From positions 94 through 64,093 of the forward strand of contig JAUVZF010000009.1 of assembly GCA_030602705.1 (NCBI GenBank): a stretch of DNA of 64,000 nt, given 5' to 3'. Positions 1 to 64,000 of the stretch are shown here, piece by piece (within the stretch, counting starts at the first letter, position 1; every line of letters starts with the position of its first letter). This stretch comes from Planctomycetota bacterium (GTDB taxonomy: Bacteria; Planctomycetota; Phycisphaerae; FEN-1346). The notes below the pieces were generated by a model. The model saw only the letters and a program-made list of their open reading frames with translations, was not told the DNA's origin and ran no database searches. The translations under genes and the position numbers were made by a program.

Positions 1-1833
1 CATTCGCTCTTTGGGCGGCAGCGGCTTTCCGTCCACGCAAACGTCCACTCGCCCGCGGCGCACCTCGGTCTGCCACCGGACGGCCTCGGGGAACTCGTCC
101 CGGCAGTGCATCAACTGCGGGACCGGCAGAAAACCCAGGCGAAAGACGTCGTAAAGCCCCCGGGGGGTATACGGGCGATCCACGCACGCCTCAACCGTTG
201 CCAGGACGTGCCGGGCGCCTTGAATCAGAGAGGACGTTCTCTCGCGCACCTCCGGATGGGCCGACATGTCGTCCACCTGCCCCCCGGCCCGGAGGCGCCG
301 GTACGACGCCAACGCCGCTCGCGTGATCCGGATGCTCTCGTTGATGGTCCGGGGCGTGGCCAGGTGGTGTCCCTCACAGTAACTGACGACGTGGATGATG
401 TCGGGGCTGCGTGGGTCGTCCGGTTCGATGTCGTCCATCAGCGCCGTCACGGCCGCCAGTTGCGCCTTCGCCTTCGGCAGTTCATGCGACAGGTAGTCCA
501 GCCCGGCGCGGGTCTGGAGAGTCACCCGGAAGGTCGAGCCTTCGAGTTCGCGGACGAGCGTCAGGGCGGCGCGCGCCTTGGCGAGGTCGTTGACGCCCCA
601 GGTATACTTCGGCTGGTTCAGCATGATGGGCAGTATGAGGTTGCGGATGCCGAGGCGTCTGGCGGTCCTGGCCGCCAGAACCGCCGACACGATACACGTC
701 ACGTCATCGGCCCCCCGGAAGGCGAACTGGTGGGCCACGTTGGGTTCGTACGGTGTCCCCGCCGAGGCGACCAGCCGCAGGGCTTCGACGTGCTCCCGCA
801 GGTTCGTCGGCACCGCGTTCGGGCCCCGCCCGTCGAGCCGCGAGAACCACCACAGCGACAGGGCGTGCCAGGCGTTGTGGAGGGTCCGTTCGTGCATGGC
901 GGCGAGTTCGGGCACGTTTCGTGTACCCGCGTACGTCCTGACGAGCATGGGCCTGGCGGCCTGCCCTATGCGCTCGTATTCGCGCGGTGAGTTGATCGGT
1001 ACGCCGCCCCCGTTCGGCCTGCCGTCCCACGCCTCGCCGAACCGCTCCTGGGTCAGTTGCGACGTGCCGATGGAGAGGACGTCCAGCAGGCCGGCGCGTG
1101 CAAGTTCCCGGCACCAGGACTCAAAGTGCTTCACGGCCTCTCGCCGATTCGATTGATACGGGCCCGCATGGGCCCGCATCAGCGGCGGGAGACCGTGCCG
1201 GCGGCCGTGCTCCATCCTGTCAACAACCTTCTCCTGCTTCGTGCCAAATGACTTCGAGGTCGCTCTGTCCACGGGCATGACCGAGGCCTCGTCGCCCGCC
1301 GCGATGACGTCTCGGCCGAAACTCGCGAGGGCGGCGTCGTAGGGGTGGACGCCGGCGATGTCGTCCGGGGCCAGCGCGGGGTCAATGCCCATGCGCGTCA
1401 GGGTTTCGCGAGGGCTTTCGTCGCCGCGGAAGACGCCGACCGCATCGCCATAAAGGTGGTGTACGGCGTCACAGGCGGCCGGCAGCCCTGCAAAATAGAC
1501 CGCCTTGATCCGCCCGCCGCACGTCTTCAGGAGCCGGTCGCTCGCCAGTTGCCCCATCAGGCGCCGAAAGACGCGCACCCCGTCTTCGGCGCCAAGGCGG
1601 TAGGAGAAGCAAAGGACACTGATGCGGTTCTCGGAGAGCCACCGGCGAATACGCGATGAGTTCTCCGCTCGGGCCGGCTCCGAGAAGGCCCCGCACAGGG
1701 CCGGCCCGGCGATGACCGTCCGGAACCCGGACGCCCGGAGGAGTTCATCCGCCCGTAACAGGCCAAGCGTGTGGGCGTCGATCCGGGTCCGGGCCAAACC
1801 GATGGTGTCGGCACGGGTTACCGGGTCAGACAT
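1..1833 (-). CDS. B12 (cobalamin)-binding-domain protein with large C-terminal TIM-barrel-like domain; start at 1833, 3' end runs off the window (>=610 aa)
   Basis: Reverse-strand translation from ATG (complement of 1831-1833) is open to position 1. The N-terminus reads MSDPVTRADTIGLARTRIDAHTLGLLRADELLRASGFRTV, which contains a DxHxxG corrinoid-binding motif and a Rossmann-like layout. The start overlaps the stop of the downstream opine dehydrogenase by 8 nt. The six-frame track misses this gene because the ORF is cut by the window edge. Confidence 0.7.
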   Translation of the reverse strand, partial: MSDPVTRADTIGLARTRIDAHTLGLLRADELLRASGFRTVIAGPALCGAFSEPARAENSSRIRRWLSENRISVLCFSYRLGAEDGVRVFRRLMGQLASDRLLKTCGGRIKAVYFAGLPAACDAVHHLYGDAVGVFRGDESPRETLTRMGIDPALAPDDIAGVHPYDAALASFGRDVIAAGDEASVMPVDRATSKSFGTKQEKVVDRMEHGRRHGLPPLMRAHAGPYQSNRREAVKHFESWCRELARAGLLDVLSIGTSQLTQERFGEAWDGRPNGGGVPINSPREYERIGQAARPMLVRTYAGTRNVPELAAMHERTLHNAWHALSLWWFSRLDGRGPNAVPTNLREHVEALRLVASAGTPYEPNVAHQFAFRGADDVTCIVSAVLAARTARRLGIRNLILPIMLNQPKYTWGVNDLAKARAALTLVRELEGSTFRVTLQTRAGLDYLSHELPKAKAQLAAVTALMDDIEPDDPRSPDIIHVVSYCEGHHLATPRTINESIRITRAALASYRRLRAGGQVDDMSAHPEVRERTSSLIQGARHVLATVEACVDRPYTPRGLYDVFRLGFLPVPQLMHCRDEFPEAVRWQTEVRRGRVDVCVDGKPLPPKERM

Positions 1834-2938
1834 GAACGCTCTCCGGGACCCGGTCTTCGCCCCGGATGATGGCTGCGAGTTCCTCCTTGACGCCCCCGGC
1901 CGAGAGGCCGAGTTTGGCAAGCGTTCTCCCCTCCGTCCGGAAGTCTCGCCCGAGCGTCACAGACCCTTCGTCGATGAGATGATCGACGGCCGGCGTCGCG
2001 ATGCCGAGGGCCTTGGCCAACTCCGAAATGGGCACCAGGCCCATGGGAATGTCTTCCCAGAGGTACCGGTGGTCGAGGGTGGTTGGGGCCTCGATGTCCT
2101 GGTAGCCGGGATTCGTGCGGAGCATCGTGTACACGTCGGACGGCTCAAGGCCGTACCTGGAATGGAGCCATTGCGCGACGGACAGAGGCCGGGCGTCCAG
2201 GGCCTTGGCGAGCGACTGGAATTCACCGTCCACTCGGGCAAGGAACCGCGCCGCTTGTCTGGTGATTCCGGCAGTGTAAAAGTCGAACGCTTCCTTCGCA
2301 CGAATTCTCTGTTTATTGAACAGGGCAATGGTCGGATGGAAAATCGCTCCGATGTTGCCGAGGCTGGTCTCCAGAAACGACGGCGCGGCGACGAACTGCG
2401 GGTACACGCCGCCGAGGCGACGGAGGAGATACGGGGTGGCCTCGGCGCGGACCGCCGAAACCGACACCTCCCTCTTGACCGCCTTGATGACGGCGGTTCC
2501 CGCGACGGGAACCCTGCACACGTAAACGAGCGTGTTGGCCTCTCCGACGATTGGCTCGACCGCGCAGCCGGACTGCCGGAGGACACGGGAAAACTCCAGC
2601 GCGCCGAAGGTCCGGCCGGGGTTCAGAAGAATGACCTGGCCGTCCCGCAGGTGGGGAGCCATCCGTCCCGCCACCGGCCGGTGCCCCGTGGCGGTCGTGA
2701 CGATCATGATGACGTCTCGGTCGGCCAGTGCCTTCGGCAGGTCGGTGCCGATGTAGGAGATCCTTCCGACGCCCCGGATTTTGCCCTGAAGTTCGATGAA
2801 CCCCCGATCCTTAAACGGCGCGATTCGGGCGGCGGACCGGTTCCAAAGGGCCACGTCATAACCGGCCGATGCAAGGTGTCCGGCCATGGCCTGGCCGCCG
2901 CATCCGGCTCCGATCACCGCGAATGTTGGCTTCCTCAT
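1826..2938 (-). CDS. opine (octopine/nopaline) dehydrogenase-family NAD(P)-dependent oxidoreductase
   Basis: ORF 1826..3091(-). The N-terminal Rossmann motif MRKPTFAVIGAGCGGQAMAGHLASAGYDVALWNR sets the likely start at 2938. Similarity to the opine DH / ketopantoate-reductase-like family is by recall only. Confidence 0.75.
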   Translation of the reverse strand: MRKPTFAVIGAGCGGQAMAGHLASAGYDVALWNRSAARIAPFKDRGFIELQGKIRGVGRISYIGTDLPKALADRDVIMIVTTATGHRPVAGRMAPHLRDGQVILLNPGRTFGALEFSRVLRQSGCAVEPIVGEANTLVYVCRVPVAGTAVIKAVKREVSVSAVRAEATPYLLRRLGGVYPQFVAAPSFLETSLGNIGAIFHPTIALFNKQRIRAKEAFDFYTAGITRQAARFLARVDGEFQSLAKALDARPLSVAQWLHSRYGLEPSDVYTMLRTNPGYQDIEAPTTLDHRYLWEDIPMGLVPISELAKALGIATPAVDHLIDEGSVTLGRDFRTEGRTLAKLGLSAGGVKEELAAIIRGEDRVPESVHV

Positions 2939-3319
2939 GGCGGGACTCTCCTCATACGGCTCCTTTGGTGTTTGAGACAGGCTCCGTTGAGCCGGCATGT
3001 GGCTCAGGCGTGGCCGTCCATCCCCCGGCCGCAAAGGCGTGGGTACACACCTCTTACCAGATTCCGCCACACAAAGCAAGCCTTTTCGCAACCACTCCTG
3101 GGAGTCTGTCGGAAAACCTCGCGCCGAAACCGGTAAGTCCTTTCAGCACAAAGGCTTATGAATTCTCGGGGCCGGCTCTCCGACAGACTCCTGGGAAGCG
3201 CCCCAGACATCGTACCCCCCTGGTACGGATTCTGGCGGCGGCACCCTGGCAGGGCGAGCCCCTGGCCCGTACGGGCCGTGGCACATGAGGTGTGACTCTT
3301 TTCACGGGCGGGCGGCAGG

Positions 3320-3396
3320 GCAAAAAGGTTCCAGGAACCTTTTCCCCGAAGGGCCCGCAGGGTGCTACGCAGAAAAGGTTCCTGGAACCTTTTTGC
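3320..3396. repeat. 77-bp palindromic MITE-like element, copy 1 (GCAAAAAGGTTCCAGGAACCTTTT ... AAAAGGTTCCTGGAACCTTTTTGC flanking a 29-bp core)
   Basis: Perfect 24-bp inverted termini. The same 77-bp element recurs at 28103..28179 with the core inverted. A GGCCCGTACGGGCC hairpin lies just upstream at ~3266. Confidence 0.85.
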
Positions 3397-3499
3397 AGGG
3401 TGGCACATGGCACGGGTCTGAAAACGCTACACCGCCGGCCGTCGAGATGGTACGCTTGTGTCGGCGAGCGGCGGTTGCACGCGAGGCGCAAGATAGACC

Positions 3500-6400
3500 A
3501 TGCGTGGAGCAGGATCATCCCGTGGTTTTCTCAGCACCGCCCTCGTACTACAACGAAACTTGAGTCTTTGTGCCCGCCTGGCGGCGTGCCCAGGCCGCCA
3601 GGAACGTGTCCCAGGGCCTTTCGCGGCGGCATGGTCCAGTACGGAGGCGTATGCCGAAGGCCGCCGCGCGGGAGGCCTCGTTGTAGTGCTGGTCCTCGCT
3701 GTCCTGACGGTGGGTGTCGTGGCGGCCGAGACGGCGGCCCGAAAGCCCGGCGGCGGGCCGGCGCCGCGCGGCCTGTTTCACCCGAAGGACGCCAGGGTCT
3801 GGGACAAGTCGGGCCACAAGTTCGTCTGGCGCGACGCGTGCGGAAACAGTATGGATGACCACCGGTTGGCCGGCGGCTTCGAGTGGGAAGGCGACTCGCG
3901 CGACTTCATCGCCCTGGGCGAAGGACGGGTGCGGAACGAACGCCGCAACGGCCTCTTCATGCTCTCCTTCCCCGACGGAAACGTGCTCAGCGCCTCGTGG
4001 CCGGTTGAGTTCCCGAAGGGGCACGTCTGGCGGCTGCAGTACGCCCTCACCAACGAGGCGGCCGCGAAGACCGCCAACGGCCTCAAGTTCACCGTCGTGG
4101 CCACCGATGCCGCCGGCGACCCGCATACGCTGGTCGAGCGGGTCTTGCGGCCGCGCGACGACCGCGTCTACGACGAGCAGATCCGATTCGACTTCGACGT
4201 GCGCAAGATCACGTTCGTCCACGACAACCTCGGCAGCGAGATGTGGGACGTATTGTGGATTCTTCCCGACGGCCTCGTGATTCCCCGGGTGAGGGTGCCG
4301 GCCGGGACCGAGGCGAGTTTCACAGCCCTGCGGCGGGCCATCGAGGATTTGTGCCGCACCTTCCCCCGCGACTACCCGCGCGGCCCGGAGTTCCTGGGTC
4401 GACTGGACCAGTTCCAGAAGAGCCTTGCCGAGATAACGAAGCCCGAGGACCTGGCGAACCTGACCCGCGATTTTCTGGCGCTGCGCCGCGAGGCGCTGAT
4501 CGCGAACCCCCTCGTCAGCGGCCAGCCCATCCTCTACGTCGTCCGGCCACAGTACCGCAGCCACTATCACGCCATCGACACACTGTTTCACACGGGGGAG
4601 TTCAACGTCGACAGAAACGAGCCGCACACCAACCTGTTCCAGGGCGGCGGCGCGATGAAGACGATCGACCTCGCGCGCGGCGGCGAGGTGAAGGTCCTGG
4701 TCGACGTGCCCGCGGGCGTTGCCCGCGACCCGGAGGTGCACTTCGACGGGCAGAAAATTATCTTTGCGCTCCGCCGCAACGTGCGCGAAGACTACCACAT
4801 CTGGGAGGTGAATGCCGATGGTTCGGGCATGAAGCAACTCACGTTTGCGGCGGGCGTCTCCGACTTCGACCCCATCTACCTGCCCGACGACACGATTGTC
4901 TTCTCATCGACGCGCGAGCCGAAGTTCAATCAGTGCTCGCGCGACCACGCGGCCAACCTCTTCCGCATGGAGGCCGACGGGGCCAACATTCACCAGATCG
5001 AACGCAACAACCTGTTCGATAACCAGCCGTCGCTGATGCCCGACGGCCGCATTTTCTACGCCCGTTGGGAATATGTCGACCGCAACTTCGGCGACGCTCA
5101 CAGCCTGTGGACCGTCGGCCCGGACGGGACGAACCAGGCCGTCTTCTGGGGCAACAACACGGCCTCGCCGGGCGCGGTCTACACGGCGCGCATCCTCCCC
5201 GGCACGAACCGGGCCATCTGCATCTTCGGCCCGCACCACGACCACCTGTGGGGGGCGATGGCGATTATCGACCCGAGCCTGGGCCTCGACGGTCGCGAGC
5301 CGGTCGTCCGCATCTGGCCGCCGGAGGCCATCAACCTCATCCGCACGGGCGGCCCGTTCGACTGCGACACGTTCTCAAGGGTGCGCCTCAAGTACGCCGA
5401 CCCGTACCCGCTCAGTGACCCCGCGACGGGCCGGGGGGCAGGTAAGTACTTCCTTTGCTCTCGCAGGACCGGCCGCGGCGACCAGATGGGAATTTACCTG
5501 GTTGACGTCTTCGGCAACGAACTGCTGCTGCACGCCGAGGGGCCGGGCTGCTACGACCCGATGCCGGTCGGACCGCGGCCGCGCCCGCCGGTTGTCCCCC
5601 CGCGGCGTGACTTTTCCGGCGCCCCGGGCCTGCTTTACGTCATGGACGTGTATCAGGGGACGCACATGCGCGGGGTCGAGCGCGGAACGGTGAAGCGGCT
5701 GCGCGTCGTCGAGTCGCCCGAGAAACGGCTCTGGTCGGCCGGCAGTTGGAACGGCCAGGGCTACACCGCGCCGGGGATGAACTGGCACAGCCTCGAGAAC
5801 AAGCGCATCCTCGGCTCTGTGCCGGTCGAGGAGGACGGGTCCGCGTACTTCGCCGTCCCGTCCGACCGGTTCGTCTACTTCCAGTTGCTCGACTCCAACG
5901 GGATGATGATCCAGTCGATGCGAAGCGGCACGATGGTGCAATCGGGCGAGCGGACCGGATGCGTCGGGTGCCACGAGGATCGCCTCACGGCCCCGCCGAA
6001 CCACCGGAGCCTGGCCGTGTCGCGACCCCCGCGAAAACTGGAGCCCTGGCACGGCCCGCCGCGCCTGTTCAGTTACATGGCCGAGGTCCAGCCGGTCTTC
6101 AACCGGCACTGCCTGGGGTGCCACGACTACGGCAAGAAGGGCGCGAAGAAACTCGTCCTCGCGCCCGACCGCGACCTGACGTTCAACGCCGCCTACAACG
6201 AACTCTGGCGCAAAGGCTACACGGGCGCCGTGGGCGGCGGACCAGCCGAGATCCGGCAAGCACGCTCCTGGGGCTCGCACGCCAGCAAACTGGTGCAGGT
6301 CCTTCGCAAGGGGCACAACGACGTCAAACTCAGCCCGGAGGAGTTCGACCGCATCGTCACCTGGGTGGACCTGAACGCGCCGTACTACGCCCACTACGCG

Positions 6401-6817
6401 TGCGCTTACCCGGACTCGCTCACCGGCCGCTGCCCGCTCGACGGCGGGCAACTCCGGCGCCTGACCCAACTGACGGGCGTGCCTTTCGGCCGCCTGAAGG
6501 GGCATGGCAGCAATCGCGGGCCGCAGGTTAGTTTCGACCGGCCCGAACTCAGCCCCGCTCTGGCGAAGTTCAACGACAAGGGCGACCCGAGGTATGCCGA
6601 AGCCCTCGCCATCATCGGCGCGGGACAGGAGATGCTCCGGAAACGCCCCCGGGCCGACATGCCCGGCTTCGTTCCGTGCGAGACCCACCGGCGCCGCCAG
6701 GCCAAGTATGACGCACGCCGCCGCATCGAAGCCGCTAACCGCCAGGCCATCCGCGAAGGAACCAAACGCTACGACGACCGGCCGACGCCGGGAACCGGCA
6801 AGGCCGGCGGCGAGTAG
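3500..6817 (+). CDS. secreted beta-propeller (PD40/TolB-like) + di-haem c-type cytochrome protein, HzsA-like architecture, paralog 1 (start uncertain: ATG 3500 or GTG ~3686)
   Basis: Long ORF with a hydrophobic stretch LVVVLVLAVLTVGVVAAETAA. PD40-like repeats include DFDPIYLPDDTIVFSS, MPDGRIFYARWEYVDRNFGDAHSLWTVGPDGTN. Two CxxCH motifs (GCVGCHED, HCLGCHDY) lie in the C-terminal third. Paralogous to 31333..33717 and 49714..52281. Confidence 0.85.
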   Translation: MRGAGSSRGFLSTALVLQRNLSLCARLAACPGRQERVPGPFAAAWSSTEAYAEGRRAGGLVVVLVLAVLTVGVVAAETAARKPGGGPAPRGLFHPKDARVWDKSGHKFVWRDACGNSMDDHRLAGGFEWEGDSRDFIALGEGRVRNERRNGLFMLSFPDGNVLSASWPVEFPKGHVWRLQYALTNEAAAKTANGLKFTVVATDAAGDPHTLVERVLRPRDDRVYDEQIRFDFDVRKITFVHDNLGSEMWDVLWILPDGLVIPRVRVPAGTEASFTALRRAIEDLCRTFPRDYPRGPEFLGRLDQFQKSLAEITKPEDLANLTRDFLALRREALIANPLVSGQPILYVVRPQYRSHYHAIDTLFHTGEFNVDRNEPHTNLFQGGGAMKTIDLARGGEVKVLVDVPAGVARDPEVHFDGQKIIFALRRNVREDYHIWEVNADGSGMKQLTFAAGVSDFDPIYLPDDTIVFSSTREPKFNQCSRDHAANLFRMEADGANIHQIERNNLFDNQPSLMPDGRIFYARWEYVDRNFGDAHSLWTVGPDGTNQAVFWGNNTASPGAVYTARILPGTNRAICIFGPHHDHLWGAMAIIDPSLGLDGREPVVRIWPPEAINLIRTGGPFDCDTFSRVRLKYADPYPLSDPATGRGAGKYFLCSRRTGRGDQMGIYLVDVFGNELLLHAEGPGCYDPMPVGPRPRPPVVPPRRDFSGAPGLLYVMDVYQGTHMRGVERGTVKRLRVVESPEKRLWSAGSWNGQGYTAPGMNWHSLENKRILGSVPVEEDGSAYFAVPSDRFVYFQLLDSNGMMIQSMRSGTMVQSGERTGCVGCHEDRLTAPPNHRSLAVSRPPRKLEPWHGPPRLFSYMAEVQPVFNRHCLGCHDYGKKGAKKLVLAPDRDLTFNAAYNELWRKGYTGAVGGGPAEIRQARSWGSHASKLVQVLRKGHNDVKLSPEEFDRIVTWVDLNAPYYAHYACAYPDSLTGRCPLDGGQLRRLTQLTGVPFGRLKGHGSNRGPQVSFDRPELSPALAKFNDKGDPRYAEALAIIGAGQEMLRKRPRADMPGFVPCETHRRRQAKYDARRRIEAANRQAIREGTKRYDDRPTPGTGKAGGE

Positions 6818-7025
6818 TCGCCGGCGAACGGCGGGGGACGGGCATCCTCTGGCAGCGGCCACGGGCGTGGACCATGGCGAGGCGCAGGCATCTGGCGGGC
6901 GCGGTGGCGGCGTTTCTTGTACCGTTATGGGGCCGCTGAAAACCACACAAAGTGAACGTTATTTCACGATAGTGCCGTTTTCTGCGGGTTTGGGGGGGAG
7001 AAAAAAAGATATCCGCCCGTGCGAT

Positions 7026-7053
7026 TTGACTTTTCCGGGATTTGTGCTATAGT
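7026..7053 (+). promoter_or_regulatory. sigma70-like promoter (TTGACT-16 nt-TATAGT) upstream of PEP-CTERM gene
   Basis: The hexamers and spacer were read directly from gcgatTTGACTtttccgggatttgtgcTATAGTatcacg. Confidence 0.5.
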
Positions 7054-7057
7054 ATCA

Positions 7058-7285
7058 CGTTGGTGCGGAGCAAGGGGCAAGCGGTTTGGGGGGACCGAAC
7101 CGGATGCCCTTTATCCATGTCGCCCAGCAAGGATAGGAGGAGCATAGCACGGGCCCCGTTGTGGGGATACGAGTGGGCCCAGGACCGTTGGCCTTTAGAG
7201 GGAGGCCGGCGGAGCGAAACTGAATAGTTAAGCCGGATTCTTGTGGCGATTTCTGGAGGGAAAGCCTTCGGAGATCGTCTTTTTT
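7058..7285 (+). promoter_or_regulatory. ~225-nt transcribed leader ending in a hairpin (cgatttc...gagatcg) + T-tract; candidate attenuator/riboswitch-like element
   Basis: AT-richer, structured-looking sequence lies between the promoter and ATG 7329. The terminator-like element TCTTTTTT sits at 7278-7285. Confidence 0.3.
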
Positions 7286-7328
7286 GTTGAACGAGCCAGT
7301 CGTTCGGAAAAGGGAAGAGAGGGCGATT

Positions 7329-7967
7329 ATGATGCGTCATGGCAGATGGTTATCAGTCTGTGCCTTCGCACTTGTCATGTTTTATCTTGTCGGACCGGTC
7401 CGGGCGGGCCCGATCGCGAACGGGGTCGGGGCCTTGACCGGATTCTTCGGCACGAGATCCTATACGTTTACCGCAGGGAGCGACACGTTGACCGCCGACG
7501 TCGATTACGCCGTCTACGCGCCGACCGCTTACCCGGGCGACGACCCGTCGACAGGGGCACACTACGTCTATGTCTATCAGATTTTCAACGCTGCGGCGAG
7601 CACGGTGGACGTGGCGTTCTTCAGCGTCGGCCTCGAAGAGGGGAGCGGCGCGGCCAATGCGGGGGACGACACCTCCGCGGGCGCGCCGGGGACCGCGGGC
7701 GGCCAGTCTCCGAGTCTTGAGATGGTCAGCGCAACCAGCGTGTACTGGCTCTTCGACCCGCAGATTGCCCCGGACGCGTTGTCCACGACACTGCTCTTCA
7801 CCAGTCCGTACACTCCGACGTGGAAGAGCGGCGCCATGGCCGACGGCGGTCTTCCGACGCCGGGGAGCGGCCTTCTGCCCTCCCCAACGCCGGAGCCCGC
7901 GACGTTGGGCCTGATGGGCGTGGGCTTGGCGTTTGCCGTTTACGCTCGTGGTCGTCGGCGGCGCTAG
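7329..7967 (+). CDS. PEP-CTERM sorting-signal protein 1 (exosortase substrate)
   Basis: N-terminal signal peptide MMRHGRWLSVCAFALVMFYLVGPVRA. C-terminus PEPATLGLMGVGLAFAVYARGRRRR, i.e. PEP motif + TM helix + Arg cluster. Confidence 0.85.
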   Translation: MMRHGRWLSVCAFALVMFYLVGPVRAGPIANGVGALTGFFGTRSYTFTAGSDTLTADVDYAVYAPTAYPGDDPSTGAHYVYVYQIFNAAASTVDVAFFSVGLEEGSGAANAGDDTSAGAPGTAGGQSPSLEMVSATSVYWLFDPQIAPDALSTTLLFTSPYTPTWKSGAMADGGLPTPGSGLLPSPTPEPATLGLMGVGLAFAVYARGRRRR

Positions 7968-8194
7968 CGCCGCTTTTGGCGCCGGGCGCGCCGAAGCGCC
8001 CGGTGGATAGGCAATCGGGGTTTCCCGGGCGATTCGCGGTTTCGTAAGACTTCTCCGACACCGTCGCGCAGAGTTGATTGCTGTGTCCTGATTGAAGGCG
8101 AGAGCGGGACCGGCAAGCGGCTCGTGGCGCGGCGTTTGCATTTTGCCGCTGCCCGGTTGCGCGGGCGTGGCAAGTTTTTCTGGCGAGCGCAGGC

Positions 8195-8279
8195 GGTTGT
8201 AGCGCCGGGCTTTATGCCCGGCGGCCGTTGGCGGCGGCGCCAGCCAGGATGCGCCGGGGATAAACCCCGGCGCTACGGC
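8195..8279. repeat. GGTTGTAGCGCC...GCCGGGGATAAACCCCGGCGCTACGGC MITE-like element, divergent copy A (flanked by 15-bp direct repeat GCCCGGTTGCGCGGG at 8146 and 8322)
   Basis: Shares its termini and the GGGGATAAACCCC core with the copies at 9935..10044 and 41820..41929. Confidence 0.7.
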
Positions 8280-8352
8280 CAAGCCGCAGGAAATCGTCCC
8301 ATGCCGGAAATCGTTGCCGGCGCCCGGTTGCGCGGGCCCTCCGGAAACTCTC

Positions 8353-9765
<1,413 letters not shown>

Positions 9766-9934
9766 CGCTAACCCCCCGGCCGGTGCCGGTTGACCCGCGC
9801 CCAGTGTACCGGCGGGCGCCGGGCGTTTCAATGGCCGCCACGTCGTTGCCAGGTTGAAACAGCAGCACCGCGGCCAGCGTCCGTGATACTTGGCCCCCGG
9901 TGAAGATACCGGGGGCAGTGTTGCGCGCTCCTGA

Positions 9935-10044
9935 GGTTGTAGCGCCCGTACGGGCGCCCGCCCGTCAGGCCGACGGCGGTTCCGCGCCGGGGATAAACCC
10001 CGGCGCTACGGCTGTTCGGAAAGACTTCCTCGCTCCTGCCTAGT
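9935..10044. repeat. 110-bp GGGGATAAACCCC MITE-like element, copy B
   Basis: Near-identical to the inverted copy C at 41820..41929. It has terminal inverted GTAGCGCC/GGCGCTAC and an internal GCGCCCGTACGGGCGC palindrome. Confidence 0.8.
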
Positions 10045-11122
10045 TGGCGTGGCCTGGCGGCTCGCTGGCGTGACGGATGACGCCGACGGAGCGCGGCACG
10101 AGAAGGTCGAACTCGCGCTGCCAGGAGACGGCGACGGCGGCGCCGTCGGCATCGGCCGCCTCTTGAGGCACGGCCGTCTCGCCCGTCTCGCCCGGCTCGA
10201 TGCGCGTGTCGATGTCGTGACAGACGTCGCCCGCGCGGACGCCCTCCACGATTACCTGGACGGCCGAGCCGTTCCGGACGCGGACCGTATCCTTGTCGGT
10301 CCGCACCTCCAGGGCGCCCTCCAGGAACTTGGCCGTCGCGCCCAGCGGCACCGTCTCGTGGAACCGGTGGCGCACGTTGACGAGCAGGATGAACCGGGCG
10401 CTGTACTCGCCCAGGTAGCCGTGATACTCCAGGATGCGTTTGCTCTCGTCGGCGGGGTTGACGACCTCCAGGATGACCGGCCGGCCGATGTACTGCTCGA
10501 TCATCGGCTCGTAGGCGTTGGCGGTCTCGCCGACGAGCATCGTGCCGACGGTGCCGACCTGCCCGCCCTGGGCCTTCAGAACCGGGCTCGGCGACGTCTT
10601 GGCCGCCTGCTGGAGACTCATGCCCATCGCGCTGACGATGGCGTCGCGGAAGGTGTTGACGATGTTGCGTGCCCACCGCGCCACGCGGGTTCCCAGCGGC
10701 GGGTCGGCCATTCGGCGGGTCTGGCGGCGGCGCCGCCGGAGGGCCTTCTCGTCGAGGCGGTCCACGAAACGGTGAATCGAGAGGATGCGGCCGAGTTCGG
10801 CCTCGTAGATGAGAAACGAGTTCTTGGACGGGCGCTCCAGGGGCGACTCGTACACCAGTTCCAGCCCCTTCGAGAAGACCTTCAGAAGCCCCCAGATGCG
10901 GCGGCCTGCCTGCTCCTGGAGCGTGACGGGGTGCCGCCGGAACGTCTTCAGGCACCGGTCCCGCTTCCGCGCCGCGACGAACGCCCCGACCAGCGCCACC
11001 ACGAAGACGACCGTCAGCGCCAGGGCGAACGGGTTATCGAGGACGAAATCGAGGATGCCGCCTCCCTCGCTCCCGCTCTGCGGCGGCGCTGCCTGCTCGG
11101 CCAGGATCGCAAGATGGATCAT
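10040..11122 (-). CDS. hypothetical membrane-anchored protein
   Basis: 360-aa ORF with an N-terminal TM helix LALTVVFVVALVGAFVAA. No recognisable domain. Confidence 0.55.
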   Translation of the reverse strand: MIHLAILAEQAAPPQSGSEGGGILDFVLDNPFALALTVVFVVALVGAFVAARKRDRCLKTFRRHPVTLQEQAGRRIWGLLKVFSKGLELVYESPLERPSKNSFLIYEAELGRILSIHRFVDRLDEKALRRRRRQTRRMADPPLGTRVARWARNIVNTFRDAIVSAMGMSLQQAAKTSPSPVLKAQGGQVGTVGTMLVGETANAYEPMIEQYIGRPVILEVVNPADESKRILEYHGYLGEYSARFILLVNVRHRFHETVPLGATAKFLEGALEVRTDKDTVRVRNGSAVQVIVEGVRAGDVCHDIDTRIEPGETGETAVPQEAADADGAAVAVSWQREFDLLVPRSVGVIRHASEPPGHAN

Positions 11123-11223
11123 GGGTGGCCTCCCAAGCGTCCCCGCGCTTGCGTCCCCGCTCCCGGCGCGCCGGGATTGGGGCTTTGTTCAGTTTCGCGC
11201 TGGCGAGTTTCGCGCGCTTGCGC

Positions 11224-12042
11224 TCAGCCGGATGGCATCTGGTCCAAAGTCTGGACCCGTTCCGGGACGGGGTTGGCCGGCGCGTCCGGAAGCAGGCCCA
11301 TGTCCTCCTCGATGCGCCGGGTGGCGAGGGACGCGTACTGCTCGGATAACTCCGTGCCGACCCACCGGCGCCCGTGGCGGGCGGCGGCGACCAGCGTCGT
11401 GCCGCTGCCGGCGAACGGGTCGAGCACCACGTCGCCCGGCCTCGAGCACGCCAGGATGATCCGCGTGAGCAGTTTCACCGGCATCTGGCACGGGTGCCAG
11501 CCCACCCGTTCCTTGAACGTGCCGCACACCCGCGAGATCGTCCACACGTCGTCCGGCAGTTTGCCCTTCGGGTTGGCACGCTTGTCGTTGTACTTCAGTT
11601 GCCGGTCGGACGGCACGCGGACGGCGTCGCCGTTGAAGGTAAACGCATGGGGGTCCTTCACGAAATAGAACAGGTGAGCGTGGCCGCGGTTGAACTTGGC
11701 CTTGCAGTTCTGGCCGAACGTGTAGTGCCAGATGACCCAATTCCGCAGCGTCGCCCACCGGTTCTCGCGCATCATCATGCGGACCTCGGCGGCGTATTCG
11801 TCGCCGATGGCGATCCAGAACGTGCCGTCCGGCGCGAGAACACGCAGGCACTCGTAGATCCACCGCTCCGTCCAGTCGACGTACTCGTCGTGCTCCAGGT
11901 CGTCCTGGTACTTGTCGTACTCGTACCCGATGTTGAACGGCGGGTCGGCGAACACCAGGTCCACGCAGCCCTCGGGCCACGTGGGCAGGACCTCCAGGAG
12001 GTCCCCTTGAACGATCGTGCCGAGCGGCGGCGGATCGGACAT
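11224..12042 (-). CDS. DNA methyltransferase (N6-adenine/N4-cytosine, beta-class; apparently orphan)
   Basis: Motif IV DPPFN precedes motif I DPFAGSGTT. No adjacent endonuclease candidate. Confidence 0.85.
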   Translation of the reverse strand: MSDPPPLGTIVQGDLLEVLPTWPEGCVDLVFADPPFNIGYEYDKYQDDLEHDEYVDWTERWIYECLRVLAPDGTFWIAIGDEYAAEVRMMMRENRWATLRNWVIWHYTFGQNCKAKFNRGHAHLFYFVKDPHAFTFNGDAVRVPSDRQLKYNDKRANPKGKLPDDVWTISRVCGTFKERVGWHPCQMPVKLLTRIILACSRPGDVVLDPFAGSGTTLVAAARHGRRWVGTELSEQYASLATRRIEEDMGLLPDAPANPVPERVQTLDQMPSG

Positions 12043-12098
12043 TCGCGTTATCCCAACGGGTTGCGGCTCCAGGGCGGCGCTGCCCTGCGCCAGAGTTC

Positions 12099-12126
12099 TT
12101 TACAACTCCGTCGCCCGGATTATAAT
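12099..12126 (+). promoter_or_regulatory. sigma70-like promoter TTTACA-16-TATAAT for PBP4 gene
   Basis: Read from gttcTTTACAactccgtcgcccggatTATAATcgt. Confidence 0.5.
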
Positions 12127-12191
12127 CGTCCCGGCGGCGGCTGCAAGCCTTTCGTCGCTCTTCAACGGTTTGGGCTTCAACGTAAGGAAAC

Positions 12192-13730
12192 GTGCGGCTG
12201 ATGCGCAAGCGCTACCTCGGGATTCTGCTCGTCTGTTTCCTCGCAGTTTGCCTCGCCTGCGTCTCCCATGCACGGGCCGCCGGGCCGACCGCAGCCGTCA
12301 AAACGCTTCGCGCTCGTTGCGAGCAGATCCTCGCCGGCGCCGGACTCGCGAAGACGGTAGTTGCGGTCCACGCCGTTGCTCTGGCGGCCCCGCCGGGGCA
12401 CGTACGAAACGACGTGCTCTACAGCCTGCGGCCGGACGTGCCGCTCATCCCCGCCAGCACGATGAAACTGGTGACGACGGCCGCCTGTTTCGACCGCCTG
12501 GGTCCCGACTGGCGCATCCGGACGCACGTCGGCCGCATCCCATCGACCACGCAGAAAGGCAAGTGGGACCTGGCGGTCATCGGCGGCGGCGACCCGAACT
12601 TCTCCGGACACTCCTACGCAGGCGACACCATCGGCGCGTTCCGCCGGTGGGCCGAGGTCCTCAAGGGGCGCGGCGTGACGGCCGTCGAGCGGGTCATCCT
12701 GGACGATACGCTCTTCGACACCGTGCTCGTGCATCCGAACTGGCCGGCCAATCAGCGGGCCAAGTGGTACGAGGCCCCCGTCGGCGCCCTCTCGATCAAC
12801 GACAACTGCGCCAGCATCCACGTGGCGCCGGGCAAGGTGGGCGGGCCGGCACGCGTGTGGCTCGAACCGCCCGGCGGCATCGCACGCATCACGGGCAGGA
12901 TACTGACGGTCGCCGACCGCAAGGCCCACCTGTTCAGCCTCGAGCGGGTGGTGGACGAGCAGGGCCTGACGATCCGCGCCGCCGGCCGCTATTGGAGCAA
13001 GGCGCCTGCGGTGGTCGAGTTCCGCACGCTCGACGACCCGACTCGCGTCTTCGGCCTGGCGCTGGTGCATGCGCTTCGGGCATCCGGCATCGAGGTGGGC
13101 GGGCCGGTGGTGCGTGCCCGGCTGGCGGCCCCCGGGGGCGCTGCGCGAAGGGATTTCGTCTGCGACTTCGTTCACGTCTCCCGTCTTGACTCCACCGTCG
13201 CCGTGGCCAACAAACGGAGCCAGGGGATGTACGCCGAGTGTCTGCTGAAACTGCTCGGCGCCTACGGCCTCACGCCGCACGTCACCACGCTGTTGCCGCC
13301 GCGGCAGGGATCGTGGCAGAGCGGGGCCGAGGAGGTCCGCCGCTGGCTCTCGCAGCGCGGCGTGCCGAACGCCGGGTGCGTCTTCGACGACGGCTCCGGC
13401 CTGTCGCGCCGGAACCGTCTGACGGCCTTCACCGTGACGCACCTTCTGGGGTTGATGCACCGGCTGCACGGCGCGAGGTTCGTCCAGACGCTCTCGGTGG
13501 CCGGCCGCGACGGCAGCCTGCACAAACGCATGCGCGGCACCGCCGCCGAGGGACGCGTGTACGGTAAGACGGGCTACGTGCGCGGCGTCAGCGCCCTGTC
13601 GGGCTACGTCTACGCCGCGAGCGGCCGGGTCATAGCGTACTCGATTCTGATGAACAACCTTCCCCCCCCCGCCCTCTGGAAGGCGCGCCTCGCGCAGGAC
13701 AAAATCTGCATTCGCCTTGTTGACATGTAG
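12192..13730 (+). CDS. dacB: D-alanyl-D-alanine carboxypeptidase/endopeptidase (PBP4, peptidase S13)
   Basis: Signal peptide. Motifs SxxK (ASTMK), SxN-like DGSGLSRRN and KTG (KTGYV). ~500 aa. Confidence 0.8.
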   Translation: MRLMRKRYLGILLVCFLAVCLACVSHARAAGPTAAVKTLRARCEQILAGAGLAKTVVAVHAVALAAPPGHVRNDVLYSLRPDVPLIPASTMKLVTTAACFDRLGPDWRIRTHVGRIPSTTQKGKWDLAVIGGGDPNFSGHSYAGDTIGAFRRWAEVLKGRGVTAVERVILDDTLFDTVLVHPNWPANQRAKWYEAPVGALSINDNCASIHVAPGKVGGPARVWLEPPGGIARITGRILTVADRKAHLFSLERVVDEQGLTIRAAGRYWSKAPAVVEFRTLDDPTRVFGLALVHALRASGIEVGGPVVRARLAAPGGAARRDFVCDFVHVSRLDSTVAVANKRSQGMYAECLLKLLGAYGLTPHVTTLLPPRQGSWQSGAEEVRRWLSQRGVPNAGCVFDDGSGLSRRNRLTAFTVTHLLGLMHRLHGARFVQTLSVAGRDGSLHKRMRGTAAEGRVYGKTGYVRGVSALSGYVYAASGRVIAYSILMNNLPPPALWKARLAQDKICIRLVDM

Positions 13731-14063
13731 GCCGGGGCGTGCCCCGGCGTTCATGAGGAGGGTGGCACGGCAGTCCCACCGGGACGGCCGTGGGCCTCAA
13801 TCTCATGCGAAACGCACGGCCGGGCAAGACCGGCCGTGGCACACGTCCGGTTCGGTGCTCGGTCAGAATGAGAGATCAACTGCCCGCGATGCCTGTCGGA
13901 TGCTTCTCCAGAAACTCGGCGTGATGCGCACGGCCCGTTGAGTCTTTTAGGTTGCCGGGCCGGGCAGGGGGGCCTAATATCGACGGTGCGCCTTCTGGGA
14001 GTGGGTATCATCGCGGCGGTCCAGAGAGGCTGCCGCGCAGCGCAGGGGTTAGGGAGGGCATTG

Positions 14064-14708
14064 ATGTCCGACGTGTGGGCGGACGTTCTGGCGATCGGCT
14101 CTCTGGCGCAGAACCACTACTGGCACGAGAAGACGCCCGTCCGCCGCGAGTACGCCACCGCAACGCTCGTGCGGTCGGATGACGTGGTCCTGGTCGTTGA
14201 CCCCGGCTGGCCGCCCGACGTGCTCCGGGCCGCCCTGTATTATCGGTCGGGCCTGGAGCCGGCGGCGGTCACGCACGTGTTCCTGACGCATTTCGATCCG
14301 GCGCATTTCGGCGGCATCGGCCTGTTCGCCGGCGCTGCCTGGTCGATGTACGAGGAGGAGATCCGCTGGGCCGAGGCCGAGGCGCCGGCCGGGGACGCGG
14401 GACGCGAGGTCCTGGCCCGAATCGGCGAGGCACCGGAGAAGTTCGCCCCGGGGGTGGATCTGTTCCCCACGTTCGGCCACACGCCGGGCCATTGTTCGCT
14501 GCTCGTCTACACGGCCATCCAGAGCCTTATCGTCGCGGGCGACGCCGTGCTGACGCGCGACCACTTCGAGCGCGGCGACCTCGGCCGGAGGCAATGGGAC
14601 CTGGAGAAGGCGAAGGAATCGTTCCAGGACGTGCTCGAGATCGCCGACCTCATCGTGCCCGGCCACGACAACCTGTTCGTCTGCCGCACGCCCGGGGGGC
14701 TGCTGTAA
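14064..14708 (+). CDS. metallo-beta-lactamase-fold hydrolase
   Basis: THFDPAHFGG (HxHxDH-like) and GHTPGH motifs. Start taken at ATG 14064. Confidence 0.7.
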   Translation: MSDVWADVLAIGSLAQNHYWHEKTPVRREYATATLVRSDDVVLVVDPGWPPDVLRAALYYRSGLEPAAVTHVFLTHFDPAHFGGIGLFAGAAWSMYEEEIRWAEAEAPAGDAGREVLARIGEAPEKFAPGVDLFPTFGHTPGHCSLLVYTAIQSLIVAGDAVLTRDHFERGDLGRRQWDLEKAKESFQDVLEIADLIVPGHDNLFVCRTPGGLL

Positions 14709-14755
14709 AGCCAATGACGAATGCCTATTGATCTTTGCGCCGTTAAAGTAAGACA

Positions 14756-15250
14756 TTACATTTCCAGTTGGGCACTATGAAAGAACGAACGCAACAGTTG
14801 CGGCCGGCGGCGAGTCTGGGCGACGGATTCCATCGTCTCCTCCCGCAAGTCGGCCAGATCGTCCGGGACATAGTTGGCCAAGTCGCCGTACTTCGTGTGG
14901 TCCCAGACGGACTCCACCGGGTTGAGGTCCGGCGCGTAGGGCGGCAACCATTCCACCTGGAACCGCTCGTCCCCCGCCAGGGCCTTGGCCGCCTTGCGAT
15001 GGACCGACCAGCGGTCCAGAACGACGATCAGCTTCCGGCCCAACGACCGCTGCACGCCCCGCAGGAAGGCCTCGACCTCCTCGGCCGTGACGTTGTGCTC
15101 GTACACCGCGAAGTACAGCCCGATCCGCCGCCTCCGGGCCGAGACGCTCAGGCCCGCGATGACGCTCAGCCGGTCGTGACGGTCCCACGAGTACATCACC
15201 GGCGTCCGCCCGCACGGCGCCCAGGTGCGACGCACCAACGGCTGAAGCAT
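14756..15250 (-). CDS. IS630 transposase DDE catalytic part, OrfB (frame +1 relative to OrfA; open from immediately after the A7 run: KNARRSGRSIVFLDETG...)
   Basis: Carries the DDE_3 motifs. This is either programmed slippage at A7 or a 1-nt indel pseudogene. Confidence 0.75.
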   Translation of the reverse strand: MLQPLVRRTWAPCGRTPVMYSWDRHDRLSVIAGLSVSARRRRIGLYFAVYEHNVTAEEVEAFLRGVQRSLGRKLIVVLDRWSVHRKAAKALAGDERFQVEWLPPYAPDLNPVESVWDHTKYGDLANYVPDDLADLREETMESVAQTRRRPQLLRSFFHSAQLEM

Positions 15251-15278
15251 CAGGCCCGTTTCATCGAGGAAAACGATA

Positions 15279-15764
15279 CTACGGCCGCTTCGCCGGGCGT
15301 TTTTTTATATGCGGCCACGTCTCGCGACGCCAGCGGGCAATGGCCTCCTCGTCCCGTTCCCGGGCCCGGCGCTCGGGCTTCTGGCAACTCCAGCCCAAGC
15401 CTCGCAACACCCGCCACACGTGGCACGGGTGATACCGGACGCCGAAGTGCCGGGCGATCACCTCGGCCACCCGCGCGAGCGTCCACAGTTCCGTGCGGTA
15501 GCCGTGGGATCGCGGCCCTTGGAGCAACAGCGCCGACAGCCGCTCCCGTTGGGCCGCCGTCAGCCGCGGCTGCCCGCCGGGATGGGGCTTGGCCGACAAG
15601 CCGGCCTCGCCGCTTTCGGCGTAGGCCCGCTTCCAGCGGCTCACCGCGGCCTCCGAGACGCCCAGCACCCGGGCCACCTGAGCCCCGCTCAACCCTTCGC
15701 CCAACAGCGCCACGGCCTGTCGCCGCCGCTGTTCCAGTTCCGCCGCCGATCCTTTGGTTCTCAT
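15279..15764 (-). CDS. IS630 transposase N-terminal (HTH) part, OrfA
   Basis: It ends ...WPHIKKRPAKRP* at an A7 run (CAT ATA AAA AAA CGC). The DDE part continues in the +1 frame. Confidence 0.8.
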   Translation of the reverse strand: MRTKGSAAELEQRRRQAVALLGEGLSGAQVARVLGVSEAAVSRWKRAYAESGEAGLSAKPHPGGQPRLTAAQRERLSALLLQGPRSHGYRTELWTLARVAEVIARHFGVRYHPCHVWRVLRGLGWSCQKPERRARERDEEAIARWRRETWPHIKKRPAKRP

Positions 15765-15956
15765 ACCACGTACATCGGCAAGCCAGCGGCCTTACTTTAG
15801 CGGTGCAAAGGTCAATAATACCGAATGACTAATGAATGACGAAACGATAATGATGAATGGCGAAGGGCGTGGGGGGGTTCCTTTCTCGCCTCTCGCCCGG
15901 CCGGGTCGCTCGTGGCAAGTGCTGCTTCGTCATTCGTCATTGCCGTTTGATTCGTC

Positions 15957-16109
15957 GTACCTGTTTAGCGTGCTCTCGAAGCGATGTCATTTCGACCGAG
16001 CCCTCGCCAAAGGCGAGGGCGAGCGGAGAAATCTCGTCGTCCGGACACGGATAACGGCGAGATTCCTCGACTCGCTTCGCTCCCTCGGAATGACACGCTA
16101 AACACGTAC
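15957..16109 (+). mobile_element. 153-bp MITE (GTACCTGTTTAGCGTG ... CACGCTAAACACGTAC) copy 1 with 8-bp TSD GATTCGTC
   Basis: The TSD is present at 15949-15956 and 16110-16117. It is inserted inside a GACGAATG-type repeat block immediately right of the IS630. It has a central palindrome CCCTCGCCAAAGGCGAGGG. Confidence 0.9.
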
Positions 16110-16179
16110 GATTCGTCATTCGGGCTTCGTCATTCGTCATTTGCGGGCCGGCCATACGGCCCGTAGGGGAGGGCAGCGG

Positions 16180-17562
16180 ATGTTGAGTGTCCTGGCGGAG
16201 TTTCCCTTTCACCTGCTGGCCATGGCGCTGCTGTTGGGGGCGTCGGCGTTCTTCTCCGGCGCCGAGACGGCGATGTTCAACCTCTCACGGGAGCAACTGC
16301 GCCGGTTCCGCCTCTCACGGAGTCCGTTTCGCCGGGTCGCCGCCCACCTCATGGACGAGCCGCGGCGGGTGCTGGTGACCGTTCTGGCCGGCAACATGAC
16401 GGTGAACGTGGCGTTCTTCGTCATGGGCGTGATGCTCATGCACAGGGTCGGCGTGCGGCAGCCGGAGGCGGTAGGCACGTGGCGGTTCGTCATCGGGACG
16501 CTCACGCCGCTGCTGGTCATCGTCTTCGGCGAGGTCACGCCGAAGAGCGTTGCGGCCACGATGCCGGGCCGGCTGGCCCCCGTGGCCGGTCTGCCGCTCA
16601 TGGTGCTCGGCTACGTTGTGCTTCCGGTTCGGCTCCTGCTCGGTTACGCGGTCGTTGTGCCGCTCACGCGTCTGATTACCGGCGGCCGCAGCAGGCAGGA
16701 GCGCGGTTTCGTGACGACCGAGGAACTCCGGGCAATCGTCGAGGTGGCCGAAAACGAGGGCACCGTCTCCAGCGCCGAGAGCGACATGCTCGCCGACATC
16801 CTCGAACTCGGCCAGATGAGGGTCCGCGAAGTCATGACGCCGCGAGTCGAGATCGTCGCCTGCGACGTCGGCACACCCACACCCGGTGTCCTGCCCGTCT
16901 TCAAGCGGTCGATGAAGACCAAGATCCTTGTGTACGAAGGGCGGATGGACAACGTCGTCGGCGTGGTGTACGCCAAGACGGCGCTGCTGAACCCCGAGGC
17001 GCCGCTGGCCGACCTGGTGCGGCCGGTCCATTACGTGCCGGAGACCAAGACGGTCGAGAGTCTGCTGAAGATGTTCCGATCGCGGCGGATTCAGTTCGCC
17101 GTGGTGGTGGATGAATACGGCGGCCTGGCGGGCCTTGTGACGCTGGAAGATTGCCTGGAAGAGATCGTCGGCGAGATCGAAGACGAGACCGACCGTCCCT
17201 CGGCCGAGCCGGTGCAGCGGCTGAGCGGATCGCAGTACCTGCTGGCAGGCAACCTCTCGATCCGCAGTTGGGAGGACCTGTTCGACATGGACCTTCCGGA
17301 GGGCGGCGGCCGGTACTCGACGGTGGCGGGGTTCGTGACCAGTTTGCTGGGGCGGTTGCCACAGTGCGGCGACACGGCCCGCTACAGGAACCTCGAGTTC
17401 TGTGTGGACCAGGTCCGCCGCCGGCGCGTGACGCGCGTCCGCCTGCGTCTGCTGCCGGGAGGCGACGCGCCCGGCGCCGTAAGGCATCCGTCTGAAAAGG
17501 ATACGGGCCCGTATGGGGAAGCGGCCGACGGTGCTGCCGCCGAGGCGGAAGGTGACGAGTGA
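16180..17562 (+). CDS. CNNM/CorC-family transporter (DUF21 TM domain + CBS pair + CorC_HlyC)
   Basis: Domain order was read from the translation: [15 protein letters not shown]..., a CBS pair, and the C-terminal CorC/HlyC transporter-associated domain. Confidence 0.8.
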
Positions 17563-18584
17563 TGGACGCGGTGCTTGAACTGCTCGATCCGTGGGGCCTG
17601 TATCTGCTGGCCCTGGTCGGCATGGCCGTCGCCGCCCTGGCCAACGGCATGGAGACGGGTCTGTACCGTCTGAACCGGATCCGGCTTCGCCTCAGGGGCG
17701 GGCAGGGCGACCGCCGCGCCGCCGTCCTGCTCGCGCTTCTGAAGGACCTGCGCGGCATGATCATCGTCTGCCTCATCGCGTACAACGGCGGCGTCTATCT
17801 GACGACGATCGTGGTGACGACGCTCGTGGCGGCGTCGGGCTGGGTCGGAACGGCCGCCGGCGTCGAGGTGTTGGCGACGGCTATCCTGACGCCGCTCTTC
17901 TTTGTCTTCACGGACGTGACGCCCAAGAGCATCTTTGTCGTGGAGGCGGACCGATGGACGTATCCGTTGGCGCATCCGATGCGGTGGGCTTATGCCCTGC
18001 TGCGGGGCGTGGGGCTGGTGCCGGCCCTTAAGGGCGTCAGCAATCTGGTGCTGCGGATCGCCAAGACCAGCGGCGCCGAGGGCGCTAACCCGTTCACACC
18101 GCGACAGCGGCTCCGGGCCGTCATCCGCGAGGGAGTGGCCGAGGGCGTCATCACAGGCTACCAGGACGAACTGGTGGAGAAGGTCCTGGGCCTGCGCGAA
18201 CGACCCGTGCGGCAGGTGATGATCCACATGAGGTACGTGGCAGCGGTTCCGGCGAACGTCAGCCGGCAGCGGTTCAGGCGGGAACTCAGCCGCCACTCCT
18301 ACACGCGACTGCCCGTCTATGAAAAGCACCGGGACAACATCGTCGGCATCGTTCGCATCAACGACGTGCTGGCCGAGGGTGGCCAGGCGTTCGACCTCTC
18401 GCGCATCATGAGCCGCGAGGTCGTCACGGTGCCGCCCGAGATGACGGTCAGCGCGGCGATGCTGCGCATGCGAGGGGCACGGGCCGCCATGGCCATCGTC
18501 CATGACGCCAGGGGCCGGGCCGTCGGCATCATTACGATCAAGGACCTCGTTGAGGAGATCGTCGGCGAATTGGCGGCCTGGTAA
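17559..18584 (+). CDS. CNNM-family DUF21 + CBS-pair membrane protein (paralog; no CorC_HlyC tail)
   Basis: ATGA overlap with the upstream gene. Begins ANGMETGLYRLNRIRLRL and carries CBS motifs. Confidence 0.75.
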   Translation: MMDAVLELLDPWGLYLLALVGMAVAALANGMETGLYRLNRIRLRLRGGQGDRRAAVLLALLKDLRGMIIVCLIAYNGGVYLTTIVVTTLVAASGWVGTAAGVEVLATAILTPLFFVFTDVTPKSIFVVEADRWTYPLAHPMRWAYALLRGVGLVPALKGVSNLVLRIAKTSGAEGANPFTPRQRLRAVIREGVAEGVITGYQDELVEKVLGLRERPVRQVMIHMRYVAAVPANVSRQRFRRELSRHSYTRLPVYEKHRDNIVGIVRINDVLAEGGQAFDLSRIMSREVVTVPPEMTVSAAMLRMRGARAAMAIVHDARGRAVGIITIKDLVEEIVGELAAW

Positions 18585-18603
18585 CGCGGCGGTTTAGCAC
18601 CGG

Positions 18604-19075
18604 TATAGCAGGGTGGCACGGCCACGCGCAGCGTGACCGTGGGCTCCTCGGCGCGATGCGGCCCACGGCCGCGTCTTCGCCGCTGCCGTGCCACCTTCCT
18701 GGCCGGGTGGCACGGCCACGCGCAGCGTGACCGTGTGCTCCTCGGCGCGACGCGGCCCACGGCCGCTGCTTCGCCGCTGCCGTGCCACCCTCCTGGCCGG
18801 GTGGCACGGTCTCGCGCAGCGTGACCGTGTGCTCCTCGGCGCGACACGGCCCACGGCCGCTGCTTCGCCGCTGCCGTGCCACCTTCCTGGCCGGGTGGCA
18901 CGGCCCCGCGCAGCGTGACCGTGTGCTCCTCGGCGCGATGCGGCCCATGGCCGCGTCTTCGCCGCTGCCGTGCCACCCTCCTGGCCGGGTGGCACGGCCA
19001 CGCGCAGCGTGACCGTGGGCTCCTCGGCGCGACACGCACCACGGCCACGCATACTGCCGCGTGACCGTGCCACCC
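18604..19075. repeat. 94-bp tandem repeat x5 (each unit bounded by GGTGGCACGG ... CCGTGCCACC inverted repeat)
   Basis: ORF-track hits every 94 nt (18688, 18782, 18876, 18970). Units differ only by scattered SNPs. The array is intergenic. Confidence 0.9.
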
Positions 19076-19178
19076 TCTGTGTCGCGCTTGCCTGCAAACC
19101 CCCGCGCCACCGTTTTTGCTTTCTCCCCATCCGGCGCCGCGCTATAATCCGGTTCCCTGTTTCCGAGGAGACCGTTTG

Positions 19179-21860
19179 ATGTGGACACGATGTGCGGCAG
19201 GGCTGCTGGTAGGGGTGCTGCTTGCCCTGGCGGCGCCGGCGTCTGGTGAAGAGGCCGTGCCGGCGAAGCCCGCCCAGGCGGCGATTCCGGCCCAGCCGGT
19301 TGCCGAAAAAGGCGCCGGCCAGGTCTGGGACCTCCCGCCCGAGGTCATGCAGGTGCTGAACCTGACGGGGCTGCAACTCCGCCTGCTCGGACAGGTGTTT
19401 CGCCAGTATGCCTATGAGACGCCGCCACCGCCCAAGGCCGACGCCGCCTTCGGCGTCAAGGTCGATGCGAGCGTACCCGGCGGCCTGTACCGGATGGGTT
19501 CCGGCGGCGACCTTCCCGTCCGGCTGGTTGTGACCGCCTGCTCGACCGGCACGCCCTCGGCCGTTAGCCTTCGCTACCTGGCTCAGGATTTCTACGGGCG
19601 CAAGGTGGCGTCCGGCACGCTGCCGCCGGTCTATCCCGACAAGTTCGGCATGGCTGCGGCCGACCTGATTCTGAAGGAACTGTCGGCCTTTGGCTATTAC
19701 CACGTTCTGGTCACGGCAACCCGCGAGGGGCGCAGCGTCACGGGTTGGTGCGGCGTTGCGGTCGTGCATCCGTTGCCCGAAGGCCCCGACCCGAAGAGCC
19801 CGTTTGGGTTGGTGGCGCCGCCGGGGAAGATGTCGGCCGACGTGCCGCCGGTCTGCCGCCGGCTCGGCGTCGGCCATCTGGCGTTCGACTGGACCGGCGA
19901 CGAGGCGGCCGCCCGCGCTGCGGTCAAAGCGGGCCTGGTTCCGTTGGCCATCGTTGGGCTGGAGATTCCTCAGCACAGCCCCGCCGCTGACGACTTTTCC
20001 TCGACGATGAGCGACGCGATTGCGCGGCGCGTCGAGACGGTGGCGGACTGGCAGATCGGCCGGCGGCCGGTTTTCGCCCCCGGCGCGTTGGCCGAGGCCG
20101 CCGCCTCGTATCGGCAGGCGATCTCGGGTCTGATTCAGGGTGTCCGGCGGCGGGAGACACCGGCTCGGCTGTGGGTGGCCGCCTCGCCCGACGCACTCGC
20201 CGGCGTTCTCACGGAAGGGCCCGTCCTGGCGGGCGCCGACGGCGTCAGCCTGTACGTCGATGCGGGCGCGCGTGAGGCGAACCTAAGGAGCGGCGCCTAC
20301 CGGCGCTCGCTCGACTATGGCATCCAGGTGGCCCGAAGATTGGGCATCGAGCGGACCGTCATCGGCACCGGCGACGACCCGTCGGTCCACTTGCCGCAGC
20401 GACAGGCGTGGAAACTGGTGACCCGCCACATCGTCTCGTTGGCGGCCGGCGCCGAGCGCGTCTACGTCTCGTGGGGCCGCGGGCTGCCCACGCCCGTCTC
20501 TTCGGCCGCCGCCTACGCCTGGATGACTCATCTGCTGGACGGCGCCATCTACGAAGGCGATGCCTGGGCCGGCGTGCCGCTGATCGAGGCACACCTGTTC
20601 TCCGGCCCTGAACGGCGTGCGGCTGTGGTCTGGTCGTGGGTCGGGACCGACCCGCAGGCTCCGGACCGGGGCCTGTTGGTCTTTGACGACGGCCTGGGGC
20701 TGGAGGCGCTGGACGTGGTCGGTCAGCCTGTGGCCATCTGGAAGGGCAGACAACTGATCGTCCCGTTTGGCGAGGCGCCCGTTTACCTGGTCAGCGGCGA
20801 ACTGAGCGTCGGCCGGATGCGCGAGCGCCTCCGCAAGGCGAGGATTCTGGGCGTCGGTCCCGCCACGGTCCGCATCGAAAGCATCATCCGCGGCGGCATC
20901 CCGGGCAAGGTGAACGTAACCCTCTGGATTCAGAGCCACCGGCCGCACAAGCAGGAGGGGGTAGCGGGGTTGCTGTTGCCGGAGGGCTGGCGGGCCAGGC
21001 AGGGCAAGCGCCGGTTCCGGTTGGAGGCGGGCCAGGTACGCGAGGTTACCTTCGAGTGCGACGTGGCCGCCGACGCCGGTCGCGGACCGTATGCGATTGA
21101 GGCCGTCGTTTCGCTCGACGAGCAATACGTCCGGTGCAGTCAGAACGTGTGGCCGGCCCAGACGGTCGAGCGGACGATCGAGGTCGGCTACGGCCTGGCG
21201 GACTGGGAGGGCATCGAGCCGGTCGTTCTGGAGGATGCCGGCGGCGACGTGTGGGCCGAGGTCCGGACGGCCTGGGACAAGGAGTTCTTCTACTTCTCGG
21301 CCGCCGTCCGGCGCAAGCGCGGTACGTTCAAGGCGGGCACGCACGCTTTCGGGGGCGATGCCGTCCAACTTGCGTGGGGCCTTTCAAGGCGGGCCGACGA
21401 CGACTTCGGCCACAAGGCGAAAGACTTGGCCTTGCCGGCCGGCGCGTTTCGCGATACCGACCACCTGATGGCACTGACGTTCGGCCGCGACGGGGCCGCC
21501 GTGGTTCGCCTTCGCGCCCCTCGCGTGGCCCTGCGGACCCACTGGCCGGGCAACCAGGACGGTTGGTACGGCCCGGTGGAAGGGGCCGTGGCCGACATCG
21601 CACGCGATCAGGCCATCGGGTACACGCTGTTCGAGGCGGCGATCCCGATGAAGGAACTGGCGCCGCTGAAGGGGGCGCGCGGCCGGATCTTCCGGTTCGG
21701 GTTCCGCATCGGCAACGGCGACGGCCGGCCGCTGGAATGGTCGCGGACGGCGGGGGTGCCCGACTACCTCGCCAACCCGTGCAGTTTCCTGCCGGCGTCG
21801 CTGGCCGACGGCCTGCCGTGCCAGACGTGGTGGGGAATGACGGGGGAGAAACAGCAATGA
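19179..21860 (+). CDS. large secreted hypothetical protein (possible glycoside-hydrolase-like with C-terminal carbohydrate-binding-like domain)
   Basis: Signal peptide MWTRCAAGLLVGVLLALAAPASG. ~890 aa. The domain call is weak. Confidence 0.6.
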   Translation: MWTRCAAGLLVGVLLALAAPASGEEAVPAKPAQAAIPAQPVAEKGAGQVWDLPPEVMQVLNLTGLQLRLLGQVFRQYAYETPPPPKADAAFGVKVDASVPGGLYRMGSGGDLPVRLVVTACSTGTPSAVSLRYLAQDFYGRKVASGTLPPVYPDKFGMAAADLILKELSAFGYYHVLVTATREGRSVTGWCGVAVVHPLPEGPDPKSPFGLVAPPGKMSADVPPVCRRLGVGHLAFDWTGDEAAARAAVKAGLVPLAIVGLEIPQHSPAADDFSSTMSDAIARRVETVADWQIGRRPVFAPGALAEAAASYRQAISGLIQGVRRRETPARLWVAASPDALAGVLTEGPVLAGADGVSLYVDAGAREANLRSGAYRRSLDYGIQVARRLGIERTVIGTGDDPSVHLPQRQAWKLVTRHIVSLAAGAERVYVSWGRGLPTPVSSAAAYAWMTHLLDGAIYEGDAWAGVPLIEAHLFSGPERRAAVVWSWVGTDPQAPDRGLLVFDDGLGLEALDVVGQPVAIWKGRQLIVPFGEAPVYLVSGELSVGRMRERLRKARILGVGPATVRIESIIRGGIPGKVNVTLWIQSHRPHKQEGVAGLLLPEGWRARQGKRRFRLEAGQVREVTFECDVAADAGRGPYAIEAVVSLDEQYVRCSQNVWPAQTVERTIEVGYGLADWEGIEPVVLEDAGGDVWAEVRTAWDKEFFYFSAAVRRKRGTFKAGTHAFGGDAVQLAWGLSRRADDDFGHKAKDLALPAGAFRDTDHLMALTFGRDGAAVVRLRAPRVALRTHWPGNQDGWYGPVEGAVADIARDQAIGYTLFEAAIPMKELAPLKGARGRIFRFGFRIGNGDGRPLEWSRTAGVPDYLANPCSFLPASLADGLPCQTWWGMTGEKQQ

Positions 21861-22257
21861 CGAATGACGAAATCCGAATGACGAATCAAACGACAAGATC
21901 GAATGCCGAATGACAAAACGCGAGAGGCGTGATGTGCTGCTGTGGGAGTTGTTTTGGTGTTCGTCATTGCTGTTTCGTCATTCATTCGTCATTCGGGCTT
22001 CGTCATTCGGCATTGTAGTTGTAAGGCAGTTTCCTGCCGGTGTCGCTGGCCGACGGCCTGCCGTGCCAGACGTGGTGGGGAATGACGGGGGAGAAACAGC
22101 AATGACGAATGACGAATCAAACGACAAGATCGAATGCCGAATGACAAAACGCGAGAGGCGTGATGTGCTGCTGCGGGAGTTGTTTTGGTGTTCGTCATTG
22201 CTGTTTCGTCATTCATTCGTCATTCGGGCTTCGTCATTCGGCATTGTAGTTGTAAGG
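21782..22257. repeat. tandem duplication (245 + 231 bp) comprising the last ~75 nt of the upstream CDS plus a GACGAATG-type MITE (TIR CAATGACGAATGACGAA / TTCGTCATTCGGCATTG)
   Basis: The two units are near-identical. The second lacks a 14-nt ATCCGAATGACGAA. The stop codon of the CDS lies at the MITE junction. Confidence 0.85.
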
Positions 22258-22265
22258 GGGTTTCC

Positions 22266-23060
22266 ATGCGCTTGGTGCGTTTCCTCGTGGACGGCCAGGT
22301 CCGCTACGGGGTGCTTGAGGGTGACCGGGTGCGGGAACTGTTGCGGCCGTTCTTCGAAGGGCTCGTGCCCATGAACGCGGCTCATCCGCTGGCCGACCTC
22401 GAGTTGCTTGCCCCGTCGCGCCCGTCAAAGATGCTCTGTGTCGGCCTGAACTACCGCGATCACGCCGAAGAGATGGGCGAGCCCATTGGCGATGAACCCG
22501 TCTTGTTTATGAAGCCGACCACCGCGCTGGCCGCACACGGCCAGCCGATCGTCTATCCGAAGATGGCCGGCCGCGTCGATTACGAGGCCGAACTGGCCGT
22601 GGTCATCGGCCGCCGCTGCCGGAGCGTGGCGGTGGAGGAGGCCGACGACTTCATCCTCGGCTACACGTGTTTCAACGACGTGACGGCCCGCGACCTTCAG
22701 GCGAAGGACGGTCAGTGGACCCGCGCGAAGGGGTTCGACACGTTCGGCGTCATGGGGCCGTGGATCGAGACCGACCCCGGCGACACCGGCCGCCTGACCG
22801 TCACGAGCCGCCTGAACGGCGACGTGCGCCAGCAGTCCACCACCGCGCAACTCGTTTTCAGTTGCCGCGACCTGGTGTCCTGGGCCAGCCGCATCATGAC
22901 GCTCGAGGCCGGCGACGTCATCGCCACCGGCACGCCTGCCGGCATCGGGCCGATGCAGCCGGGCGACCAGGTCGAGGTCGAGGTCGAAGGCATCGGCACG
23001 TTAAAGAACCCCGTCGTCGCGGAACCCGACGACGGGGCGGAGGCGGTTACGGTTCGGTAG
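22266..23060 (+). CDS. fumarylacetoacetate hydrolase (FAH)-family protein (2-keto-4-pentenoate hydratase / YcgM-like)
   Basis: LCVGLNYRDHAEEMG, EAELAVVIG and GTPAGIG motifs. Confidence 0.8.
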   Translation: MRLVRFLVDGQVRYGVLEGDRVRELLRPFFEGLVPMNAAHPLADLELLAPSRPSKMLCVGLNYRDHAEEMGEPIGDEPVLFMKPTTALAAHGQPIVYPKMAGRVDYEAELAVVIGRRCRSVAVEEADDFILGYTCFNDVTARDLQAKDGQWTRAKGFDTFGVMGPWIETDPGDTGRLTVTSRLNGDVRQQSTTAQLVFSCRDLVSWASRIMTLEAGDVIATGTPAGIGPMQPGDQVEVEVEGIGTLKNPVVAEPDDGAEAVTVR

Positions 23061-23115
23061 GGGTTTTGTGTTGCCGCGTGCCCACTGGGACAGCAGCGTG
23101 GCCTTGCCGTTCGGC

Positions 23116-24255
23116 TTATGCCGGCGTTTCGAGAGATTGACGAATCAGCGGCGCGGCTTGCTCGAATTGCGCGAGGCTACTGATGTTGAGTGCCAACTTG
23201 CAATTGCCCCACCTTTGACTGGAAACATCCCGGGCAAAGGATGGTGGCTGTTCCATGCGCGCATATTTTAGTCTGAGATAAAGTACAACGCTGTGCTGCT
23301 GGATAACCATGTAACAGAAGGTTCCCTTCAGGCGTGGACCGCGTGCGGCGCAACCGTAGGCAACGTAGATTTTGAGAACTCTCTTTTCAATGGCCCCCGG
23401 CCGGAGAGACAGACAAAACCGATCGATTGCTCGGTAAAGTTCAACAACCTCCTGAGGCTTGCCTGCCAAGTGCCGGCCTTCGTCGTATGGGACTTGGGTT
23501 GCCCCTCTCCCGGGGGGTTGCCGGATTTCTGAAACGGGCGATGTCGGGGGAGTGGTGCGCACGCCTTGCGTCGGTAGTGCGGTTTTACCACAGATTCGGG
23601 CGAGACTTTCTCGTATCTTGCGGGGCTTGAGATCGTCGTCACCGGTGGCCTTTCGCACAAGGTTAAGAAACGCTGTTGGCGGGTTGCGCATAAGGGTGTC
23701 AAGGGCTTTGCGTATTTTACCGTCCGTGAACGTCTGCTCGCCGATTGGGCCCAAGGTGCCTTTAGCCATTCCGTCTTGTGAGAAGCGCCACATCAGACGC
23801 GCCAAGTCTTGAACGGAGATTTCTTGGGAGTCGCGTGGGTCCAGCGAAACCTCGTACATGAGTTTATCCGGGGCGGGGCATTTCTCAACGCTGCGGTAAA
23901 CCTTCCACTTCACGCCGTTGGTGAGAACGCACCAGACGATACCGTCGTTGGCCGCGTAACCCACAACCTGGGTGATGGCCTTGACATCGTTCAAGGGGTC
24001 GTCAAGCGCCTTGGCTTCGACCAGGAGTACGGGCTTGCGGTTGATCTTGAGGGCATAGTCCACCGACTTGCCGTCAACTGTGGGGTATTCCAACTCTACC
24101 TCGTCCGGGTCGCGCACGTCCCAGCCTAATGCTTCAAGGAGGGGATCAATTATGATCGTTCGAGTGGGGGTTTCTTTCAGCGCATGCTTCCGGAGCGTGC
24201 CGAGTTTGGCGCGGACGCTCTCGATGGTTTGAATTAGTTCATTCATCTCGCCCAT
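23116..24255 (-). CDS. restriction-endonuclease-like protein: N-terminal HsdR_N / PD-(D/E)xK nuclease domain (D...VEAK) + uncharacterised C-terminal domain; sits in a low-GC (~55%) single-gene island
   Basis: TRTIIIDPLLEALGWDV...DYALKINRKPVLLVEAKALDD is an HsdR_N-type motif (recalled, not searched). The local GC is clearly lower than in the flanks. Confidence 0.65.
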   Translation of the reverse strand: MGEMNELIQTIESVRAKLGTLRKHALKETPTRTIIIDPLLEALGWDVRDPDEVELEYPTVDGKSVDYALKINRKPVLLVEAKALDDPLNDVKAITQVVGYAANDGIVWCVLTNGVKWKVYRSVEKCPAPDKLMYEVSLDPRDSQEISVQDLARLMWRFSQDGMAKGTLGPIGEQTFTDGKIRKALDTLMRNPPTAFLNLVRKATGDDDLKPRKIRESLARICGKTALPTQGVRTTPPTSPVSEIRQPPGRGATQVPYDEGRHLAGKPQEVVELYRAIDRFCLSLRPGAIEKRVLKIYVAYGCAARGPRLKGTFCYMVIQQHSVVLYLRLKYARMEQPPSFARDVSSQRWGNCKLALNISSLAQFEQAAPLIRQSLETPA

Positions 24256-24419
24256 CCTCCGGGTTCAAATTGGGAGCCAAGACCCAAGGCCATTCTTCAA
24301 GGTTATAGCCTGACGGATCAATGTCAAGTGGCAGTGCCTTCACTCGGCGCGCCCCCGCCTTTGGCCTTGTCCAGCGCCGCGGTTCCTCGTATCATTTCGC
24401 CTTCCTTGGGAGGCTCACG

Positions 24420-26060
24420 ATGCGACGGCACGCGCAAATCCGGCGTTACCTGACGGCGTTCGACACGGCCCGTCTTCCGCAGGTGTTTACCGACGTGCTG
24501 ATCATCGGCAGCGGCGTGGCGGCGCTGCGGACGGCGCTGGAGGTGGCGCCCGCGCTGCGGGTGGCGCTGGTGACGAAGAGCGGCCTGACCGAATCGAACA
24601 GTTACTATGCTCAGGGCGGCATTGCGGCCGCCATCGCTCCGAAGGACTCGGTCGAGAGCCACGTGGCCGACACGCTGGCCACGGGCTGCGGCCTGTCGGA
24701 CGAGGCGGTCGTCCGGCAGGTGGTCGAGGCGGCGCCGGAGTGCATCCGTGAACTCGTCGATTGGGGCGCCGACTTCGACAAGACCGACGGCCGCATCAGC
24801 GTCGGCCGCGAGGGCGGGCACTCTGCGCCGCGCATCGTCCATGCGCGCGGCGATGAGACCGGCAAGGAGATCACCTCTATGCTCCTGGCCGGCGTCATCC
24901 GCAACGGAGCCATCGACATCTATGAGAACACCTTTGTCATCGACCTGCTCGCGGTCGACGGGGCCGTCGTGGGCGTCCTGGCATGGCACCCGCGGCACGG
25001 GATACTGATTGTGCGGGCCAAACGGACGGTGCTGGCGACCGGCGGCCTGGGCCGCGTTTACCGCGAGACCACGAATCCGGAGGTGGCCACCGGCGACGGT
25101 CTGGCGATGGCTTACCGGGCGGGGGCGGTGCTGAGCGACCTGGAGTTCGTCCAGTTCCATCCGACCACGCTTTACATCGCCGGCGCCAGCCGCCACCTGA
25201 TTTCCGAAACGGTGCGCGGCGAAGGCGGGCGGCTGGTTGACAAGACCGGCAGCGCCTTCATGCACGCCTACCACGAGATGGGCGACCTGGCGCCGCGCGA
25301 CGTCGTCAGCCGCGCCATCGTCGATCACATGCGCGCCACCGGCGCCACGAACGTTTTTCTCGACCTGACGGGGTTAGGGACGGGCGTGCGCGAGCGTTTT
25401 CCCGGTATCGCGAAGGCGTGCGCGCGGTTCGACATCGACATCGCCCTCGACCTCATTCCCGTCCGCCCGAGCGCTCACTACATGGTGGGGGGTGTCCGGG
25501 TGGACGCCTTCGGGCGCAGCAGTTTGCGTCATCTTTACGCCGGCGGCGAGGCGTCCTCGACCTGGCTGCACGGGGCGAACCGGCTGGGGTCGAACAGTTT
25601 GCTCGAGGGGCTGGTCTACGGCCGCGTGATCGGCCGCCACATTGCGGAGGACCTGGCAGGCGCCTCGTCCCGCGGCGCGGACGCCGGCGGGGCGCCCGAA
25701 CGGGTCTACAGCGACGCCACCCCCTCGACGCGCGGCGAACTGCATCTGCCGGACGTGCGGGACAGCCTTCGGTCGCTCATGTGGCGATACGTGGGCATTG
25801 CCCGCAACGAAGAGGACCTGACCGAGGCCGACGCCCTCATCGAGTTCTGGCAGAGTTACGTTCTGGACAAGGTGTTCGAGGAGTCGGTCGGATGGGAACT
25901 CCAGAACATGCTGGCCCTCGGCCGCCTCATGGCCTGGGCGGCGCTGTCGCGGACCGAGACGCGCGGCGTGCATTTCCGGTCGGACTACCCGGAGCGCGAC
26001 GACGAGCACTGGGCCAGGCACGTCCTGATAGCGCGCGACACCGAGCCGTGGTTCGAGTGA
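24420..26060 (+). CDS. nadB: L-aspartate oxidase
   Basis: FAD motif DVLIIGSGVAAL. HARGDETGKEI. C-terminal RSDYPERDDEHW. Confidence 0.9.
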   Translation: MRRHAQIRRYLTAFDTARLPQVFTDVLIIGSGVAALRTALEVAPALRVALVTKSGLTESNSYYAQGGIAAAIAPKDSVESHVADTLATGCGLSDEAVVRQVVEAAPECIRELVDWGADFDKTDGRISVGREGGHSAPRIVHARGDETGKEITSMLLAGVIRNGAIDIYENTFVIDLLAVDGAVVGVLAWHPRHGILIVRAKRTVLATGGLGRVYRETTNPEVATGDGLAMAYRAGAVLSDLEFVQFHPTTLYIAGASRHLISETVRGEGGRLVDKTGSAFMHAYHEMGDLAPRDVVSRAIVDHMRATGATNVFLDLTGLGTGVRERFPGIAKACARFDIDIALDLIPVRPSAHYMVGGVRVDAFGRSSLRHLYAGGEASSTWLHGANRLGSNSLLEGLVYGRVIGRHIAEDLAGASSRGADAGGAPERVYSDATPSTRGELHLPDVRDSLRSLMWRYVGIARNEEDLTEADALIEFWQSYVLDKVFEESVGWELQNMLALGRLMAWAALSRTETRGVHFRSDYPERDDEHWARHVLIARDTEPWFE

Positions 26061-26065
26061 AACAA

Positions 26066-26098
26066 TTTCGGATTTCGGATTTCGGATTGCGGATTGGC
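26066..26098. repeat. heptanucleotide microsatellite (ATTTCGG)x4-5
   Basis: Read from atttcggatttcggatttcggattgcggattgg. It lies ~150 bp upstream of the CYTH gene start. Confidence 0.85.
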
Positions 26099-26250
26099 CG
26101 GTAAACGGCAACGACAGCGGCAGCCTGGTTAGCCGCCGGGCTTGCCCGGCGCGCACGCGCGCAAGGTGCGTTCGAGTGTGCCAACGGGTCGCGCGGTGGG
26201 CAATCTTGCCTACCGCGCACGCGCGCCGAGCGTCATAGCGAGACCCGCCC

Positions 26251-26823
26251 ATGCCGGAAGAGATCGAGGCGAAGGTCCGGATCGGCGACCCTGAAGCGTT
26301 TCGCCGCCGGATGGCGGACCGCGCCCGGTCGGCCGGCGAGACCGTCTTTGAGGTCAACCGCCTGTTCGACGATGCCGCCGCATCGCTCCGCGGGCGGGGC
26401 TCGGCCCTGAGGGTGCGGGAAGAGTTCCGGTTGCCGGATCGTGTGCGGCTGCGGACGATACTCACGTTCAAGGGGCCGCCGGCCGCCGGGCCCATGAAAC
26501 GGCGGCCGGAGTTTGAACTGCAGGTCGAGGCCGCCGAACCGCTCGTCGCCATCCTGGAGGCGCTGGGCCTGTCGGAAGCGTTCCGCTACGAGAAACGCCG
26601 TACGACGTGGCACGTCGGTCGATGCGAAGTGACGCTTGACGAACTGCCGCACCTGGGCTGGTTTGCCGAGATCGAGGGCCCGAGCGAGGAGGCCGTCCTG
26701 GCCGAACTGGCCGACCTGGGCTTCGCCGATGCGCCGCTCATCCGCGCCAGTTACATTCGCCTGCTGCGCGAGCACCTCAAATCGCTCGGGCGCGATCCGA
26801 CGCGGGCGGTGTTTGAGGAGTGA
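26251..26823 (+). CDS. CYTH-domain protein (triphosphate tunnel metalloenzyme; class IV adenylate cyclase / triphosphatase-like)
   Basis: N-terminal EIEAKVRI signature. ~190 aa. Confidence 0.75.
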   Translation: MPEEIEAKVRIGDPEAFRRRMADRARSAGETVFEVNRLFDDAAASLRGRGSALRVREEFRLPDRVRLRTILTFKGPPAAGPMKRRPEFELQVEAAEPLVAILEALGLSEAFRYEKRRTTWHVGRCEVTLDELPHLGWFAEIEGPSEEAVLAELADLGFADAPLIRASYIRLLREHLKSLGRDPTRAVFEE

Positions 26824-26849
26824 CCCGGCCGCCGGGATCGCGGGTCTGA

Positions 26850-26948
26850 GATCGCCGATTTCAGATTTCAGATTTCAGATCTCAAATCCCAAATCTCAGA
26901 TTTCAGATCTCAGATTTCAGATCTCAAATCTCAGATTCCAGATTCGCG
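26850..26948. repeat. heptanucleotide microsatellite ~14 units (CAGATTT/CAGATCT/CAAATCT)
   Basis: Read from gatttcagatttcagatttcagatctcaaatcccaaatctcagatttcagatctcagatttcagatctcaaatctcagattccagatt. Confidence 0.9.
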
Positions 26949-26950
26949 GT

Positions 26951-27598
26951 TCACGTTCGCCGCAGCAGTTTCCAGAACTGCCACCACTTGCGTCCCACGC
27001 GTGCTTTCGCACGCTCCTTGACGCCCCTTTCGAACGCTTTCTGGTCCAGCGAATCGGCCCGGCGGAGCCGGTCCAGGGGTGGCAGGCGGTCGAGCATCGT
27101 CTCGATCGTTGAACGGCGGAAGGTGTCGGCCTGGTCGGCGGCCCTGCGGCGGCTCTCATCGGACCAGAGTGCGGAGGCGGGCGGCGCATCGTCCTGGGGC
27201 CCGTAGAACTTCAGCGCCTCTTCCAGGCACTGCCTGGCGTCGAGCAGCGACTGGGCTCTCCGGACCGACTCGGTGAGTTGCTCGATTCGCCCGAGGTAGA
27301 ACTTCGCAAGGCCCATCCATTCGACCACGTCGAGGGCACGCGACGGCGCGGCGGTCGGGTTCACTTGCCGGATGGGGCCCTTCGGCCCGCCGTGCGTGTC
27401 GAGTTGAAAAGGGAACGTCCGGCGGGCGCCGCACGTGAAGCACGTTGCCGCCACACGGTGGAGCACGCGCGCCGCGTCTTCCTCAACCTCCTGCGAATCG
27501 CTCTGCCACGCCCCGCCGCACACGCACGGGTGCACCATCAGGTAGAAGTACTCTTCCTGGACGCCGTGGACGTGTACGGGATCGTCGGCGGGCGGCAC
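26951..27598 (-). CDS. hypothetical Cys-rich protein (CxC...CxxC)
   Basis: 215-aa ORF. Likely in an operon with the upstream lipoprotein gene. Confidence 0.5.
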   Translation of the reverse strand: MPPADDPVHVHGVQEEYFYLMVHPCVCGGAWQSDSQEVEEDAARVLHRVAATCFTCGARRTFPFQLDTHGGPKGPIRQVNPTAAPSRALDVVEWMGLAKFYLGRIEQLTESVRRAQSLLDARQCLEEALKFYGPQDDAPPASALWSDESRRRAADQADTFRRSTIETMLDRLPPLDRLRRADSLDQKAFERGVKERAKARVGRKWWQFWKLLRRT

Positions 27599-27655
27599 GT
27601 GGGCCTCCGTTCGGCGGGCGCGGCATCGGGACGCCTCAGGGACAGCCGGCTGGAA

Positions 27656-27946
27656 TCAGTTGGTCGCTGCCGGCGCTGCCGTACCGGCTGCGGGTGCTGC
27701 GGTCCCCGGTGCGGGCGCTGCGGTACCCGGTGCGGGGGCCGGTGCGGGCGGTTCCAGTGAACCGCTGATGTTCGGGCTGGGCTCGGGCGGCGGGGGAACG
27801 TCCGGCTCGAGTTTCCTCTGGCGCACGAACTTGTCCGCCGAAGCCTGGACCGGCTCCTCGCCCCCGTCGCCGCCACAACCGGCGACCCACGTGCAGGCCG
27901 GCACCATGGCCGACAACACCAGGAAGATACAAGTGCGAGTATGCAT
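27656..27946 (-). CDS. small lipoprotein with Pro/Ala-rich repeats
   Basis: Signal MHTRTCIFLVLSAMVPACTWVAGC with a lipobox. (APGTAAP)n tail. Confidence 0.55.
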   Translation of the reverse strand: MHTRTCIFLVLSAMVPACTWVAGCGGDGGEEPVQASADKFVRQRKLEPDVPPPPEPSPNISGSLEPPAPAPAPGTAAPAPGTAAPAAGTAAPAATN

Positions 27947-28102
27947 TATGGCATCCCCTTCTTGAGCGTTTCCAGGTCTCACATGCTACCCGGCGGCTGC
28001 GATTTTTCAACCCAAATCCCGAGGCACTCGTAACGGCTCAGTTACGCGAGGGTGGCACGGCAGGTGCGAAGGGCGGCCGTGTGCGCCCCAGTGTCCAATC
28101 AG

Positions 28103-28179
28103 GCAAAAAGGTTCCAGGAACCTTTTCTGCGTAGCACCCTCCGGGCCCTTCAGGGAAAAGGTTCCTGGAACCTTTTTGC
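28103..28179. repeat. 77-bp palindromic MITE-like element, copy 2 (core inverted relative to copy 1)
   Basis: Identical 24-bp termini to copy 1. The core CTGCGTAGCACCCTCCGGGCCCTTCAGGG is the reverse complement of the copy-1 core (2 mismatches). Confidence 0.85.
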
Positions 28180-28213
28180 CTGTGGCACCCAGTGCGCCGA
28201 TGCCCCGGCGGCG

Positions 28214-28702
28214 CTACCCGCCCATGCGGCTCTTGACGAACGCCATCAGGCCGCCGGCGGCGATGATGTCCTGAATCTCCTTCGTAAACGGGGCAAACGT
28301 AAACGCGTTGCCGGTGGTCAGGTTTTTGAGTTCCCCCTTGGCCGGATCCACTTCGACCTGGTCGCCGGGACGGATGTCTTCGACCGCTTCGGGGCAGGCG
28401 ACGATCGGCAGGGCGATGTTGATCGCGTTGCGGAAGAAGATCCGGGCGAAACTCCTGGCGATGACGCACGAGATGCCGGCCGCCTTGATCGCAATGGGGG
28501 CGTGCTCGCGGCTGGACCCGCAGCCGAAGTTCTCACCCGCCACGAGCACGTCGCCCGGCGCTGCCCTCGCGACGAACTCCGGGTCGGCGTCCTCCATGCA
28601 GTGGGCGGCCAGAAACTCCGGGTCGATCCGGTTCAGGTACCGCGCGGGGATGATCTCGTCGGTGTTGACGTCGTCGCCGAACACGTGCGCTTTGCCCTTC
28701 AT
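28214..28702 (-). CDS. leuD: 3-isopropylmalate dehydratase small subunit (aconitase-family small subunit)
   Basis: MKGKAHVFGDDVNTDEIIPARYL ... GENFGCGSSREHAP. No leuC is adjacent. Confidence 0.8.
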   Translation of the reverse strand: MKGKAHVFGDDVNTDEIIPARYLNRIDPEFLAAHCMEDADPEFVARAAPGDVLVAGENFGCGSSREHAPIAIKAAGISCVIARSFARIFFRNAINIALPIVACPEAVEDIRPGDQVEVDPAKGELKNLTTGNAFTFAPFTKEIQDIIAAGGLMAFVKSRMGG

Positions 28703-28975
28703 GCCTGTCTCCTCCGGCGGCAATCTAGCAGACGCGGCGAGCGGCGGCAATGCAAAAGGCGGCCCTATTTCACCGAGATCTCAAGCCCTTCGACGTCGAA
28801 CACGAAGTTGACGCTCGCGCGCACCTGCGACGGGTCGCGGAGTCAGTGCTCCGAGCCGCGACCGCAAGGAAGCGGCCGCTCCCTGGCGGGCGCGGCTCCG
28901 ATACGATGCGTGACGCCGGGTCCGGCGAGCGGCGACCTGTTGACGGTCGCGGCGAAGAAGTGAGACCCGTGCCGC

Positions 28976-29335
28976 CTACGGCCCGCCGCGCGCTTTGAAC
29001 ACGACCCGATCATCCGCGGCCAGGCCGATAACGCAGGTGAGGCGGGGGCCGCCGTGGTAGATGAGCCACACAACCGCGCCGCTCTTTTCGGCGTCGGCGT
29101 AGATCTGCTCGTGGCCTTTGCGCGGGCCGAGGCGGAACTCGACGGTCTCTTCAGCGGGCTCTCCCATCAGTTCCAGCACGGCCTCGCGCGAATGGCCGAA
29201 ATGGACCTGGTCCCATTCCGGATACTCGACGCCGTCCGTGTAGCGCTGCCAGAGGAGATAGGCCAGGACCACGATGGCGGCCAGGCCCGCCAGCAGGAAC
29301 AGTGTGCGACCCGTGCCGCTGCCTTTCGTCATCAT
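28976..29335 (-). CDS. small membrane protein
   Basis: MMTKGSGTGRTLFLLAGLAAIVVLAYLLWQRY, a single TM helix. Confidence 0.45.
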   Translation of the reverse strand: MMTKGSGTGRTLFLLAGLAAIVVLAYLLWQRYTDGVEYPEWDQVHFGHSREAVLELMGEPAEETVEFRLGPRKGHEQIYADAEKSGAVVWLIYHGGPRLTCVIGLAADDRVVFKARGGP

Positions 29336-29415
29336 CGTGTCCTCCCGGCAAAGCAGGTGCCTGTGGCCGGCCGCAAGCGGCTCCTGGCGGCAGGCAGCGA
29401 CGCAGTCCGATCGGC

Positions 29416-30849
29416 TCAGCGAAACCGCAGGGCGTACAGGTCGGCGTCTTTCAGGACGAATCGCAGCCGGACCGGCCTGCCGGCCAGGCGGCCCACGTTG
29501 GAGCCGCCCTTCCATGTTACCGCGCGGTCGATGGCGTCGCCGAAGATGAGCGGGCAGTCGGCCAGGGCGAAGCCTTCGACCGGTTCGCCGTCGGCCCCCT
29601 GGATCTCGACGCGGATGCCGCCGGCGGCGGAGGTCTCGAAGTTGATCGCCAGTTCCCTGCCCTCGAAGCGAAGCGGCCTGGTCACCAGTTCGCCACCTTT
29701 GAGCGGCGCGCTCACCGACACGAAACCGTCGAGGCGCAGGGAGTACCGCGTCACGTGGCTCGTCGGCTGGGCGTAATGCGACAGGCGGTAGAGGAACATG
29801 CGGCGGTCGGTCGTCGGCACGATGCCCCAGGCGGGGGTGTTGTCGCGGCAGATCCAGTCGCGCGGCGTCGGGCCCGGCCGGATGAACGCCTCGAGGAACG
29901 TCCGGTCGTAGCGGCCCCCGCCGCGGCTGGTCATCAGGACCGCGTCGCTGGAGGCGATCCGATGTCTCGGATGCGGGACGAGGGCGGCCGCCTCATCGGG
30001 CGGCAGCGCGACTTTGCCGGGGAAGAACCGTTTCGCCAAAGCGACATAGATGTGCGGCGCGCGAAAGTACGGCAGCGTCCCGTTCGTGTAAAGATGTTCG
30101 GGCGGGGCGTCGCCGAACGTCATCTCGACCGGCTCGGTCCAGTTGAGGAAATCCTTGCTCGTGGTGCGCGAGATCCAGCGGTAACTGGTACCGCCGACCT
30201 TCTTCCACGTCCGGAAGCAGCAGACGTAGCAGCCTTCGGCGTCGGACCAGAAGGCGACGTTCTGGGAATCGAAGGCGCCCTTGGTGATGACCGGTTCCTT
30301 CCGCAGCCTCTTCCATCGGACGGCGTCGGCCGACGCGAAGGCGACGAGGCCTGTCTTTCGCGTTCCTGCCAGGGCCTTGTATCGCTGCTGGGCGGGCACG
30401 CCGGGCTTTGTGTCGATGAACGGTGCGAAGTTGTGGCAGAGGTCCGGCTCGCCGGCCAGAATCACGTTGTTGTTCTTGGTGCCCCTGACCTCGTGCAGGC
30501 CCAGGCTCGGCTTCGTCCAGTGGATGCCGTCTTTCGACTCGGCGTAACAGGTCACCTGCGTGGCGCCGGCGAGTTCGGGCTGGCCGCGGTAGTACATGCG
30601 GCAGCGGTCCTTGTCCCGGAAGACCGTGATGTAGGCCGAGTACAGGCCTTCCCACGGCTTGTCGAACACGAGCGCCGTGCCCTCTCGCCGGGGATGATGC
30701 AGCCGCAGCCGCGCGCCTTCAAGCCGCTGGGTCAGGTGATGGTCCACGAACAGTTCGCGGCGCGAGCCGATGTCGATGCCCGTCTCGGCCCACGCGACGG
30801 CGGCAGCGATCAACGGCAGGAAACCCAGCAGCCATCTCGGCAGTCGCAT
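29416..30849 (-). CDS. secreted glycoside-hydrolase-like beta-propeller protein (GH32/GH43/GH130-like fold; family uncertain)
   Basis: Signal MRLPRWLLGFLPLIAAAVAWA. CYAESKDGIHWTKP-type blades. C-terminal beta-sandwich. Confidence 0.6.
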   Translation of the reverse strand: MRLPRWLLGFLPLIAAAVAWAETGIDIGSRRELFVDHHLTQRLEGARLRLHHPRREGTALVFDKPWEGLYSAYITVFRDKDRCRMYYRGQPELAGATQVTCYAESKDGIHWTKPSLGLHEVRGTKNNNVILAGEPDLCHNFAPFIDTKPGVPAQQRYKALAGTRKTGLVAFASADAVRWKRLRKEPVITKGAFDSQNVAFWSDAEGCYVCCFRTWKKVGGTSYRWISRTTSKDFLNWTEPVEMTFGDAPPEHLYTNGTLPYFRAPHIYVALAKRFFPGKVALPPDEAAALVPHPRHRIASSDAVLMTSRGGGRYDRTFLEAFIRPGPTPRDWICRDNTPAWGIVPTTDRRMFLYRLSHYAQPTSHVTRYSLRLDGFVSVSAPLKGGELVTRPLRFEGRELAINFETSAAGGIRVEIQGADGEPVEGFALADCPLIFGDAIDRAVTWKGGSNVGRLAGRPVRLRFVLKDADLYALRFR

Positions 30850-30923
30850 GGGCCTCACTCCTCCCGCCTTTCGTTGACGTAAAACCCGTCGTGCATGAAG
30901 AGCCCGAACTCCGCGTTGGCAAC

Positions 30924-31115
30924 CTACTCCAGCGCGGCTGCCTTGGGGTCCTTTCGGTACAGGTCCGCGTACTCTTTCAGGTAGGATAGCACGCTTGACT
31001 CGCTCACCGTCTTTTTCTCCCTCTGAGCGAGACCGTTGGCACAGCCGCCTGCGCCGAGCGCGATCCCCGCACCGAGAGCCTGTGGGAATTGCCTTCGCGT
31101 CTGTTTGGGTATCAT
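30924..31115 (-). CDS. small ORF with twin-arginine signal (TRRQFPQALGAGIALGAGG); small exported peptide or gene remnant
   Basis: 63 aa. Carries a Tat motif. Lies in a 480-bp divergent intergenic region. Confidence 0.3.
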   Translation of the reverse strand: MIPKQTRRQFPQALGAGIALGAGGCANGLAQREKKTVSESSVLSYLKEYADLYRKDPKAAALE

Positions 31116-31332
31116 CCGTCTCTTCGTGCGGCAGTGCTGCTTCCCGCGCGCCCCACGATGCTACTTGCCGGCCTGGGCGTTTGCAAGGGCAACAAGGACG
31201 CGGGATGACTGGCGCCGGCTTTGACTCGGGCACCGGGAGTTTGCACAGCACGATTGGCTGTGAGCGCGGTTACACGTAATGAAGGACCGCATGGTGGGTG
31301 TGCGCCGAAGCAGGCGGTTGTGACGGGGGTCG

Positions 31333-33717
31333 ATGATGCAGCGTCGAGATAGAGGAGTCCGTCTTATGGCCGCAGGCAGCCGCGCCGCGAAGGTCTCTCT
31401 GTGTCTTGTCCTCGTGCTTCTCGTCGCGTGCAGCGCCTGGGCAGGTGCGCCGGGGCCGATGCTGAAACGGTTCCTCGCCGGCCCGATGGCCGGCGTCGAG
31501 GAAATCATCTTTGCCGTCCGTGGCGTTGGCGGCGACGGGCACTGGTACGCCAACTTCGGCCACTGGGTGTCGAACCCGAAGAAGACGATGTACGGCCCGC
31601 CCGGCGGATGGCTGTGCCGGCTGAATCTGCGAACGGGCAAGGTCCGGGTCCTCCTCGATGATCCGAAAGGCGGTGTCCGCGATCCGCAGGTCCACTACGA
31701 CGCCAAGAAGGTCCTCTTCTCGTACCGCAAGGGCGACTCGACGCACTACCACCTGTTCGAGATGAACCTCGACGGGACGGGCGTGCGGCAGTTGACGGAC
31801 GGTCCGTTCGACGACTACGAGCCCATCTACCTGCCCGACGGAGACCTCCTGTTCTGCTCGTCGCGCTGCAACCGCTGGGTCCAGTGCTGGTTCACGCAGG
31901 TGGCCGTGTTGTATCGCTCGGACGGCGACGGCAGGAACGTGCGCCTCGTGTCGGCCAACATCGAGCACGATAACACGCCCTGGATGATGCCCGACGGCCG
32001 CGTCCTCTACATGCGGTGGGAATACGTGGACCGCAGCCGCGTCCGCTTCCATCACCTCTGGACGATCAACCCCGACGGCACCGGACAGATGACCTACTTC
32101 GGCAACATGCATCCGGGTACCGTCATGCTCGACGCCAAACCCATTCCGGGCACCGAGAAGGTGGTGGTCTCGTTCAACCCCGGCCACGGCCGCAAGGAAC
32201 ACGCTGGGCACGTCACGGTGGTGGACCCGAACCGTGGGCCGGACGATCGTAAGTTCGCCCGCCACATCACCCGCGAGAGCGACTGGCGCGACCCGTACGC
32301 CTTCTCGGAAGACTGCTTCATGGCGGCGCGCGGCCGCAGCCTCTACGTCTTGGACGGGCAGGGCAGGAGCGAGGCGTTTTACACGCTGCCTTCGGACGCC
32401 GCTCGCATGGAGGTGCACGAGCCGCGTCCCTTGCGGACCCGGCCGCGCGAGCCGATTATCACGCCGCGCATCAACCCCGCCAGCCCCACCGGCCGCCTTC
32501 TCCTGGCCGACGTGACGCACGGCCGCAACATGGCGGGCGTGGAGGCCGGCGAAATCAAGAAACTCCTCGTCCTCGAAACGCTGCCCAAGCCGGTGAACTT
32601 CAGCGGCACGATGGAGCCGATCAGCCTGGGCGGCACGTTCACCCTGCCGCGAATCCTCGGCACGGTACCGGTGGAGGCCGACGGGTCGGCCTATATCGAG
32701 GTGCCGGCCCTGAGGCCGCTCTTCTTCGTCGCGCTCGATTCCAACGACCTGTCGGTCAAGCGGATGCAGTCGTTCGTCAGCGTGATGCCGGGCGAGACGA
32801 CCGGGTGCTCCGGCTGCCACGAGAACCGGACCGACACGGCCCGCTTCAAGCCGACCCTGATGGCGCTGAAGCGCTCGCCCAGCCGCATCACGCCCATCAA
32901 GGACGTGCCGGGCGTCCTCGATTTCCCCCGCGACATCCAGCCCGTTCTCAATAAGCACTGCGTCCGCTGCCACAACTACGAGAAGTTCAAGGGCAAGGTC
33001 GTGCTGACCGGCGACCGCGGACCGCAGTACTCGCACGCCTACGTGACGCTGATGTCGCGCGGCCAGGTATCGCACGGGCGCGACGCCAACGGCAATCTCG
33101 GGCCGCGAAAGATCGGGTCCGCCGCCAGCCCGCTGATGACGAAGATCCTCAAAGGCCACAACGGCGTCAAACTCTCGCCGCACGAACGCACGATGATACG
33201 ACTCTGGATCGAGTCGGGCGCGCAGTACCCCGGAACGTACGCCGCCCTCGGAAGCGGGATGGTCGCCGTAAGGTACGACGGCGCCGTCCTGGGCCGCCGG
33301 TGCGGCTCGTGCCACAAGGGACTGAACTTCCGGGTCCACAAGGAGTTGCTGGCGAACCTGACGCGGCCCGCGAAGTCGCTCATCCTGCTCGCGCCGCTCG
33401 CGAAGCGGGCCGGCGGCCTTGGCCTGTGCTGCCGGAAGCCCGCGAAGAAAGGCAAGACGCCCAGGCTGGCCGACGTCTTCAGGTCTCGCCGGGACCCGGG
33501 CTACCAAACACTCCTGGCCGGCGTCACCAAGGCGAAGGCGGACCTCGACCGGCGCAAGCGGTTCGACATGCCCGGCTTCCGCCCCAACGAGCACTACATC
33601 CGCGAGATGCAGCGCTACGGCACGCTCCCGGCCGACATCGCCGCCGCCGACACCATCGACCCCTACGCCACCGACGCGAAGTACTGGCAGTCGTTCTGGT
33701 ACATGCCGAGACGGTAG
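31333..33717 (+). CDS. secreted beta-propeller (PD40-like) + tri-haem c-type cytochrome protein, HzsA-like architecture, paralog 2
   Basis: Signal peptide. VHYDAKKVLFSYRKGDS..LFEMNLDGTG..WEYVDRSRVRFHHLWTINPDGTG. CxxCH x3 (GCSGCHEN, HCVRCHNY, CGSCHKG). Confidence 0.85.
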   Translation: MMQRRDRGVRLMAAGSRAAKVSLCLVLVLLVACSAWAGAPGPMLKRFLAGPMAGVEEIIFAVRGVGGDGHWYANFGHWVSNPKKTMYGPPGGWLCRLNLRTGKVRVLLDDPKGGVRDPQVHYDAKKVLFSYRKGDSTHYHLFEMNLDGTGVRQLTDGPFDDYEPIYLPDGDLLFCSSRCNRWVQCWFTQVAVLYRSDGDGRNVRLVSANIEHDNTPWMMPDGRVLYMRWEYVDRSRVRFHHLWTINPDGTGQMTYFGNMHPGTVMLDAKPIPGTEKVVVSFNPGHGRKEHAGHVTVVDPNRGPDDRKFARHITRESDWRDPYAFSEDCFMAARGRSLYVLDGQGRSEAFYTLPSDAARMEVHEPRPLRTRPREPIITPRINPASPTGRLLLADVTHGRNMAGVEAGEIKKLLVLETLPKPVNFSGTMEPISLGGTFTLPRILGTVPVEADGSAYIEVPALRPLFFVALDSNDLSVKRMQSFVSVMPGETTGCSGCHENRTDTARFKPTLMALKRSPSRITPIKDVPGVLDFPRDIQPVLNKHCVRCHNYEKFKGKVVLTGDRGPQYSHAYVTLMSRGQVSHGRDANGNLGPRKIGSAASPLMTKILKGHNGVKLSPHERTMIRLWIESGAQYPGTYAALGSGMVAVRYDGAVLGRRCGSCHKGLNFRVHKELLANLTRPAKSLILLAPLAKRAGGLGLCCRKPAKKGKTPRLADVFRSRRDPGYQTLLAGVTKAKADLDRRKRFDMPGFRPNEHYIREMQRYGTLPADIAAADTIDPYATDAKYWQSFWYMPRR

Positions 33718-33821
33718 CGGCAGGGGGCCGCACGTTGGGTGCAGCAGGTCTGCTCTTCCGCCCGCCGTTTCGGCATTTTGCCTTGATTCGTCCCGCGCGG
33801 CCGCATACCGTCGGTTCCACC

Positions 33822-34694
33822 ATGCAGCCCGACGAGCGCACCTACACGACGAGCGACGGCACCGAACTGCCGGTGCGGGTTTGGCCGCCACCAAAAAAGG
33901 TACCAGGTACCTTTTTGGCGAGGCCCGCGGCGCTCGTGTATCTGCACGGCATCCAGAGCCACTCGGGATGGTACGAAGCGTCGTCGCGGCGCCTGGCGGA
34001 GGCGGGCGTGGCGGTCTATCAGATTGAGCGTCGCGGCAGCGGGCGCGATGCGGACCACGAGCGCGGTCACGTCGATAAGGCCGAAACGTGGCTCGAGGAC
34101 GTTGCCCGGGCGGCGGAACTGGCGCGCGACGAGACCGGCGCCGGCAGCGTTCACCTGATGGGCATCTCGTGGGGCGGCAAACTGGCGATGGCGTGCGCCG
34201 CCCATCGGCCGGACCTGTACCGCAGCCTTATCCTCTCGGCGCCCGGCATCGTGCCCATCGTCGATGTTGCGGTGACGATCAAGGTCCGCATCGCGAAGTG
34301 CCTGATGATGGGCCGGGAACTCAGACGGTTCCCCATCCCGATCGACGACCCGCACCTTTTCACCGAGAACCCCGACCGGGTGCGCTACATCGCCGAGGAC
34401 GAACTGAGCCTGCGCGACCTGACGGCCCGGTTCATGTACGAGAGCCGCCGCCTCGACCGGATGGTCCGCGCAGCCGCCGCGACCGTCCGCGTACACACGC
34501 TGCTGCTGCTTGCCGAGCGCGACCGCATCATCAACAACGAAGCCACGCGGGCGCTCATCTATTCGATGGCCGCACGCAAGCGGGTCATCACGTACCCGGG
34601 CGCGCACCACACGCTGGAGTTCGAGGTGGCCCCGCAGCCGTACTTCAAGGACCTCGCGGCCTGGATCGACCAGGTGGAGGGGGAAAGCCCGTGA
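33822..34694 (+). CDS. alpha/beta-hydrolase (lysophospholipase / monoglyceride-lipase-like)
   Basis: LVYLHGIQSHSGWY and nucleophile elbow GISWGG. It contains an in-frame copy of the AAAAAGGTACCAGGTACCTTTTT palindrome encoding PPKKVPGTFLA. Confidence 0.8.
   Translation: MQPDERTYTTSDGTELPVRVWPPPKKVPGTFLARPAALVYLHGIQSHSGWYEASSRRLAEAGVAVYQIERRGSGRDADHERGHVDKAETWLEDVARAAELARDETGAGSVHLMGISWGGKLAMACAAHRPDLYRSLILSAPGIVPIVDVAVTIKVRIAKCLMMGRELRRFPIPIDDPHLFTENPDRVRYIAEDELSLRDLTARFMYESRRLDRMVRAAAATVRVHTLLLLAERDRIINNEATRALIYSMAARKRVITYPGAHHTLEFEVAPQPYFKDLAAWIDQVEGESP
33892..33918. repeat. single 21-bp palindrome of the AAAAGGTTCCAGGAACCTTTT family (variant GGTACC) embedded in-frame in a CDS
   Basis: Read from ccaAAAAAGGTACCAGGTACCTTTTTgg. 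Confidence 0.8.
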
Positions 34695-35464
34695 ACGCAC
34701 TGATCGTTTACTTCTCGCAGACCGGCAACACCGAACGGGTGGCCCGCGCCATCGGCAGCGGTCTCCAAGGCGCGGGGTGCGAGACGGTGGACCTGGCGCC
34801 CATCCGCGAGGCGGGGCCGCACGACTGGCTCGACTACGACCTCGTCGGCCTGGGAACGCCGGTGTTCTATTACAAGGAACCCGTGAACGTCCGCGATTGG
34901 GTCAAGGCGCTCGCCCCTCGGCCGCAGCCGGGGCCCGTGCTGACGTTCAACACCAACGGCGGCAACCCGACGAACACCTTCCGCCGGCTCCAGAAACTGC
35001 TGAAGCCGAAGGGCGGCCGCGTGCTCGGCTCGTTCGAGTGCTTCGGCTACGACACGTATCCGATCTACCTGAAATCGTTCCGCCAGTGGGGCCACCCGGA
35101 CGCCGAGGACCTTGCTTCGGCCGAGACGTTCGGCGGCGAGATGGCCGCGAAGGCCGGGCGGTTCCTTGCGGGCGAGTTGGTCTCGGAGGCCGCGTACAAG
35201 TTCGTGGGCGGCAAACACTTCCGCCTGTCGTGGATTTGCCGCCGGCCGATCCTCAACACGTTCTTCCCGAAACTCAACCTGCGTGAAGACCTGTGCACGG
35301 CGTGCGGCGCGTGCGCGGGCGCGTGCCCGACGGAAAACATCGAGATGGCTCCCGGCCCGCGGTTCCTCGACCGCTGCATCCACTGCTACCTGTGCGAGCG
35401 GATCTGCCCGCAGAATGCCATCCAGTGCGACTGGCGCCGCCTGACCAAACGGATGAACCCCTGA
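34691..35464 (+). CDS. flavodoxin-domain + 2x[4Fe-4S] ferredoxin-domain fusion protein
   Basis: GTG start overlapping the upstream stop (GTGA). LIVYFSQTGNTE. CTACGACAGACP and CIHCYLCERICP. Confidence 0.8.
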   Translation: MNALIVYFSQTGNTERVARAIGSGLQGAGCETVDLAPIREAGPHDWLDYDLVGLGTPVFYYKEPVNVRDWVKALAPRPQPGPVLTFNTNGGNPTNTFRRLQKLLKPKGGRVLGSFECFGYDTYPIYLKSFRQWGHPDAEDLASAETFGGEMAAKAGRFLAGELVSEAAYKFVGGKHFRLSWICRRPILNTFFPKLNLREDLCTACGACAGACPTENIEMAPGPRFLDRCIHCYLCERICPQNAIQCDWRRLTKRMNP

Positions 35465-35584
35465 GATGCACCCGTGCCGCGTGCCGCTTTCTTGAGGCGC
35501 ACCCGGCGCCGGGCGCCACCGTTTACTTGTCAAACGGTGCGGCTGCGGGTGGACCTCTTGCTCGGCAATCGTGCGCGTACGATC

Positions 35585-36064
35585 TCACCCCGCCCCGCCG
35601 GGCCACCCGAGGAGTTGCACGAAGCGCGGCACAAAGAGGATCAGCCCGACGACGAGCGCCCCGAGGGCCGCCATCAGCACGGACGCCGCCGCCACGTCTT
35701 TCGCAATCTTCAGGACGGGGTGCTGCTCGCTCGAGACCGCGTTGGCCAGGATCTCCAGCCCCGTGTTGAACCCCTCCGCCACCCACACGAGCACGATTGC
35801 GATGATCAGGTTGCACCACTCGCCAACGGCGAACGGCCTGACCATGACGTGCAGGACGGCCGCCAGCACGAGCGCCAGCACCGAGGCCACCGCGTGCAGC
35901 CACGCGTTATGCTGGCTGCGCAGAATGAACCACATTCCCATAAAGGCATGGCGAAAACTCCGCACCCGCCCGACCACCGTAAAGGGCGACTGGTAGAAGA
36001 CTTCCGTCTCCAGGCGGTCCTCGTTGCGGCGTTCCTCGCCCGAGTCGGTCGGCGGTTGGGCCAT
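35585..36064 (-). CDS. dgkA: diacylglycerol kinase (prokaryotic DgkA family)
   Basis: 159 aa, three TM helices, AEGFNTGLE motif. The TGATG overlap couples it to the upstream thyA-like gene. Confidence 0.7.
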   Translation of the reverse strand: MAQPPTDSGEERRNEDRLETEVFYQSPFTVVGRVRSFRHAFMGMWFILRSQHNAWLHAVASVLALVLAAVLHVMVRPFAVGEWCNLIIAIVLVWVAEGFNTGLEILANAVSSEQHPVLKIAKDVAAASVLMAALGALVVGLILFVPRFVQLLGWPGGAG

Positions 36065-36918
36065 CACACCTCTCCGGGGGTTTTGAGTTCCTCGAGCCGC
36101 GTCTGCATCACGGCCCGCTTCTCGTCCGGCAGGTCCTCTTCCGTCAGCAGCCGGCGTACGCCGTCCTCGAACATCGGCCGCGCAAACTCGCTCGTGAAGT
36201 AACGGTCCGGCCGCGCCTCGATCATCTTCAGGAACCCCTCGAACTCCTCGAAGTACGATCCGTAGATGTGAAAACTGTCGGCCACGTGTACGTACTCGCC
36301 GGGCTCCACGTCCAGGTCGCGCGCCATCTGCCGCTGGAGTTCCGTGAAGGCGAACATGTTCATAAATGCTGCCTTGAATGCGTCGTTCGAGCGGATGTGG
36401 ACGACCAGGTTCAGCCGGTCGGGCCCGCCCGCCTCGTCTTTCTCGACCCGGAACCACATCCGCTGAAGGCACGCCGGGTCGGCGATGCCCGCATCCTTCC
36501 ACGCCTGCCACGTCACCGCCTGGGCCCGCCGCGTGTACGGCGTCAGGCGAAGCATCCGCACGGCCTCCGCAATCTGGTCGATCGGCTCGTCGAGCCCCGG
36601 CACCCGGTACGCCCGCAGACGCTCGTGGTACGTGTACTCCCACTTGCCCTGCTCGGGGGCGACCCAATGGTCGTGCACGCCGTAGAGCACCTCGGCCCGG
36701 TACGCCTCCAGGTCCTCCAGGCCGCCGGGAAACGCCTTGTGGATGCGCGGCTCGGCAAACGGTTCGGTCACGTGGATGAGGCAGGCGACGTCGCGGCTGG
36801 GCGGATCGCCGGGCTTATCGTACTGCGTGCGGAACCTCGCCCCCTCGTCCCAGCACCGGCGGACGGCCGTCTCCCAGCCTTGAGGCAGCGTCCGCTGGTG
36901 GACGTAAATCGATTTCAC
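36064..36918 (-). CDS. thymidylate synthase-family protein (divergent ThyA-like; GTG start inferred)
   Basis: CLQRMWFRV (cf. PCHxxxQFYV) and RSNDAFKAAFMNMFAFTELQ...DSFHIYGSY (cf. RSxDxFLGxPFN...DxHIYxNH). Confidence 0.6.
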   Translation of the reverse strand: MKSIYVHQRTLPQGWETAVRRCWDEGARFRTQYDKPGDPPSRDVACLIHVTEPFAEPRIHKAFPGGLEDLEAYRAEVLYGVHDHWVAPEQGKWEYTYHERLRAYRVPGLDEPIDQIAEAVRMLRLTPYTRRAQAVTWQAWKDAGIADPACLQRMWFRVEKDEAGGPDRLNLVVHIRSNDAFKAAFMNMFAFTELQRQMARDLDVEPGEYVHVADSFHIYGSYFEEFEGFLKMIEARPDRYFTSEFARPMFEDGVRRLLTEEDLPDEKRAVMQTRLEELKTPGEV

Positions 36919-37224
36919 GAATACCTCGCCCTTCTTGCTGAGGGCAGCATTGCCAATGTCCGCGATCGGACGCTCAGTGTGCTGCCGACGGCGAATTGTA
37001 GGCCCCCGCCCGCCCTGGAGCAAGCCGAATTGCCGGCGGGCAGTCGCCGGTGGAACCGCACCTGTGCCACGGCCGGTCTTGTCCGGCCGTGCGTTGTACG
37101 TTCTGTGGCTTGCGCCCAGACCTCCGAAAAATCCCTTGCAGCCGCCGCCGCCCCTGGGAAGATGGATGCACACAGAAGGGCCATTTGCGGAATCTTTTCC
37201 GGAACCCATCGTAAGGAGAGCCGC

Positions 37225-37692
37225 ATGACACAGGCGCCACCCGAAGCACCGTCCAGCCCGCCGCTGGCCGGCACGAACTCGCGCCGCCTGGCCATCGCGA
37301 GCATCATTTGCGGGGCGCTCGGGATCGTGACGTGCGGCGTGTCGGCGGTCCTCGGCCTGATCCTGGGCATCATCGCCCTCACGAGGTGCGGCCAAGGCAC
37401 GGCCCCAGGGCGCAGCAGAGGCCTAGCGATCGCCGGGGTGGTCGTCTCGGGGTTCATGATCCTGGGCGGCGCGGCCATCGACCTGCCCCTGCTCGGGCTG
37501 CTGATTCTCTTCCGAAACGAGATCAACGACTGGACGGTCGATATCTGGGAACAGGCGCAGGACGAGGCCGAGAAGGAGCAGGATGACTTCTTCGGAGAGG
37601 AGATGGACCGGCTAGACCTCCCCCGGCCGCACCTCTGGCTGACACCGTCGCCGGCTGCATGCCTGTGCCCTGCCGCAAGGACAACGCCATGA
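37225..37692 (+). CDS. DUF4190-like two-TM small membrane protein (N-terminal-only paralog of the two downstream genes)
   Basis: Strong SD AAGGAGAG. TM pair with GxxxG. It lacks the H-X9-DG domain. Confidence 0.6.
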   Translation: MTQAPPEAPSSPPLAGTNSRRLAIASIICGALGIVTCGVSAVLGLILGIIALTRCGQGTAPGRSRGLAIAGVVVSGFMILGGAAIDLPLLGLLILFRNEINDWTVDIWEQAQDEAEKEQDDFFGEEMDRLDLPRPHLWLTPSPAACLCPAARTTP

Positions 37693-38408
37693 CCCAGCCG
37701 CCTCCACCGCCATCCGGTTACCCGCCGCAACAGGCGCCCGGCCCGCCGACGAGCGGCCTGGCCGTGGCGAGCCTCGTCTGCGGCATCGGGGGGGTTTGTA
37801 CCTGCGGCCTCGGCGGCATCGCCGGCATCGTCCTCGGCATCATGGCGATGGGGCGGATCAAGCGCAGCGGCGGCCAACTCGGAGGCAGGGGGTTGGCCGT
37901 GGCCGGCCTCGTCGTTTCCATCATCGCTATCATCGTCGGACTGGCAATCATCGCCGGGACGGGCGCGGTCTGGTTCTACGCCCGGCGCCAGTACGACGTC
38001 ATGCAGTTCAGCGCCAACGTCCGGGTCCTGTGCGAACACGTCGTAACGTACAGCGCGGTCAACGACGGCCGGCTGCCGCCGCCGGACTCGTGGCCGGACG
38101 CCCTCATGGCAGAGGGCCTGATCACCGACCTCGACATCCTGACCGACCCGGCCGACCCCGGCGCCGGCCGCGCGATTGCGATGAACCGGGCCGTGGTCCG
38201 CGCCCCCACCTACGACGTGGCACGCGCCGGCGATACGGTCCTGCTGTTCGAGTGCGCCCCCGGCAGCCCGCTCTCCGGCGGCCGCGACCTCCTGCCGCCC
38301 GCGCCGCGACACGCCGGCGGGTACGTCATCGGCTTTCTCGACGGCCGCACCCGGCAGGTGCCGCCCGAGCGACTCGACCGCCTCGTCTGGAACCCGAAAC
38401 CCGGATAG
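37689..38408 (+). CDS. membrane-anchored (DUF4190-like N-term) protein with C-terminal H-X9-DG (DUF1559-type) domain
   Basis: FECAPGSPLSGGRDLL...HAGGYVIGFLDG, i.e. H + 9 residues + DG. ATGA overlap with the upstream gene. Confidence 0.75.
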   Translation: MTQPPPPPSGYPPQQAPGPPTSGLAVASLVCGIGGVCTCGLGGIAGIVLGIMAMGRIKRSGGQLGGRGLAVAGLVVSIIAIIVGLAIIAGTGAVWFYARRQYDVMQFSANVRVLCEHVVTYSAVNDGRLPPPDSWPDALMAEGLITDLDILTDPADPGAGRAIAMNRAVVRAPTYDVARAGDTVLLFECAPGSPLSGGRDLLPPAPRHAGGYVIGFLDGRTRQVPPERLDRLVWNPKPG

Positions 38409-38431
38409 CCTTTGACTGAAAGGGAACCGCG

Positions 38432-39166
38432 ATGGCTAAGCCGTCTCCGCCTGAACCGGCCGAGACGCCACGGGCGCCGAAACGCAGACCCACGTACAGC
38501 CGGTTGGCCCTCGCCAGCCTCATCTGCGGCGTCTGCGGGGCGCTGTTGGTTACTACCGGGCTGCCGGCGTGGGGGTTGGCGCTCATCGGCATCCTTGGAC
38601 TCGTTCTGGGTGTGGCTGCTGTCGTCCAGGTTTTTCGCAGCCTGGGTCTGGTCAGCGGCTACATGAGCGCCATTCTGGGCATCGTGCTCTGCGGTCTGTG
38701 CGTGGTCGATGCGCTGACCGTCACCGACATGCCCCCCCATATCGAACTCGATATCCAGAACAACCTTTCGCAGTTATGCAGGGGGGCGCTGGCATACGCG
38801 ACGGACCATGAAGGCAGATTCCCGCCCGCAGACTCCTGGCACGAAGTCTTCATGGCGGAGAAGTACCTGGGCGACGACTCGGTCTTCCAGGACCCCCGCA
38901 ACCCGGACGCGGGCCGGGCGTACGCGATGAACGCCCATCTGACCGCCGTGCGCCTGGAACAGGTGCAGCACCATCCGCGGATGGTTGCCTTTTTCGAGTG
39001 CGCGCCGGGGAGCCCGCCCTCCGGCGGTCGCGAACTCCTGTCTCCTGAGCCTCCACATCGCGGCGGCTACCTCTTCGGCATGGTCGACGGGCATGTGGAG
39101 TGGGTCCCGCGGGACGAACTCGACAACCTGATCTGGGACCCGAGGGGGGAAGGGCCAGACAACTAG
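38432..39166 (+). CDS. paralog: DUF4190-like N-terminus + H-X9-DG domain protein
   Basis: FFECAPGSPPSGGRELL...HRGGYLFGMVDG. Confidence 0.75.
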   Translation: MAKPSPPEPAETPRAPKRRPTYSRLALASLICGVCGALLVTTGLPAWGLALIGILGLVLGVAAVVQVFRSLGLVSGYMSAILGIVLCGLCVVDALTVTDMPPHIELDIQNNLSQLCRGALAYATDHEGRFPPADSWHEVFMAEKYLGDDSVFQDPRNPDAGRAYAMNAHLTAVRLEQVQHHPRMVAFFECAPGSPPSGGRELLSPEPPHRGGYLFGMVDGHVEWVPRDELDNLIWDPRGEGPDN

Positions 39167-39531
39167 CGTCGGCTCCGCCCGCAGCGCGAAGGCTTCCGCG
39201 GCGTTCGTCATTCGTTATTCGTCATTCGACATTCGCCGTAAGGCGGTCTCCCTCCCCCCACAACTTGTGGGTGAAGCGAAAAAAACCACAAAATTGTGCT
39301 TGACACCTTCTCGACGGGCGGCAGAATGGCGCTTGAGAGTGGTTCGCCCGGGCCGGTAAGCCGGTTTCACGTCGTTGCGGGTCGCCTGGCCCACAGGGGT
39401 TGCAGTAGAGGCCGAAAGGCGTTTCGCGCCTGACATGTTTCGCGCAGCGGCCACGCGCACTCGTACTGTGGGCTTGCGGCAATTGTTCCGGGAACACGAT
39501 GGGGGCTTGGTAACGAAAGGAGCGCCGAGTC

Positions 39532-40077
39532 ATGCAGCCAATCTCGAAAGGGTTTTATCTGGGGTCGATCATAGGCGGGATCGCCGTTGGCGTCTTGCTG
39601 GTCGGTATAGGCTTGGCGGTGGCCCAGGCGGAGGAAGAGGCCGGAGGCGCCCTCGTGGCCATAAGCTACCTCCCCATGATCTACTCCATGGTCATCATGT
39701 ACGTCCTGATCTACAAGATCTGGGCGGCCATCCAGGGCCCCACTGCCCGGACCACGCCCGGCAAGGCCGTGGGATTCATGTTCATCCCATTCTTCAACTT
39801 CTACTGGATCTTTCAGGTCATCTGGGGATGGACGAAGGACTACAACGCCTTGATCGTCCAGAGGGGCATCAGCGGCCCCCGGGCGCCCGAAGGCCTGGGC
39901 CTGGCGACGTGCATAATTGCGATCATACCGTGCGTCAGCGTCATCACGCCCATCCTGATGCTGATCTTCTACAACGCGGCCATTGACGGCGCGAACGTCG
40001 TGATAGCGGCCGGAGCCCAGGCGCCCGCCGTCGGCGCGCCGCCTCCGCTGCCCGAGCCGCCGGCCCAGAACATTTGA
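39532..40077 (+). CDS. hypothetical polytopic membrane protein (DUF4328-like)
   Basis: 181 aa with four hydrophobic segments. Confidence 0.55.
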   Translation: MQPISKGFYLGSIIGGIAVGVLLVGIGLAVAQAEEEAGGALVAISYLPMIYSMVIMYVLIYKIWAAIQGPTARTTPGKAVGFMFIPFFNFYWIFQVIWGWTKDYNALIVQRGISGPRAPEGLGLATCIIAIIPCVSVITPILMLIFYNAAIDGANVVIAAGAQAPAVGAPPPLPEPPAQNI

Positions 40078-40371
40078 CCGAAGGACGTGGCGGCACCGTC
40101 GCAAGCCGCCGGGAAAAACAGCGCTAGGAACTCTTCCAGGCGCCCGTGAGGGTATCCCCCCACTCTCGCGGGTGCCGTCTTGCGCGCATGTAGGCCGGGG
40201 CGTGCCCCGGCAGGACAGGGGAAACCGCGAAGGACGCGAAGAACGCAGAGAACGGCCAGCGGCTGGTCAACAGCATATAGGCCGGGGCGTGCCCCGGCCT
40301 ACGTATGGCAGGCCCGTCGCACACGGCGAAAAAAAAAGCACGGCCCGTACGGGCCGTGGCACACGCGGTGG

Positions 40372-40605
40372 GTCGCGGCTCGGGGCTGTTTATCGGAGCC
40401 GCGAGCGCGAGCGAGCGGGCTCGGGCGCGACCCTCCCTTCGGTCGCGGGTCGGGTCTCGGGTGTCGCGTCTCGAATCTGGTTGGTCGCGTCTCGGGGCTG
40501 TTTATCGGAGCCGCGAGCGCGAGCGAGCGGGCTCGGGCGCGACCCTCCCTTCGGTCGCGTCTCGGGTCTCGGGTGTCGCGTCTCGGATGTGGTCGGTCGC
40601 GTCTC
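40372..40605. repeat. ~118-bp tandem repeat x2 in a repeat-rich convergent intergenic region (also GGCCGGGGCGTGCCCCGGCC x2 and CACGGCCCGTACGGGCCGTG hairpins at 40190-40365)
   Basis: Duplicated unit tcgcggctcggggctgtttatcggagccgcgagcgcgagcgagcgggctcgggcgcgaccctcccttcggtcgcg... Confidence 0.8.
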
Positions 40606-40623
40606 GGATGTGGTTGGCGGCGG

Positions 40624-41574
40624 CTACTCCGCCAGTTCCAGCATCTTATTGTAAAACTCGCGGTACTCGTCGCGCTGGTCGGTCTTGAGGCACGCCATGG
40701 CGGCGCGGGGGTGCTGGTTCAGGATGCCGGTAATCATGTAGGGTACCATATAGCCCCACTCGAGTTCCTTCTGCAGGGGCCGGATCGTCTCGACCACGCA
40801 ATCGAGGACCGGCCGCAGGTCGAACTTCGGGTTCTTCAGAAACCCCAGCAGCAGTTCCATCGGGCAGTTGCCTGCCGCGCGGCCGAGGCCGTAAATCGTC
40901 CCGTCAACGAAGTTGGCGTTCTTGATGATGCCCTCGATGGTGTTGGCGAAGGCCAACTGCTGATTGTTGTGCATGTGGACGCCCACCTCGCAACTCGGGA
41001 CGATTCGCTGATACTTCTGGACCAGGTAATGCACCTGCTCGCTGTAGAGCGCCCCGAACGAATCGACGACGTAACAGGCGACGACGTGGGCCTCCTTTTC
41101 CACCTGCTCCAGGGCCGGGTCGAGTTCCCAGTCCGACTCGGTCGAGATGGCCATGACGTTGATCGTGGTCTCGTACCCCCGCTCGTGGGCCACGTTCTCG
41201 ATGGCGATCGCCTTGTCGATGTCCTTGACGTAGGTGGCGATGCGGATGGTATCGACCACCGATTCGTCGGCCGGGATGATGTCGTTGGGGTCCGACTTGT
41301 GGGCGTCCATCATGACCGAGATCCTGGTGCCGGGGTTCTCGATGCCGTCGGTGGCCGCACGCAGGTCCTTCTCGTCGCAGAACCGCCACGGGCCGAACTC
41401 CTTCGGATCGAACATCTCCTTGGAGTTGCGGTAACCCAGTTCGACGTAATCGATGTGTGCCTGGCAGCAGGCCTCATAGACCGCCCGGACGGTCTGGAGT
41501 TCGAAATGCGAATCGTTCGCCAGCCCGCCGTCGCGGATCGTGCAGTCGAGTACCTTGATCTGGGGACGAAACAC
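40624..41574 (-). CDS. HMGL-like (pyruvate carboxyltransferase) family aldolase/synthase (4-hydroxy-2-oxovalerate aldolase / 2-isopropylmalate-synthase-like)
   Basis: IKVLDCTIRDGG N-terminus. TIM-barrel motifs HMHNN. Confidence 0.65.
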   Translation of the reverse strand: MFRPQIKVLDCTIRDGGLANDSHFELQTVRAVYEACCQAHIDYVELGYRNSKEMFDPKEFGPWRFCDEKDLRAATDGIENPGTRISVMMDAHKSDPNDIIPADESVVDTIRIATYVKDIDKAIAIENVAHERGYETTINVMAISTESDWELDPALEQVEKEAHVVACYVVDSFGALYSEQVHYLVQKYQRIVPSCEVGVHMHNNQQLAFANTIEGIIKNANFVDGTIYGLGRAAGNCPMELLLGFLKNPKFDLRPVLDCVVETIRPLQKELEWGYMVPYMITGILNQHPRAAMACLKTDQRDEYREFYNKMLELAE

Positions 41575-41623
41575 CGCTGTTCACCTCCGTTTCGCAAGGG
41601 CCGTCGGTCACCGCGGCGACCCG

Positions 41624-41735
41624 CCGCAAGGCCGTGCCTTTCAGTGGCGCCGCCCGCAAGCGGGCCGCAGTGTGCGGCACGAGCGGGGCATTATACACAC
41701 CATCGGCAATCGAGTGAAGGAAATGTAGCGAACAC
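41624..41735 (-). promoter_or_regulatory. ~112-bp conserved promoter/leader module, copy 1 (minus-strand sense: TTCACT-17-TATAAT then GC hairpin), immediately 5' of the HMGL-like gene
   Basis: ~95% identical to 43390..43501, which sits 5' of the BNR gene. Confidence 0.6.
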
Positions 41736-41819
41736 CCGACGATGATCGGCCCGGACCGGCAGCACCGGCCGCCGGGCGGAAAGGGGATGCGTTCTGAAGG
41801 CAGACCCGGCCGCTACGGA

Positions 41820-41929
41820 CTAAGCAGGAGCGAGAAAGTGTTTCCGAACAGCCGTAGCGCCGGGGTTTATCCCCGGCGTGGAACCGCCGTCGGCCTGACG
41901 GGCGGCCGCCCGTACGGGCGCTACAACCT
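41820..41929. repeat. 110-bp GGGGATAAACCCC MITE-like element, copy C (inverted relative to copy B)
   Basis: Reverse complement matches 9935..10044 at ~95%. Confidence 0.8.
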
Positions 41930-41968
41930 TGGGTCCACGCCAAGTCAGCCGCCGAATTCGGATTGACT

Positions 41969-43339
41969 TCATCGCTCCTGCTTAGCGACGGGCTCGAGAA
42001 ACTCGTACAGACGCAGCATATTCGGTTCGGGGAGCGGGGGCTTGCGCGGCCGGTCGCGGTTCGCCGGCAGCGTCTCCCACCGGAGGGCATATCGGATGCC
42101 GGGCGCGCCGCCCGAACCGGAATCCCCGGCCCATCGGACCTCGAGCCCCGGAAACGCGGACTCGACCTTCCCCAGTTGCTTCGGGCGCGGCCGGCCGCCC
42201 CGGTACGGGTCCGTATGGACAGGCGACCGCCCGATGTGCCTGAGCGTCGCCTCATCGACCAGGAAAAGCCCCGACCCGCGCTTGACGTGCCGGCAGGACT
42301 GGACCAGTTTGCCCTCGGGCGTGACGCGGACGCCGCCGATTCGCACCTCAGACACGATGGCCCCACCGCCGCGGAAGTCCCAGCGGTAATCCCAGTCGGT
42401 GGCCCGAGCGATCCGCCACCGGCCGCCCTCCAGCCGCGCGTTATACAACTGCGTCTTGCCCTCGGCGTCGAACTTGTGGTAACTGACGATGACGCGCCGC
42501 TTCGAGTCGAAACCCAGCACCACGTTGCCGTTGATGACACCCCCGCCAGGCGGAACCGGATCGACGATCAGGCCGGGCGTCTCGACGGTCATCGGCAGCC
42601 GAACCGTCCGGCCGGCAGCCGTCTCCCAACGGCGAAGATCCTTGCTCCGCGCGTACGACGGGTCGTGGTTGGTCGCGCAGTCGGGCGTATCGCGCCAGAC
42701 CCAGCATAAATGGAAGTACCCGTCGGGGCCCTTCACCGGCCCGTGGAGGTACGCGTTCATCCTGCCCCGACCGTCGGTCAGGGGCGAATCGAGCATGCGG
42801 CGCCACGCTTGCTTTTCGTGATCGTACACATTGTAGATCTGGTCGCCGTTTCCGCTGCCCCCGTCGCGGTAGGTGAAGATGAGTTCGTTGTCCGGGCCGC
42901 GGAAGAATCGCGGATACGTAACCCGTTTCTCCCGGGCGCCCACCATCCGGTCGACCCGCTCGAAGGCCGTGATGTCGTGCGGCCGCGCGGTCCGGAAATA
43001 CTTGAGCGGCGCGCCGTGCATGTTGCCGCTCAGGTGGACGTGCCCGTCATCGTCGACAGCCATGCGGACGGAGTTGTGGCTGTCCCAGCCGACCTTCTCC
43101 GGCAGGCGGACCAGTTGGAACCGGTCGGCCTCCAGCGTGCGTGCGCCTACGGTCATACGCCGCTCGGCATCGTAGAAGGCAACGTACTGCCGGCCGCCGT
43201 GGGTCAGGAGGTGGAATCCGACCGGATGCCCCGCCCAGACGGTGGCGATGTCGATGGTGCGTCGGATCTCGACTTCCGCCGCCGCCGGCACGGTTACCTG
43301 CGCCAGTGTCACTACCACGACAAAAACCATGATTCGCAT
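41969..43339 (-). CDS. secreted BNR-repeat-containing family protein (sialidase/glycosidase-like beta-propeller)
   Basis: Signal MRIMVFVVVVTLAQVTVPAAA. SxDxGxTW-like motifs. Confidence 0.55.
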   Translation of the reverse strand: MRIMVFVVVVTLAQVTVPAAAEVEIRRTIDIATVWAGHPVGFHLLTHGGRQYVAFYDAERRMTVGARTLEADRFQLVRLPEKVGWDSHNSVRMAVDDDGHVHLSGNMHGAPLKYFRTARPHDITAFERVDRMVGAREKRVTYPRFFRGPDNELIFTYRDGGSGNGDQIYNVYDHEKQAWRRMLDSPLTDGRGRMNAYLHGPVKGPDGYFHLCWVWRDTPDCATNHDPSYARSKDLRRWETAAGRTVRLPMTVETPGLIVDPVPPGGGVINGNVVLGFDSKRRVIVSYHKFDAEGKTQLYNARLEGGRWRIARATDWDYRWDFRGGGAIVSEVRIGGVRVTPEGKLVQSCRHVKRGSGLFLVDEATLRHIGRSPVHTDPYRGGRPRPKQLGKVESAFPGLEVRWAGDSGSGGAPGIRYALRWETLPANRDRPRKPPLPEPNMLRLYEFLEPVAKQER

Positions 43340-43389
43340 CAGAGTTCCCCTGCCCGCCGCAAGTCGAACGCCGCCGGCCCGCCCGGCCG

Positions 43390-43501
43390 CCGCAAGGCCT
43401 TACCTTTCAGTGGCGCCGCCCGCAAGCGGGCCGCAGTGTGCGGCACGAGCGGAGCATTATACACACCATCGGCAATCGAGTGAAGGAAATGTAGCGAACA
43501 C
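43390..43501 (-). promoter_or_regulatory. ~112-bp conserved promoter/leader module, copy 2, immediately 5' of the BNR-repeat gene
   Basis: See copy 1 (41624..41735). Confidence 0.6.
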
Positions 43502-43522
43502 GGCCGCTGGGGGCCGGGCCCC

Positions 43523-45265
43523 TCACGCGCCGCGTCCGGGCACGCGCACCTCGGCCAGGGTCCGTTCGACCTCTTCCTCTTTCCTGGCGTCGTCCCAACC
43601 GAGCGGGGGTGCTATGACCTCGGCCAGTTCCTGGAGCACGTCACGGCGGGCGTCGCCGAGCAGGGCGATGGTGCTGCGGCGGCAGACGAGGTCCGTGAGG
43701 TGCTCGACGTATTCGTCGGCCGCGATGCGTGCAATCTCGCCGACCGTGTAATCGGGGAGCGATTCGAGCGGCCGTTCGGCCCCGGCGTCGGCCTGCGTGG
43801 CCCAGAGGCCGGCGGCGGCGCCGTAACGGTCGAGCAGGGCGGCGAGGCGCGTCTCGTCCAGGCCCGACGCCTTCGCGGCGCTCGCGATCCACGCTTCCTT
43901 CTGCCCCGCGTCGGCCGGGAAATTCCTGCCGCCGCCGATGGGCAGGTGCGCGGTCGAGCACCGCCGCTCGGCGCCCAGGCGCTCCAGGACCCGGTCGGCC
44001 GTCTGTTCGGCGAAGGCGCGGAACGTGGTCCACTTGCCGCCGATGAGATTGTAGACGGGAAACGCCCGGTCGCCGTTCCGAAGTCTGCCCGCGGCCCGAG
44101 CCGCTTTACGGCCAGGGGACCCGTTCCGGGCCGGTTCGATGGTGCGGATGCTGTGGCCGCGGCTGACGTTGGCCAGGACCTCGCCTTCGCTTGCCGGCAG
44201 CGGCCGCACACCACAGAAGGCGAACACGATGTCTTCGCGCGACACGTCGATGCCCGGAAACACGCCGCGCAGCGTCGCAAGCATGTAGTCAATCTCGTTC
44301 TGGTCGCAGGCGGCGGTGTCGGGGTCGGCCACGCGGATGTCGGTCGAGCCCATGATCACCTTGTCCATGAACGGGAAGACGATGCAGACGCGGCCGTCGG
44401 CGTGCTGATAGTAGACCATCCGCTCGCCGATCGCTTCGTGCAGCGGGCGGCAATCGATCACCAGGTGCGAGCCCTTCGTGCCGCCCATGTACCGTGTCGG
44501 CAGGCCGAGCGTCTCGTTGGTAACGTCGATCCAGCCGCCGGTCGCGTTGGCGAGGACGCGCGGCCGGACAGCGACCGTCTCGCCGGTGACCTCGTCCTCC
44601 AGGATCACGGCGCCGTCTTCGATGCCGCGCGGCCGCACGTAGTTGATCGCGCGGCAGTTGGGATTGGCGGCGCGGGCATCCTGGATGAGTTCGATACACA
44701 GGCGCTCGGCCTGGGTAATCCAGGCGTCCCAGTACGTTGCGGTGGCGGCGATGTTCGGGTTCAGCCCCGGTATGCTTCGGAGCGACTCGTCCCTGGACGT
44801 GATGAAGTGCGTGGGCGTCCGGCGGTCTTTGCGGGTAATGAAGTCGTAGAACGCCAGGCCTATCTTGACGGGCACGACGCCCCGGCTGCCCGGTGTCACG
44901 GAGAGGCCTGAGAAGATGAGCGCCGACCGGGCCAGCCCGCCGAGATACGAGAACAGCGGCATGGTCGTCTTCAGCGGCGAGACGTAATGCGGCGCGTTCT
45001 CGAGCAGGCGGTTGCGTTCGAAGAGCGCTTCGCGGACCAGTTGGAACTCGCGGTTCTCCAGGTACCGGAGCCCCCCGTGGATCATCCGCGACGATTTGGA
45101 ACTCGCCCCGGCGACGAAGTCCGACTTGTCCACCAGCAGGCAGTCCACGCCCTGAAGCGCCAGTTCCCTGAACAACCCCGTCCCGTTCACACCGCCGCCC
45201 AGGATCAGGACGGGGACCTCGGGGTTCGCGCGGATGCCTTGGAGGGTTTGTTCTCGCGGGTTCAT
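43523..45265 (-). CDS. glpD: FAD-dependent glycerol-3-phosphate dehydrogenase
   Basis: VLILGGGVNGTG...SSKSSRMIHGGLRYL, ~580 aa. Confidence 0.8.
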   Translation of the reverse strand: MNPREQTLQGIRANPEVPVLILGGGVNGTGLFRELALQGVDCLLVDKSDFVAGASSKSSRMIHGGLRYLENREFQLVREALFERNRLLENAPHYVSPLKTTMPLFSYLGGLARSALIFSGLSVTPGSRGVVPVKIGLAFYDFITRKDRRTPTHFITSRDESLRSIPGLNPNIAATATYWDAWITQAERLCIELIQDARAANPNCRAINYVRPRGIEDGAVILEDEVTGETVAVRPRVLANATGGWIDVTNETLGLPTRYMGGTKGSHLVIDCRPLHEAIGERMVYYQHADGRVCIVFPFMDKVIMGSTDIRVADPDTAACDQNEIDYMLATLRGVFPGIDVSREDIVFAFCGVRPLPASEGEVLANVSRGHSIRTIEPARNGSPGRKAARAAGRLRNGDRAFPVYNLIGGKWTTFRAFAEQTADRVLERLGAERRCSTAHLPIGGGRNFPADAGQKEAWIASAAKASGLDETRLAALLDRYGAAAGLWATQADAGAERPLESLPDYTVGEIARIAADEYVEHLTDLVCRRSTIALLGDARRDVLQELAEVIAPPLGWDDARKEEEVERTLAEVRVPGRGA

Positions 45266-45400
45266 CTGCGTGGCTCGGTTAGCACAGGGAACGATACGGT
45301 CTTGCGCGGCGGGTCTCCGTACCCGCCGCGCTGCAGCCAAACGCGGTGGGTCAGGAGACCCACCGCGCGAGTCTCGGTCCGAACTGCGGCCTCGCCGCGC

Positions 45401-46948
45401 TCACGACGCCGCCAGGTCGGCAAGCGACGCGCTGATCTGCTTCAGCGACGGGTAGACCTGCCGGTAGACCTCGAACCGCTCGGCGTACGTCTCGGCGAGA
45501 CGGGCGTTGGGCTCGTACACGGGGCCGGGTCTGCGGACCTTCTCGAAGGCGTGGAGTTCGTCGTTGTAGATGCCGACGCCGATGCCGGCGAGCATGGCGG
45601 CGCCGAGCGGCGTGGCCTCCTCAATCTGCGGCGCCTCGACCGGCACGCCGGACACGTCGGCCTTGTTCTGCATCCAGAACGTGTTGCGTGTGGCGCCGCC
45701 GACGGCAACGATGCGCTCGGCCGTCAGCCCCAGGCCGCCCTCGACGGCCCGGAGGATATCGAGGAACTGGTAATCGAGCCCCTCGAAGATGGCGCGGATC
45801 ATCTCTGCCTTCGTGGTCATGCTGCGAAGCCCGACGAACGCCCCGCGCGACTTCGGATCGACCACCGGACACGTGCTGCCCGAGAGGTGCGGCAGAAAGA
45901 GGAGCCCGCCCGCCCCCGGCGGCGCTTCCTTGGCCGCGCCGATGAGGTAGTCCCAGTCGGTCCCGCCTTCGGTTTCGTTCCGATGCGATTCCGCCAGGCC
46001 GTACTCCTTGCGGAACCATTCGAGGCACTCGCCCGCCGGCGTGCTCGCCCACGCCGCCCACGTGCCGCGAGCCACGTGCGCCTGGACCGTCAGGCCGGTC
46101 TGCCTCAGTTGCGGCGTCAGGACGGGCTCGGGCTTCGAGGCCGAGACGATCTCCCACGTGCCCGTCACGTCGAGGACGACGCCCGGCCGGAACGCCCCCA
46201 CGGGCAGGTTGCCGCACAGATGGTCGTGGCCTCCGAGGACCACGGGCGTGCCGGCGGGCAGGCCCGTCGCCCGGGCGGCGTCGGCGGTTACTTCGCCCAG
46301 CACGGTGGTGCTCGGATGGGCGTCGGGCATGAGGCGCCGGTCGATGCCGGCAAGACCCAGCAGTTCATCCGACCAGTCGAGCGTTTTCTGGTCGAAGAGC
46401 ATCATGCACGACGCCATGCTGTAGTCGGTGGCCCGGCGCCGGCAGAGCATGAAGTTCAGGAAGTCTTCGATGAGGAGCCATGTGGCGGTGCGCGCGAGAA
46501 TCTCAGGCTCGTTCTCGGCCATCCACCGTATCCTGAGCGCCGCGTTGATGGCCCAGACGGGGTTGCCGCCGATGGAGAACGTCTTCTCGGCCCCGATGTT
46601 GGCGAGCCACCACTGGAGTTGCGGCTGGGTGCGCGGGTCGAGCCAACTGATGAACGGGTACAGCCACGTGCCGTCTTCGGCGATGGGCACGCCGTCCATG
46701 CCCATGCCGGTGACGGCTACGGCCTTGATGCGGGCGGGGTCGTCGAGGCGGCCGACGGCTTCGCGGAGCGCTTCGGCGGTGCCGCCCCAGATTTGCTGCG
46801 GCTGCCACACGGTCCAGTCGGGATGGTCGGTGTCCGGGTTGAAGCGTTCGGTCGGCCGCGCGCCGCCGGCGACCGCGTTGCCGTCGGTATCGTAGATGAC
46901 GGCCTTCAGGCTGGTTGAGCCGAGGTCGATGCCGACCAGGTAGTCCAT
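45401..46948 (-). CDS. FGGY-family carbohydrate kinase (glycerol/xylulose/rhamnulose-kinase-like)
   Basis: MDYLVGIDLGSTSLKAV. Second actin-like domain VAVGGATRN. Confidence 0.8.
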   Translation of the reverse strand: MDYLVGIDLGSTSLKAVIYDTDGNAVAGGARPTERFNPDTDHPDWTVWQPQQIWGGTAEALREAVGRLDDPARIKAVAVTGMGMDGVPIAEDGTWLYPFISWLDPRTQPQLQWWLANIGAEKTFSIGGNPVWAINAALRIRWMAENEPEILARTATWLLIEDFLNFMLCRRRATDYSMASCMMLFDQKTLDWSDELLGLAGIDRRLMPDAHPSTTVLGEVTADAARATGLPAGTPVVLGGHDHLCGNLPVGAFRPGVVLDVTGTWEIVSASKPEPVLTPQLRQTGLTVQAHVARGTWAAWASTPAGECLEWFRKEYGLAESHRNETEGGTDWDYLIGAAKEAPPGAGGLLFLPHLSGSTCPVVDPKSRGAFVGLRSMTTKAEMIRAIFEGLDYQFLDILRAVEGGLGLTAERIVAVGGATRNTFWMQNKADVSGVPVEAPQIEEATPLGAAMLAGIGVGIYNDELHAFEKVRRPGPVYEPNARLAETYAERFEVYRQVYPSLKQISASLADLAAS

Positions 46949-46957
46949 CGTTTCACC

Positions 46958-47117
46958 GTACCTGTTTAGCGTGCTCTCGAAGCGATGTCATTTCGACCGA
47001 GGCCGTACGGCCGAGCGGAGAAATCTCATCGTCCGCACACGCGTAACGGCGATCCCGGCGCGCCGGGACTCGACTCGCTTCGCTCGCTCGGAATGACACG
47101 CTAAACATAAACACGTA
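46958..47117 (+). mobile_element. MITE (GTACCTGTTTAGCGTG family) copy 2, 160 bp, 8-bp TSD GTTTCACC
   Basis: TSD at 46950-46957 and 47118-47125. Confidence 0.9.
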
Positions 47118-47127
47118 CGTTTCACCT

Positions 47128-48165
47128 TTACAGGGCCAGGGGATACCGGCCGTACGCCTTGAGCGTCTCGAGCATGGCCGCGTAGTTCTCGGGCCGGATG
47201 GAGGAGTGAATCGAGTTGCTCGACGAGAGGATATAGCCGCCGCCGGGGGCGCCTTGGCGGAGCGCCTCTTTCGTCGCCTCGGCGACCTCGTCGGTGGCGC
47301 CGTACACGAGTACCTCCGCACAGTCCACGTTGCCCTTGAGGGCCACGCGGTCGCCGAACCTGGCCTTGACCTGGGCCAGGTCCATGCCGCCCTGGGGGTC
47401 GATCGGGTCGAGGCAACTTATTCCGGCCTCGATCATCATGTCGATGATGGGCCGGATATTGCCGTCGCAGTGCTTGATGAACGGCAACCCCAGTTCCTTG
47501 AAGCCCGCCGCCACACGCTTCAGGCCCGGGTAGAAGAGCGTCCGGAAATGGCCCGGCGACATGAACGGCCCGGTGTTGCCGGCGTAATCGTCGCCGGTCC
47601 AGACGAAATCGGCGCCGCGCTTGGCCACCTCCCGTGCCATCTCCAGATTGATCGCCACCGACAGGGCGACGAGGGCCGTCACCAGGTCGGGCTCGGCGGC
47701 GATGGCCATGAGCAGGTTCTCCATGCCCGTCAGGTACCGCGGGATGGAGAACACGTCGTTCAGGTGAACGCCGATGGCCATCTTGCCTTTGAACTCGGCC
47801 ACGGCCTCTTCGACCGAGTCGTAGCGGCCGGGGGCGTGCGGGTCGGGCGGCGTGTAACGCTGGAAGTCGTCCATCGTCCGGATGGGCGAAGCCACCTCCA
47901 CGCCGTGCTCCTCCCTGCCGTACTCCACGACGTACCCCCACTCGGTCCGCCAGCGGTCGGGGCCGACCTGTTCCTTCGTGTAGTCGGGCGCCACGAGTAT
48001 CGCGTCGTGGCCCATGCGTACGGCGAAGTCGTTGTGGGATGTGCAGCCGGGGCAGACGGCCTCGCGCACGTTTTTGGCGATGAGCCACTCGAAGTGGGGG
48101 ACGCGGTCGGGTTCTTCGCGGCGAAGGACGCGCATGACCCGCTCGGCGCTGGTCAGTTCGGCCAT
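47128..48165 (-). CDS. uroporphyrinogen-decarboxylase (URO-D) family protein (MtaA/CmuA-like methyltransferase fold)
   Basis: 345 aa. LRREEPDRVP...GISCLDPIDP is typical of URO-D-like methyltransferases. Confidence 0.65.
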   Translation of the reverse strand: MAELTSAERVMRVLRREEPDRVPHFEWLIAKNVREAVCPGCTSHNDFAVRMGHDAILVAPDYTKEQVGPDRWRTEWGYVVEYGREEHGVEVASPIRTMDDFQRYTPPDPHAPGRYDSVEEAVAEFKGKMAIGVHLNDVFSIPRYLTGMENLLMAIAAEPDLVTALVALSVAINLEMAREVAKRGADFVWTGDDYAGNTGPFMSPGHFRTLFYPGLKRVAAGFKELGLPFIKHCDGNIRPIIDMMIEAGISCLDPIDPQGGMDLAQVKARFGDRVALKGNVDCAEVLVYGATDEVAEATKEALRQGAPGGGYILSSSNSIHSSIRPENYAAMLETLKAYGRYPLAL

Positions 48166-48171
48166 GGGGCA

Positions 48172-49323
48172 CTACTCTCCCGCGAGGTCCTCGTGCGAAC
48201 TCTCTGCGACGTGTGCCAAAGCGGATTCCACAGGCTCGCCGACCCGTTGTGGCGCAGCGGCCGCGACCTGGGCCGGGCGGCTTTCGCGCATGTGGTTGCC
48301 CTTGGCCATGATGCACACGCCGATGATCAGGATGGCGATGCCGGCGACGATCCAGGTGATGCTCTTGCGGCTGGCCCCCTTCCACTCGCCCGTGCGGAAC
48401 CCGTGGATGTTGCCGACGATGATCGCAAACGACATGAAGGCCGCGTAGCCGACCGAGATGCCCAGTTTGCCCAGGCCGATGTAGCCCAGGCCGAAGAAGA
48501 AGATCGCCCCGTCGTGCAAGAAAGCCATGATCAGCGCCAGCACCAGGAGCATGCCGACGCCGGGCTTGCCGAAGTTCTTCCAGGTCTTGTTCTTCACGAG
48601 CAGCACCACGCAGTAGCCGAACGACGAGAGGGCCCCGCCCCACAGGATGAGCGCCGTCACGACAAAGGCCGCACGCCACGGCGGGTTGCCGAAATCGTTC
48701 CGGGCGATCCCCAGGACCGGCCCGGCGTAACTTGCCGCCACGGCGTAGCAGGCACACAGGATGCCCGAGACGACGCCGATCACAAGGCCGATGAGCATCT
48801 TCGGCTTCTTCGTCGCCGTTTGCACCTCGTGGGTCTGGTGCTCGTTCTTCTTCAGGCTCCGCTCCTTGAGGATGCCGGCCCGCCCGGCGACGATCACACC
48901 GAGCAGGCAGACGGCCACGCCCGCCAGGATCACGTAGCCGTGAGGCGTGAGCACCTCGTCGGCATTGTGCAGGAGCATCGGCGCCATCGACCCGAACATG
49001 ATCTGTGCGCCGTAGTTGAGGGCGTAGGCCAGCGAGAGGCCGATGAAGGCGAAACTCATGCCCAGCGTCATCGACCCCAGGCCCCAGAGGAAACCGAAGA
49101 CGAGCGGCAGGATGAGAACGCTCAACCCGGCGGCCGAGTAGATGGTGTAGAAGTCCTTCACAATCATCGGCCCCAGCGTCACGGGAATCAGCACCGTCAC
49201 GAACAGGAAGAACGGTCCCCACAGGTTCTCCCAGGGCGTGTCCTTCTTCACGAACTTGCTCGGCAGGCCGAACGACCCGCCGCAGATCGCACCCAGAAGT
49301 ACGAAGAGGAATCCCAGGATCAT
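48172..49323 (-). CDS. L-rhamnose/H+ symporter-family (RhaT) sugar transporter
   Basis: 10-TM profile with two homologous halves; resembles the RhaT family by recall. Confidence 0.6.
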   Translation of the reverse strand: MILGFLFVLLGAICGGSFGLPSKFVKKDTPWENLWGPFFLFVTVLIPVTLGPMIVKDFYTIYSAAGLSVLILPLVFGFLWGLGSMTLGMSFAFIGLSLAYALNYGAQIMFGSMAPMLLHNADEVLTPHGYVILAGVAVCLLGVIVAGRAGILKERSLKKNEHQTHEVQTATKKPKMLIGLVIGVVSGILCACYAVAASYAGPVLGIARNDFGNPPWRAAFVVTALILWGGALSSFGYCVVLLVKNKTWKNFGKPGVGMLLVLALIMAFLHDGAIFFFGLGYIGLGKLGISVGYAAFMSFAIIVGNIHGFRTGEWKGASRKSITWIVAGIAILIIGVCIMAKGNHMRESRPAQVAAAAPQRVGEPVESALAHVAESSHEDLAGE

Positions 49324-49339
49324 CGGCGTTTCCCTATTT

Positions 49340-49492
49340 GTACGTGTTTAGCGTGTCATTCCGAGCGAGCGAAGCGAGTCGAGGAATCTCGCCGTTATCC
49401 ATGTCCGGACGACGAGATTTCTCCGCTCGCCCTCGCCAAAGGCGAGGGCTCGGTCGAAATGACATCGCTTCGAGAGCACGCTAAACAGGTAC
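49340..49492 (-). mobile_element. MITE (GTACCTGTTTAGCGTG family) copy 3, 153 bp, inverted, 8-bp TSD CCCTATTT
   Basis: TSD at 49332-49339 and 49493-49500. Confidence 0.9.
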
Positions 49493-49713
49493 CCCTATTT
49501 CATGGCCCACGTGCCGCACGCGGTGCATCCCACCCGCGACGTTGGGTGGCATTGTAACGTTCGGCCATGCCGCTTGCCAAACGCTTTCGCCGGCCGCGCC
49601 GGCCCTCGGCCGAGGCGCTATTGAAAATGTGCCGCGCCGCCGTGTATCCTGGAGGCGGTCTGTTGGTGGACGTGTCCCGTACGTGGTCGGGTCCGAGCGC
49701 GGGGAAGATTCCC

Positions 49714-52281
49714 ATGACGGCGCGGTATGCCCCAGGCCGGTTCGTGCTTTTTTGTTTACTGGTTGCCGCACACGTCTCGTCGGCGCCGGCGGGAACCGCC
49801 GCTGCCGAGCGCGGCCAGCGCAATCGCACGCTGCTGGACCAACTCGATACGCCGCTGCTGTTCGTGAAGCGGCTCAACTACCTCGGGATTCACATCTACG
49901 ATACGTACTACAAGTGGCGGCCGGGCGGCGGCATCTACGTTCTGGAGAACCCGTCCGCGCCGCCTGCCGAGCACAGGACCCGGCCCGTCATCGACCCCAC
50001 CATGCCGGAGACGCTCGGCGCAGGCATCTACAGCGATCCCGAACTCTCCTGGGACGGCAAGCGTCTGCTCTTTTGCTACAAGCCCAGCCGGAACGGATCG
50101 ACGAGCATTTACGAGATCGGCGTGGACGGCAAGGGCCTGCGGCGGCTGACCGATCCCGCCCCGTACTGCGCCGCCTACAAGGGCAGAGAGGCGGGCAGCC
50201 ACGACGTGGCGCCGGCCTACCTGCCGGACGGTCGCATCGTCTTTCTCTCGACGCGGCCGAATGGTCTGGTGCCCTGCAACAACACGGGCGTTGCGACTCT
50301 ACACGTGATGAACGCCGACGGTTCCGACATCCACCCCATCTCGGTCAACAACGTCAACGAGTTCGACCCGTGCGTCCTGCCCGACGGCCGCATCCTCTTC
50401 GGCCGATGGGAGTACGTGGACAAGACGGCCCTGACGCAGCAGTCGCTCTGGACGGTCTTCCCCGACGGCACGAACGAGACGGCCCTGTTCGCCAACAACA
50501 TGGTTCACCCCGAGGCGCTGCTGGACGCGCGGCCGGTGCCGGGGGCGCTTCCGCTGGTGGCGGCGTCGTTCACGCGGCACAACTGCCCGCCGCGCGGCAA
50601 GGTCGGGTTCGTGGATACGTGGCTCGCAAAGAACGGGGCCGAGGCGCTGTTCAACCTGGAGGACCACCACCGGCCCACCGTTGACACCGGCGAGTCGTGC
50701 GAGCCCTGGCCCCTCTCGCGAGACGTTATCCTGTACAGCGGCAGGCCACGGGGGCGCAAGTTCAACGCCATCATGATGATCGACCGAGGTGGGCGCAAGG
50801 CGGTGGTCTGCGCAGACCCGAACATCGACTGCCATTCGCCGATCCCTGTCAGGCCGCAGTTGCGGCCGCCCGTCATCGCCCACAACACGCGGCGCGACGA
50901 GCGCGCCGGACGCTTCTTCGTTCAGGACGTTTACCAGGGCCTGACGGGGGTGAAACGCGGTGAGGTCAAGTGGCTACGCGTCATCGAAGAGACCGTGCGC
51001 ACGAGCCCGAGCCCCGGCGGCGCCCTCAACCAGACCTTCCTGATGAGTGCGGTGCTCGCCTGGAGTGCCAAGAACTTCCTGGGCGTCACGCCGGTCGAAC
51101 CCGACGGGTCGGCGTACTTCGAGGTGCCTTCGGGGCGGGCGGTCTATCTCCAGGCGCTCGACGGCGAGGGACGGCTGATCCAGAGCATGCGGACGTTCGT
51201 CCAGGCGGCGCCCGGCGTTACGCGGTCCTGCATCGGGTGCCACGAGTACAAGTTCTCGGCGCCGGCAAGCGCCGCGAGCGCCCGCGCCCGGAAACGCGGG
51301 CCTGGGCGGTTGAGGGCCGAATCCTGGGGCAGCGGGTTCATCGACTATCCGAGCATGGTCCAGCCGATACTGGATAAGCACTGTGTGCGATGCCACGGCG
51401 GCCAAGGGGGGATCTCGGCAAGCCTGGACCTGACGGGTGGGTGGACCGAGTATTTCAGCATCAGTTACGAGAACCTCGTCAGCCGGCGCGAAACGCAACT
51501 GGTGGCCTATTTGATATCGGGCATCGACTGCATGAACGGCACGTCGTACTGGTCGGCCAAGATCTTCCCGCCGCGATTCCACGGCTCCGGGGCCGCGCCC
51601 CTTGCGGACGTTCTCGTCAACGGAGACAAGGGCCACAAGAAACGCTTCACCGGCCTCTCGCGCCCCGAGCGCGACCTGTTGCTGGCCTGGATCGACACCA
51701 ACGGCCTGTACTACGGCACGTGGGACTACACAAGGCACGGGTGCCGCATCAAGGCCTGGGGCGGCATCAAGAACGCCCTGATGGCCCGGATGCAGAAGGC
51801 CGGATGCGCCCGGTGCCACGGCGACGGCAAGCGGATCCCGCGATTCGAGAGCGACTGGTTCAACTTGAAGCGGCCCGAACTCAGCCGCATCCTGCGGGCG
51901 CCGCTCGCCGAGGGCAGGAAGGGTTTCGGCCTCGCGCTGTGCCGCGACCGCAAGGTCGATCCGCGCCGGCAACGCGTCCATTTGCTGCGGACCGGGCGAT
52001 ACGTCCACGGCGCGGAGCCGCTGGAGAAGTTCAAGCCGCAGCCCACGCCGCCACCGCCGCCCGACGGAGGCCGGCCGGTGGCGTCCTTTGCCTCGACCGC
52101 TGATCCGCACTACCGGGCGATGCTGGACATCATCCGCGACGGGCGGCGACAGGCGCTGGCGGCGCCCCGCGTCGATATGCCCGGCGCGGATGTCCAGCCG
52201 GGCAGTTTCCGCCAATTCGTGCCCCACGTATTAAGGAGTGCTGTAGGTGGTTACGGGCATATGCAGGAGGGAGATTCGTAA
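49714..52281 (+). CDS. secreted beta-propeller (PD40-like) + tri-haem c-type cytochrome protein, HzsA-like architecture, paralog 3
   Basis: Signal MTARYAPGRFVLFCLLVAAHVSSAPA. CxxCH x3 (SCIGCHEY, HCVRCHGG, CARCHGD). Confidence 0.85.
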   Translation: MTARYAPGRFVLFCLLVAAHVSSAPAGTAAAERGQRNRTLLDQLDTPLLFVKRLNYLGIHIYDTYYKWRPGGGIYVLENPSAPPAEHRTRPVIDPTMPETLGAGIYSDPELSWDGKRLLFCYKPSRNGSTSIYEIGVDGKGLRRLTDPAPYCAAYKGREAGSHDVAPAYLPDGRIVFLSTRPNGLVPCNNTGVATLHVMNADGSDIHPISVNNVNEFDPCVLPDGRILFGRWEYVDKTALTQQSLWTVFPDGTNETALFANNMVHPEALLDARPVPGALPLVAASFTRHNCPPRGKVGFVDTWLAKNGAEALFNLEDHHRPTVDTGESCEPWPLSRDVILYSGRPRGRKFNAIMMIDRGGRKAVVCADPNIDCHSPIPVRPQLRPPVIAHNTRRDERAGRFFVQDVYQGLTGVKRGEVKWLRVIEETVRTSPSPGGALNQTFLMSAVLAWSAKNFLGVTPVEPDGSAYFEVPSGRAVYLQALDGEGRLIQSMRTFVQAAPGVTRSCIGCHEYKFSAPASAASARARKRGPGRLRAESWGSGFIDYPSMVQPILDKHCVRCHGGQGGISASLDLTGGWTEYFSISYENLVSRRETQLVAYLISGIDCMNGTSYWSAKIFPPRFHGSGAAPLADVLVNGDKGHKKRFTGLSRPERDLLLAWIDTNGLYYGTWDYTRHGCRIKAWGGIKNALMARMQKAGCARCHGDGKRIPRFESDWFNLKRPELSRILRAPLAEGRKGFGLALCRDRKVDPRRQRVHLLRTGRYVHGAEPLEKFKPQPTPPPPPDGGRPVASFASTADPHYRAMLDIIRDGRRQALAAPRVDMPGADVQPGSFRQFVPHVLRSAVGGYGHMQEGDS

Positions 52282-52299
52282 GATTCGAGTGAAGCACCC

Positions 52300-52419
52300 A
52301 CGCCGCGGGTGGGGCCGCAGTACCAGGTCGCCGGCCGTATCGCGGGACTGAAACTCTACCGGCGTGCCCTGTCGGTGGAGGAAGCCGCCGCAGCCTTCAA
52401 GGCGGAGAAAGCGCCTTGA
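52300..52419 (+). pseudogene. remnant of a LamG/concanavalin-like domain C-terminus (...GRIAGLKLYRRALSVEEAAAAFKAEKAP*)
   Basis: Short in-frame segment with a LamG-tail-like sequence and no upstream ORF. Confidence 0.3.
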
Positions 52420-52511
52420 CAGGGGGCCGATTTGGGTGTACGGTACATGTAGCCATTGTGGGGATAGGCAGTTCTTTTGACCCTTGGTCGCCGGAGGGCG
52501 GAAGGAACGCC

Positions 52512-53306
52512 ATGCCCCGAATTACCCCCCTTTTGCTGGTTCCGGTTGTGTGCGCAGTATGCGTCTCGCCGGCCTCGGGCACGCTCTTTCTTGAGGACAC
52601 GTTCGACGGGACCGGTCCGCTGGACCCGCTGAAATGGACGGTCACCGAAAGCGCGGCCTGCGTTAGCGTGGGCCGGGTCGGCGGGGTGGCGCAGATGAGC
52701 CTGACGGAGGACTGTGTCGTCCATGACTACGGCCAGGCGATGAGCGTTGACGACTGGACGCCGCCGGCGGTCGGCAGCCTAGACTGGTCCGCCGATTTCC
52801 GAAAGAGCAGTATCGGGGCCGACAAGCCGATGCTGGAGCCGCTGCGCTTCGAGAGTCCTGCCGGCAGCATCAGCGTCTGCCTCATCTACGGGTCGATGCA
52901 CGCCGTGCTGTACATCTTTGAGGACGACGGCTCGATCGGGACCACGGTGGCGCTGCGGGACGCGCCGGTGACGGGCAACCTGTTCGAACCCGGAACCGGG
53001 AACAACTACTGGCAGTATCTGTCGGTGGACCTGGCGGCAGAGGACGTGTCGGCCACGCTCAGCGGCACGCACGACGGTGAGGACTACGAGCAGTACTGCG
53101 CGACCGTGACGGACTACACGAACTACTTCGACCTGGAGAAGTCCCGGCAAGGGAACTTCGGAATGTTGACCGAGGCGAAGGTGCAGGGCGGGATTGCCCA
53201 GGCGGCTGAGTTCGACAACGTGCTGTTGACGCCGGAACCGGCGACGGCCGTGCTGATAGGCCTTGGCGGACTCATCGTGGGCCTTGCCCGCCGCCGGGCG
53301 GCGTAG
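52512..53306 (+). CDS. PEP-CTERM sorting-signal protein 2
   Basis: SD GGAAGGAA. Signal peptide. C-terminus PEPATAVLIGLGGLIVGLARRRAA. Confidence 0.85.
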   Translation: MPRITPLLLVPVVCAVCVSPASGTLFLEDTFDGTGPLDPLKWTVTESAACVSVGRVGGVAQMSLTEDCVVHDYGQAMSVDDWTPPAVGSLDWSADFRKSSIGADKPMLEPLRFESPAGSISVCLIYGSMHAVLYIFEDDGSIGTTVALRDAPVTGNLFEPGTGNNYWQYLSVDLAAEDVSATLSGTHDGEDYEQYCATVTDYTNYFDLEKSRQGNFGMLTEAKVQGGIAQAAEFDNVLLTPEPATAVLIGLGGLIVGLARRRAA

Positions 53307-53392
53307 TCGAGTTCTCCGCTCACAAAAACGCGCGTGCAGGGCAGGGTGCCCCGCACGCGTTCGTCTTGGCCATAGGGCGGTCGGTTTGTGCG

Positions 53393-54253
53393 TTAATCGT
53401 GCTGGGTCGCGGCACCGGCGGCAACGGGCTCGGCCTGTTTGGTCTTTCGGACGATTGTGAAGAAGAGTTTGACCAGGTCGGGATCAAACTGCTTGCCGGC
53501 GTTGACCTCGATCTCGGCCAGTGCCTCCGGCGAGGTCATGGCGCCGCGATACGGCCGGTCGGAGGTCATGGCGTCGTAGGCGTCGACGATGGCCAGGATG
53601 CGTGCGCCAATCGGTATCTCGTCTCCCTTCAGTCCGTTGGGGTAGCCCTGACCGTCGTATCGCTCGTGGTGGCTGAGGATGATGCGGCGTGCGCCGTCGA
53701 GAAAGGCGAGGTGCCGGACGATCTTGGCGCCGCGTTCGCAGTGCATCCGCATGAGGGCGAACTCTTCGGGGTCGAGGCGTCCGGGCTTGTCGATCACCCA
53801 TTCCGGGACGGCGATCTTGCCGATGTCGTGCAGCGCAGCCGCCCGCGCGACCTCCGTGAGTTCGTTTGCTTTCAGGCCGGCCAGCGTCGCCAAGCGGACC
53901 GCCAGTTCCATAACGCGGTCGGTGTGGCCGCGCGTGTAATTGTCCTTGGCCTCGACGGTCTCCATGAGGCTGGCCATGGTGTTGACGTAGTGCTGCTCGA
54001 TGGCCTCGCGGTCTTTGAGTCCGCCGATGGTGACGGCGGCGGCGTCGCTCGTGTCGGAATCCCCGTTCTTGCGCTGGAATCGCGGTGCTCTACTGGGCTC
54101 GCTGCCGGGAACCAGCCTGACGTTGCCGCATATCGCTGGCGGAGTACGGCAGTTGGGCGCAAGGTTCCGGGTGGGATGCTGAGAAATGGCGATCTTGCCC
54201 GGAGAAGCGGCATCGAGGGCCGACATCCCGATGACCGTTGGTCGGCGCCGCAA
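53393..54253 (-). CDS. HD-GYP domain protein (c-di-GMP phosphodiesterase family)
   Basis: HDIGK ... HHERYDGQGYPNGL. Start uncertain. Confidence 0.8.
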   Translation of the reverse strand: MRRRPTVIGMSALDAASPGKIAISQHPTRNLAPNCRTPPAICGNVRLVPGSEPSRAPRFQRKNGDSDTSDAAAVTIGGLKDREAIEQHYVNTMASLMETVEAKDNYTRGHTDRVMELAVRLATLAGLKANELTEVARAAALHDIGKIAVPEWVIDKPGRLDPEEFALMRMHCERGAKIVRHLAFLDGARRIILSHHERYDGQGYPNGLKGDEIPIGARILAIVDAYDAMTSDRPYRGAMTSPEALAEIEVNAGKQFDPDLVKLFFTIVRKTKQAEPVAAGAATQHD

Positions 54254-54352
54254 GGTTCGGAATTGCTAAAGGCAGGCGGCTTTCTATGCCGAACTAGCGC
54301 AAGCCACAGAGGATAACGTGTTGTTGGGGTTGGGGCGGTCTGGCGCTGTCCT

Positions 54353-56062
54353 GTGTGGCACCGGCGCACCTGCGGCATGCACCTTCCCCTAAGGTGCGAA
54401 GGCGTGAGTCTGCCGCACGAAACAGCCGAACAGGGCGATCCGGCCAACGGCCCGCCGTCTGCGCAGGCCGAGAAAGGGGCTCAGGGCGCCCCCGCCGCCG
54501 TGGCCGAGCACGACCCGGCAGCCACCGAAGAACTGATCTCCCAACTCGGTCTGGAACCGGACATGGTGGGGGGTCACGCCGTTGACCCGGGGGTCGTCCA
54601 TCTCCTGCCCGAGGGCCTGGTCCGCGAGCACCTGGCCATCCCCGTTTGTATGAAGGCCGGGGTCCTGGTCCTGGCAACCTGCTGTGACACCGACCTCGCC
54701 CTGCTCGACCAGATCGAACTCATGACCGGCCACCGCGTGGAGCCGGTCCAGGTGAGCGAGAAGGAGATCCGGCGTACCATCGAACGGTACTTCACCGTCG
54801 ACCGCAGTTTTGCGGAAGGTCTCAGCGACGTGACCGGCGGCGAAAACAGCGACGCCGCAGGGCCGGTCGTCTCCCTGAACGAGCGGCTCGGGGCCCGCCG
54901 CGCCGCGCCGGCCGTACGCTTGGTTGATTCCATCCTGCGAGGAGCCGCACGACGCGGCGCCAGCGACATTCACATCGAGCCCCTCGCGAACGAACTGCTC
55001 GTCCGGTACCGCATCGACGGGGTACTGCACGACATGATGCGCGTGCCGAACAACATTCAGGAAGAGGTGGTCTCGCGCGTCAAACTCATCTCGGCGCTTG
55101 ACATCACCGAGCACCGCGCGCCGCAGGACGGCCGCATCAGCATTCGCATGGAGTCCTCTGACTTCGACATGCGTGTCTCGACGCTGCTGACGGTCGAGGG
55201 CGAGAAGATTGCCATCCGGCTGCTGAACAAGTCGTCCGCCAGTCTGGGCCTCCGCCAGTTGGGCATGCCCGACGAGCAGCGAGACCTGTTCGCCAAACTC
55301 ATCACCCGGCCTTACGGCATGATCCTGCTGGCAGGGCCGACCGGCAGCGGCAAAACCACCACGCTCTACGCGGCCCTGCGGGAAGTGGACTGCAAGCACC
55401 TCAACGTGACCACCATCGAGGACCCCGTCGAGTATTCCTTCGACCTCGTGAACCAGATCCAGGTCAACCCGGCGGTGGGCTTGACGTTTGCGGGGTCGCT
55501 CCGGACGGTTCTGCGGCAGGACCCGGACATCATCATGGTCGGCGAGATTCGCGACACCGAGACGGCTCGCCTCGCCGTCCAGGCCGCCATGACGGGGCAC
55601 CTGGTGTTCTCAACGCTCCACGCCAACGATTCCCCGAGCGTCATGGACCGCCTCAAGGACCTGGGCGTTCCGCCGTTTCTGATCGTCTCGACCCTGGTGG
55701 CGGCGATCACACAGCGTCTGGTGCGGCGGGTTTGCCCGGAGTGTGCCGAGACCTACCAGCCCCCGGAGGAACTCGTGGCCGGAACCGGCCTGGAAGGCAT
55801 CGAACTCAAACACGGTCGCGGGTGCGACATGTGCATGGACACGGGATACCGCGGACGCATGGGCATGTTCGAGATCTTCCCGGTGACCGAGGCCGTTCGC
55901 GAGACGTTCGTGCAGGGCGCCTCCAGCGACGCGCTGAGGACCCTGGGCCGCGAGACCGGCATGATCACCATGCGTGATTCCGCCATCGAGGCCGTCCGCA
56001 ACGGCCACACGACCATCGAGGAACTTCGCCGCATTCTGCCTGCTGAGGATATTGAATCGTGA
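54353..56062 (+). CDS. gspE: T2SS/T4P assembly ATPase (GspE/PilB family) with N-terminal GspE_N domain
   Basis: Walker A GPTGSGKTTT, Asp box and His box. A tetracysteine CPEC...CDMC is also present. Confidence 0.9.
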   Translation: MWHRRTCGMHLPLRCEGVSLPHETAEQGDPANGPPSAQAEKGAQGAPAAVAEHDPAATEELISQLGLEPDMVGGHAVDPGVVHLLPEGLVREHLAIPVCMKAGVLVLATCCDTDLALLDQIELMTGHRVEPVQVSEKEIRRTIERYFTVDRSFAEGLSDVTGGENSDAAGPVVSLNERLGARRAAPAVRLVDSILRGAARRGASDIHIEPLANELLVRYRIDGVLHDMMRVPNNIQEEVVSRVKLISALDITEHRAPQDGRISIRMESSDFDMRVSTLLTVEGEKIAIRLLNKSSASLGLRQLGMPDEQRDLFAKLITRPYGMILLAGPTGSGKTTTLYAALREVDCKHLNVTTIEDPVEYSFDLVNQIQVNPAVGLTFAGSLRTVLRQDPDIIMVGEIRDTETARLAVQAAMTGHLVFSTLHANDSPSVMDRLKDLGVPPFLIVSTLVAAITQRLVRRVCPECAETYQPPEELVAGTGLEGIELKHGRGCDMCMDTGYRGRMGMFEIFPVTEAVRETFVQGASSDALRTLGRETGMITMRDSAIEAVRNGHTTIEELRRILPAEDIES

Positions 56063-57228
56063 GCACCGACGTTCTGGAAAAACCGAAACCTGCCGGACGG
56101 GCCGCCCGAACCGGCCCGGGCGCCAAACCGCCTGCGCGCGGCGGCGGGCCGCCCAAGGACTCCAAGGGCGGCGGCTTCCTTTGGAAGTCTCGCGTCAGCG
56201 AAGGCGCCCTGGTGCCGCTGTGCCGGCACCTTGCGGCCCTGGTGGGCAGCGGCATCAGCCTGACGGAATGCCTGAGGACGTTCGCCGAGGAGACGCCGCC
56301 CGGCACGCTGCGCCGGGTCCTGGCCGACATTATCAACGACATCGAGGCGGGGCGCAAACTCTCCGTGGCCCTTGAGCGGCACCCGGAGCATTTCTCGCCG
56401 TATTTCCGGGCGTCGATCTGGGCCGGCGAGGAAAGCGGCCAGATGCCCGAAACCCTCGACCGCCTCGCCTGCTACCTCGAAAGCAAGCAGGAGACCAGGC
56501 AGAAGATCCGCAACGCCTTCGCGTACCCGATTACGCTGATCGTGGTCATCGTCGGCGTCGTCTCGTTCCTGCTCCTGTACGTGGTTCCGGTCTTCGCGAA
56601 CGTGTACCAGCGGATGGGCGTAGGCCTGCCGCTTCCGACGCAGGTGCTGGTCGATTTCAGCGACCTGCTCATTACGTCGCCGTGGGTCCTGGCTCTGCTG
56701 GTTGGCGGCTTCATCGGGCTGCTTGCCTGGATCCGGAAGAGCCCCGCCGGACGCTTGTGGTTCGACCGGTGGAAGATCCGTGTTCCGATCGTCGGCCCGC
56801 TGCTCAAGAAGATGGTTCTCTACCGCTTCATGCGCTCCTTCGGCGAGATCATGGGCGCGGGCATCCTGGTCCTGAAGGCGCTGGACCTGGCGGGCCAGGT
56901 CACCGGCAACGAGGCCTTCATCCAGTCGCTGGGACCGGTGCGGGCGGACATTCAGCGCGGCACGGGTCTGACGGGACCGCTGCGGCGGACGGGCTGGTTC
57001 TCCCCGTCGCTTCTTCAGGTGATATCGAGCGGCGAGCAGTCCGGGCGCGTGTCCGAGTTGATGGGCCGCGCTGCCGATATCCTGAGCCGCGACGTCGACC
57101 TGACGCTGAAACGCGTCGTCGGACGGATCGAGCCGCTGCTGACGGTCGCCATGGCCCTCATCGTCGGGCTCGTCCTGTTGGCCGTGTATCTGCCGATGTT
57201 CGACGTCATGCAGCACGTAGGTAAGTGA
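56059..57228 (+). CDS. gspF: T2SS/T4P inner-membrane platform protein (GspF/PilC family)
   Basis: Two GspF repeats with three TM segments. Overlaps gspE by 4 nt. Confidence 0.85.
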   Translation: MSTDVLEKPKPAGRAARTGPGAKPPARGGGPPKDSKGGGFLWKSRVSEGALVPLCRHLAALVGSGISLTECLRTFAEETPPGTLRRVLADIINDIEAGRKLSVALERHPEHFSPYFRASIWAGEESGQMPETLDRLACYLESKQETRQKIRNAFAYPITLIVVIVGVVSFLLLYVVPVFANVYQRMGVGLPLPTQVLVDFSDLLITSPWVLALLVGGFIGLLAWIRKSPAGRLWFDRWKIRVPIVGPLLKKMVLYRFMRSFGEIMGAGILVLKALDLAGQVTGNEAFIQSLGPVRADIQRGTGLTGPLRRTGWFSPSLLQVISSGEQSGRVSELMGRAADILSRDVDLTLKRVVGRIEPLLTVAMALIVGLVLLAVYLPMFDVMQHVGK

Positions 57229-57303
57229 TGGTTCGCCCTGGCCGCGCAACGGGCGCCAGCGGGGCATGCACAGAGGAGCATGGAGTTGAAAGGAGTTGTC
57301 AGA

Positions 57304-57632
57304 TGTCCAGGAAGAGAGGTTTTACGCTGATTGAGTTGTTGCTGGTGGTTGTCATCCTGGGGCTCTTGGCTGCTGTGGCCATCCCCCGGCTGGCTGCTTC
57401 TGGGAGTGATGCGAAGAAGAATACCTGCAAGTCCAACATCGCGCTCATCAACTCCCAGATCGAACTGTGGTCCGTCAGCCACGACGGGGTGTATCCGGCC
57501 GACGCAACCGAGTTCAACGCCAACATCCTGAACAACACGGATATCTTCCCCGACGGCCCGCCGGTCTGTGGTTACGGCACCGCCTACACCTACGACACGA
57601 GTACCAAGCGTGTCGAGCCGCACAGCCACTAA
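57304..57632 (+). CDS. major pseudopilin/pilin, copy 1 (prepilin leader ...KRG|FTLIELL)
   Basis: Class III signal. Two Cys. 109 aa. Confidence 0.85.
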
Positions 57633-57789
57633 CCGCGCGTCGGCGCGGTCAATGGCGGACCACCAGTAGCCGTCCTGGCGTTGGATTGAGGGCGGAGGCT
57701 CGTGTTTTGGTACGCAACGAGGCGGCGTGCCCCCGGCCAAGTGGGGTACGCAGCCAGGCAAACTGGTCGCATTTGAAGGAGGACGCGCT

Positions 57790-58125
57790 ATGCCACGGCA
57801 TAGGAATAAGGGCTTTACCCTGATTGAGTTGCTGCTGGTGGTGGTCATACTCGGACTCTTGGCCGCCGTGGCCATTCCGAGGCTGGCCGCCTCTGCGAGT
57901 GATGCGAAGAAGAATACCTGCAAGTCCAACATCGCGCTCATCAACTCCCAGATCGAACTGTGGTCCGTCAACCACGACGGGGTGTATCCGGCCGACGCAA
58001 CCGAGTTCGGCACGAACATCCTGAACAATACGGATATCTTCCCCGACGGCCCGCCGGTCTGTGGTTACGGCACCGCCTACACCTACGACCCGAGTACCAA
58101 GCGTGTCGAGCCGCACAGCCATTAA
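57790..58125 (+). CDS. major pseudopilin/pilin, copy 2
   Basis: ~95% identical to copy 1. Confidence 0.85.
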   Translation: MPRHRNKGFTLIELLLVVVILGLLAAVAIPRLAASASDAKKNTCKSNIALINSQIELWSVNHDGVYPADATEFGTNILNNTDIFPDGPPVCGYGTAYTYDPSTKRVEPHSH

Positions 58126-58283
58126 CCGTGCTTCGCCGCGGTCAATGGCGGACCTGGAGTCGGCGCCCTGGCCTCAGATTGAGGGCGGAGGCTCGTGTTT
58201 TGGCCACGCAACGAGGCGATACGCCTCGGGCGGACTAGTGTGCGCACGCAAGTAGCCCCGGCTCATGCGAAGGAGGGCGGACG

Positions 58284-58619
58284 ATGCACATGCACAGAAA
58301 GAGGGGCTTTACCCTGATTGAGTTGCTGCTGGTGGTGGTCATCCTCGGACTCCTGGCCGCCGTGGCCATTCCGAGGCTGGCCGCCTCTGGGAGTGATGCG
58401 AAGAAGAACACCTGCAAGTCCAACATCGCGCTCATCAACTCCCAGATCGAACTGTGGTCCGTCAACCATGACGGGGTGTATCCGCCCAACGCGGGCCAGT
58501 TCAACACCAACATCATGAACAATACGGATATCTTCCCCGACGGCCCGCCCGTCTGTGGTTACGGCACCGCCTACACCTACGACACGAGCACCAAACGCGT
58601 CGAGCCGCACAGCCACTAA
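58284..58619 (+). CDS. major pseudopilin/pilin, copy 3
   Basis: ~92% identical to copy 1. Substitutions cluster in YP(A/P)(D/N)A(T/G)(E/Q)F(N/G)(A/T)NI(L/M). Confidence 0.85.
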   Translation: MHMHRKRGFTLIELLLVVVILGLLAAVAIPRLAASGSDAKKNTCKSNIALINSQIELWSVNHDGVYPPNAGQFNTNIMNNTDIFPDGPPVCGYGTAYTYDTSTKRVEPHSH

Positions 58620-58752
58620 CCGCGCGCGGGCGCGGCTGGCGGACCAGGCAAGACGGATGACCGCGTCTGACGGGTCGAATCAGGTGCCGGAGGAAAGATC
58701 GGTGTGCGGAATGTACGGCCGTCGTGAGAGCGTCGCGGACAGTGTGAGCAGG

Positions 58753-59238
58753 ATGGCGCGGGCGCGCTGGCGCTGGCGGCGTGCTCCGGCCGGCGTCACG
58801 CTCATTGAGTTGCTGGCGGTGGTCGTGATGCTCGGCCTGCTGGCGGCGGTTGCGCTGCCCCGGCTGGCCGGGGCCAACCTCTGGATGGCCGAGGGAGAGG
58901 CCGCCGCCTGCAAGTGTGCCGCCACGCTCCGCCTGGCACGGCGTATGGCCGTCGAGAACGCCCCTGACAATCCGCTGGGGTACATGGTCGTGTGTACGCA
59001 AGGGTCGTACCGGATCGTTGACCCCAAGGCGCCGGAGGCCGGCGAGGTGATCGCGCTGGCCGACGGGTGGCAGTTTGACAGGAGCGACTACGTGGTGCTG
59101 CTCGACCCATACGGCGGCGCCCGGCCGGCAGTGGGGCTGCCGGACGAACTTGTCATCCGCAAGGGTACCTACAGGTGGATTATCCACCTCGAGCCGGCCA
59201 CCGGGTACGTGTGGTACGAGCAGGGCGAGGAAAGTTAG
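58753..59238 (+). CDS. minor pseudopilin (GspH-like)
   Basis: RRAPAG|VTLIELLAVVVMLGLLAA. Confidence 0.65.
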   Translation: MARARWRWRRAPAGVTLIELLAVVVMLGLLAAVALPRLAGANLWMAEGEAAACKCAATLRLARRMAVENAPDNPLGYMVVCTQGSYRIVDPKAPEAGEVIALADGWQFDRSDYVVLLDPYGGARPAVGLPDELVIRKGTYRWIIHLEPATGYVWYEQGEES

Positions 59239-59637
59239 GTGCGCTACGCAAGGCGACATCACAGGGGCCTGACCCTGCTGGAACTGCTGCTGGCGGCGGC
59301 ACTGCTGGCCGCGTGCGCCGTGCCGATCGTCGAGGGCACGACCTATGCCCTGGACCTCGCGTATCAAATCGAAACGCGAACACGGGCCACGCTGCTCGCG
59401 CAGCAGGAGATGGAGGCCGCCATGGCCATCGCAGCCGAGGACTTCGACCGGAGCCTCTGGAAGGACTCCGAGGACCTGGGCGACGCCTTCCTCGTCACGA
59501 TCTCGGGCATCCGCGCCGACCTGCGCAAGACCTTTACCGTCGAGGTCGGCCGCGATGCGAACCGCAACGCCCAACTCGACGCCGACGAAGTCCTCGTCGC
59601 GTTTGTGACGCGCGTTGCGGACATGACGACCTACTAG
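59239..59637 (+). CDS. minor pseudopilin (GspI-like)
   Basis: HRG|LTLLELLLAAALLA. 132 aa. Confidence 0.65.
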   Translation: MRYARRHHRGLTLLELLLAAALLAACAVPIVEGTTYALDLAYQIETRTRATLLAQQEMEAAMAIAAEDFDRSLWKDSEDLGDAFLVTISGIRADLRKTFTVEVGRDANRNAQLDADEVLVAFVTRVADMTTY

Positions 59638-59641
59638 CAAG

Positions 59642-61126
59642 GTGGTGGTAACCGTGGTGACGGACACGACGGCCCGAACGCGGCATGGCCGGCGCGGGTG
59701 GACGTTGCTTGAGTGTCTGCTCGTGGTGGCCATTATGGCGATGGTCTTCGCGGCGACCGTGCCGCTCCTGCGTTCCGAGACGATGGCGCTGGATACGGCC
59801 CGGCCGATGATCCTCAAGGCCCAGGAGACCCGGTACGCCCTGGCCCGCGTGGCGGCGGCCCTGCGGCAGGCGCGGGCCGTGACCCAGGTCACCGACGGTG
59901 GAGGGCCCGCTGCTTCAATGACGTTCCTTGCCGGCGACGGCACGCTGACGACGTTCCAGCGAGACGCCGCCTCAGACGAAGTGCGGTACGGCGCGACCGG
60001 GTCGGAGGCCGTCCTCGCGAAGAACTGCACCGGCCTGGCGATCACCTGTTTCGCCGCCGACGGGCAGGTGCTTCCACCGGTGCCTATGAGCCTCGCAAAG
60101 ACCGCCGGTGTCTCTATCGCCATGACGGTCGTGGACCCGCACGGCAAGAGTGGGCCGACGACCGTGGCGACCCTGGCCGCCCTTGCTCGCACCAGGCCCA
60201 CCGTCCTCATCAACGAGATCATGTACAAGCCGCCTGGCAGTTACGGCGCCAAGGACAAACACCAGTGGGTCGAACTCCACAACCCGACCCCCGACGCCAT
60301 CGACGTGCGGGACTGGCTTCTCTGGACCAAGGACCAGAACGACCCCGATGTCATCGGCCCGGACGCCTACCACGGTACCGGCACGACGGTCATCCCGCCC
60401 GGCGGCTACGCCGTTATCACCGACAAGGACACCAACCTCTACAACGAGGTCCTCGAGAACGGCGATTTCGAGAGTGGCAACATGGGCGATTGGCACTTCT
60501 CCTCGGGCGACTGGTCGCGCGATTTCGGCAGTGCCGCTTCCCGCGACTACAAGGTCACGCTGGAGGGCATTGGTTGGACCACGATGTACCAGGATTTCAA
60601 GATTCCCGCCGGCGCCGACGGCGACGTGCGGCTGACGGTGCGGGAACGGTACAATCCGAGTTTCGACAGGCCGAGTGTCAGAATCCGCATCACGAATCGC
60701 AGCGGCGGTGTCTTACTTACCGTCTACGACGGCAACTGCCACTCCCACTCTGACTGGACGGCACACTCCGCCGACCTGACGGTCTTCAAGGGCGTGGACG
60801 CGCGGCTCGAAATCAGCGGCTATCGGAGCAATTACTTCAGAAGTTACGTGCATGTCGATGCCGCCACGATCAACTGGGGGCCCGTCTCGTGGAACTGCGT
60901 TCGGCTTCAGGTGGACGACAACGAGATCGGCAAAAACCTCGAGGACAAGCAGGTCTTCCTCGGCGAAGGCAACGGCCTGCATGACGCCGTCGTTTTTGAG
61001 AAACAGTGGGGCGGCGATGACGACGGATGTTCCCTCAGCCGCACGAGCCCCTTCGACCCCGCGACGGAAGAGGAGTCCTGGGGTCCGGCGGCCGACGGAG
61101 GAACGCCCGGAGAGCCGAACTCATGA
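59642..61126 (+). CDS. large prepilin-like protein (GspJ position) with C-terminal lamin-tail-domain (LTD)-like module
   Basis: RRG|WTLLECLLVVAI. LINEIMYKPPG...HQWVELHNPTPDAIDVRDWLLW, an LTD-type motif. Confidence 0.7.
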   Translation: MVVTVVTDTTARTRHGRRGWTLLECLLVVAIMAMVFAATVPLLRSETMALDTARPMILKAQETRYALARVAAALRQARAVTQVTDGGGPAASMTFLAGDGTLTTFQRDAASDEVRYGATGSEAVLAKNCTGLAITCFAADGQVLPPVPMSLAKTAGVSIAMTVVDPHGKSGPTTVATLAALARTRPTVLINEIMYKPPGSYGAKDKHQWVELHNPTPDAIDVRDWLLWTKDQNDPDVIGPDAYHGTGTTVIPPGGYAVITDKDTNLYNEVLENGDFESGNMGDWHFSSGDWSRDFGSAASRDYKVTLEGIGWTTMYQDFKIPAGADGDVRLTVRERYNPSFDRPSVRIRITNRSGGVLLTVYDGNCHSHSDWTAHSADLTVFKGVDARLEISGYRSNYFRSYVHVDAATINWGPVSWNCVRLQVDDNEIGKNLEDKQVFLGEGNGLHDAVVFEKQWGGDDDGCSLSRTSPFDPATEEESWGPAADGGTPGEPNS

Positions 61127-61689
61127 GCGGTTATTCTGCACGAAATCCGGGGCGGACGAGGGGGTCCGAGGAGAACTGCTTCGCGTGTGAGCGCGGCCCG
61201 TACGGGCCGCGACAGTCGCGTCGAAGACGCGGTGGTTGCGGAGAACCACCGCGCAACACTCAGGTCGCGCCCCTTAGCAGACGCGGCGTTGCCCTGGTCC
61301 TCGTGATCTTTGCCATCGCCTTTATCACGGTCCTGGCCGTGGCGATGCTCGACGAGGCGACCCTCGACCTGGCGATCCTGCGGAACCACACCAGCGGTCT
61401 GAGGGCCCTCTACGCCGCCAACGCCGGCATCTCGGAGGCCATCGTCGCGCTGCGCGAAGAGTACGACACCACCAACACCGTCGCGGGGACACTGACGCTG
61501 CCGGGCGGCTCGACCGCCACCTTCTCGGCCGAGATCGACAACGACAAGCCGGTCGTGACGGTCACGTCAACGGGCCAGGCCGACGGGTTCACACGCCAGA
61601 TGACGGCCCGGCTTGTCGTCGGGCAGCCCGACGCCTGTGAGGAGCCGTATCCGGTCCGCGTCGTCTGGTGGCGCGAGGCAGCGGAGTGA
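61123..61689 (+). CDS. minor pseudopilin (GspK-like; start uncertain)
   Basis: RRGVALVLVIFAIAFITVLAVAML. A GGCCCGTACGGGCC palindrome lies within the putative 5' end. Confidence 0.55.
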   Translation: MSGYSARNPGRTRGSEENCFACERGPYGPRQSRRRRGGCGEPPRNTQVAPLSRRGVALVLVIFAIAFITVLAVAMLDEATLDLAILRNHTSGLRALYAANAGISEAIVALREEYDTTNTVAGTLTLPGGSTATFSAEIDNDKPVVTVTSTGQADGFTRQMTARLVVGQPDACEEPYPVRVVWWREAAE

Positions 61690-61733
61690 GAGCGTAACTC
61701 GCACGAGCAAGGATTCGCCTAAGGAGAGGCTGA

Positions 61734-63251
61734 ATGGCGGTACGGACGGCAGTTGGCATCACGTTGGACGCCGGCACCCTCCACGCCGTTGAATTGGCGA
61801 CCGACGGCGAGGCCGTGGTGATCCGGCGTGCCGTCTGCGACCAACTCCCGCCGGGGGCGTTCGCCGACGGTGGGCTGACCGACGCGAACGCCGTGGCGGA
61901 GACCGTCCGGCAGGTCCTGCGTGCCAACCACATGCCCCGCCGCAACCTCTGTGTGGCCCTCGGCGGGAAACTGGCCATTGCACGCGTCATCGAAGCCAGC
62001 GCCTCCGGCGCCGAGGTCCAGCACGTCCTTCAGGAACGCATCAGCCGATACGCCATCTACGAGGACCTCGACGTCCTCTGGAAGGCGACGCCGCTCGAGA
62101 CCGGAGAGGGCGACAAGCGGGCGTTCCTGGCGGCCGCAGTCTCCAGGGACGAAGTCGCCACGCTCCTGCCGGCGCTCAGGCGAGTCGGCGTCCGCGTCTC
62201 GCATGTCGAGCCGTACGCCCTGGCTGCCATCCGTAGCCTGGCCACGTGTGCGGCCGGGCAGGAGCAGCCGACGATCCTGATGATTCTGCGAAACGAGTCT
62301 ACCGATTTCGTGATCGTCAAGGGGTCCTGGCCGCTGTTGGTCCGGTCGGTGGACGAGGGGGCGTGCGAACTGGCCCGCCGCCCGGAGAAGATCGAAGACC
62401 TGCTGATCGAGGCCCGCCGCTCGGTGGACTTCTGCAAGAGCCGCTTCGACGGCGCCCAGCCGCGCCTCTGGGTCAGCGTCGCCGCGTGCGAGGATCCCGT
62501 GGTGGCCAGGGGATTGCTCGCGTGCGTCAAACGGGACGTTGCGGCGGAGGTCGAAGCCTTGCCGGAGTGGCCGGAGGTGACCCCCGGCGCCAGCGTGGAC
62601 GAGTACGGCCGCCAGTCCTGGGCCGCCATCGGCGCCGCCATGATTGCCCTGGGCCGCGACGAAATCACGCCGCACCTGAACCTGGTGCCCGACGAGTGGC
62701 CGGCCGTCGAGACGGTTCAGAAGCAACTGATGGGCTTGGCCGCCTCAGTGGTCGCGGCGGTCGTTGCGATGGTGATCGCGTCGATGATGATCCGGATGAG
62801 CGCGGGGGATGTGGCCAAAGCGGCTCAGGCGGCCTCCGTTCGGATGCAGGCCCACACAGTCAGCGTTAGGGCCGCCTCGGAACTGAAGCGGCAAGCGGCG
62901 GAGGCGGCGGCACGCGTCAAACTCTGGAAAGACGTCCGGGCCACGATACGGCCGACGGACTGGACGGCCGCCCTCGAGGCCATCACCGGGCAGATTCCCG
63001 AGGGCGTCCGCGTCCGAGAGATCACCTGCCGGCGCGGCGTGCTTCGCCTCGCCGGGGAAACCCAGGTCACGGACCTGGTGCACCAGGTGGTCGAGCGGCT
63101 GAATCGGCTGCCCTGTCTCGAAGAGGCCAGCATCGAGCGGCTGGTTCGGGCCGCGGGCCTCGATGCTCAGTTGCCGGAATACGTCATCACCTGCCGGTTG
63201 CGCGAGCAGCAACCCGCGCAGCCGGAGAAGGATAAGAAGGATGCTCGTTGA
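61734..63251 (+). CDS. GspL-like / PilM-PilN fusion (actin-like cytoplasmic domain + TM + periplasmic domain)
   Basis: ASKBHA-type N-terminal half. TM helix AASVVAAVVAMVIASMMI. Confidence 0.7.
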   Translation: MAVRTAVGITLDAGTLHAVELATDGEAVVIRRAVCDQLPPGAFADGGLTDANAVAETVRQVLRANHMPRRNLCVALGGKLAIARVIEASASGAEVQHVLQERISRYAIYEDLDVLWKATPLETGEGDKRAFLAAAVSRDEVATLLPALRRVGVRVSHVEPYALAAIRSLATCAAGQEQPTILMILRNESTDFVIVKGSWPLLVRSVDEGACELARRPEKIEDLLIEARRSVDFCKSRFDGAQPRLWVSVAACEDPVVARGLLACVKRDVAAEVEALPEWPEVTPGASVDEYGRQSWAAIGAAMIALGRDEITPHLNLVPDEWPAVETVQKQLMGLAASVVAAVVAMVIASMMIRMSAGDVAKAAQAASVRMQAHTVSVRAASELKRQAAEAAARVKLWKDVRATIRPTDWTAALEAITGQIPEGVRVREITCRRGVLRLAGETQVTDLVHQVVERLNRLPCLEEASIERLVRAAGLDAQLPEYVITCRLREQQPAQPEKDKKDAR

Positions 63252-63825
63252 ATTCCTGGTTAAACGGGCGGTCCGTGAGCGGTATGCTCTGGGCGCAGCC
63301 ATTGTCGTGCTTGCCATCGTGGGCTGCTACACCGCGGGGATCCGCCCCGCGATGGACGCCGCAGAGGGGCACGAGGGGAACCTTCGGACAACCGAGAAGG
63401 TGCTCATGCTTCAGCAACGCCAACTGAACCTGCTGCAGGCCGAAACCAAAGCCAGCCAGAAGATGCTGGATCAGCTCAAGGACTTGCCGTGTCCGTGGGT
63501 GCAGGCCGACAAGGCCGACGTCGTCCTCCAGGAACTCCAGAAGGAGGCCGAGGCCCTTGGCTTGTCGGTCCGCTCGGTTGTTCGCGAGTCGCTCACCGGG
63601 ATGCGTCTGAAAGACGCGCCGCGGCCGGTGTCGCGGCTGCTGGTCCGTCTGGAACTCGACGGACCGTATGCGAGTGTCATGGAGATGTTCCGCCGCCTCA
63701 GCAAGGGCGACCTTGCCGTCGGGTTAGAGGAACTCTCACTCAAGGGAAACGACGAGCCGCCGTTCGACGTGAAGGTCGTGCTCCGCTTGCGGATGCCCGT
63801 CGTGGAAGGGGACGATCATGATTAG
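63241..63825 (+). CDS. GspM/PilO-like inner-membrane assembly protein
   Basis: Single N-terminal TM helix then a coiled coil. Overlaps the upstream gene. Confidence 0.6.
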   Translation: MLVEFLVKRAVRERYALGAAIVVLAIVGCYTAGIRPAMDAAEGHEGNLRTTEKVLMLQQRQLNLLQAETKASQKMLDQLKDLPCPWVQADKADVVLQELQKEAEALGLSVRSVVRESLTGMRLKDAPRPVSRLLVRLELDGPYASVMEMFRRLSKGDLAVGLEELSLKGNDEPPFDVKVVLRLRMPVVEGDDHD

Positions 63826-64000
63826 GATGCTGATGGCAACCCTCCTGGCCGCGAGCCTGACCGGCGTCGCCGCGGCCGCCGCGAACTCGAAGGATGCTGC
63901 CGACCAATCCGCCGCCGGGACTGCCACGACGAAGGGGGAAGACCGGGGCTGGTTTTCACGCGTCAACCCCTTCTCGCCGTTGATCAACCCGGAGGCGATG
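63818..64000 (+). CDS. secreted protein, 5' partial (candidate next T2SS component, e.g. GspC/N/secretin)
   Basis: Signal MIRMLMATLLAASLTGVAAAAA. Runs off the window. Confidence 0.5.
   Translation, partial: MIRMLMATLLAASLTGVAAAAANSKDAADQSAAGTATTKGEDRGWFSRVNPFSPLINPEAM

Follow-up and report, generated by a model that had tools for sequence, protein, structure and literature searches.

The locus at the 3' end of the 64,000-nucleotide stretch of DNA analysed here (the window), from an uncultured member of the planctomycete class Phycisphaerae, encodes the major subunit of a type IV filament machine three times in a row, which raises the questions of whether such an array is real, how its members have come to be so alike, and what one machine would do with them. 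Tandem Repeats Finder placed a tandem array with a 493-bp period (2.7 copies; 88% matches) at positions 57308-58626, and a repeat search gave start-to-start distances of 493 and 494 bp between units, bearing out the three tandem units of about 490 bp, each with an intact prepilin of 109-111 aa, that a preliminary description of this DNA had proposed. All three genes lie on the forward strand: G1, major mini-pseudopilin copy 1 (57303..57632; 109 aa), with the leader MSRKRG; G2, copy 2 (57790..58125; 111 aa), with MPRHRNKG; and G3, copy 3 (58284..58619; 111 aa), with MHMHRKRG, each leader being followed by FTLIELL. Their products are class III signal peptide proteins, with N-termini reading …KRG followed by FTLIELLLVVVILGLLAAVAIP (G-1/F+1/E+5), and score above the cutoffs of both PF07963 (35-37 bits; cutoff 21.2) and TIGR02532 (33-34 bits; cutoff 16.3), the N_methyl match standing at 6.8e-9 for G1 and 1.8e-9 for G2. 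The junction of KRG with FTLIELL, described earlier for every copy, is present in G1 and G3, but the G2 leader ends in NKG. A Shine-Dalgarno site precedes each gene (AAGGAG, 8 nt 5' of the ATG, in G1; AAGGAGG in G2 and G3), while no gene for a prepilin peptidase (PilD/GspO) was found among the annotated open reading frames of the window or in the locus. We consider it rather likely that the array is a real tandem set of three translatable major-subunit paralogs belonging to a Phycisphaerae-specific type IV filament machine.

The mature proteins are 92-95% identical to each other. G1 and G2 differ at 5 of 104 residues, and of the eight residues at which mature G2 and G3 differ, six fall within codons 61-71 (Fisher p = 8e-6). 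The variable strings quoted in the preliminary description (YPADATEFNANIL in G1, YPADATEFGTNIL in G2 and YPPNAGQFNTNIM in G3) are correct, and its view that the differences cluster in a single short segment is right at the amino-acid level for G2 versus G3, but not at the nucleotide level, where the pattern is a mosaic; G1 is set apart by 14 synonymous differences in codons 1-27, and the leaders and the 65 nt directly 5' of each start codon are copy-specific. The residues that distinguish G3 lie where the pilin family as a whole varies most, and its variant patch, PPNAGQFNTNIM, has two acidic residues fewer than those of G1 and G2. In an AlphaFold2 model of G3 (mean pLDDT 89.3), the patch lies directly after the long N-terminal helix, a position that makes the surface exposure suggested earlier plausible.

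Comparison with related genomes revealed that these tandem paralogs evolve in concert, with a discrete breakpoint. Two pilin copies were counted in L008, L010, L011 and L155, one in L009 and L156, and one in the same locus of more distant relatives, all of these numbers being lower bounds, since the short-read MAG assemblies from which they derive can collapse repeats. The upstream region, leader and codons 1-27 of G1 are orthologous to those of L008_g1 and L009_g1 (91-95%). With G1 to G3 of the window written as W_g1 to W_g3, identity over the upstream region and leader is 91% for W_g1/L008_g1 and 94% for W_g2/L008_g2, as against 53% for W_g1/W_g2, and codons 1-27 of W_g2 and L008_g2 are 100% identical. 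From codon 28 to the end, in contrast, the copies within a genome (W_g1/W_g2, 96%; L008_g1/L008_g2, 97%) are closer than the orthologous pairs (92-95%). A quartet test gave the same division, as all 12 coding sites that group the sequences by paralog lie in codons 1-29, while all 8 that group them by genome lie in codons 39-99. The grouping of the 5' parts by paralog and of codons 39-99 by genome shows that the genes are old paralogs, with 3' parts homogenised by gene conversion. In addition, L008_g2 has its head in common with W_g2 but its tail and downstream flank with W_g3 (the flanks of G3 and L008_g2 being 96% identical), a mosaic that is the outcome expected of unequal crossover. Both copies of L008 encode identical mature proteins. 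Copy 2 of L010, L011 and L155 has a distinct loop, and as the copy 2 loop of several two-copy relatives is clearly different, with a one-residue insertion, functional divergence, beyond dosage, may be the ancestral role of the copies.

These patterns show that at least two paralog types (g1 and g2) predate the split from the related species. Each has kept its proximal upstream region and its leader, as well as the synonymous differences that mark its first ~29 codons, while gene conversion between the copies of one genome has repeatedly overwritten the rest of the gene and the adjoining part of the spacer. Unequal crossing-over within the conserved 3' part adds or removes whole units, which leaves close relatives with 1, 2 or 3 copies. 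All three precursors would be cut by one prepilin peptidase and polymerised by one machine, and with processing and assembly held in common the array would mainly provide more of the subunit needed in greatest amount, or allow its supply to be regulated separately, and G3 would add a variant with a neutral exposed post-helix patch (PPNAGQ) in place of an acidic one (PADATE). We read the array as one of supply and regulation with one surface variant, and not as a silent-cassette variation system. The gene-dosage effects raised in the preliminary description are plausible in view of the identical mature copies of L008; the recombinational variation that it also raised is right insofar as the copies do recombine, on an evolutionary time scale, but a programmed form of the Neisseria kind is not supported, as silent or truncated cassettes are absent and recombination here mainly homogenises the copies. 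Copies kept alike, and changed in number, by recombination are real and fairly ordinary gene-family behaviour; if the reading holds, the locus would be a clean natural case of a T2SS/T4P-like major fibre subunit evolving as a small tandem family, in which gene conversion with a sharp breakpoint spares the regulatory head of each copy and copy number varies among close relatives.

Other explanations of the array were weighed against the same data. It might be an assembly artefact, either an expanded repeat or a chimeric threading of strain variants with one or two copies, and the source is indeed a metagenome-assembled contig (66,653 bp), the only NCBI contig on record with products identical to G1, G2 and G3; in Logan, an independently made assembly of SRR14872667 is interrupted within the shared 3' part of G3, and L008, a very close relative, lacks exactly one unit, the others being in register. 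However, the units differ at ~12% of positions, and assemblers do not invent diverged copies; each unit has a private proximal upstream region of ~65 nt and a private leader, the two spacers (g1-to-g2 and g2-to-g3) share only 73% identity, the longest stretches of exact identity between units, 55-74 nt, fall short of a normal read, and four independent assemblies contain two-copy tandem arrays whose heads show the same paralog specificity, all of which makes an artefact very improbable indeed. Pilin copy numbers taken from short-read MAGs are unreliable. Programmed surface variation, with the copies acting as a recombination reservoir that evades phages or grazers, would take after Neisseria pilE/pilS, in which one expression locus is accompanied by promoterless, silent and 5'-truncated donor cassettes. 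The two have in common non-reciprocal recombination between pilin copies and variation in exposed segments, and here gene conversion between copies is demonstrated, amino-acid differences are concentrated in a hypervariable, probably exposed segment, and the distinct loop of copy 2 in L010, L011 and L155 points in the same direction. Yet every copy is complete and translatable, with its own start codon, Shine-Dalgarno site, leader and full N-terminal helix, and 5'-truncated or promoterless cassettes are absent, unlike in a silent-cassette system of the pilE/pilS type. Conversion has the net effect of homogenising the copies, as in the mature proteins of L008 and the 3' parts of G1 and G2, and three donors with 5-7 variable residues would yield a tiny repertoire. 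Programmed surface variation is on the whole decidedly unlikely.

The copies might instead be functionally distinct subunits, differently regulated or heteropolymeric, in the manner of PilE1/PilE2 of Streptococcus sanguinis, an alternative that we find rather unlikely, though less so than the two others. It accords with the paralog-specific upstream regions and leaders, kept across species despite adjacent conversion, and with the altered patch charge of G3, and it has precedents: the tandem major pilins encoded by pilE1/pilE2 of S. sanguinis are both expressed and co-polymerise (PMC6497953, PMC10628169), while only one of the two predicted major pilins of Legionella pneumophila, pilA1/pilA2, builds the pilus (PMC13170364). 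Against it stand the few residues separating mature G1 from G2, the identity of the L008 copies, and the single-copy relatives L009 and L156, which evidently manage with one gene. Both precedents resemble the present array in having adjacent, similar, full-length major pilin genes within one pilus locus. Here, however, there are three copies, which are far more alike, both their concerted evolution and changes of copy number among relatives can be demonstrated, and the machine is T2SS-like, from an uncultured planctomycete. A parallel to the recombination itself is the lpl cluster of Staphylococcus aureus, whose evolutionary unit consists of the 3' part of one ORF, the spacer and the 5' part of the next ORF (PMC2568036). 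In both cases neither the register of the repeats nor the recombination tracts follow the gene boundaries, and here the 3' coding part forms one unit with the spacer segment next to it, and the proximal upstream region another with the 5' coding part; the S. aureus cluster encodes another protein family, and the present array is much smaller.

As to the subunit itself, profile alignments indicate that it is a minimal GspG-type pseudopilin without the C-terminal part of GspG. In hhalign, the pilin family matched a PF08334-bearing GspG alignment with 99.6% probability (E 2.6e-24; 97 columns), the pairing extending to pilin residue 100 of 111 and covering the Y-x-x-D-G-x-YP motif and the P-x-(W/Y)-G-x-x-Y-x-Y strand, with FPDGPPVCGYGTAYTYD aligned to P-DPWGN-Y-Y of GspG. 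The match ends at column 112 of the 143 of the GspG profile, columns 113-143 having no counterpart in the family, whose members end ~11 residues past the aligned Y-x-Y strand, with …TKRVEPHSH. In single-model searches, TIGR01710 gave 46-49 bits on G1-G3, over the N-terminal half only and below its cutoff of 88.85, PF08334 did not match G3 even at E<=10, and the family member P0040 reached 18.5 bits with PF08334 (cutoff 21). The C-terminal part of GspG includes a Ca2+-binding loop, which has no counterpart in the pilin family in the hhalign alignment. The subunit thus resembles GspG in its class III signal peptide with G-1/F+1/E+5 and in the profile-profile homology of its globular part, but differs in lacking the C-terminal part, in the small size of the mature protein (~104 residues, with a long helix, a second, short one and a small tail at the C-terminus), and in two invariant features of the family, a Cys pair and an H-x-H at the C-terminal end. 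The Cys pair could pin the C-terminal tail to the helix.

The remaining genes of the locus, all on the forward strand, bear on the nature of the machine. Upstream of the array lie, as described before, E (54353..56062, from a putative start), an assembly ATPase of the GspE/PilB family (PF00437 T2SSE, 1.4e-122; MshEN-type N domain), and F (56059..57228), a platform protein of the GspF/PilC family with PF00482 in two stretches. E scores almost equally with GspE (TIGR02533, 532 bits; cutoff 630) and PilB (TIGR02538, 531 bits; cutoff 676), and lower with the PilT family model (174 bits; cutoff 319), while F scores higher with GspF (TIGR02120, 305.6 bits; cutoff 424) than with the PilC models (229 bits). 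Downstream follow four minor pilins. The first, H-like by position (58702..59238, a call taken from L001), has a probable start at ATG 58753 giving MARARWRWRRAPAG before VTLIELL, with N_methyl at 2e-4 and weak N-terminal matches to GspH/GspG; the I-like one (59239..59637; …HHRG before LTLLELL) matches N_methyl at 2.2e-4 and, under cutoff, TIGR01707 GspI at 9.4e-4; the third, J-like by position (59654..61126), is modular, joining a prepilin N-terminus to a Lamin Tail Domain (PF00932 LTD, 8e-12, residues 184-291), and is conserved in all related loci; and the last, short and K-like (61123..61689), has by our reading of the sequence a hydrophobic N-terminus without Glu at +5 and matches GspK (NF037980, 8.2e-7) over its N-terminal part only (28.8 bits; cutoff 130). 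Next come a PilM-PilN fusion (61734..63251; PF11104 PilM_2 and PF05137 PilN), GspL-like in topology and PilM-like in sequence (TIGR01175 pilM, 3.3e-16; best PDB matches the PilM chains 2ych and 5eox), for which the profile search gave no T2SSL match; a GspM/PilO-like protein (63241..63825; PF04612 T2SSM, 27.9 bits, cutoff 27.8); and, running past the end of the window, the first part of a GspC/PilP-like gene (63833..64000), a type of protein with weak GspC_delta matches (18-29 bits; cutoff 150). L001, which is 100% identical to the window over 58559-64000 and extends beyond it, carries a lipoprotein secretin after the C-like gene, as do relatives (523-543 aa in L002 and L005), these being the last two genes in L001, L002 and L005. 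A Pfam scan of the secretin found only Secretin, Secretin_N and a weak STN, and its PilQ scores (229-241 bits) slightly exceed those for GspD (222-224 bits), both under cutoff.

The order is thus E, F, G, four minor pilins (H/I/J/K-like), PilM-PilN fusion, GspM-like, GspC/PilP-like and secretin. Since the secretin comes last and the curated NCBIfam models for GspE, F, G, K and D all score under cutoff on the locus proteins, this is a conserved Phycisphaerae type IV filament locus that is T2SS-like, but neither canonical in order nor proven to be a T2SS. The canonical-order T2SS of the preliminary description could not be upheld, its "L" being PilM plus PilN and the secretin lying at the 3' end, as in pilMNOPQ, and the C-like and secretin genes of L001, L002 and L005 do not stand at the 5' end of the operon, where GspC and GspD canonically lie. 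Judged by sequence, the machine appears T2SS-like in its G-H-I-J-K pseudopilin set and T4P-like in its PilM-PilN/secretin-last half. With T2SS it shares a pilin followed by minor pilins in the H-I-J-K positions, the last without Glu+5, a GspM-like and a weakly GspC-like protein, and the lack of a retraction ATPase in the locus (PilT/PilU were found neither there nor among the annotated open reading frames of the window); it departs from T2SS in the fusion standing for L, in the C-like gene and secretin placed last and not first, in the Lamin Tail Domain of the J-like pilin, and in the three copies of the major subunit gene. With type IVa pilMNOPQ it shares, in the same order, PilM_2 and PilN, an O/M-like and a P/C-like protein and a secretin nearer PilQ by score, but here PilM and PilN are fused, the secretin is short, and the pilin and minor pilins are of GspG/H/I/J/K type. 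The practical value of these results lies mostly in annotation, as such loci should not be labelled canonical T2SS, and they flag a conserved, uncharacterised Phycisphaerae filament system with a mini GspG-like subunit and a putative tip pilin that carries a Lamin Tail Domain; our literature search found no paper describing a Phycisphaerae system with these two components. We give little credence to the bolder proposal that the locus represents a separate type IV filament class not described before, with a minimal GspG-derived surface fibre and a Lamin-Tail-Domain tip. In that proposal, recombination would drive an array of variable copy number that tunes how abundant the fibre is and what charge its surface bears when phages or grazers exert pressure, and the 104-residue subunit would contain a disulfide and may bind metal through the C-terminal H-x-H.

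Finally, the spacers were searched for expression signals. Promoter and terminator consensus scans and Rfam returned nothing, so that separate regulation of the copies is something we infer from their copy-specific upstream regions. The preliminary description had the intergenic segment triplicated, which applies to the short G+C hairpin predicted by folding after each stop codon, but not to the 27-mer GATTGAGGGCGGAGGCTCGTGTTTTGG, present twice only (57684..57710 and 58177..58203, forward strand; two exact matches in the window versus 0 expected by chance) and absent 5' of G1 and 3' of G3 in an exact search of the whole window. The predicted hairpins comprise 7 bp of G+C right after the G1 stop codon (57632..57649), without a U tract and without a match to the intrinsic terminator consensus; a weaker one of 6 bp, with one G-U pair, after G2 (58125..58142); and 6 bp of G+C after G3 (58620..58635), the last of which is also found 3' of L008_g2.

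Tandem Repeats Finder delineated an array with a 493-bp period at 57308-58626 (2.7 copies, 88% matches, no indels), and a repeat search returned three in-register copies spaced by 493 and 494 bp. Each copy holds an intact open reading frame for a small pseudopilin, namely G1 (57303-57632; 109 aa), G2 (57790-58125; 111 aa) and G3 (58284-58619; 111 aa), whose leader peptides (MSRKRG, MPRHRNKG and MHMHRKRG, respectively) precede a common FTLIELL… start of the mature protein. In all three genes, AAGGAG or AAGGAGG lies 7-9 nt 5' of the ATG, the prepilin N-terminal methylation domain scores above the Pfam and NCBIfam thresholds, and the stop codon is followed by a short G+C hairpin without a U tract. 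Since RNA folding of the three spacers gave z-scores of -0.9 to -1.5, only this post-stop hairpin is noteworthy. The array of three pilin genes reported in the preliminary description is therefore real, except for the count of its spacer motif, which was also said to be triplicated: the 27-mer occurs exactly twice (57684 and 58177), so that the repeat consists of two gene-plus-spacer units and a third gene with an unrelated downstream flank.

The pattern of differences among G1, G2 and G3 is a mosaic. Over mature codons 1-27, 14 synonymous changes separate G1 from G2 and G3; codons 28-60 are nearly identical in the three genes; and codons 61-71 contain five amino-acid changes in G3 versus G1/G2 (PADATEF to PPNAGQF, and L to M), the segment that tells G3 apart reading …GVYPADATEFNANILNNTDIFPDGPPVCGYGTAYTYD… versus …GVYPPNAGQFNTNIMNNTD… at residues 61-71. 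G3 also differs from G1/G2 by a few synonymous changes towards the 3' end, and 6 of the 8 non-synonymous differences between G2 and G3 fall within 11 codons (Fisher p = 8e-6). The leader peptides and the ~65 nt immediately 5' of the start codons are copy-specific, with 48-67% identity between copies over upstream region and leader.

Copies per locus were counted from full-length family members detected by tblastn, together with further contig look-ups; a metagenome scan added few close relatives. Three copies are present in the window, two copies in tandem in loci L008 (a very close relative with one unit fewer), L010, L011 and L155, and a single copy in L009, in L156 and in almost all relatives that are more distant. 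When units were aligned with their flanks and identities computed segment by segment, the upstream region, leader and codons 1-27 grouped by paralog across genomes, with 91-95% identity among the first copies of the window, L008 and L009, and 94-100% between the second copies of the window and L008; the first and second copies of the window itself share 53% over upstream region and leader, and 83% over codons 1-27. From codon 28 to the end, grouping is by genome, the first and second copies being 96% identical in the window and 97% in L008, versus 92-95% for orthologous pairs. Consistently, a quartet test on the coding sequence placed all paralog-grouping sites (12/12) in codons 1-29 and all genome-grouping sites (8/8) in codons 39-99. 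In L008, the mature proteins of both copies are identical and the leaders different; its second copy has a head like that of G2 and, from about codons 96-98, a tail and downstream flank like those of G3 (96% identity), and is the product expected of an unequal crossover removing, or conversely adding, one unit. The loop in the second copies of L010, L011 and L155 is distinct and longer by an inserted residue (…WTISSNNG…), which indicates that the pair of first and second copies is old and was formerly more divergent; in the lineage of the window and L008, conversion has overwritten this loop. These comparisons show old tandem paralogs, copy number altered by in-register recombination, and gene conversion between copies whose breakpoint lies between codons 29 and 39. 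As in the tandem lpl paralogs of S. aureus (PMC2568036), the recombination unit is offset from the gene boundaries. With its nicely resolved concerted evolution, the tandem pilin array adds a new case to a known phenomenon. In some more distant relatives, the opposite strand carries a second family member, 44-45% identical, at a distance of ~8 kb from the locus (L020, 479-787 (-); L023, 608-919 (-)), so that dispersed paralogs exist besides tandem ones. The 'binchicken' MAG records L008, L009, L010, L012 and L013 are titled 'uncultured Anaerolineales' or 'Pirellulales' despite their Phycisphaerae-type locus, and look taxonomically mislabelled.

That all three pilin products are on record only on one 66,653-bp NCBI contig could speak for an assembly artefact, that is, a chimeric join of strains bearing different two-copy arrays. 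Such a join is unlikely, however, as 12% of positions vary between the units, the region 5' of each gene is private to its unit and has orthologs among the copies of other assemblies, the spacers g1-to-g2 and g2-to-g3 share only 73% identity, and the longest exact runs common to units measure 55-74 nt. Moreover, an independent assembly matches the sequence 3' of G3 exactly and breaks inside the shared 3' part of G3, as expected if its reads hold several copies. As for the use of the array, a Neisseria-type cassette system was rejected, every copy being complete and translatable, while distinct subunit roles for the copies are a live alternative, for which PilE1/PilE2 of S. sanguinis (PMC6497953, PMC10628169) and PilA1/PilA2 of Legionella (PMC13170364) offer precedents. 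Because the mature L008 proteins do not differ and copy-specific 5' regions are retained, we infer that the array would mainly raise, or separately regulate, the supply of the most abundant subunit. One machine would process and polymerise all three precursors, G3 contributing a variant with a neutral patch in place of an acidic one.

In a search of 5.8 billion proteins, these pilins fell into a tight family of ~55 clusters (109-113 aa), the hosts being Phycisphaerae wherever the source names the organism. In the family alignment, the N-terminal helix, two cysteines (C44 and C91 of G3) and a C-terminal H-x-H (…PHSH) are invariant, and a block F-P-D-G…C-x-Y-G-x-x-Y-x-Y-D is present. Compared profile to profile with aligned PF08334-bearing GspG proteins, the family gave 99.6% probability over 97 columns; the match takes in the Y-x-x-D-G-x-YP motif as well as the P-x-(W/Y)-G-x-x-Y-x-Y strand, whereas the C-terminal part of GspG, which includes the Ca2+-binding loop, has no counterpart in the present protein, and we therefore name the latter a truncated GspG-type mini-pseudopilin. 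The conservation pattern suggests that the cysteine pair forms a predicted disulfide staple replacing the missing part, in whose place the H-x-H perhaps provides a putative metal site. AlphaFold2 run on the family alignment yielded a confident model (mean pLDDT 89.3) in which residues 11-61 form a helix and residues 70-78 a second, short one, with a small hairpin at the C-terminus; Foldseek found no significant match to this model in the PDB, and the matches of a PDB profile search (geopilins, PilA5, GspG 5wda) were confined to the N-terminal helix. The most variable 11-residue segment of the family begins at residues 68-72, exactly the G3 variant patch, which is modelled as loop and short helix past helix 1. 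In other pilins the region after helix 1 faces outward and, by analogy, so would this patch.

Upstream of the array lie the genes of the assembly ATPase E (54353-56062; PF00437), scoring 532 bits for GspE and 531 bits for PilB, and of the platform protein F (56059-57228), nearer GspF (306 bits) than PilC (229 bits), all below cutoff. Past the array, four genes encode proteins whose N-termini are of prepilin type: the first is H-like by position (58702/58753-59238), the second weakly GspI-like (59239-59637), the third a J-like protein of 490 aa that carries a Lamin Tail Domain past its prepilin N-terminus (59654-61126; PF00932, 8e-12), and the fourth short, weakly GspK-like and lacking Glu at +5 (61123-61689). 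Next come a PilM-PilN protein (61734-63251; PilM_2 and PilN matches, best solved relatives PilM chains), GspL-like in topology and PilM/PilN-like in sequence, and a T2SSM-like protein (63241-63825; 27.9 bits versus a threshold of 27.8). The following gene is cut by the window end, and the sequence beyond was read from Logan contig L001 (SRR14872667), which is 100% identical to 58559-64000 and runs on into a 226-aa protein with weak GspC_delta likeness and then the first part of a protein whose signal is of lipoprotein type. The last position is occupied in related loci (L002-L007) by a secretin of 523-543 aa (PilQ 229-241 bits, GspD 222-224 bits). Taken together, the order is E-F-G-(H-I-J-K)-PilMN-M-C/P-secretin, and in this locus a gspEFGHIJK head is followed by a tail resembling pilMNOPQ. 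The label of canonical T2SS previously attached to it is too strong, as this order differs from C-D-E-…-M and none of the curated thresholds for T2SS equivalogs is reached. The literature was searched for such a pilus or T2SS in planctomycetes or Phycisphaerae, with no specific result; the filament system is uncharacterised, yet built from known parts. The Lamin Tail Domain is kept in the J-position pilin of every related locus (e.g. L002, 11425-12873; L005, 11375-12853); this protein fits the 'modular pilin' concept (PMC8179133) and may act as an adhesin at the tip or bind a ligand.

HD-GYP-type proteins (PF13487, HD_5) flank the filament locus in the window (53393-54253 (-)) and in L002 (2949-4895 (-) and 17722-18921 (-)). 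Together with the MshEN-type N domain of the ATPase, these neighbours hint at c-di-GMP control; the c-di-GMP-binding motif of MshE was not found by eye in this ATPase. Directly upstream of the filament locus and of the HD-GYP gene in the window lies the gene of a PEP-CTERM-tailed secreted protein (52416-53306 (+); PF07589, just below cutoff). Permissive Rfam searches of 53000-64000 gave no match, and consensus scans of 57000-59000 gave neither sigma-70 promoters nor intrinsic terminators. A sigma-54-dependent response regulator (receiver, Sigma54_activat and HTH_8) is encoded at 8353-9831 (-), and we therefore also scanned for sigma-54 promoters, with no site near the pilins and a window-wide count equal to chance. 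The candidate shared upstream motif CGCAACGRGGCG was discarded, its frequency not exceeding chance.

Elsewhere, the window encodes three large paralogous proteins (3500-6817 (+), 31333-33717 (+) and 49567-52281 (+)), each with a 'hydrazine synthase alpha subunit middle domain' (PF18582, E 1e-19 to 1e-35); PD40 repeats occur in two of the three, and a cbb3-type cytochrome c motif in the one adjoining the pilus locus. Another small tandem duplication consists of two neighbouring genes for paralogous DUF4190 membrane proteins (37659-38408 (+) and 38432-39166 (+)).

Follow-up and report, generated by a model that had tools for sequence, protein, structure and literature searches.

The window, which is the whole 64-kb stretch of DNA analysed here, holds a cluster of genes in the order E-F-G-H-I-J-K-L-M, and the ORF under study (referred to below as the target) lies in it between the I-like and K-like genes. 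The features of the cluster are as follows.

54353..56062, + strand: assembly ATPase of the GspE/PilB type with an MshEN domain (Pfam T2SSE, E=1.4e-122)
56059..57228, + strand: platform protein of the GspF/PilC type (Pfam T2SSF, E=1.4e-55)
57225..58619, + strand: three tandem G-like major pseudopilin genes (Pfam N_methyl, 35-37 bits each; 57225-57632, 57727-58125 and 58284-58619 in the ORF list)
58555..59238, + strand: H-like minor pseudopilin with a prepilin motif at aa 76-101
59239..59637, + strand: I-like minor pseudopilin of 132 aa (NCBIfam gspI is the best model)
59642..61126, + strand: target ORF, 494 aa with a GTG start
61123..61689, + strand: K-like small minor pseudopilin (NCBIfam GspK over its N-terminal region only, E=8.2e-7)
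61734..63251, + strand: GspL-like PilM-PilN fusion protein (Pfam PilM_2 at aa 8-172, PilN at aa 414-489)
63163..63825, + strand: GspM/PilO-like protein (Pfam T2SSM, 27.6 bits against a cut-off of 27.8)

The cluster encodes a T2SS-like type IV filament machine, and profile scores do not separate T2SS from T4P. The assembly ATPase, in which the MshEN match spans profile positions 13-85, scores 532 bits with the NCBIfam model of GspE and 531 bits with that of PilB, both below the cut-offs, and the platform protein scores higher with GspF (305.6 bits) than with PilC (229 bits), again below the cut-offs. GspG is the best NCBIfam model for two of the G-like ORFs (46 bits for 58284-58619, 45.7 bits for 57225-57632); the first two probably have internal true starts, and between one and three copies are found across related loci. 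The H-like gene probably starts near 58753 (MARARWRWRRAPAG/VTLIELL, where the slash marks the end of the leader); the tblastn alignments to distant loci start between aa 50 and 81, and its syntenic counterpart in one related locus (L061) matches Pfam GspH. The I-like gene stays below the gspI cut-off (E=9.4e-4) and is syntenic in all related loci. The ATG of the K-like gene overlaps the stop codon of the target (ATGA), and distant loci match its product from aa 56-86 onward; K-like proteins have ~130-190 aa against the 307 positions of the GspK model. The GspL-like fusion matches NCBIfam pilM with E=3.3e-16. Related operons close with GspC-like and secretin genes, in one case (L009) as a GspM/PilO-like gene followed by a GspC-like ORF and then a secretin of 523 aa; the GspC_delta match is weak, and the secretin scores 229 bits with PilQ and 222 bits with GspD, below the cut-offs. 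A retraction ATPase (PilT) was not found in the operon or the 64-kb window, nor was a prepilin peptidase gene within the 64-kb window.

The GTG start of the target lies 5 nt past the stop codon of the I-like gene, and its product can be divided into five parts.

59642..59698, + strand: class III (prepilin) leader peptide, aa 1-19, ending in Gly at -1 (RHGRRG/W)
59699..60190, + strand: pilin module of GspJ fold, aa 20-183 (AF2 models, Foldseek)
[quoted passage not shown]
60440..60892, + strand: predicted nested beta-jelly-roll of CBM4/9/16/22/61 type, aa 267-417 (Foldseek)
60893..61126, + strand: C-terminal half of the LTD and conserved tail, aa 418-494, and the stop codon (homology to an insert-less orthologue, P0215, in locus L018)

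A chance ORF, or a chance resemblance to the LTD, was considered and rejected on the grounds of the GC3 of the ORF (0.84), its 53 full-length homologues and the conserved synteny. Among the 18 loci whose relative of the target aligns with most of it, gene order is strict wherever the locus is long enough to reveal it, and the order is kept in Omnitrophota as well. The prepilin N-terminus given in the preliminary description, RRG/WTLLECLL, is present at aa 17-27 with Gly at -1 and Glu at +5, and exceeds the cut-off of TIGR02532 in a profile search (18.5 against 16.3 bits); with Pfam N_methyl the target scores 17 bits, below the cut-off of 21.2. In one family alignment (A2) the column of Gly(-1) shows at least 90% conservation and E5 never varies; in the other (A1) the conservation of E5 is 90% or higher. 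The target thus begins, as members of the type IV pilin superfamily do, with a short positive leader ending in Gly, a hydrophobic stretch and Glu at +5. The part that follows the leader is ~475 aa long, rather than the ~430 aa first estimated.

By fold and gene position, the target is a GspJ-equivalent minor pseudopilin that lies outside the GspJ sequence model. AF2 predicts the pilin module (pLDDT 88.2 when modelled alone) as the lollipop fold of the superfamily, with a long N-terminal helix (aa 22-75) followed by a beta-sheet head with strands at 79-180. In a Foldseek search of the PDB, its top 17 matches are all XcpW/EpsJ/GspJ (E 1.5e-4 to 1.8e-2, TM 0.44-0.59), and the match after these has a probability of only 0.18, so that the head has the fold of GspJ. 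The tight coupling of the target to the I and K genes, in the order H-I-J-K, supports a J-equivalent role, and gene order and fold agree with the GspJ position that had been assigned to it. Sequence models see less of this: TIGR01711, the GspJ model, gives 12.1 bits against a cut-off of 64.85 and matches the N-terminal helix only, neither the target nor its relatives pass the cut-off of any NCBIfam family, and profile searches of PDB sequences return pilin N-terminal helices only, the CBM and lamin matches being non-significant. Membership of the 'Verru_Chthon cassette protein C' family was rejected because the NCBIfam match covers the N-terminal helix only. With GspJ/XcpW/EpsJ (PDB 3ci0_J, 3nje, 2ret, 5vtm) the target has in common the prepilin leader with Glu5, the fold of the pilin module and the slot between the I-like and K-like genes; it differs from them in ~310 extra C-terminal residues (LTD and nested jelly-roll), which classical GspJ lacks, and in a K-like partner far smaller than GspK. 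In the AF2 model of the whole target (pTM 0.63) the geometry between domains is uncertain.

An LTD-like C-terminal module had been proposed from the stretch LINEIMYKPPG...HQWVELHNPTPDAIDVRDWLLWTKD (aa 189-232), together with a search against Pfam LTD as the means of deciding it. The search gives a significant match (PF00932; E=8e-12, 45.9 bits, cut-off 34.3), and since LTD matches all 37 aligned family members, the resemblance is not due to chance. What did not stand is a simple LTD. The target covers only positions 4-85 of the 109 in the profile, with 151 aa breaking up the domain, whereas the insert-less orthologue P0215 matches end to end (positions 6-108 of 109, 63.4 bits). The N-terminal half aligns to aa 12-253 of P0215 and the C-terminal half is homologous to its aa 259-336, which lie within that end-to-end match; it is this homology that identifies the C-terminal half as LTD. 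When the insert is spliced out in silico, the match still reaches only 4-87 of 109, because the C-terminal half is too diverged in the clade of the target. This half and the tail carry the motif VRLxVDD...WGGDxDGxSLSR...W...GTPGxPN, in which W456, G458, G462, R467, W480, G487, T488 and N493 are invariant. The LTD is acidic across the family (mean net charge -11, pI ~4.4), the target having a net charge of -17 and most insert-less members one between -22 and -29.

The 151 residues that interrupt the LTD replace a 5-residue loop of the contiguous domain in P0215, and structure prediction points to a CBM-like jelly-roll lodged in an LTD surface loop. In Foldseek searches of the PDB, the modelled insert matches CBM16 (2zex, TMt 0.72), CBM61 (2xom, 0.75), a porphyran CBM (8xmz, 0.72), CBM22 (0.63) and CBM4-2 (0.60), with a probability of 1.00 for CBM16, CBM61, CBM22 and CBM4-2, and it has the jelly-roll fold of CBM_4_9-type modules. 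Pfam CBM_4_9 (PF02018) remains below its cut-off of 25.9 bits, with 15.0 bits for the full protein and 18.6 bits (E=0.0025) for the insert alone, and matches at E<0.01 in 6 of 37 family members. The insert carries the motif 'NGDFE...W...VDAA', conserves Trp in at least 80% of members at W284, W291, W312 and W372, without exception at W284 and W372, and contains further conserved aromatic positions. With CBM4/9, CBM16, CBM22 and CBM61 it would share the beta-jelly-roll fold (TM 0.63-0.75 against the PDB entries, apart from the CBM4-2 value above), and it has both the 'NGxFE' N-terminal and the 'D' C-terminal motifs typical of CBM modules; it differs in being nested within another domain, whereas those modules stand in series with an enzyme. 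A CBM-like fold that is predicted in this way falls short of proving sugar binding.

The target is a J-type pseudopilin with an LTD fused at its C-terminal side, a genuine fusion whose conservation extends over Planctomycetota and Omnitrophota. The family is large, spanning Planctomycetota (Phycisphaerae, Sedimentisphaerales) and Omnitrophota with conserved synteny, and the LTD fusion recurs in the pseudopilins of homologous operons from other Planctomycetota, where the preliminary description had proposed to look for it. That description had also called such a pseudopilin unusual for a T2SS-type locus, which holds against the textbook proteobacterial T2SS; in the homologous planctomycetotal and omnitrophotal operons it is the rule. 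The halves of the LTD are the most conserved part of the family and the insert is the most variable, which is the pattern expected of a scaffold plus a specificity module. Across relatives and sister operons, the J-type head carries an LTD, an LTD with a jelly-roll (sometimes scored as MAM) or a Laminin_G_3 domain; a homology search with the pilin head alone gave at least 14 proteins. Module-less J-like relatives have 198-286 aa, and one locus (L063) holds three tandem J-like/K-like pairs. One J-type head with interchangeable modules, together with these tandem pairs, is how an effector module on display behaves. The homology matches include many giant secreted proteins built from repeats of the LTD and of 'NGDFE' jelly-rolls, and in giant surface proteins the LTD often recurs as a scaffold domain.

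Fusions of pilins to other domains are known as modular pilins, in which a short linker connects a pilin carrier with a domain that also occurs outside type IV filament biology (PMC8179133). The target, with its N-terminal pilin module and its LTD, conforms to this definition; its carrier belongs to a diderm and is the J-type tip pseudopilin encoded in a T2SS-like operon, and its LTD hosts a nested domain. The architecture of pilin and LTD (IPR012902-IPR001322) is listed, but not discussed, in the modular-pilin survey of Raynaud et al. 2021, with 6 proteins and 1 variant in Dataset S1 (PMC8179133). A literature search returned no paper studying the pilin and LTD fusion, and nothing relevant on lamin tail domains with pilins, pseudopilins, Planctomycetes or Omnitrophota. 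The class of modular pilins is already known, and what sets the target apart is the J-type carrier in a T2SS-like operon and the domain nested in the LTD. Functionally, PilY1/PilC of type IVa pili offer an analogy only, as a large ligand-binding module shown by a minor-pilin tip complex, and the parallel between them and modular pilins has been drawn before (PMC8179133). PilY1 is a separate, non-pilin beta-propeller protein that docks on the tip complex and has no sequence or fold relationship to the target, in which module and J-type subunit form one covalent chain. The nuclease ExeM has PF00932 in common with the target, but its LTD lies N-terminal to the nuclease domains, whereas in the target a pilin carries the LTD and a jelly-roll interrupts it (PMC6085458).

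On balance, we think it likely that the J subunit presents a ligand-binding module, probably one for glycans, at the tip of the filament. We infer the location at the tip from analogy with the solved GspI-J-K and XcpVWX complexes, in which case the pilin module would sit in an I-J-K complex that both initiates the filament and forms its cap. The pilin module would be the carrier, and the acidic LTD, presumably of Ig-like fold and joined to the pilin head by a short conserved linker, would be a rigid stalk or scaffold. The fast-evolving jelly-roll, nested in a surface loop of the LTD, would be held exposed at the tip and would most likely bind glycan, and the tip could then bind a polysaccharide or a surface, or hold cargo. 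There is precedent in S. sanguinis, where the modular pilins PilB (vWA) and PilC (lectin) act as carrier and module (PMC8179133).

How far such a module would be exposed depends on the filament. Classical T2SS pseudopili stay within the periplasm, and if the filament here were confined in the same way, 'adhesin' would be the wrong word and the role would be periplasmic instead. One such role is that of a cargo adaptor in a true T2SS, where the LTD and jelly-roll on GspJ recognise exoproteins (e.g. glycosylated or LTD/CBM-bearing enzymes) bound for the secretin. The tip complex of the proteobacterial T2SS is thought to contact substrates, and the layout of the operon is T2SS-like, with the preference of the platform protein for GspF over PilC, the GspC-like and GspM-like genes, the L-like fusion and the lack of a retraction ATPase noted above; the abundance of giant secreted LTD/jelly-roll proteins would also make such folds common among exported proteins. 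However, no operon-linked substrate gene lies within the 64-kb window, and modules that diverge fast and are swapped (LTD, MAM-like, Laminin_G_3) fit specificity for environmental ligands better than a conserved secretion signal, so that we regard a cargo adaptor as unlikely.

We find it distinctly improbable that the C-terminal module, bulky and without a specific ligand, serves as a stopper or spacer by which the length of the pseudopilus is set or the secretin channel blocked. The K-like cap is very small, so that the bulk at the tip comes from J rather than K, and a scaffold role would suit a domain so often repeated in surface proteins; against this, the module-less J-like relatives indicate that the machine does not require bulk, and the lectin-type replacements (Laminin_G_3, MAM-like, CBM-like) and the conserved Trp and aromatic residues of the insert point to binding. 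That the LTD binds extracellular DNA, on a filament for DNA uptake or capture comparable to the minor pilins ComP and ComZ, is the least credible reading, as although DNA-binding tip pilins have precedent (PMC8179133), the LTD of one insert-less member gives a weak match to an ExeM model (E=0.0014) and deletion of the ExeM LTD lowers DNA degradation in vitro, extracellular DNA is still degraded in vivo without the ExeM LTD (PMC6085458), the strongly acidic LTD of the family disfavours DNA binding, and no competence genes lie near the target in the 64-kb window.

Minor pseudopilins of T2SS-like machines are usually seen as small structural subunits. A whole clade of planctomycetotal and omnitrophotal machines uses its J subunit as a carrier of interchangeable lectin-type modules. 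Planctomycetota and Omnitrophota are environmentally abundant, poorly cultured and linked to polysaccharide degradation. If the module is indeed exposed at the tip and binds glycan, as the favoured reading has it, it would make the attachment of these bacteria to polymers, or the capture of polymers by them, open to testing through a single gene with clear domain boundaries. It would also bear on the composition of the dextran-binding, pili-like fibres observed on cells of planctomycetes, whose part in supplying macromolecule uptake has been a matter of speculation (PMC5394234). A bolder and rather doubtful extension is that the E-F-G-H-I-J-K-L-M-(C)-D operon of Planctomycetota and Omnitrophota is no classical T2SS restricted to the periplasm but builds an extended polysaccharide-capturing fibre with a J-type tip, an LTD stalk and an interchangeable lectin-type head (CBM-like, MAM-like, Laminin_G_3), which would make it a candidate for those dextran-binding fibres.

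Most of this family probably escapes annotation pipelines and surveys of domain architecture, because its members score weakly with pilin signatures and carry only a generic name. The N_methyl signature is found at E<=0.01 in only 9 of 37 family members, and surveys based on it therefore probably undercount them. Most members are named just 'lamin tail domain-containing protein'; one distant relative carries the source name PulJ.

The open reading frame at 59642-61126 encodes a pseudopilin whose GspJ-type head carries a lamin tail domain (LTD), within which a jelly-roll is nested. It belongs to an operon of T2SS-like genes, all on the forward strand, as read in the window with Pfam and NCBIfam profiles.

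Genes of the pseudopilus operon
Operon start, + strand: GspE/PilB-type ATPase, then GspF-type platform protein
57225-58619, + strand: three tandem G-like major pseudopilins, visibly very similar to each other
Upstream of the GspJ-type gene, + strand: H-like and I-like pseudopilins
59642-61126, + strand: GspJ-type pseudopilin under study, 494 aa, read from sequence
ATG at 61123, + strand, downstream of the GspJ-type gene: small K-like pseudopilin
Past the K-like gene, + strand: PilM-PilN fusion, the GspL arrangement
Past the fusion, + strand: GspM/PilO-like protein

The gene starts with GTG, 5 nt past the stop of the upstream gene, its TGA stop is overlapped by the ATG of the downstream gene (ATGA at 61123), and its GC3 (0.84) is similar to that of the adjoining genes. 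A prepilin N-terminus had been described and is borne out: RHGRRG/WTLLECLLVVAIMAMVFAA combines a basic leader, Gly in position -1 and a hydrophobic helix that has Glu at +5, and the NCBIfam prepilin model TIGR02532 scores 18.5 bits (cut-off 16.3), with Pfam N_methyl slightly under its cut-off (17 vs 21.2). On longer related contigs the operon closes with a GspC-like gene and a secretin. Related loci hold one to three G-like copies, so this copy number changes quickly. An HD_5 (HD-GYP-type) gene (53393-54253, reverse strand) lies divergently and directly upstream of the ATPase gene, and the ATPase bears an MshEN domain. In relatives, Omnitrophota among them (contigs L061, 256-3217, and L064, 1-2739), the operon comes after a PAS-histidine kinase and single-domain response regulators, two or three in number, the L061 kinase also having a GGDEF domain. 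These neighbours hint that the machine may be under second-messenger or two-component control.

The protein had been assigned to the GspJ position, and it does sit between the I-like and K-like genes; its head is also predicted to have the GspJ fold. When aa 20-186, the pilin module by itself, were modelled (AlphaFold, pLDDT 88.2) and compared with the PDB, 17 of 17 matches at probability 1.00 were GspJ orthologues (E 1.5e-4 to 1.8e-2, TM 0.44-0.59), including XcpW, EpsJ, the GspJ of the GspK-I-J complex 3ci0 and the XcpGHIJK filament model; the best match outside this group had a probability of 0.18. Fold and gene position are thus shared with GspJ, but the protein fails the GspJ sequence model TIGR01711 (12.1 bits vs a cut-off of 64.85).

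The proposed LTD-like C-terminal module was to be abandoned if a profile search found no LTD similarity, and such similarity was found: Pfam PF00932 matches at E=8e-12 (45.9 bits, cut-off 34.3), and it also matches 37/37 aligned family members. Within the protein itself only positions 4-85 of the 109-position profile are matched, and CBM_4_9 gives a weak match from the point where the LTD match stops. In the family alignment the LTD hallmark motifs flank a block of ~150 aa beginning 'NGDFE', with INE...WVELxN...GGYA on its N-terminal side and WGGDxDGxSLSR...W...GTPGxPN on its C-terminal side. The insert-less Sedimentisphaerales orthologue P0215 (L018, 337 aa) is a natural control: it aligns to residues 17-266 and 418-493 with only five residues between, and its LTD fills almost the whole Pfam profile (positions 6-108 of 109, 63.4 bits). 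The jelly-roll at residues 267-417 (nt 60440-60892) is thus nested in a loop of the LTD. The full-length model (mean pLDDT 81.7, about 90 over aa 220-440; pTM 0.63, with domain orientation uncertain) compactly matches structures of carbohydrate-binding modules (CBMs) over ~150 columns in Foldseek, among them CBM61 2xom (TM to target 0.75), CBM16 2zex (0.72) and the porphyran-binding CBM 8xmz (0.72), with further matches to CBM22, CBM4-2 and the Fbs1 sugar-binding domain. The isolated insert scores E=0.0025 against CBM_4_9, under the Pfam cut-off, and in some members it is scored as a MAM domain. Similar 'NGDFE...W...Y[IL]DD' modules occur as tandem repeats in giant surface proteins. In P0085 (758 aa), a variant of the family, the insert occupying the same loop of the LTD is much larger and rich in cysteine, and the C-terminus is extended by about 200 further, aspartate-rich residues.

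The LTD was also sought in pseudopilins elsewhere in Planctomycetota and was found, with the same operon order, in related MAG loci. A first search returned 53 full-length homologues (40-84% identity), all with the LTD. A locus scan of one genome per species gave 18 loci with a relative that aligns across most of the protein (identity down to 28%), in MAGs labelled Phycisphaerae, Sedimentisphaerales and Planctomycetota, and wherever the locus is long enough the order is E-F-G(1-3 copies)-H-I-J-K-PilMN-M. Among 1.84 billion representatives searched exhaustively by profile, the insert-containing class has about 8 (450-513 aa) and the insert-less pilin and LTD class at least 13 (331-377 aa). The insert-less profile recovers >120 clusters at E<1e-20, including Omnitrophota proteins whose NCBI name is just 'lamin tail domain-containing protein' and whose JGI name is PulG, PilE or PilV; gene context places the same operon in Omnitrophota (L061) and around a divergent member (L064). 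In a sister set the same head carries Laminin_G_3 in place of the LTD, and in one Planctomycetes MAG (L063, 5585-11369) a Laminin_G_3-bearing J-like gene (620, 401 and 394 aa) and a small K-like gene occur as a pair at the J/K position, three times in tandem, ahead of the usual PilMN-M-secretin genes. Conservation is highest in the LTD halves and the N-terminal helix (mean column identity 0.54-0.58) and lowest in the jelly-roll (0.41, down to 21-25% between subclades). The G/[WF]T[LI][LI]E motif is clear in all full-length members of the alignment, a few sequences being N-terminally truncated. Since only 9/37 reach N_methyl at E<=0.01 and the protein studied here is itself under the cut-off, signature-based surveys probably miss most of the family, which is probably much larger than they suggest. 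The closest MAGs carry conflicting labels ('Phycisphaerae' vs 'uncultured Anaerolineales'). Copies 42-81% identical, in the same operon order, lie on five contigs labelled 'uncultured Anaerolineales bacterium' (L001, L002, L004, L009, L010); L009 encodes a secretin, and these labels therefore look unreliable.

If the solved GspI-J-K and XcpVWX complexes are a guide, the protein would sit in the tip complex through its pilin module, and the J-borne module may be the most exposed element of the tip, since its K-like partner is a small protein of about 130-190 aa. The conserved acidic LTD could serve as a stalk or scaffold and the fast-evolving jelly-roll as the specificity element, most plausibly for glycans, given its CBM-type fold, its replacement by lectin-type folds in sister operons and its conserved aromatic positions; Trp positions 284, 291, 312 and 372 are >=80% conserved, W284 and W372 being invariant. 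Such a working would follow the 'modular pilin' logic demonstrated for PilB and PilC of S. sanguinis (Raynaud et al., 2021; PMC8179133). That the protein is instead a cargo adaptor in the periplasm, part of a true T2SS, seems fairly unlikely. The layout does lean towards T2SS, with the GspF model outscoring PilC on the platform protein, C-, L- and M-like genes present and no PilT near the operon, but profile scores (GspE/PilB, GspF/PilC etc.) do not separate T2SS from T4P. We consider a purely structural stopper improbable, because module-less relatives exist and lectin-type folds replace the module in sister operons. A DNA receptor, suggested by the LTD of the nuclease ExeM (PMC6085458), is very improbable, given the strong acidity of the LTD across the whole family (net charge -17 here, family mean -11, most insert-less members -22 to -29).

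The modular-pilin concept is already known, with >1,200 modular pilins in 264 architectures, and the pilin and LTD architecture is already listed, without discussion, in Dataset S1 of that survey (IPR012902-IPR001322, 6 proteins and one variant) (Raynaud et al., 2021; PMC8179133). What is new is the identity of the carrier, specifically a J-type tip pseudopilin from a conserved T2SS-like operon, the nesting of a CBM-like domain in the LTD, and a J position that acts like a swappable display site in two phyla. We found no literature linking the lamin tail domain with pilins, pseudopilins, Planctomycetota or Omnitrophota, T2SS and type IV pili are absent from a 2025 review of the phylum, and no curated NCBIfam family covers the protein or its relatives. 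Pili-like fibres on Planctopirus and Gemmata bind gold-labelled dextran and were speculated to share in macromolecule uptake (Boedeker et al., 2017; PMC5394234). A lectin-tipped filament of this operon family, if it is extracellular, would be a candidate for these fibres, though an unlikely one: the two genera belong to a class other than that of the present host, and the label lay along the fibres generally and not at tips only.

Elsewhere in the window, three large paralogous proteins (3500-6817, 31333-33717 and 49567-52281, forward strand) share the 'hydrazine synthase alpha middle domain' (PF18582); PD40 repeats occur in two of them, one of which also has a cytochrome c motif. Despite the three copies, the 64 kb show no anammox gene context. 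Upstream of the operon lies a sugar-utilisation block (40624-49323, reverse strand) with a RhaT-type rhamnose transporter, an FGGY kinase, a glycerol-3-phosphate-oxidase-like DAO, a BNR_4 protein and an HMGL-like lyase, and with a URO-D-like gene among them. A 296-aa protein (52416-53306, forward strand), encoded some 1 kb upstream of the operon, has a PEP-CTERM-like sorting motif at its end (TPEPATAVLIGLGGLIVGLARRR; Pfam 19.6 bits, barely below the cut-off of 20.7).
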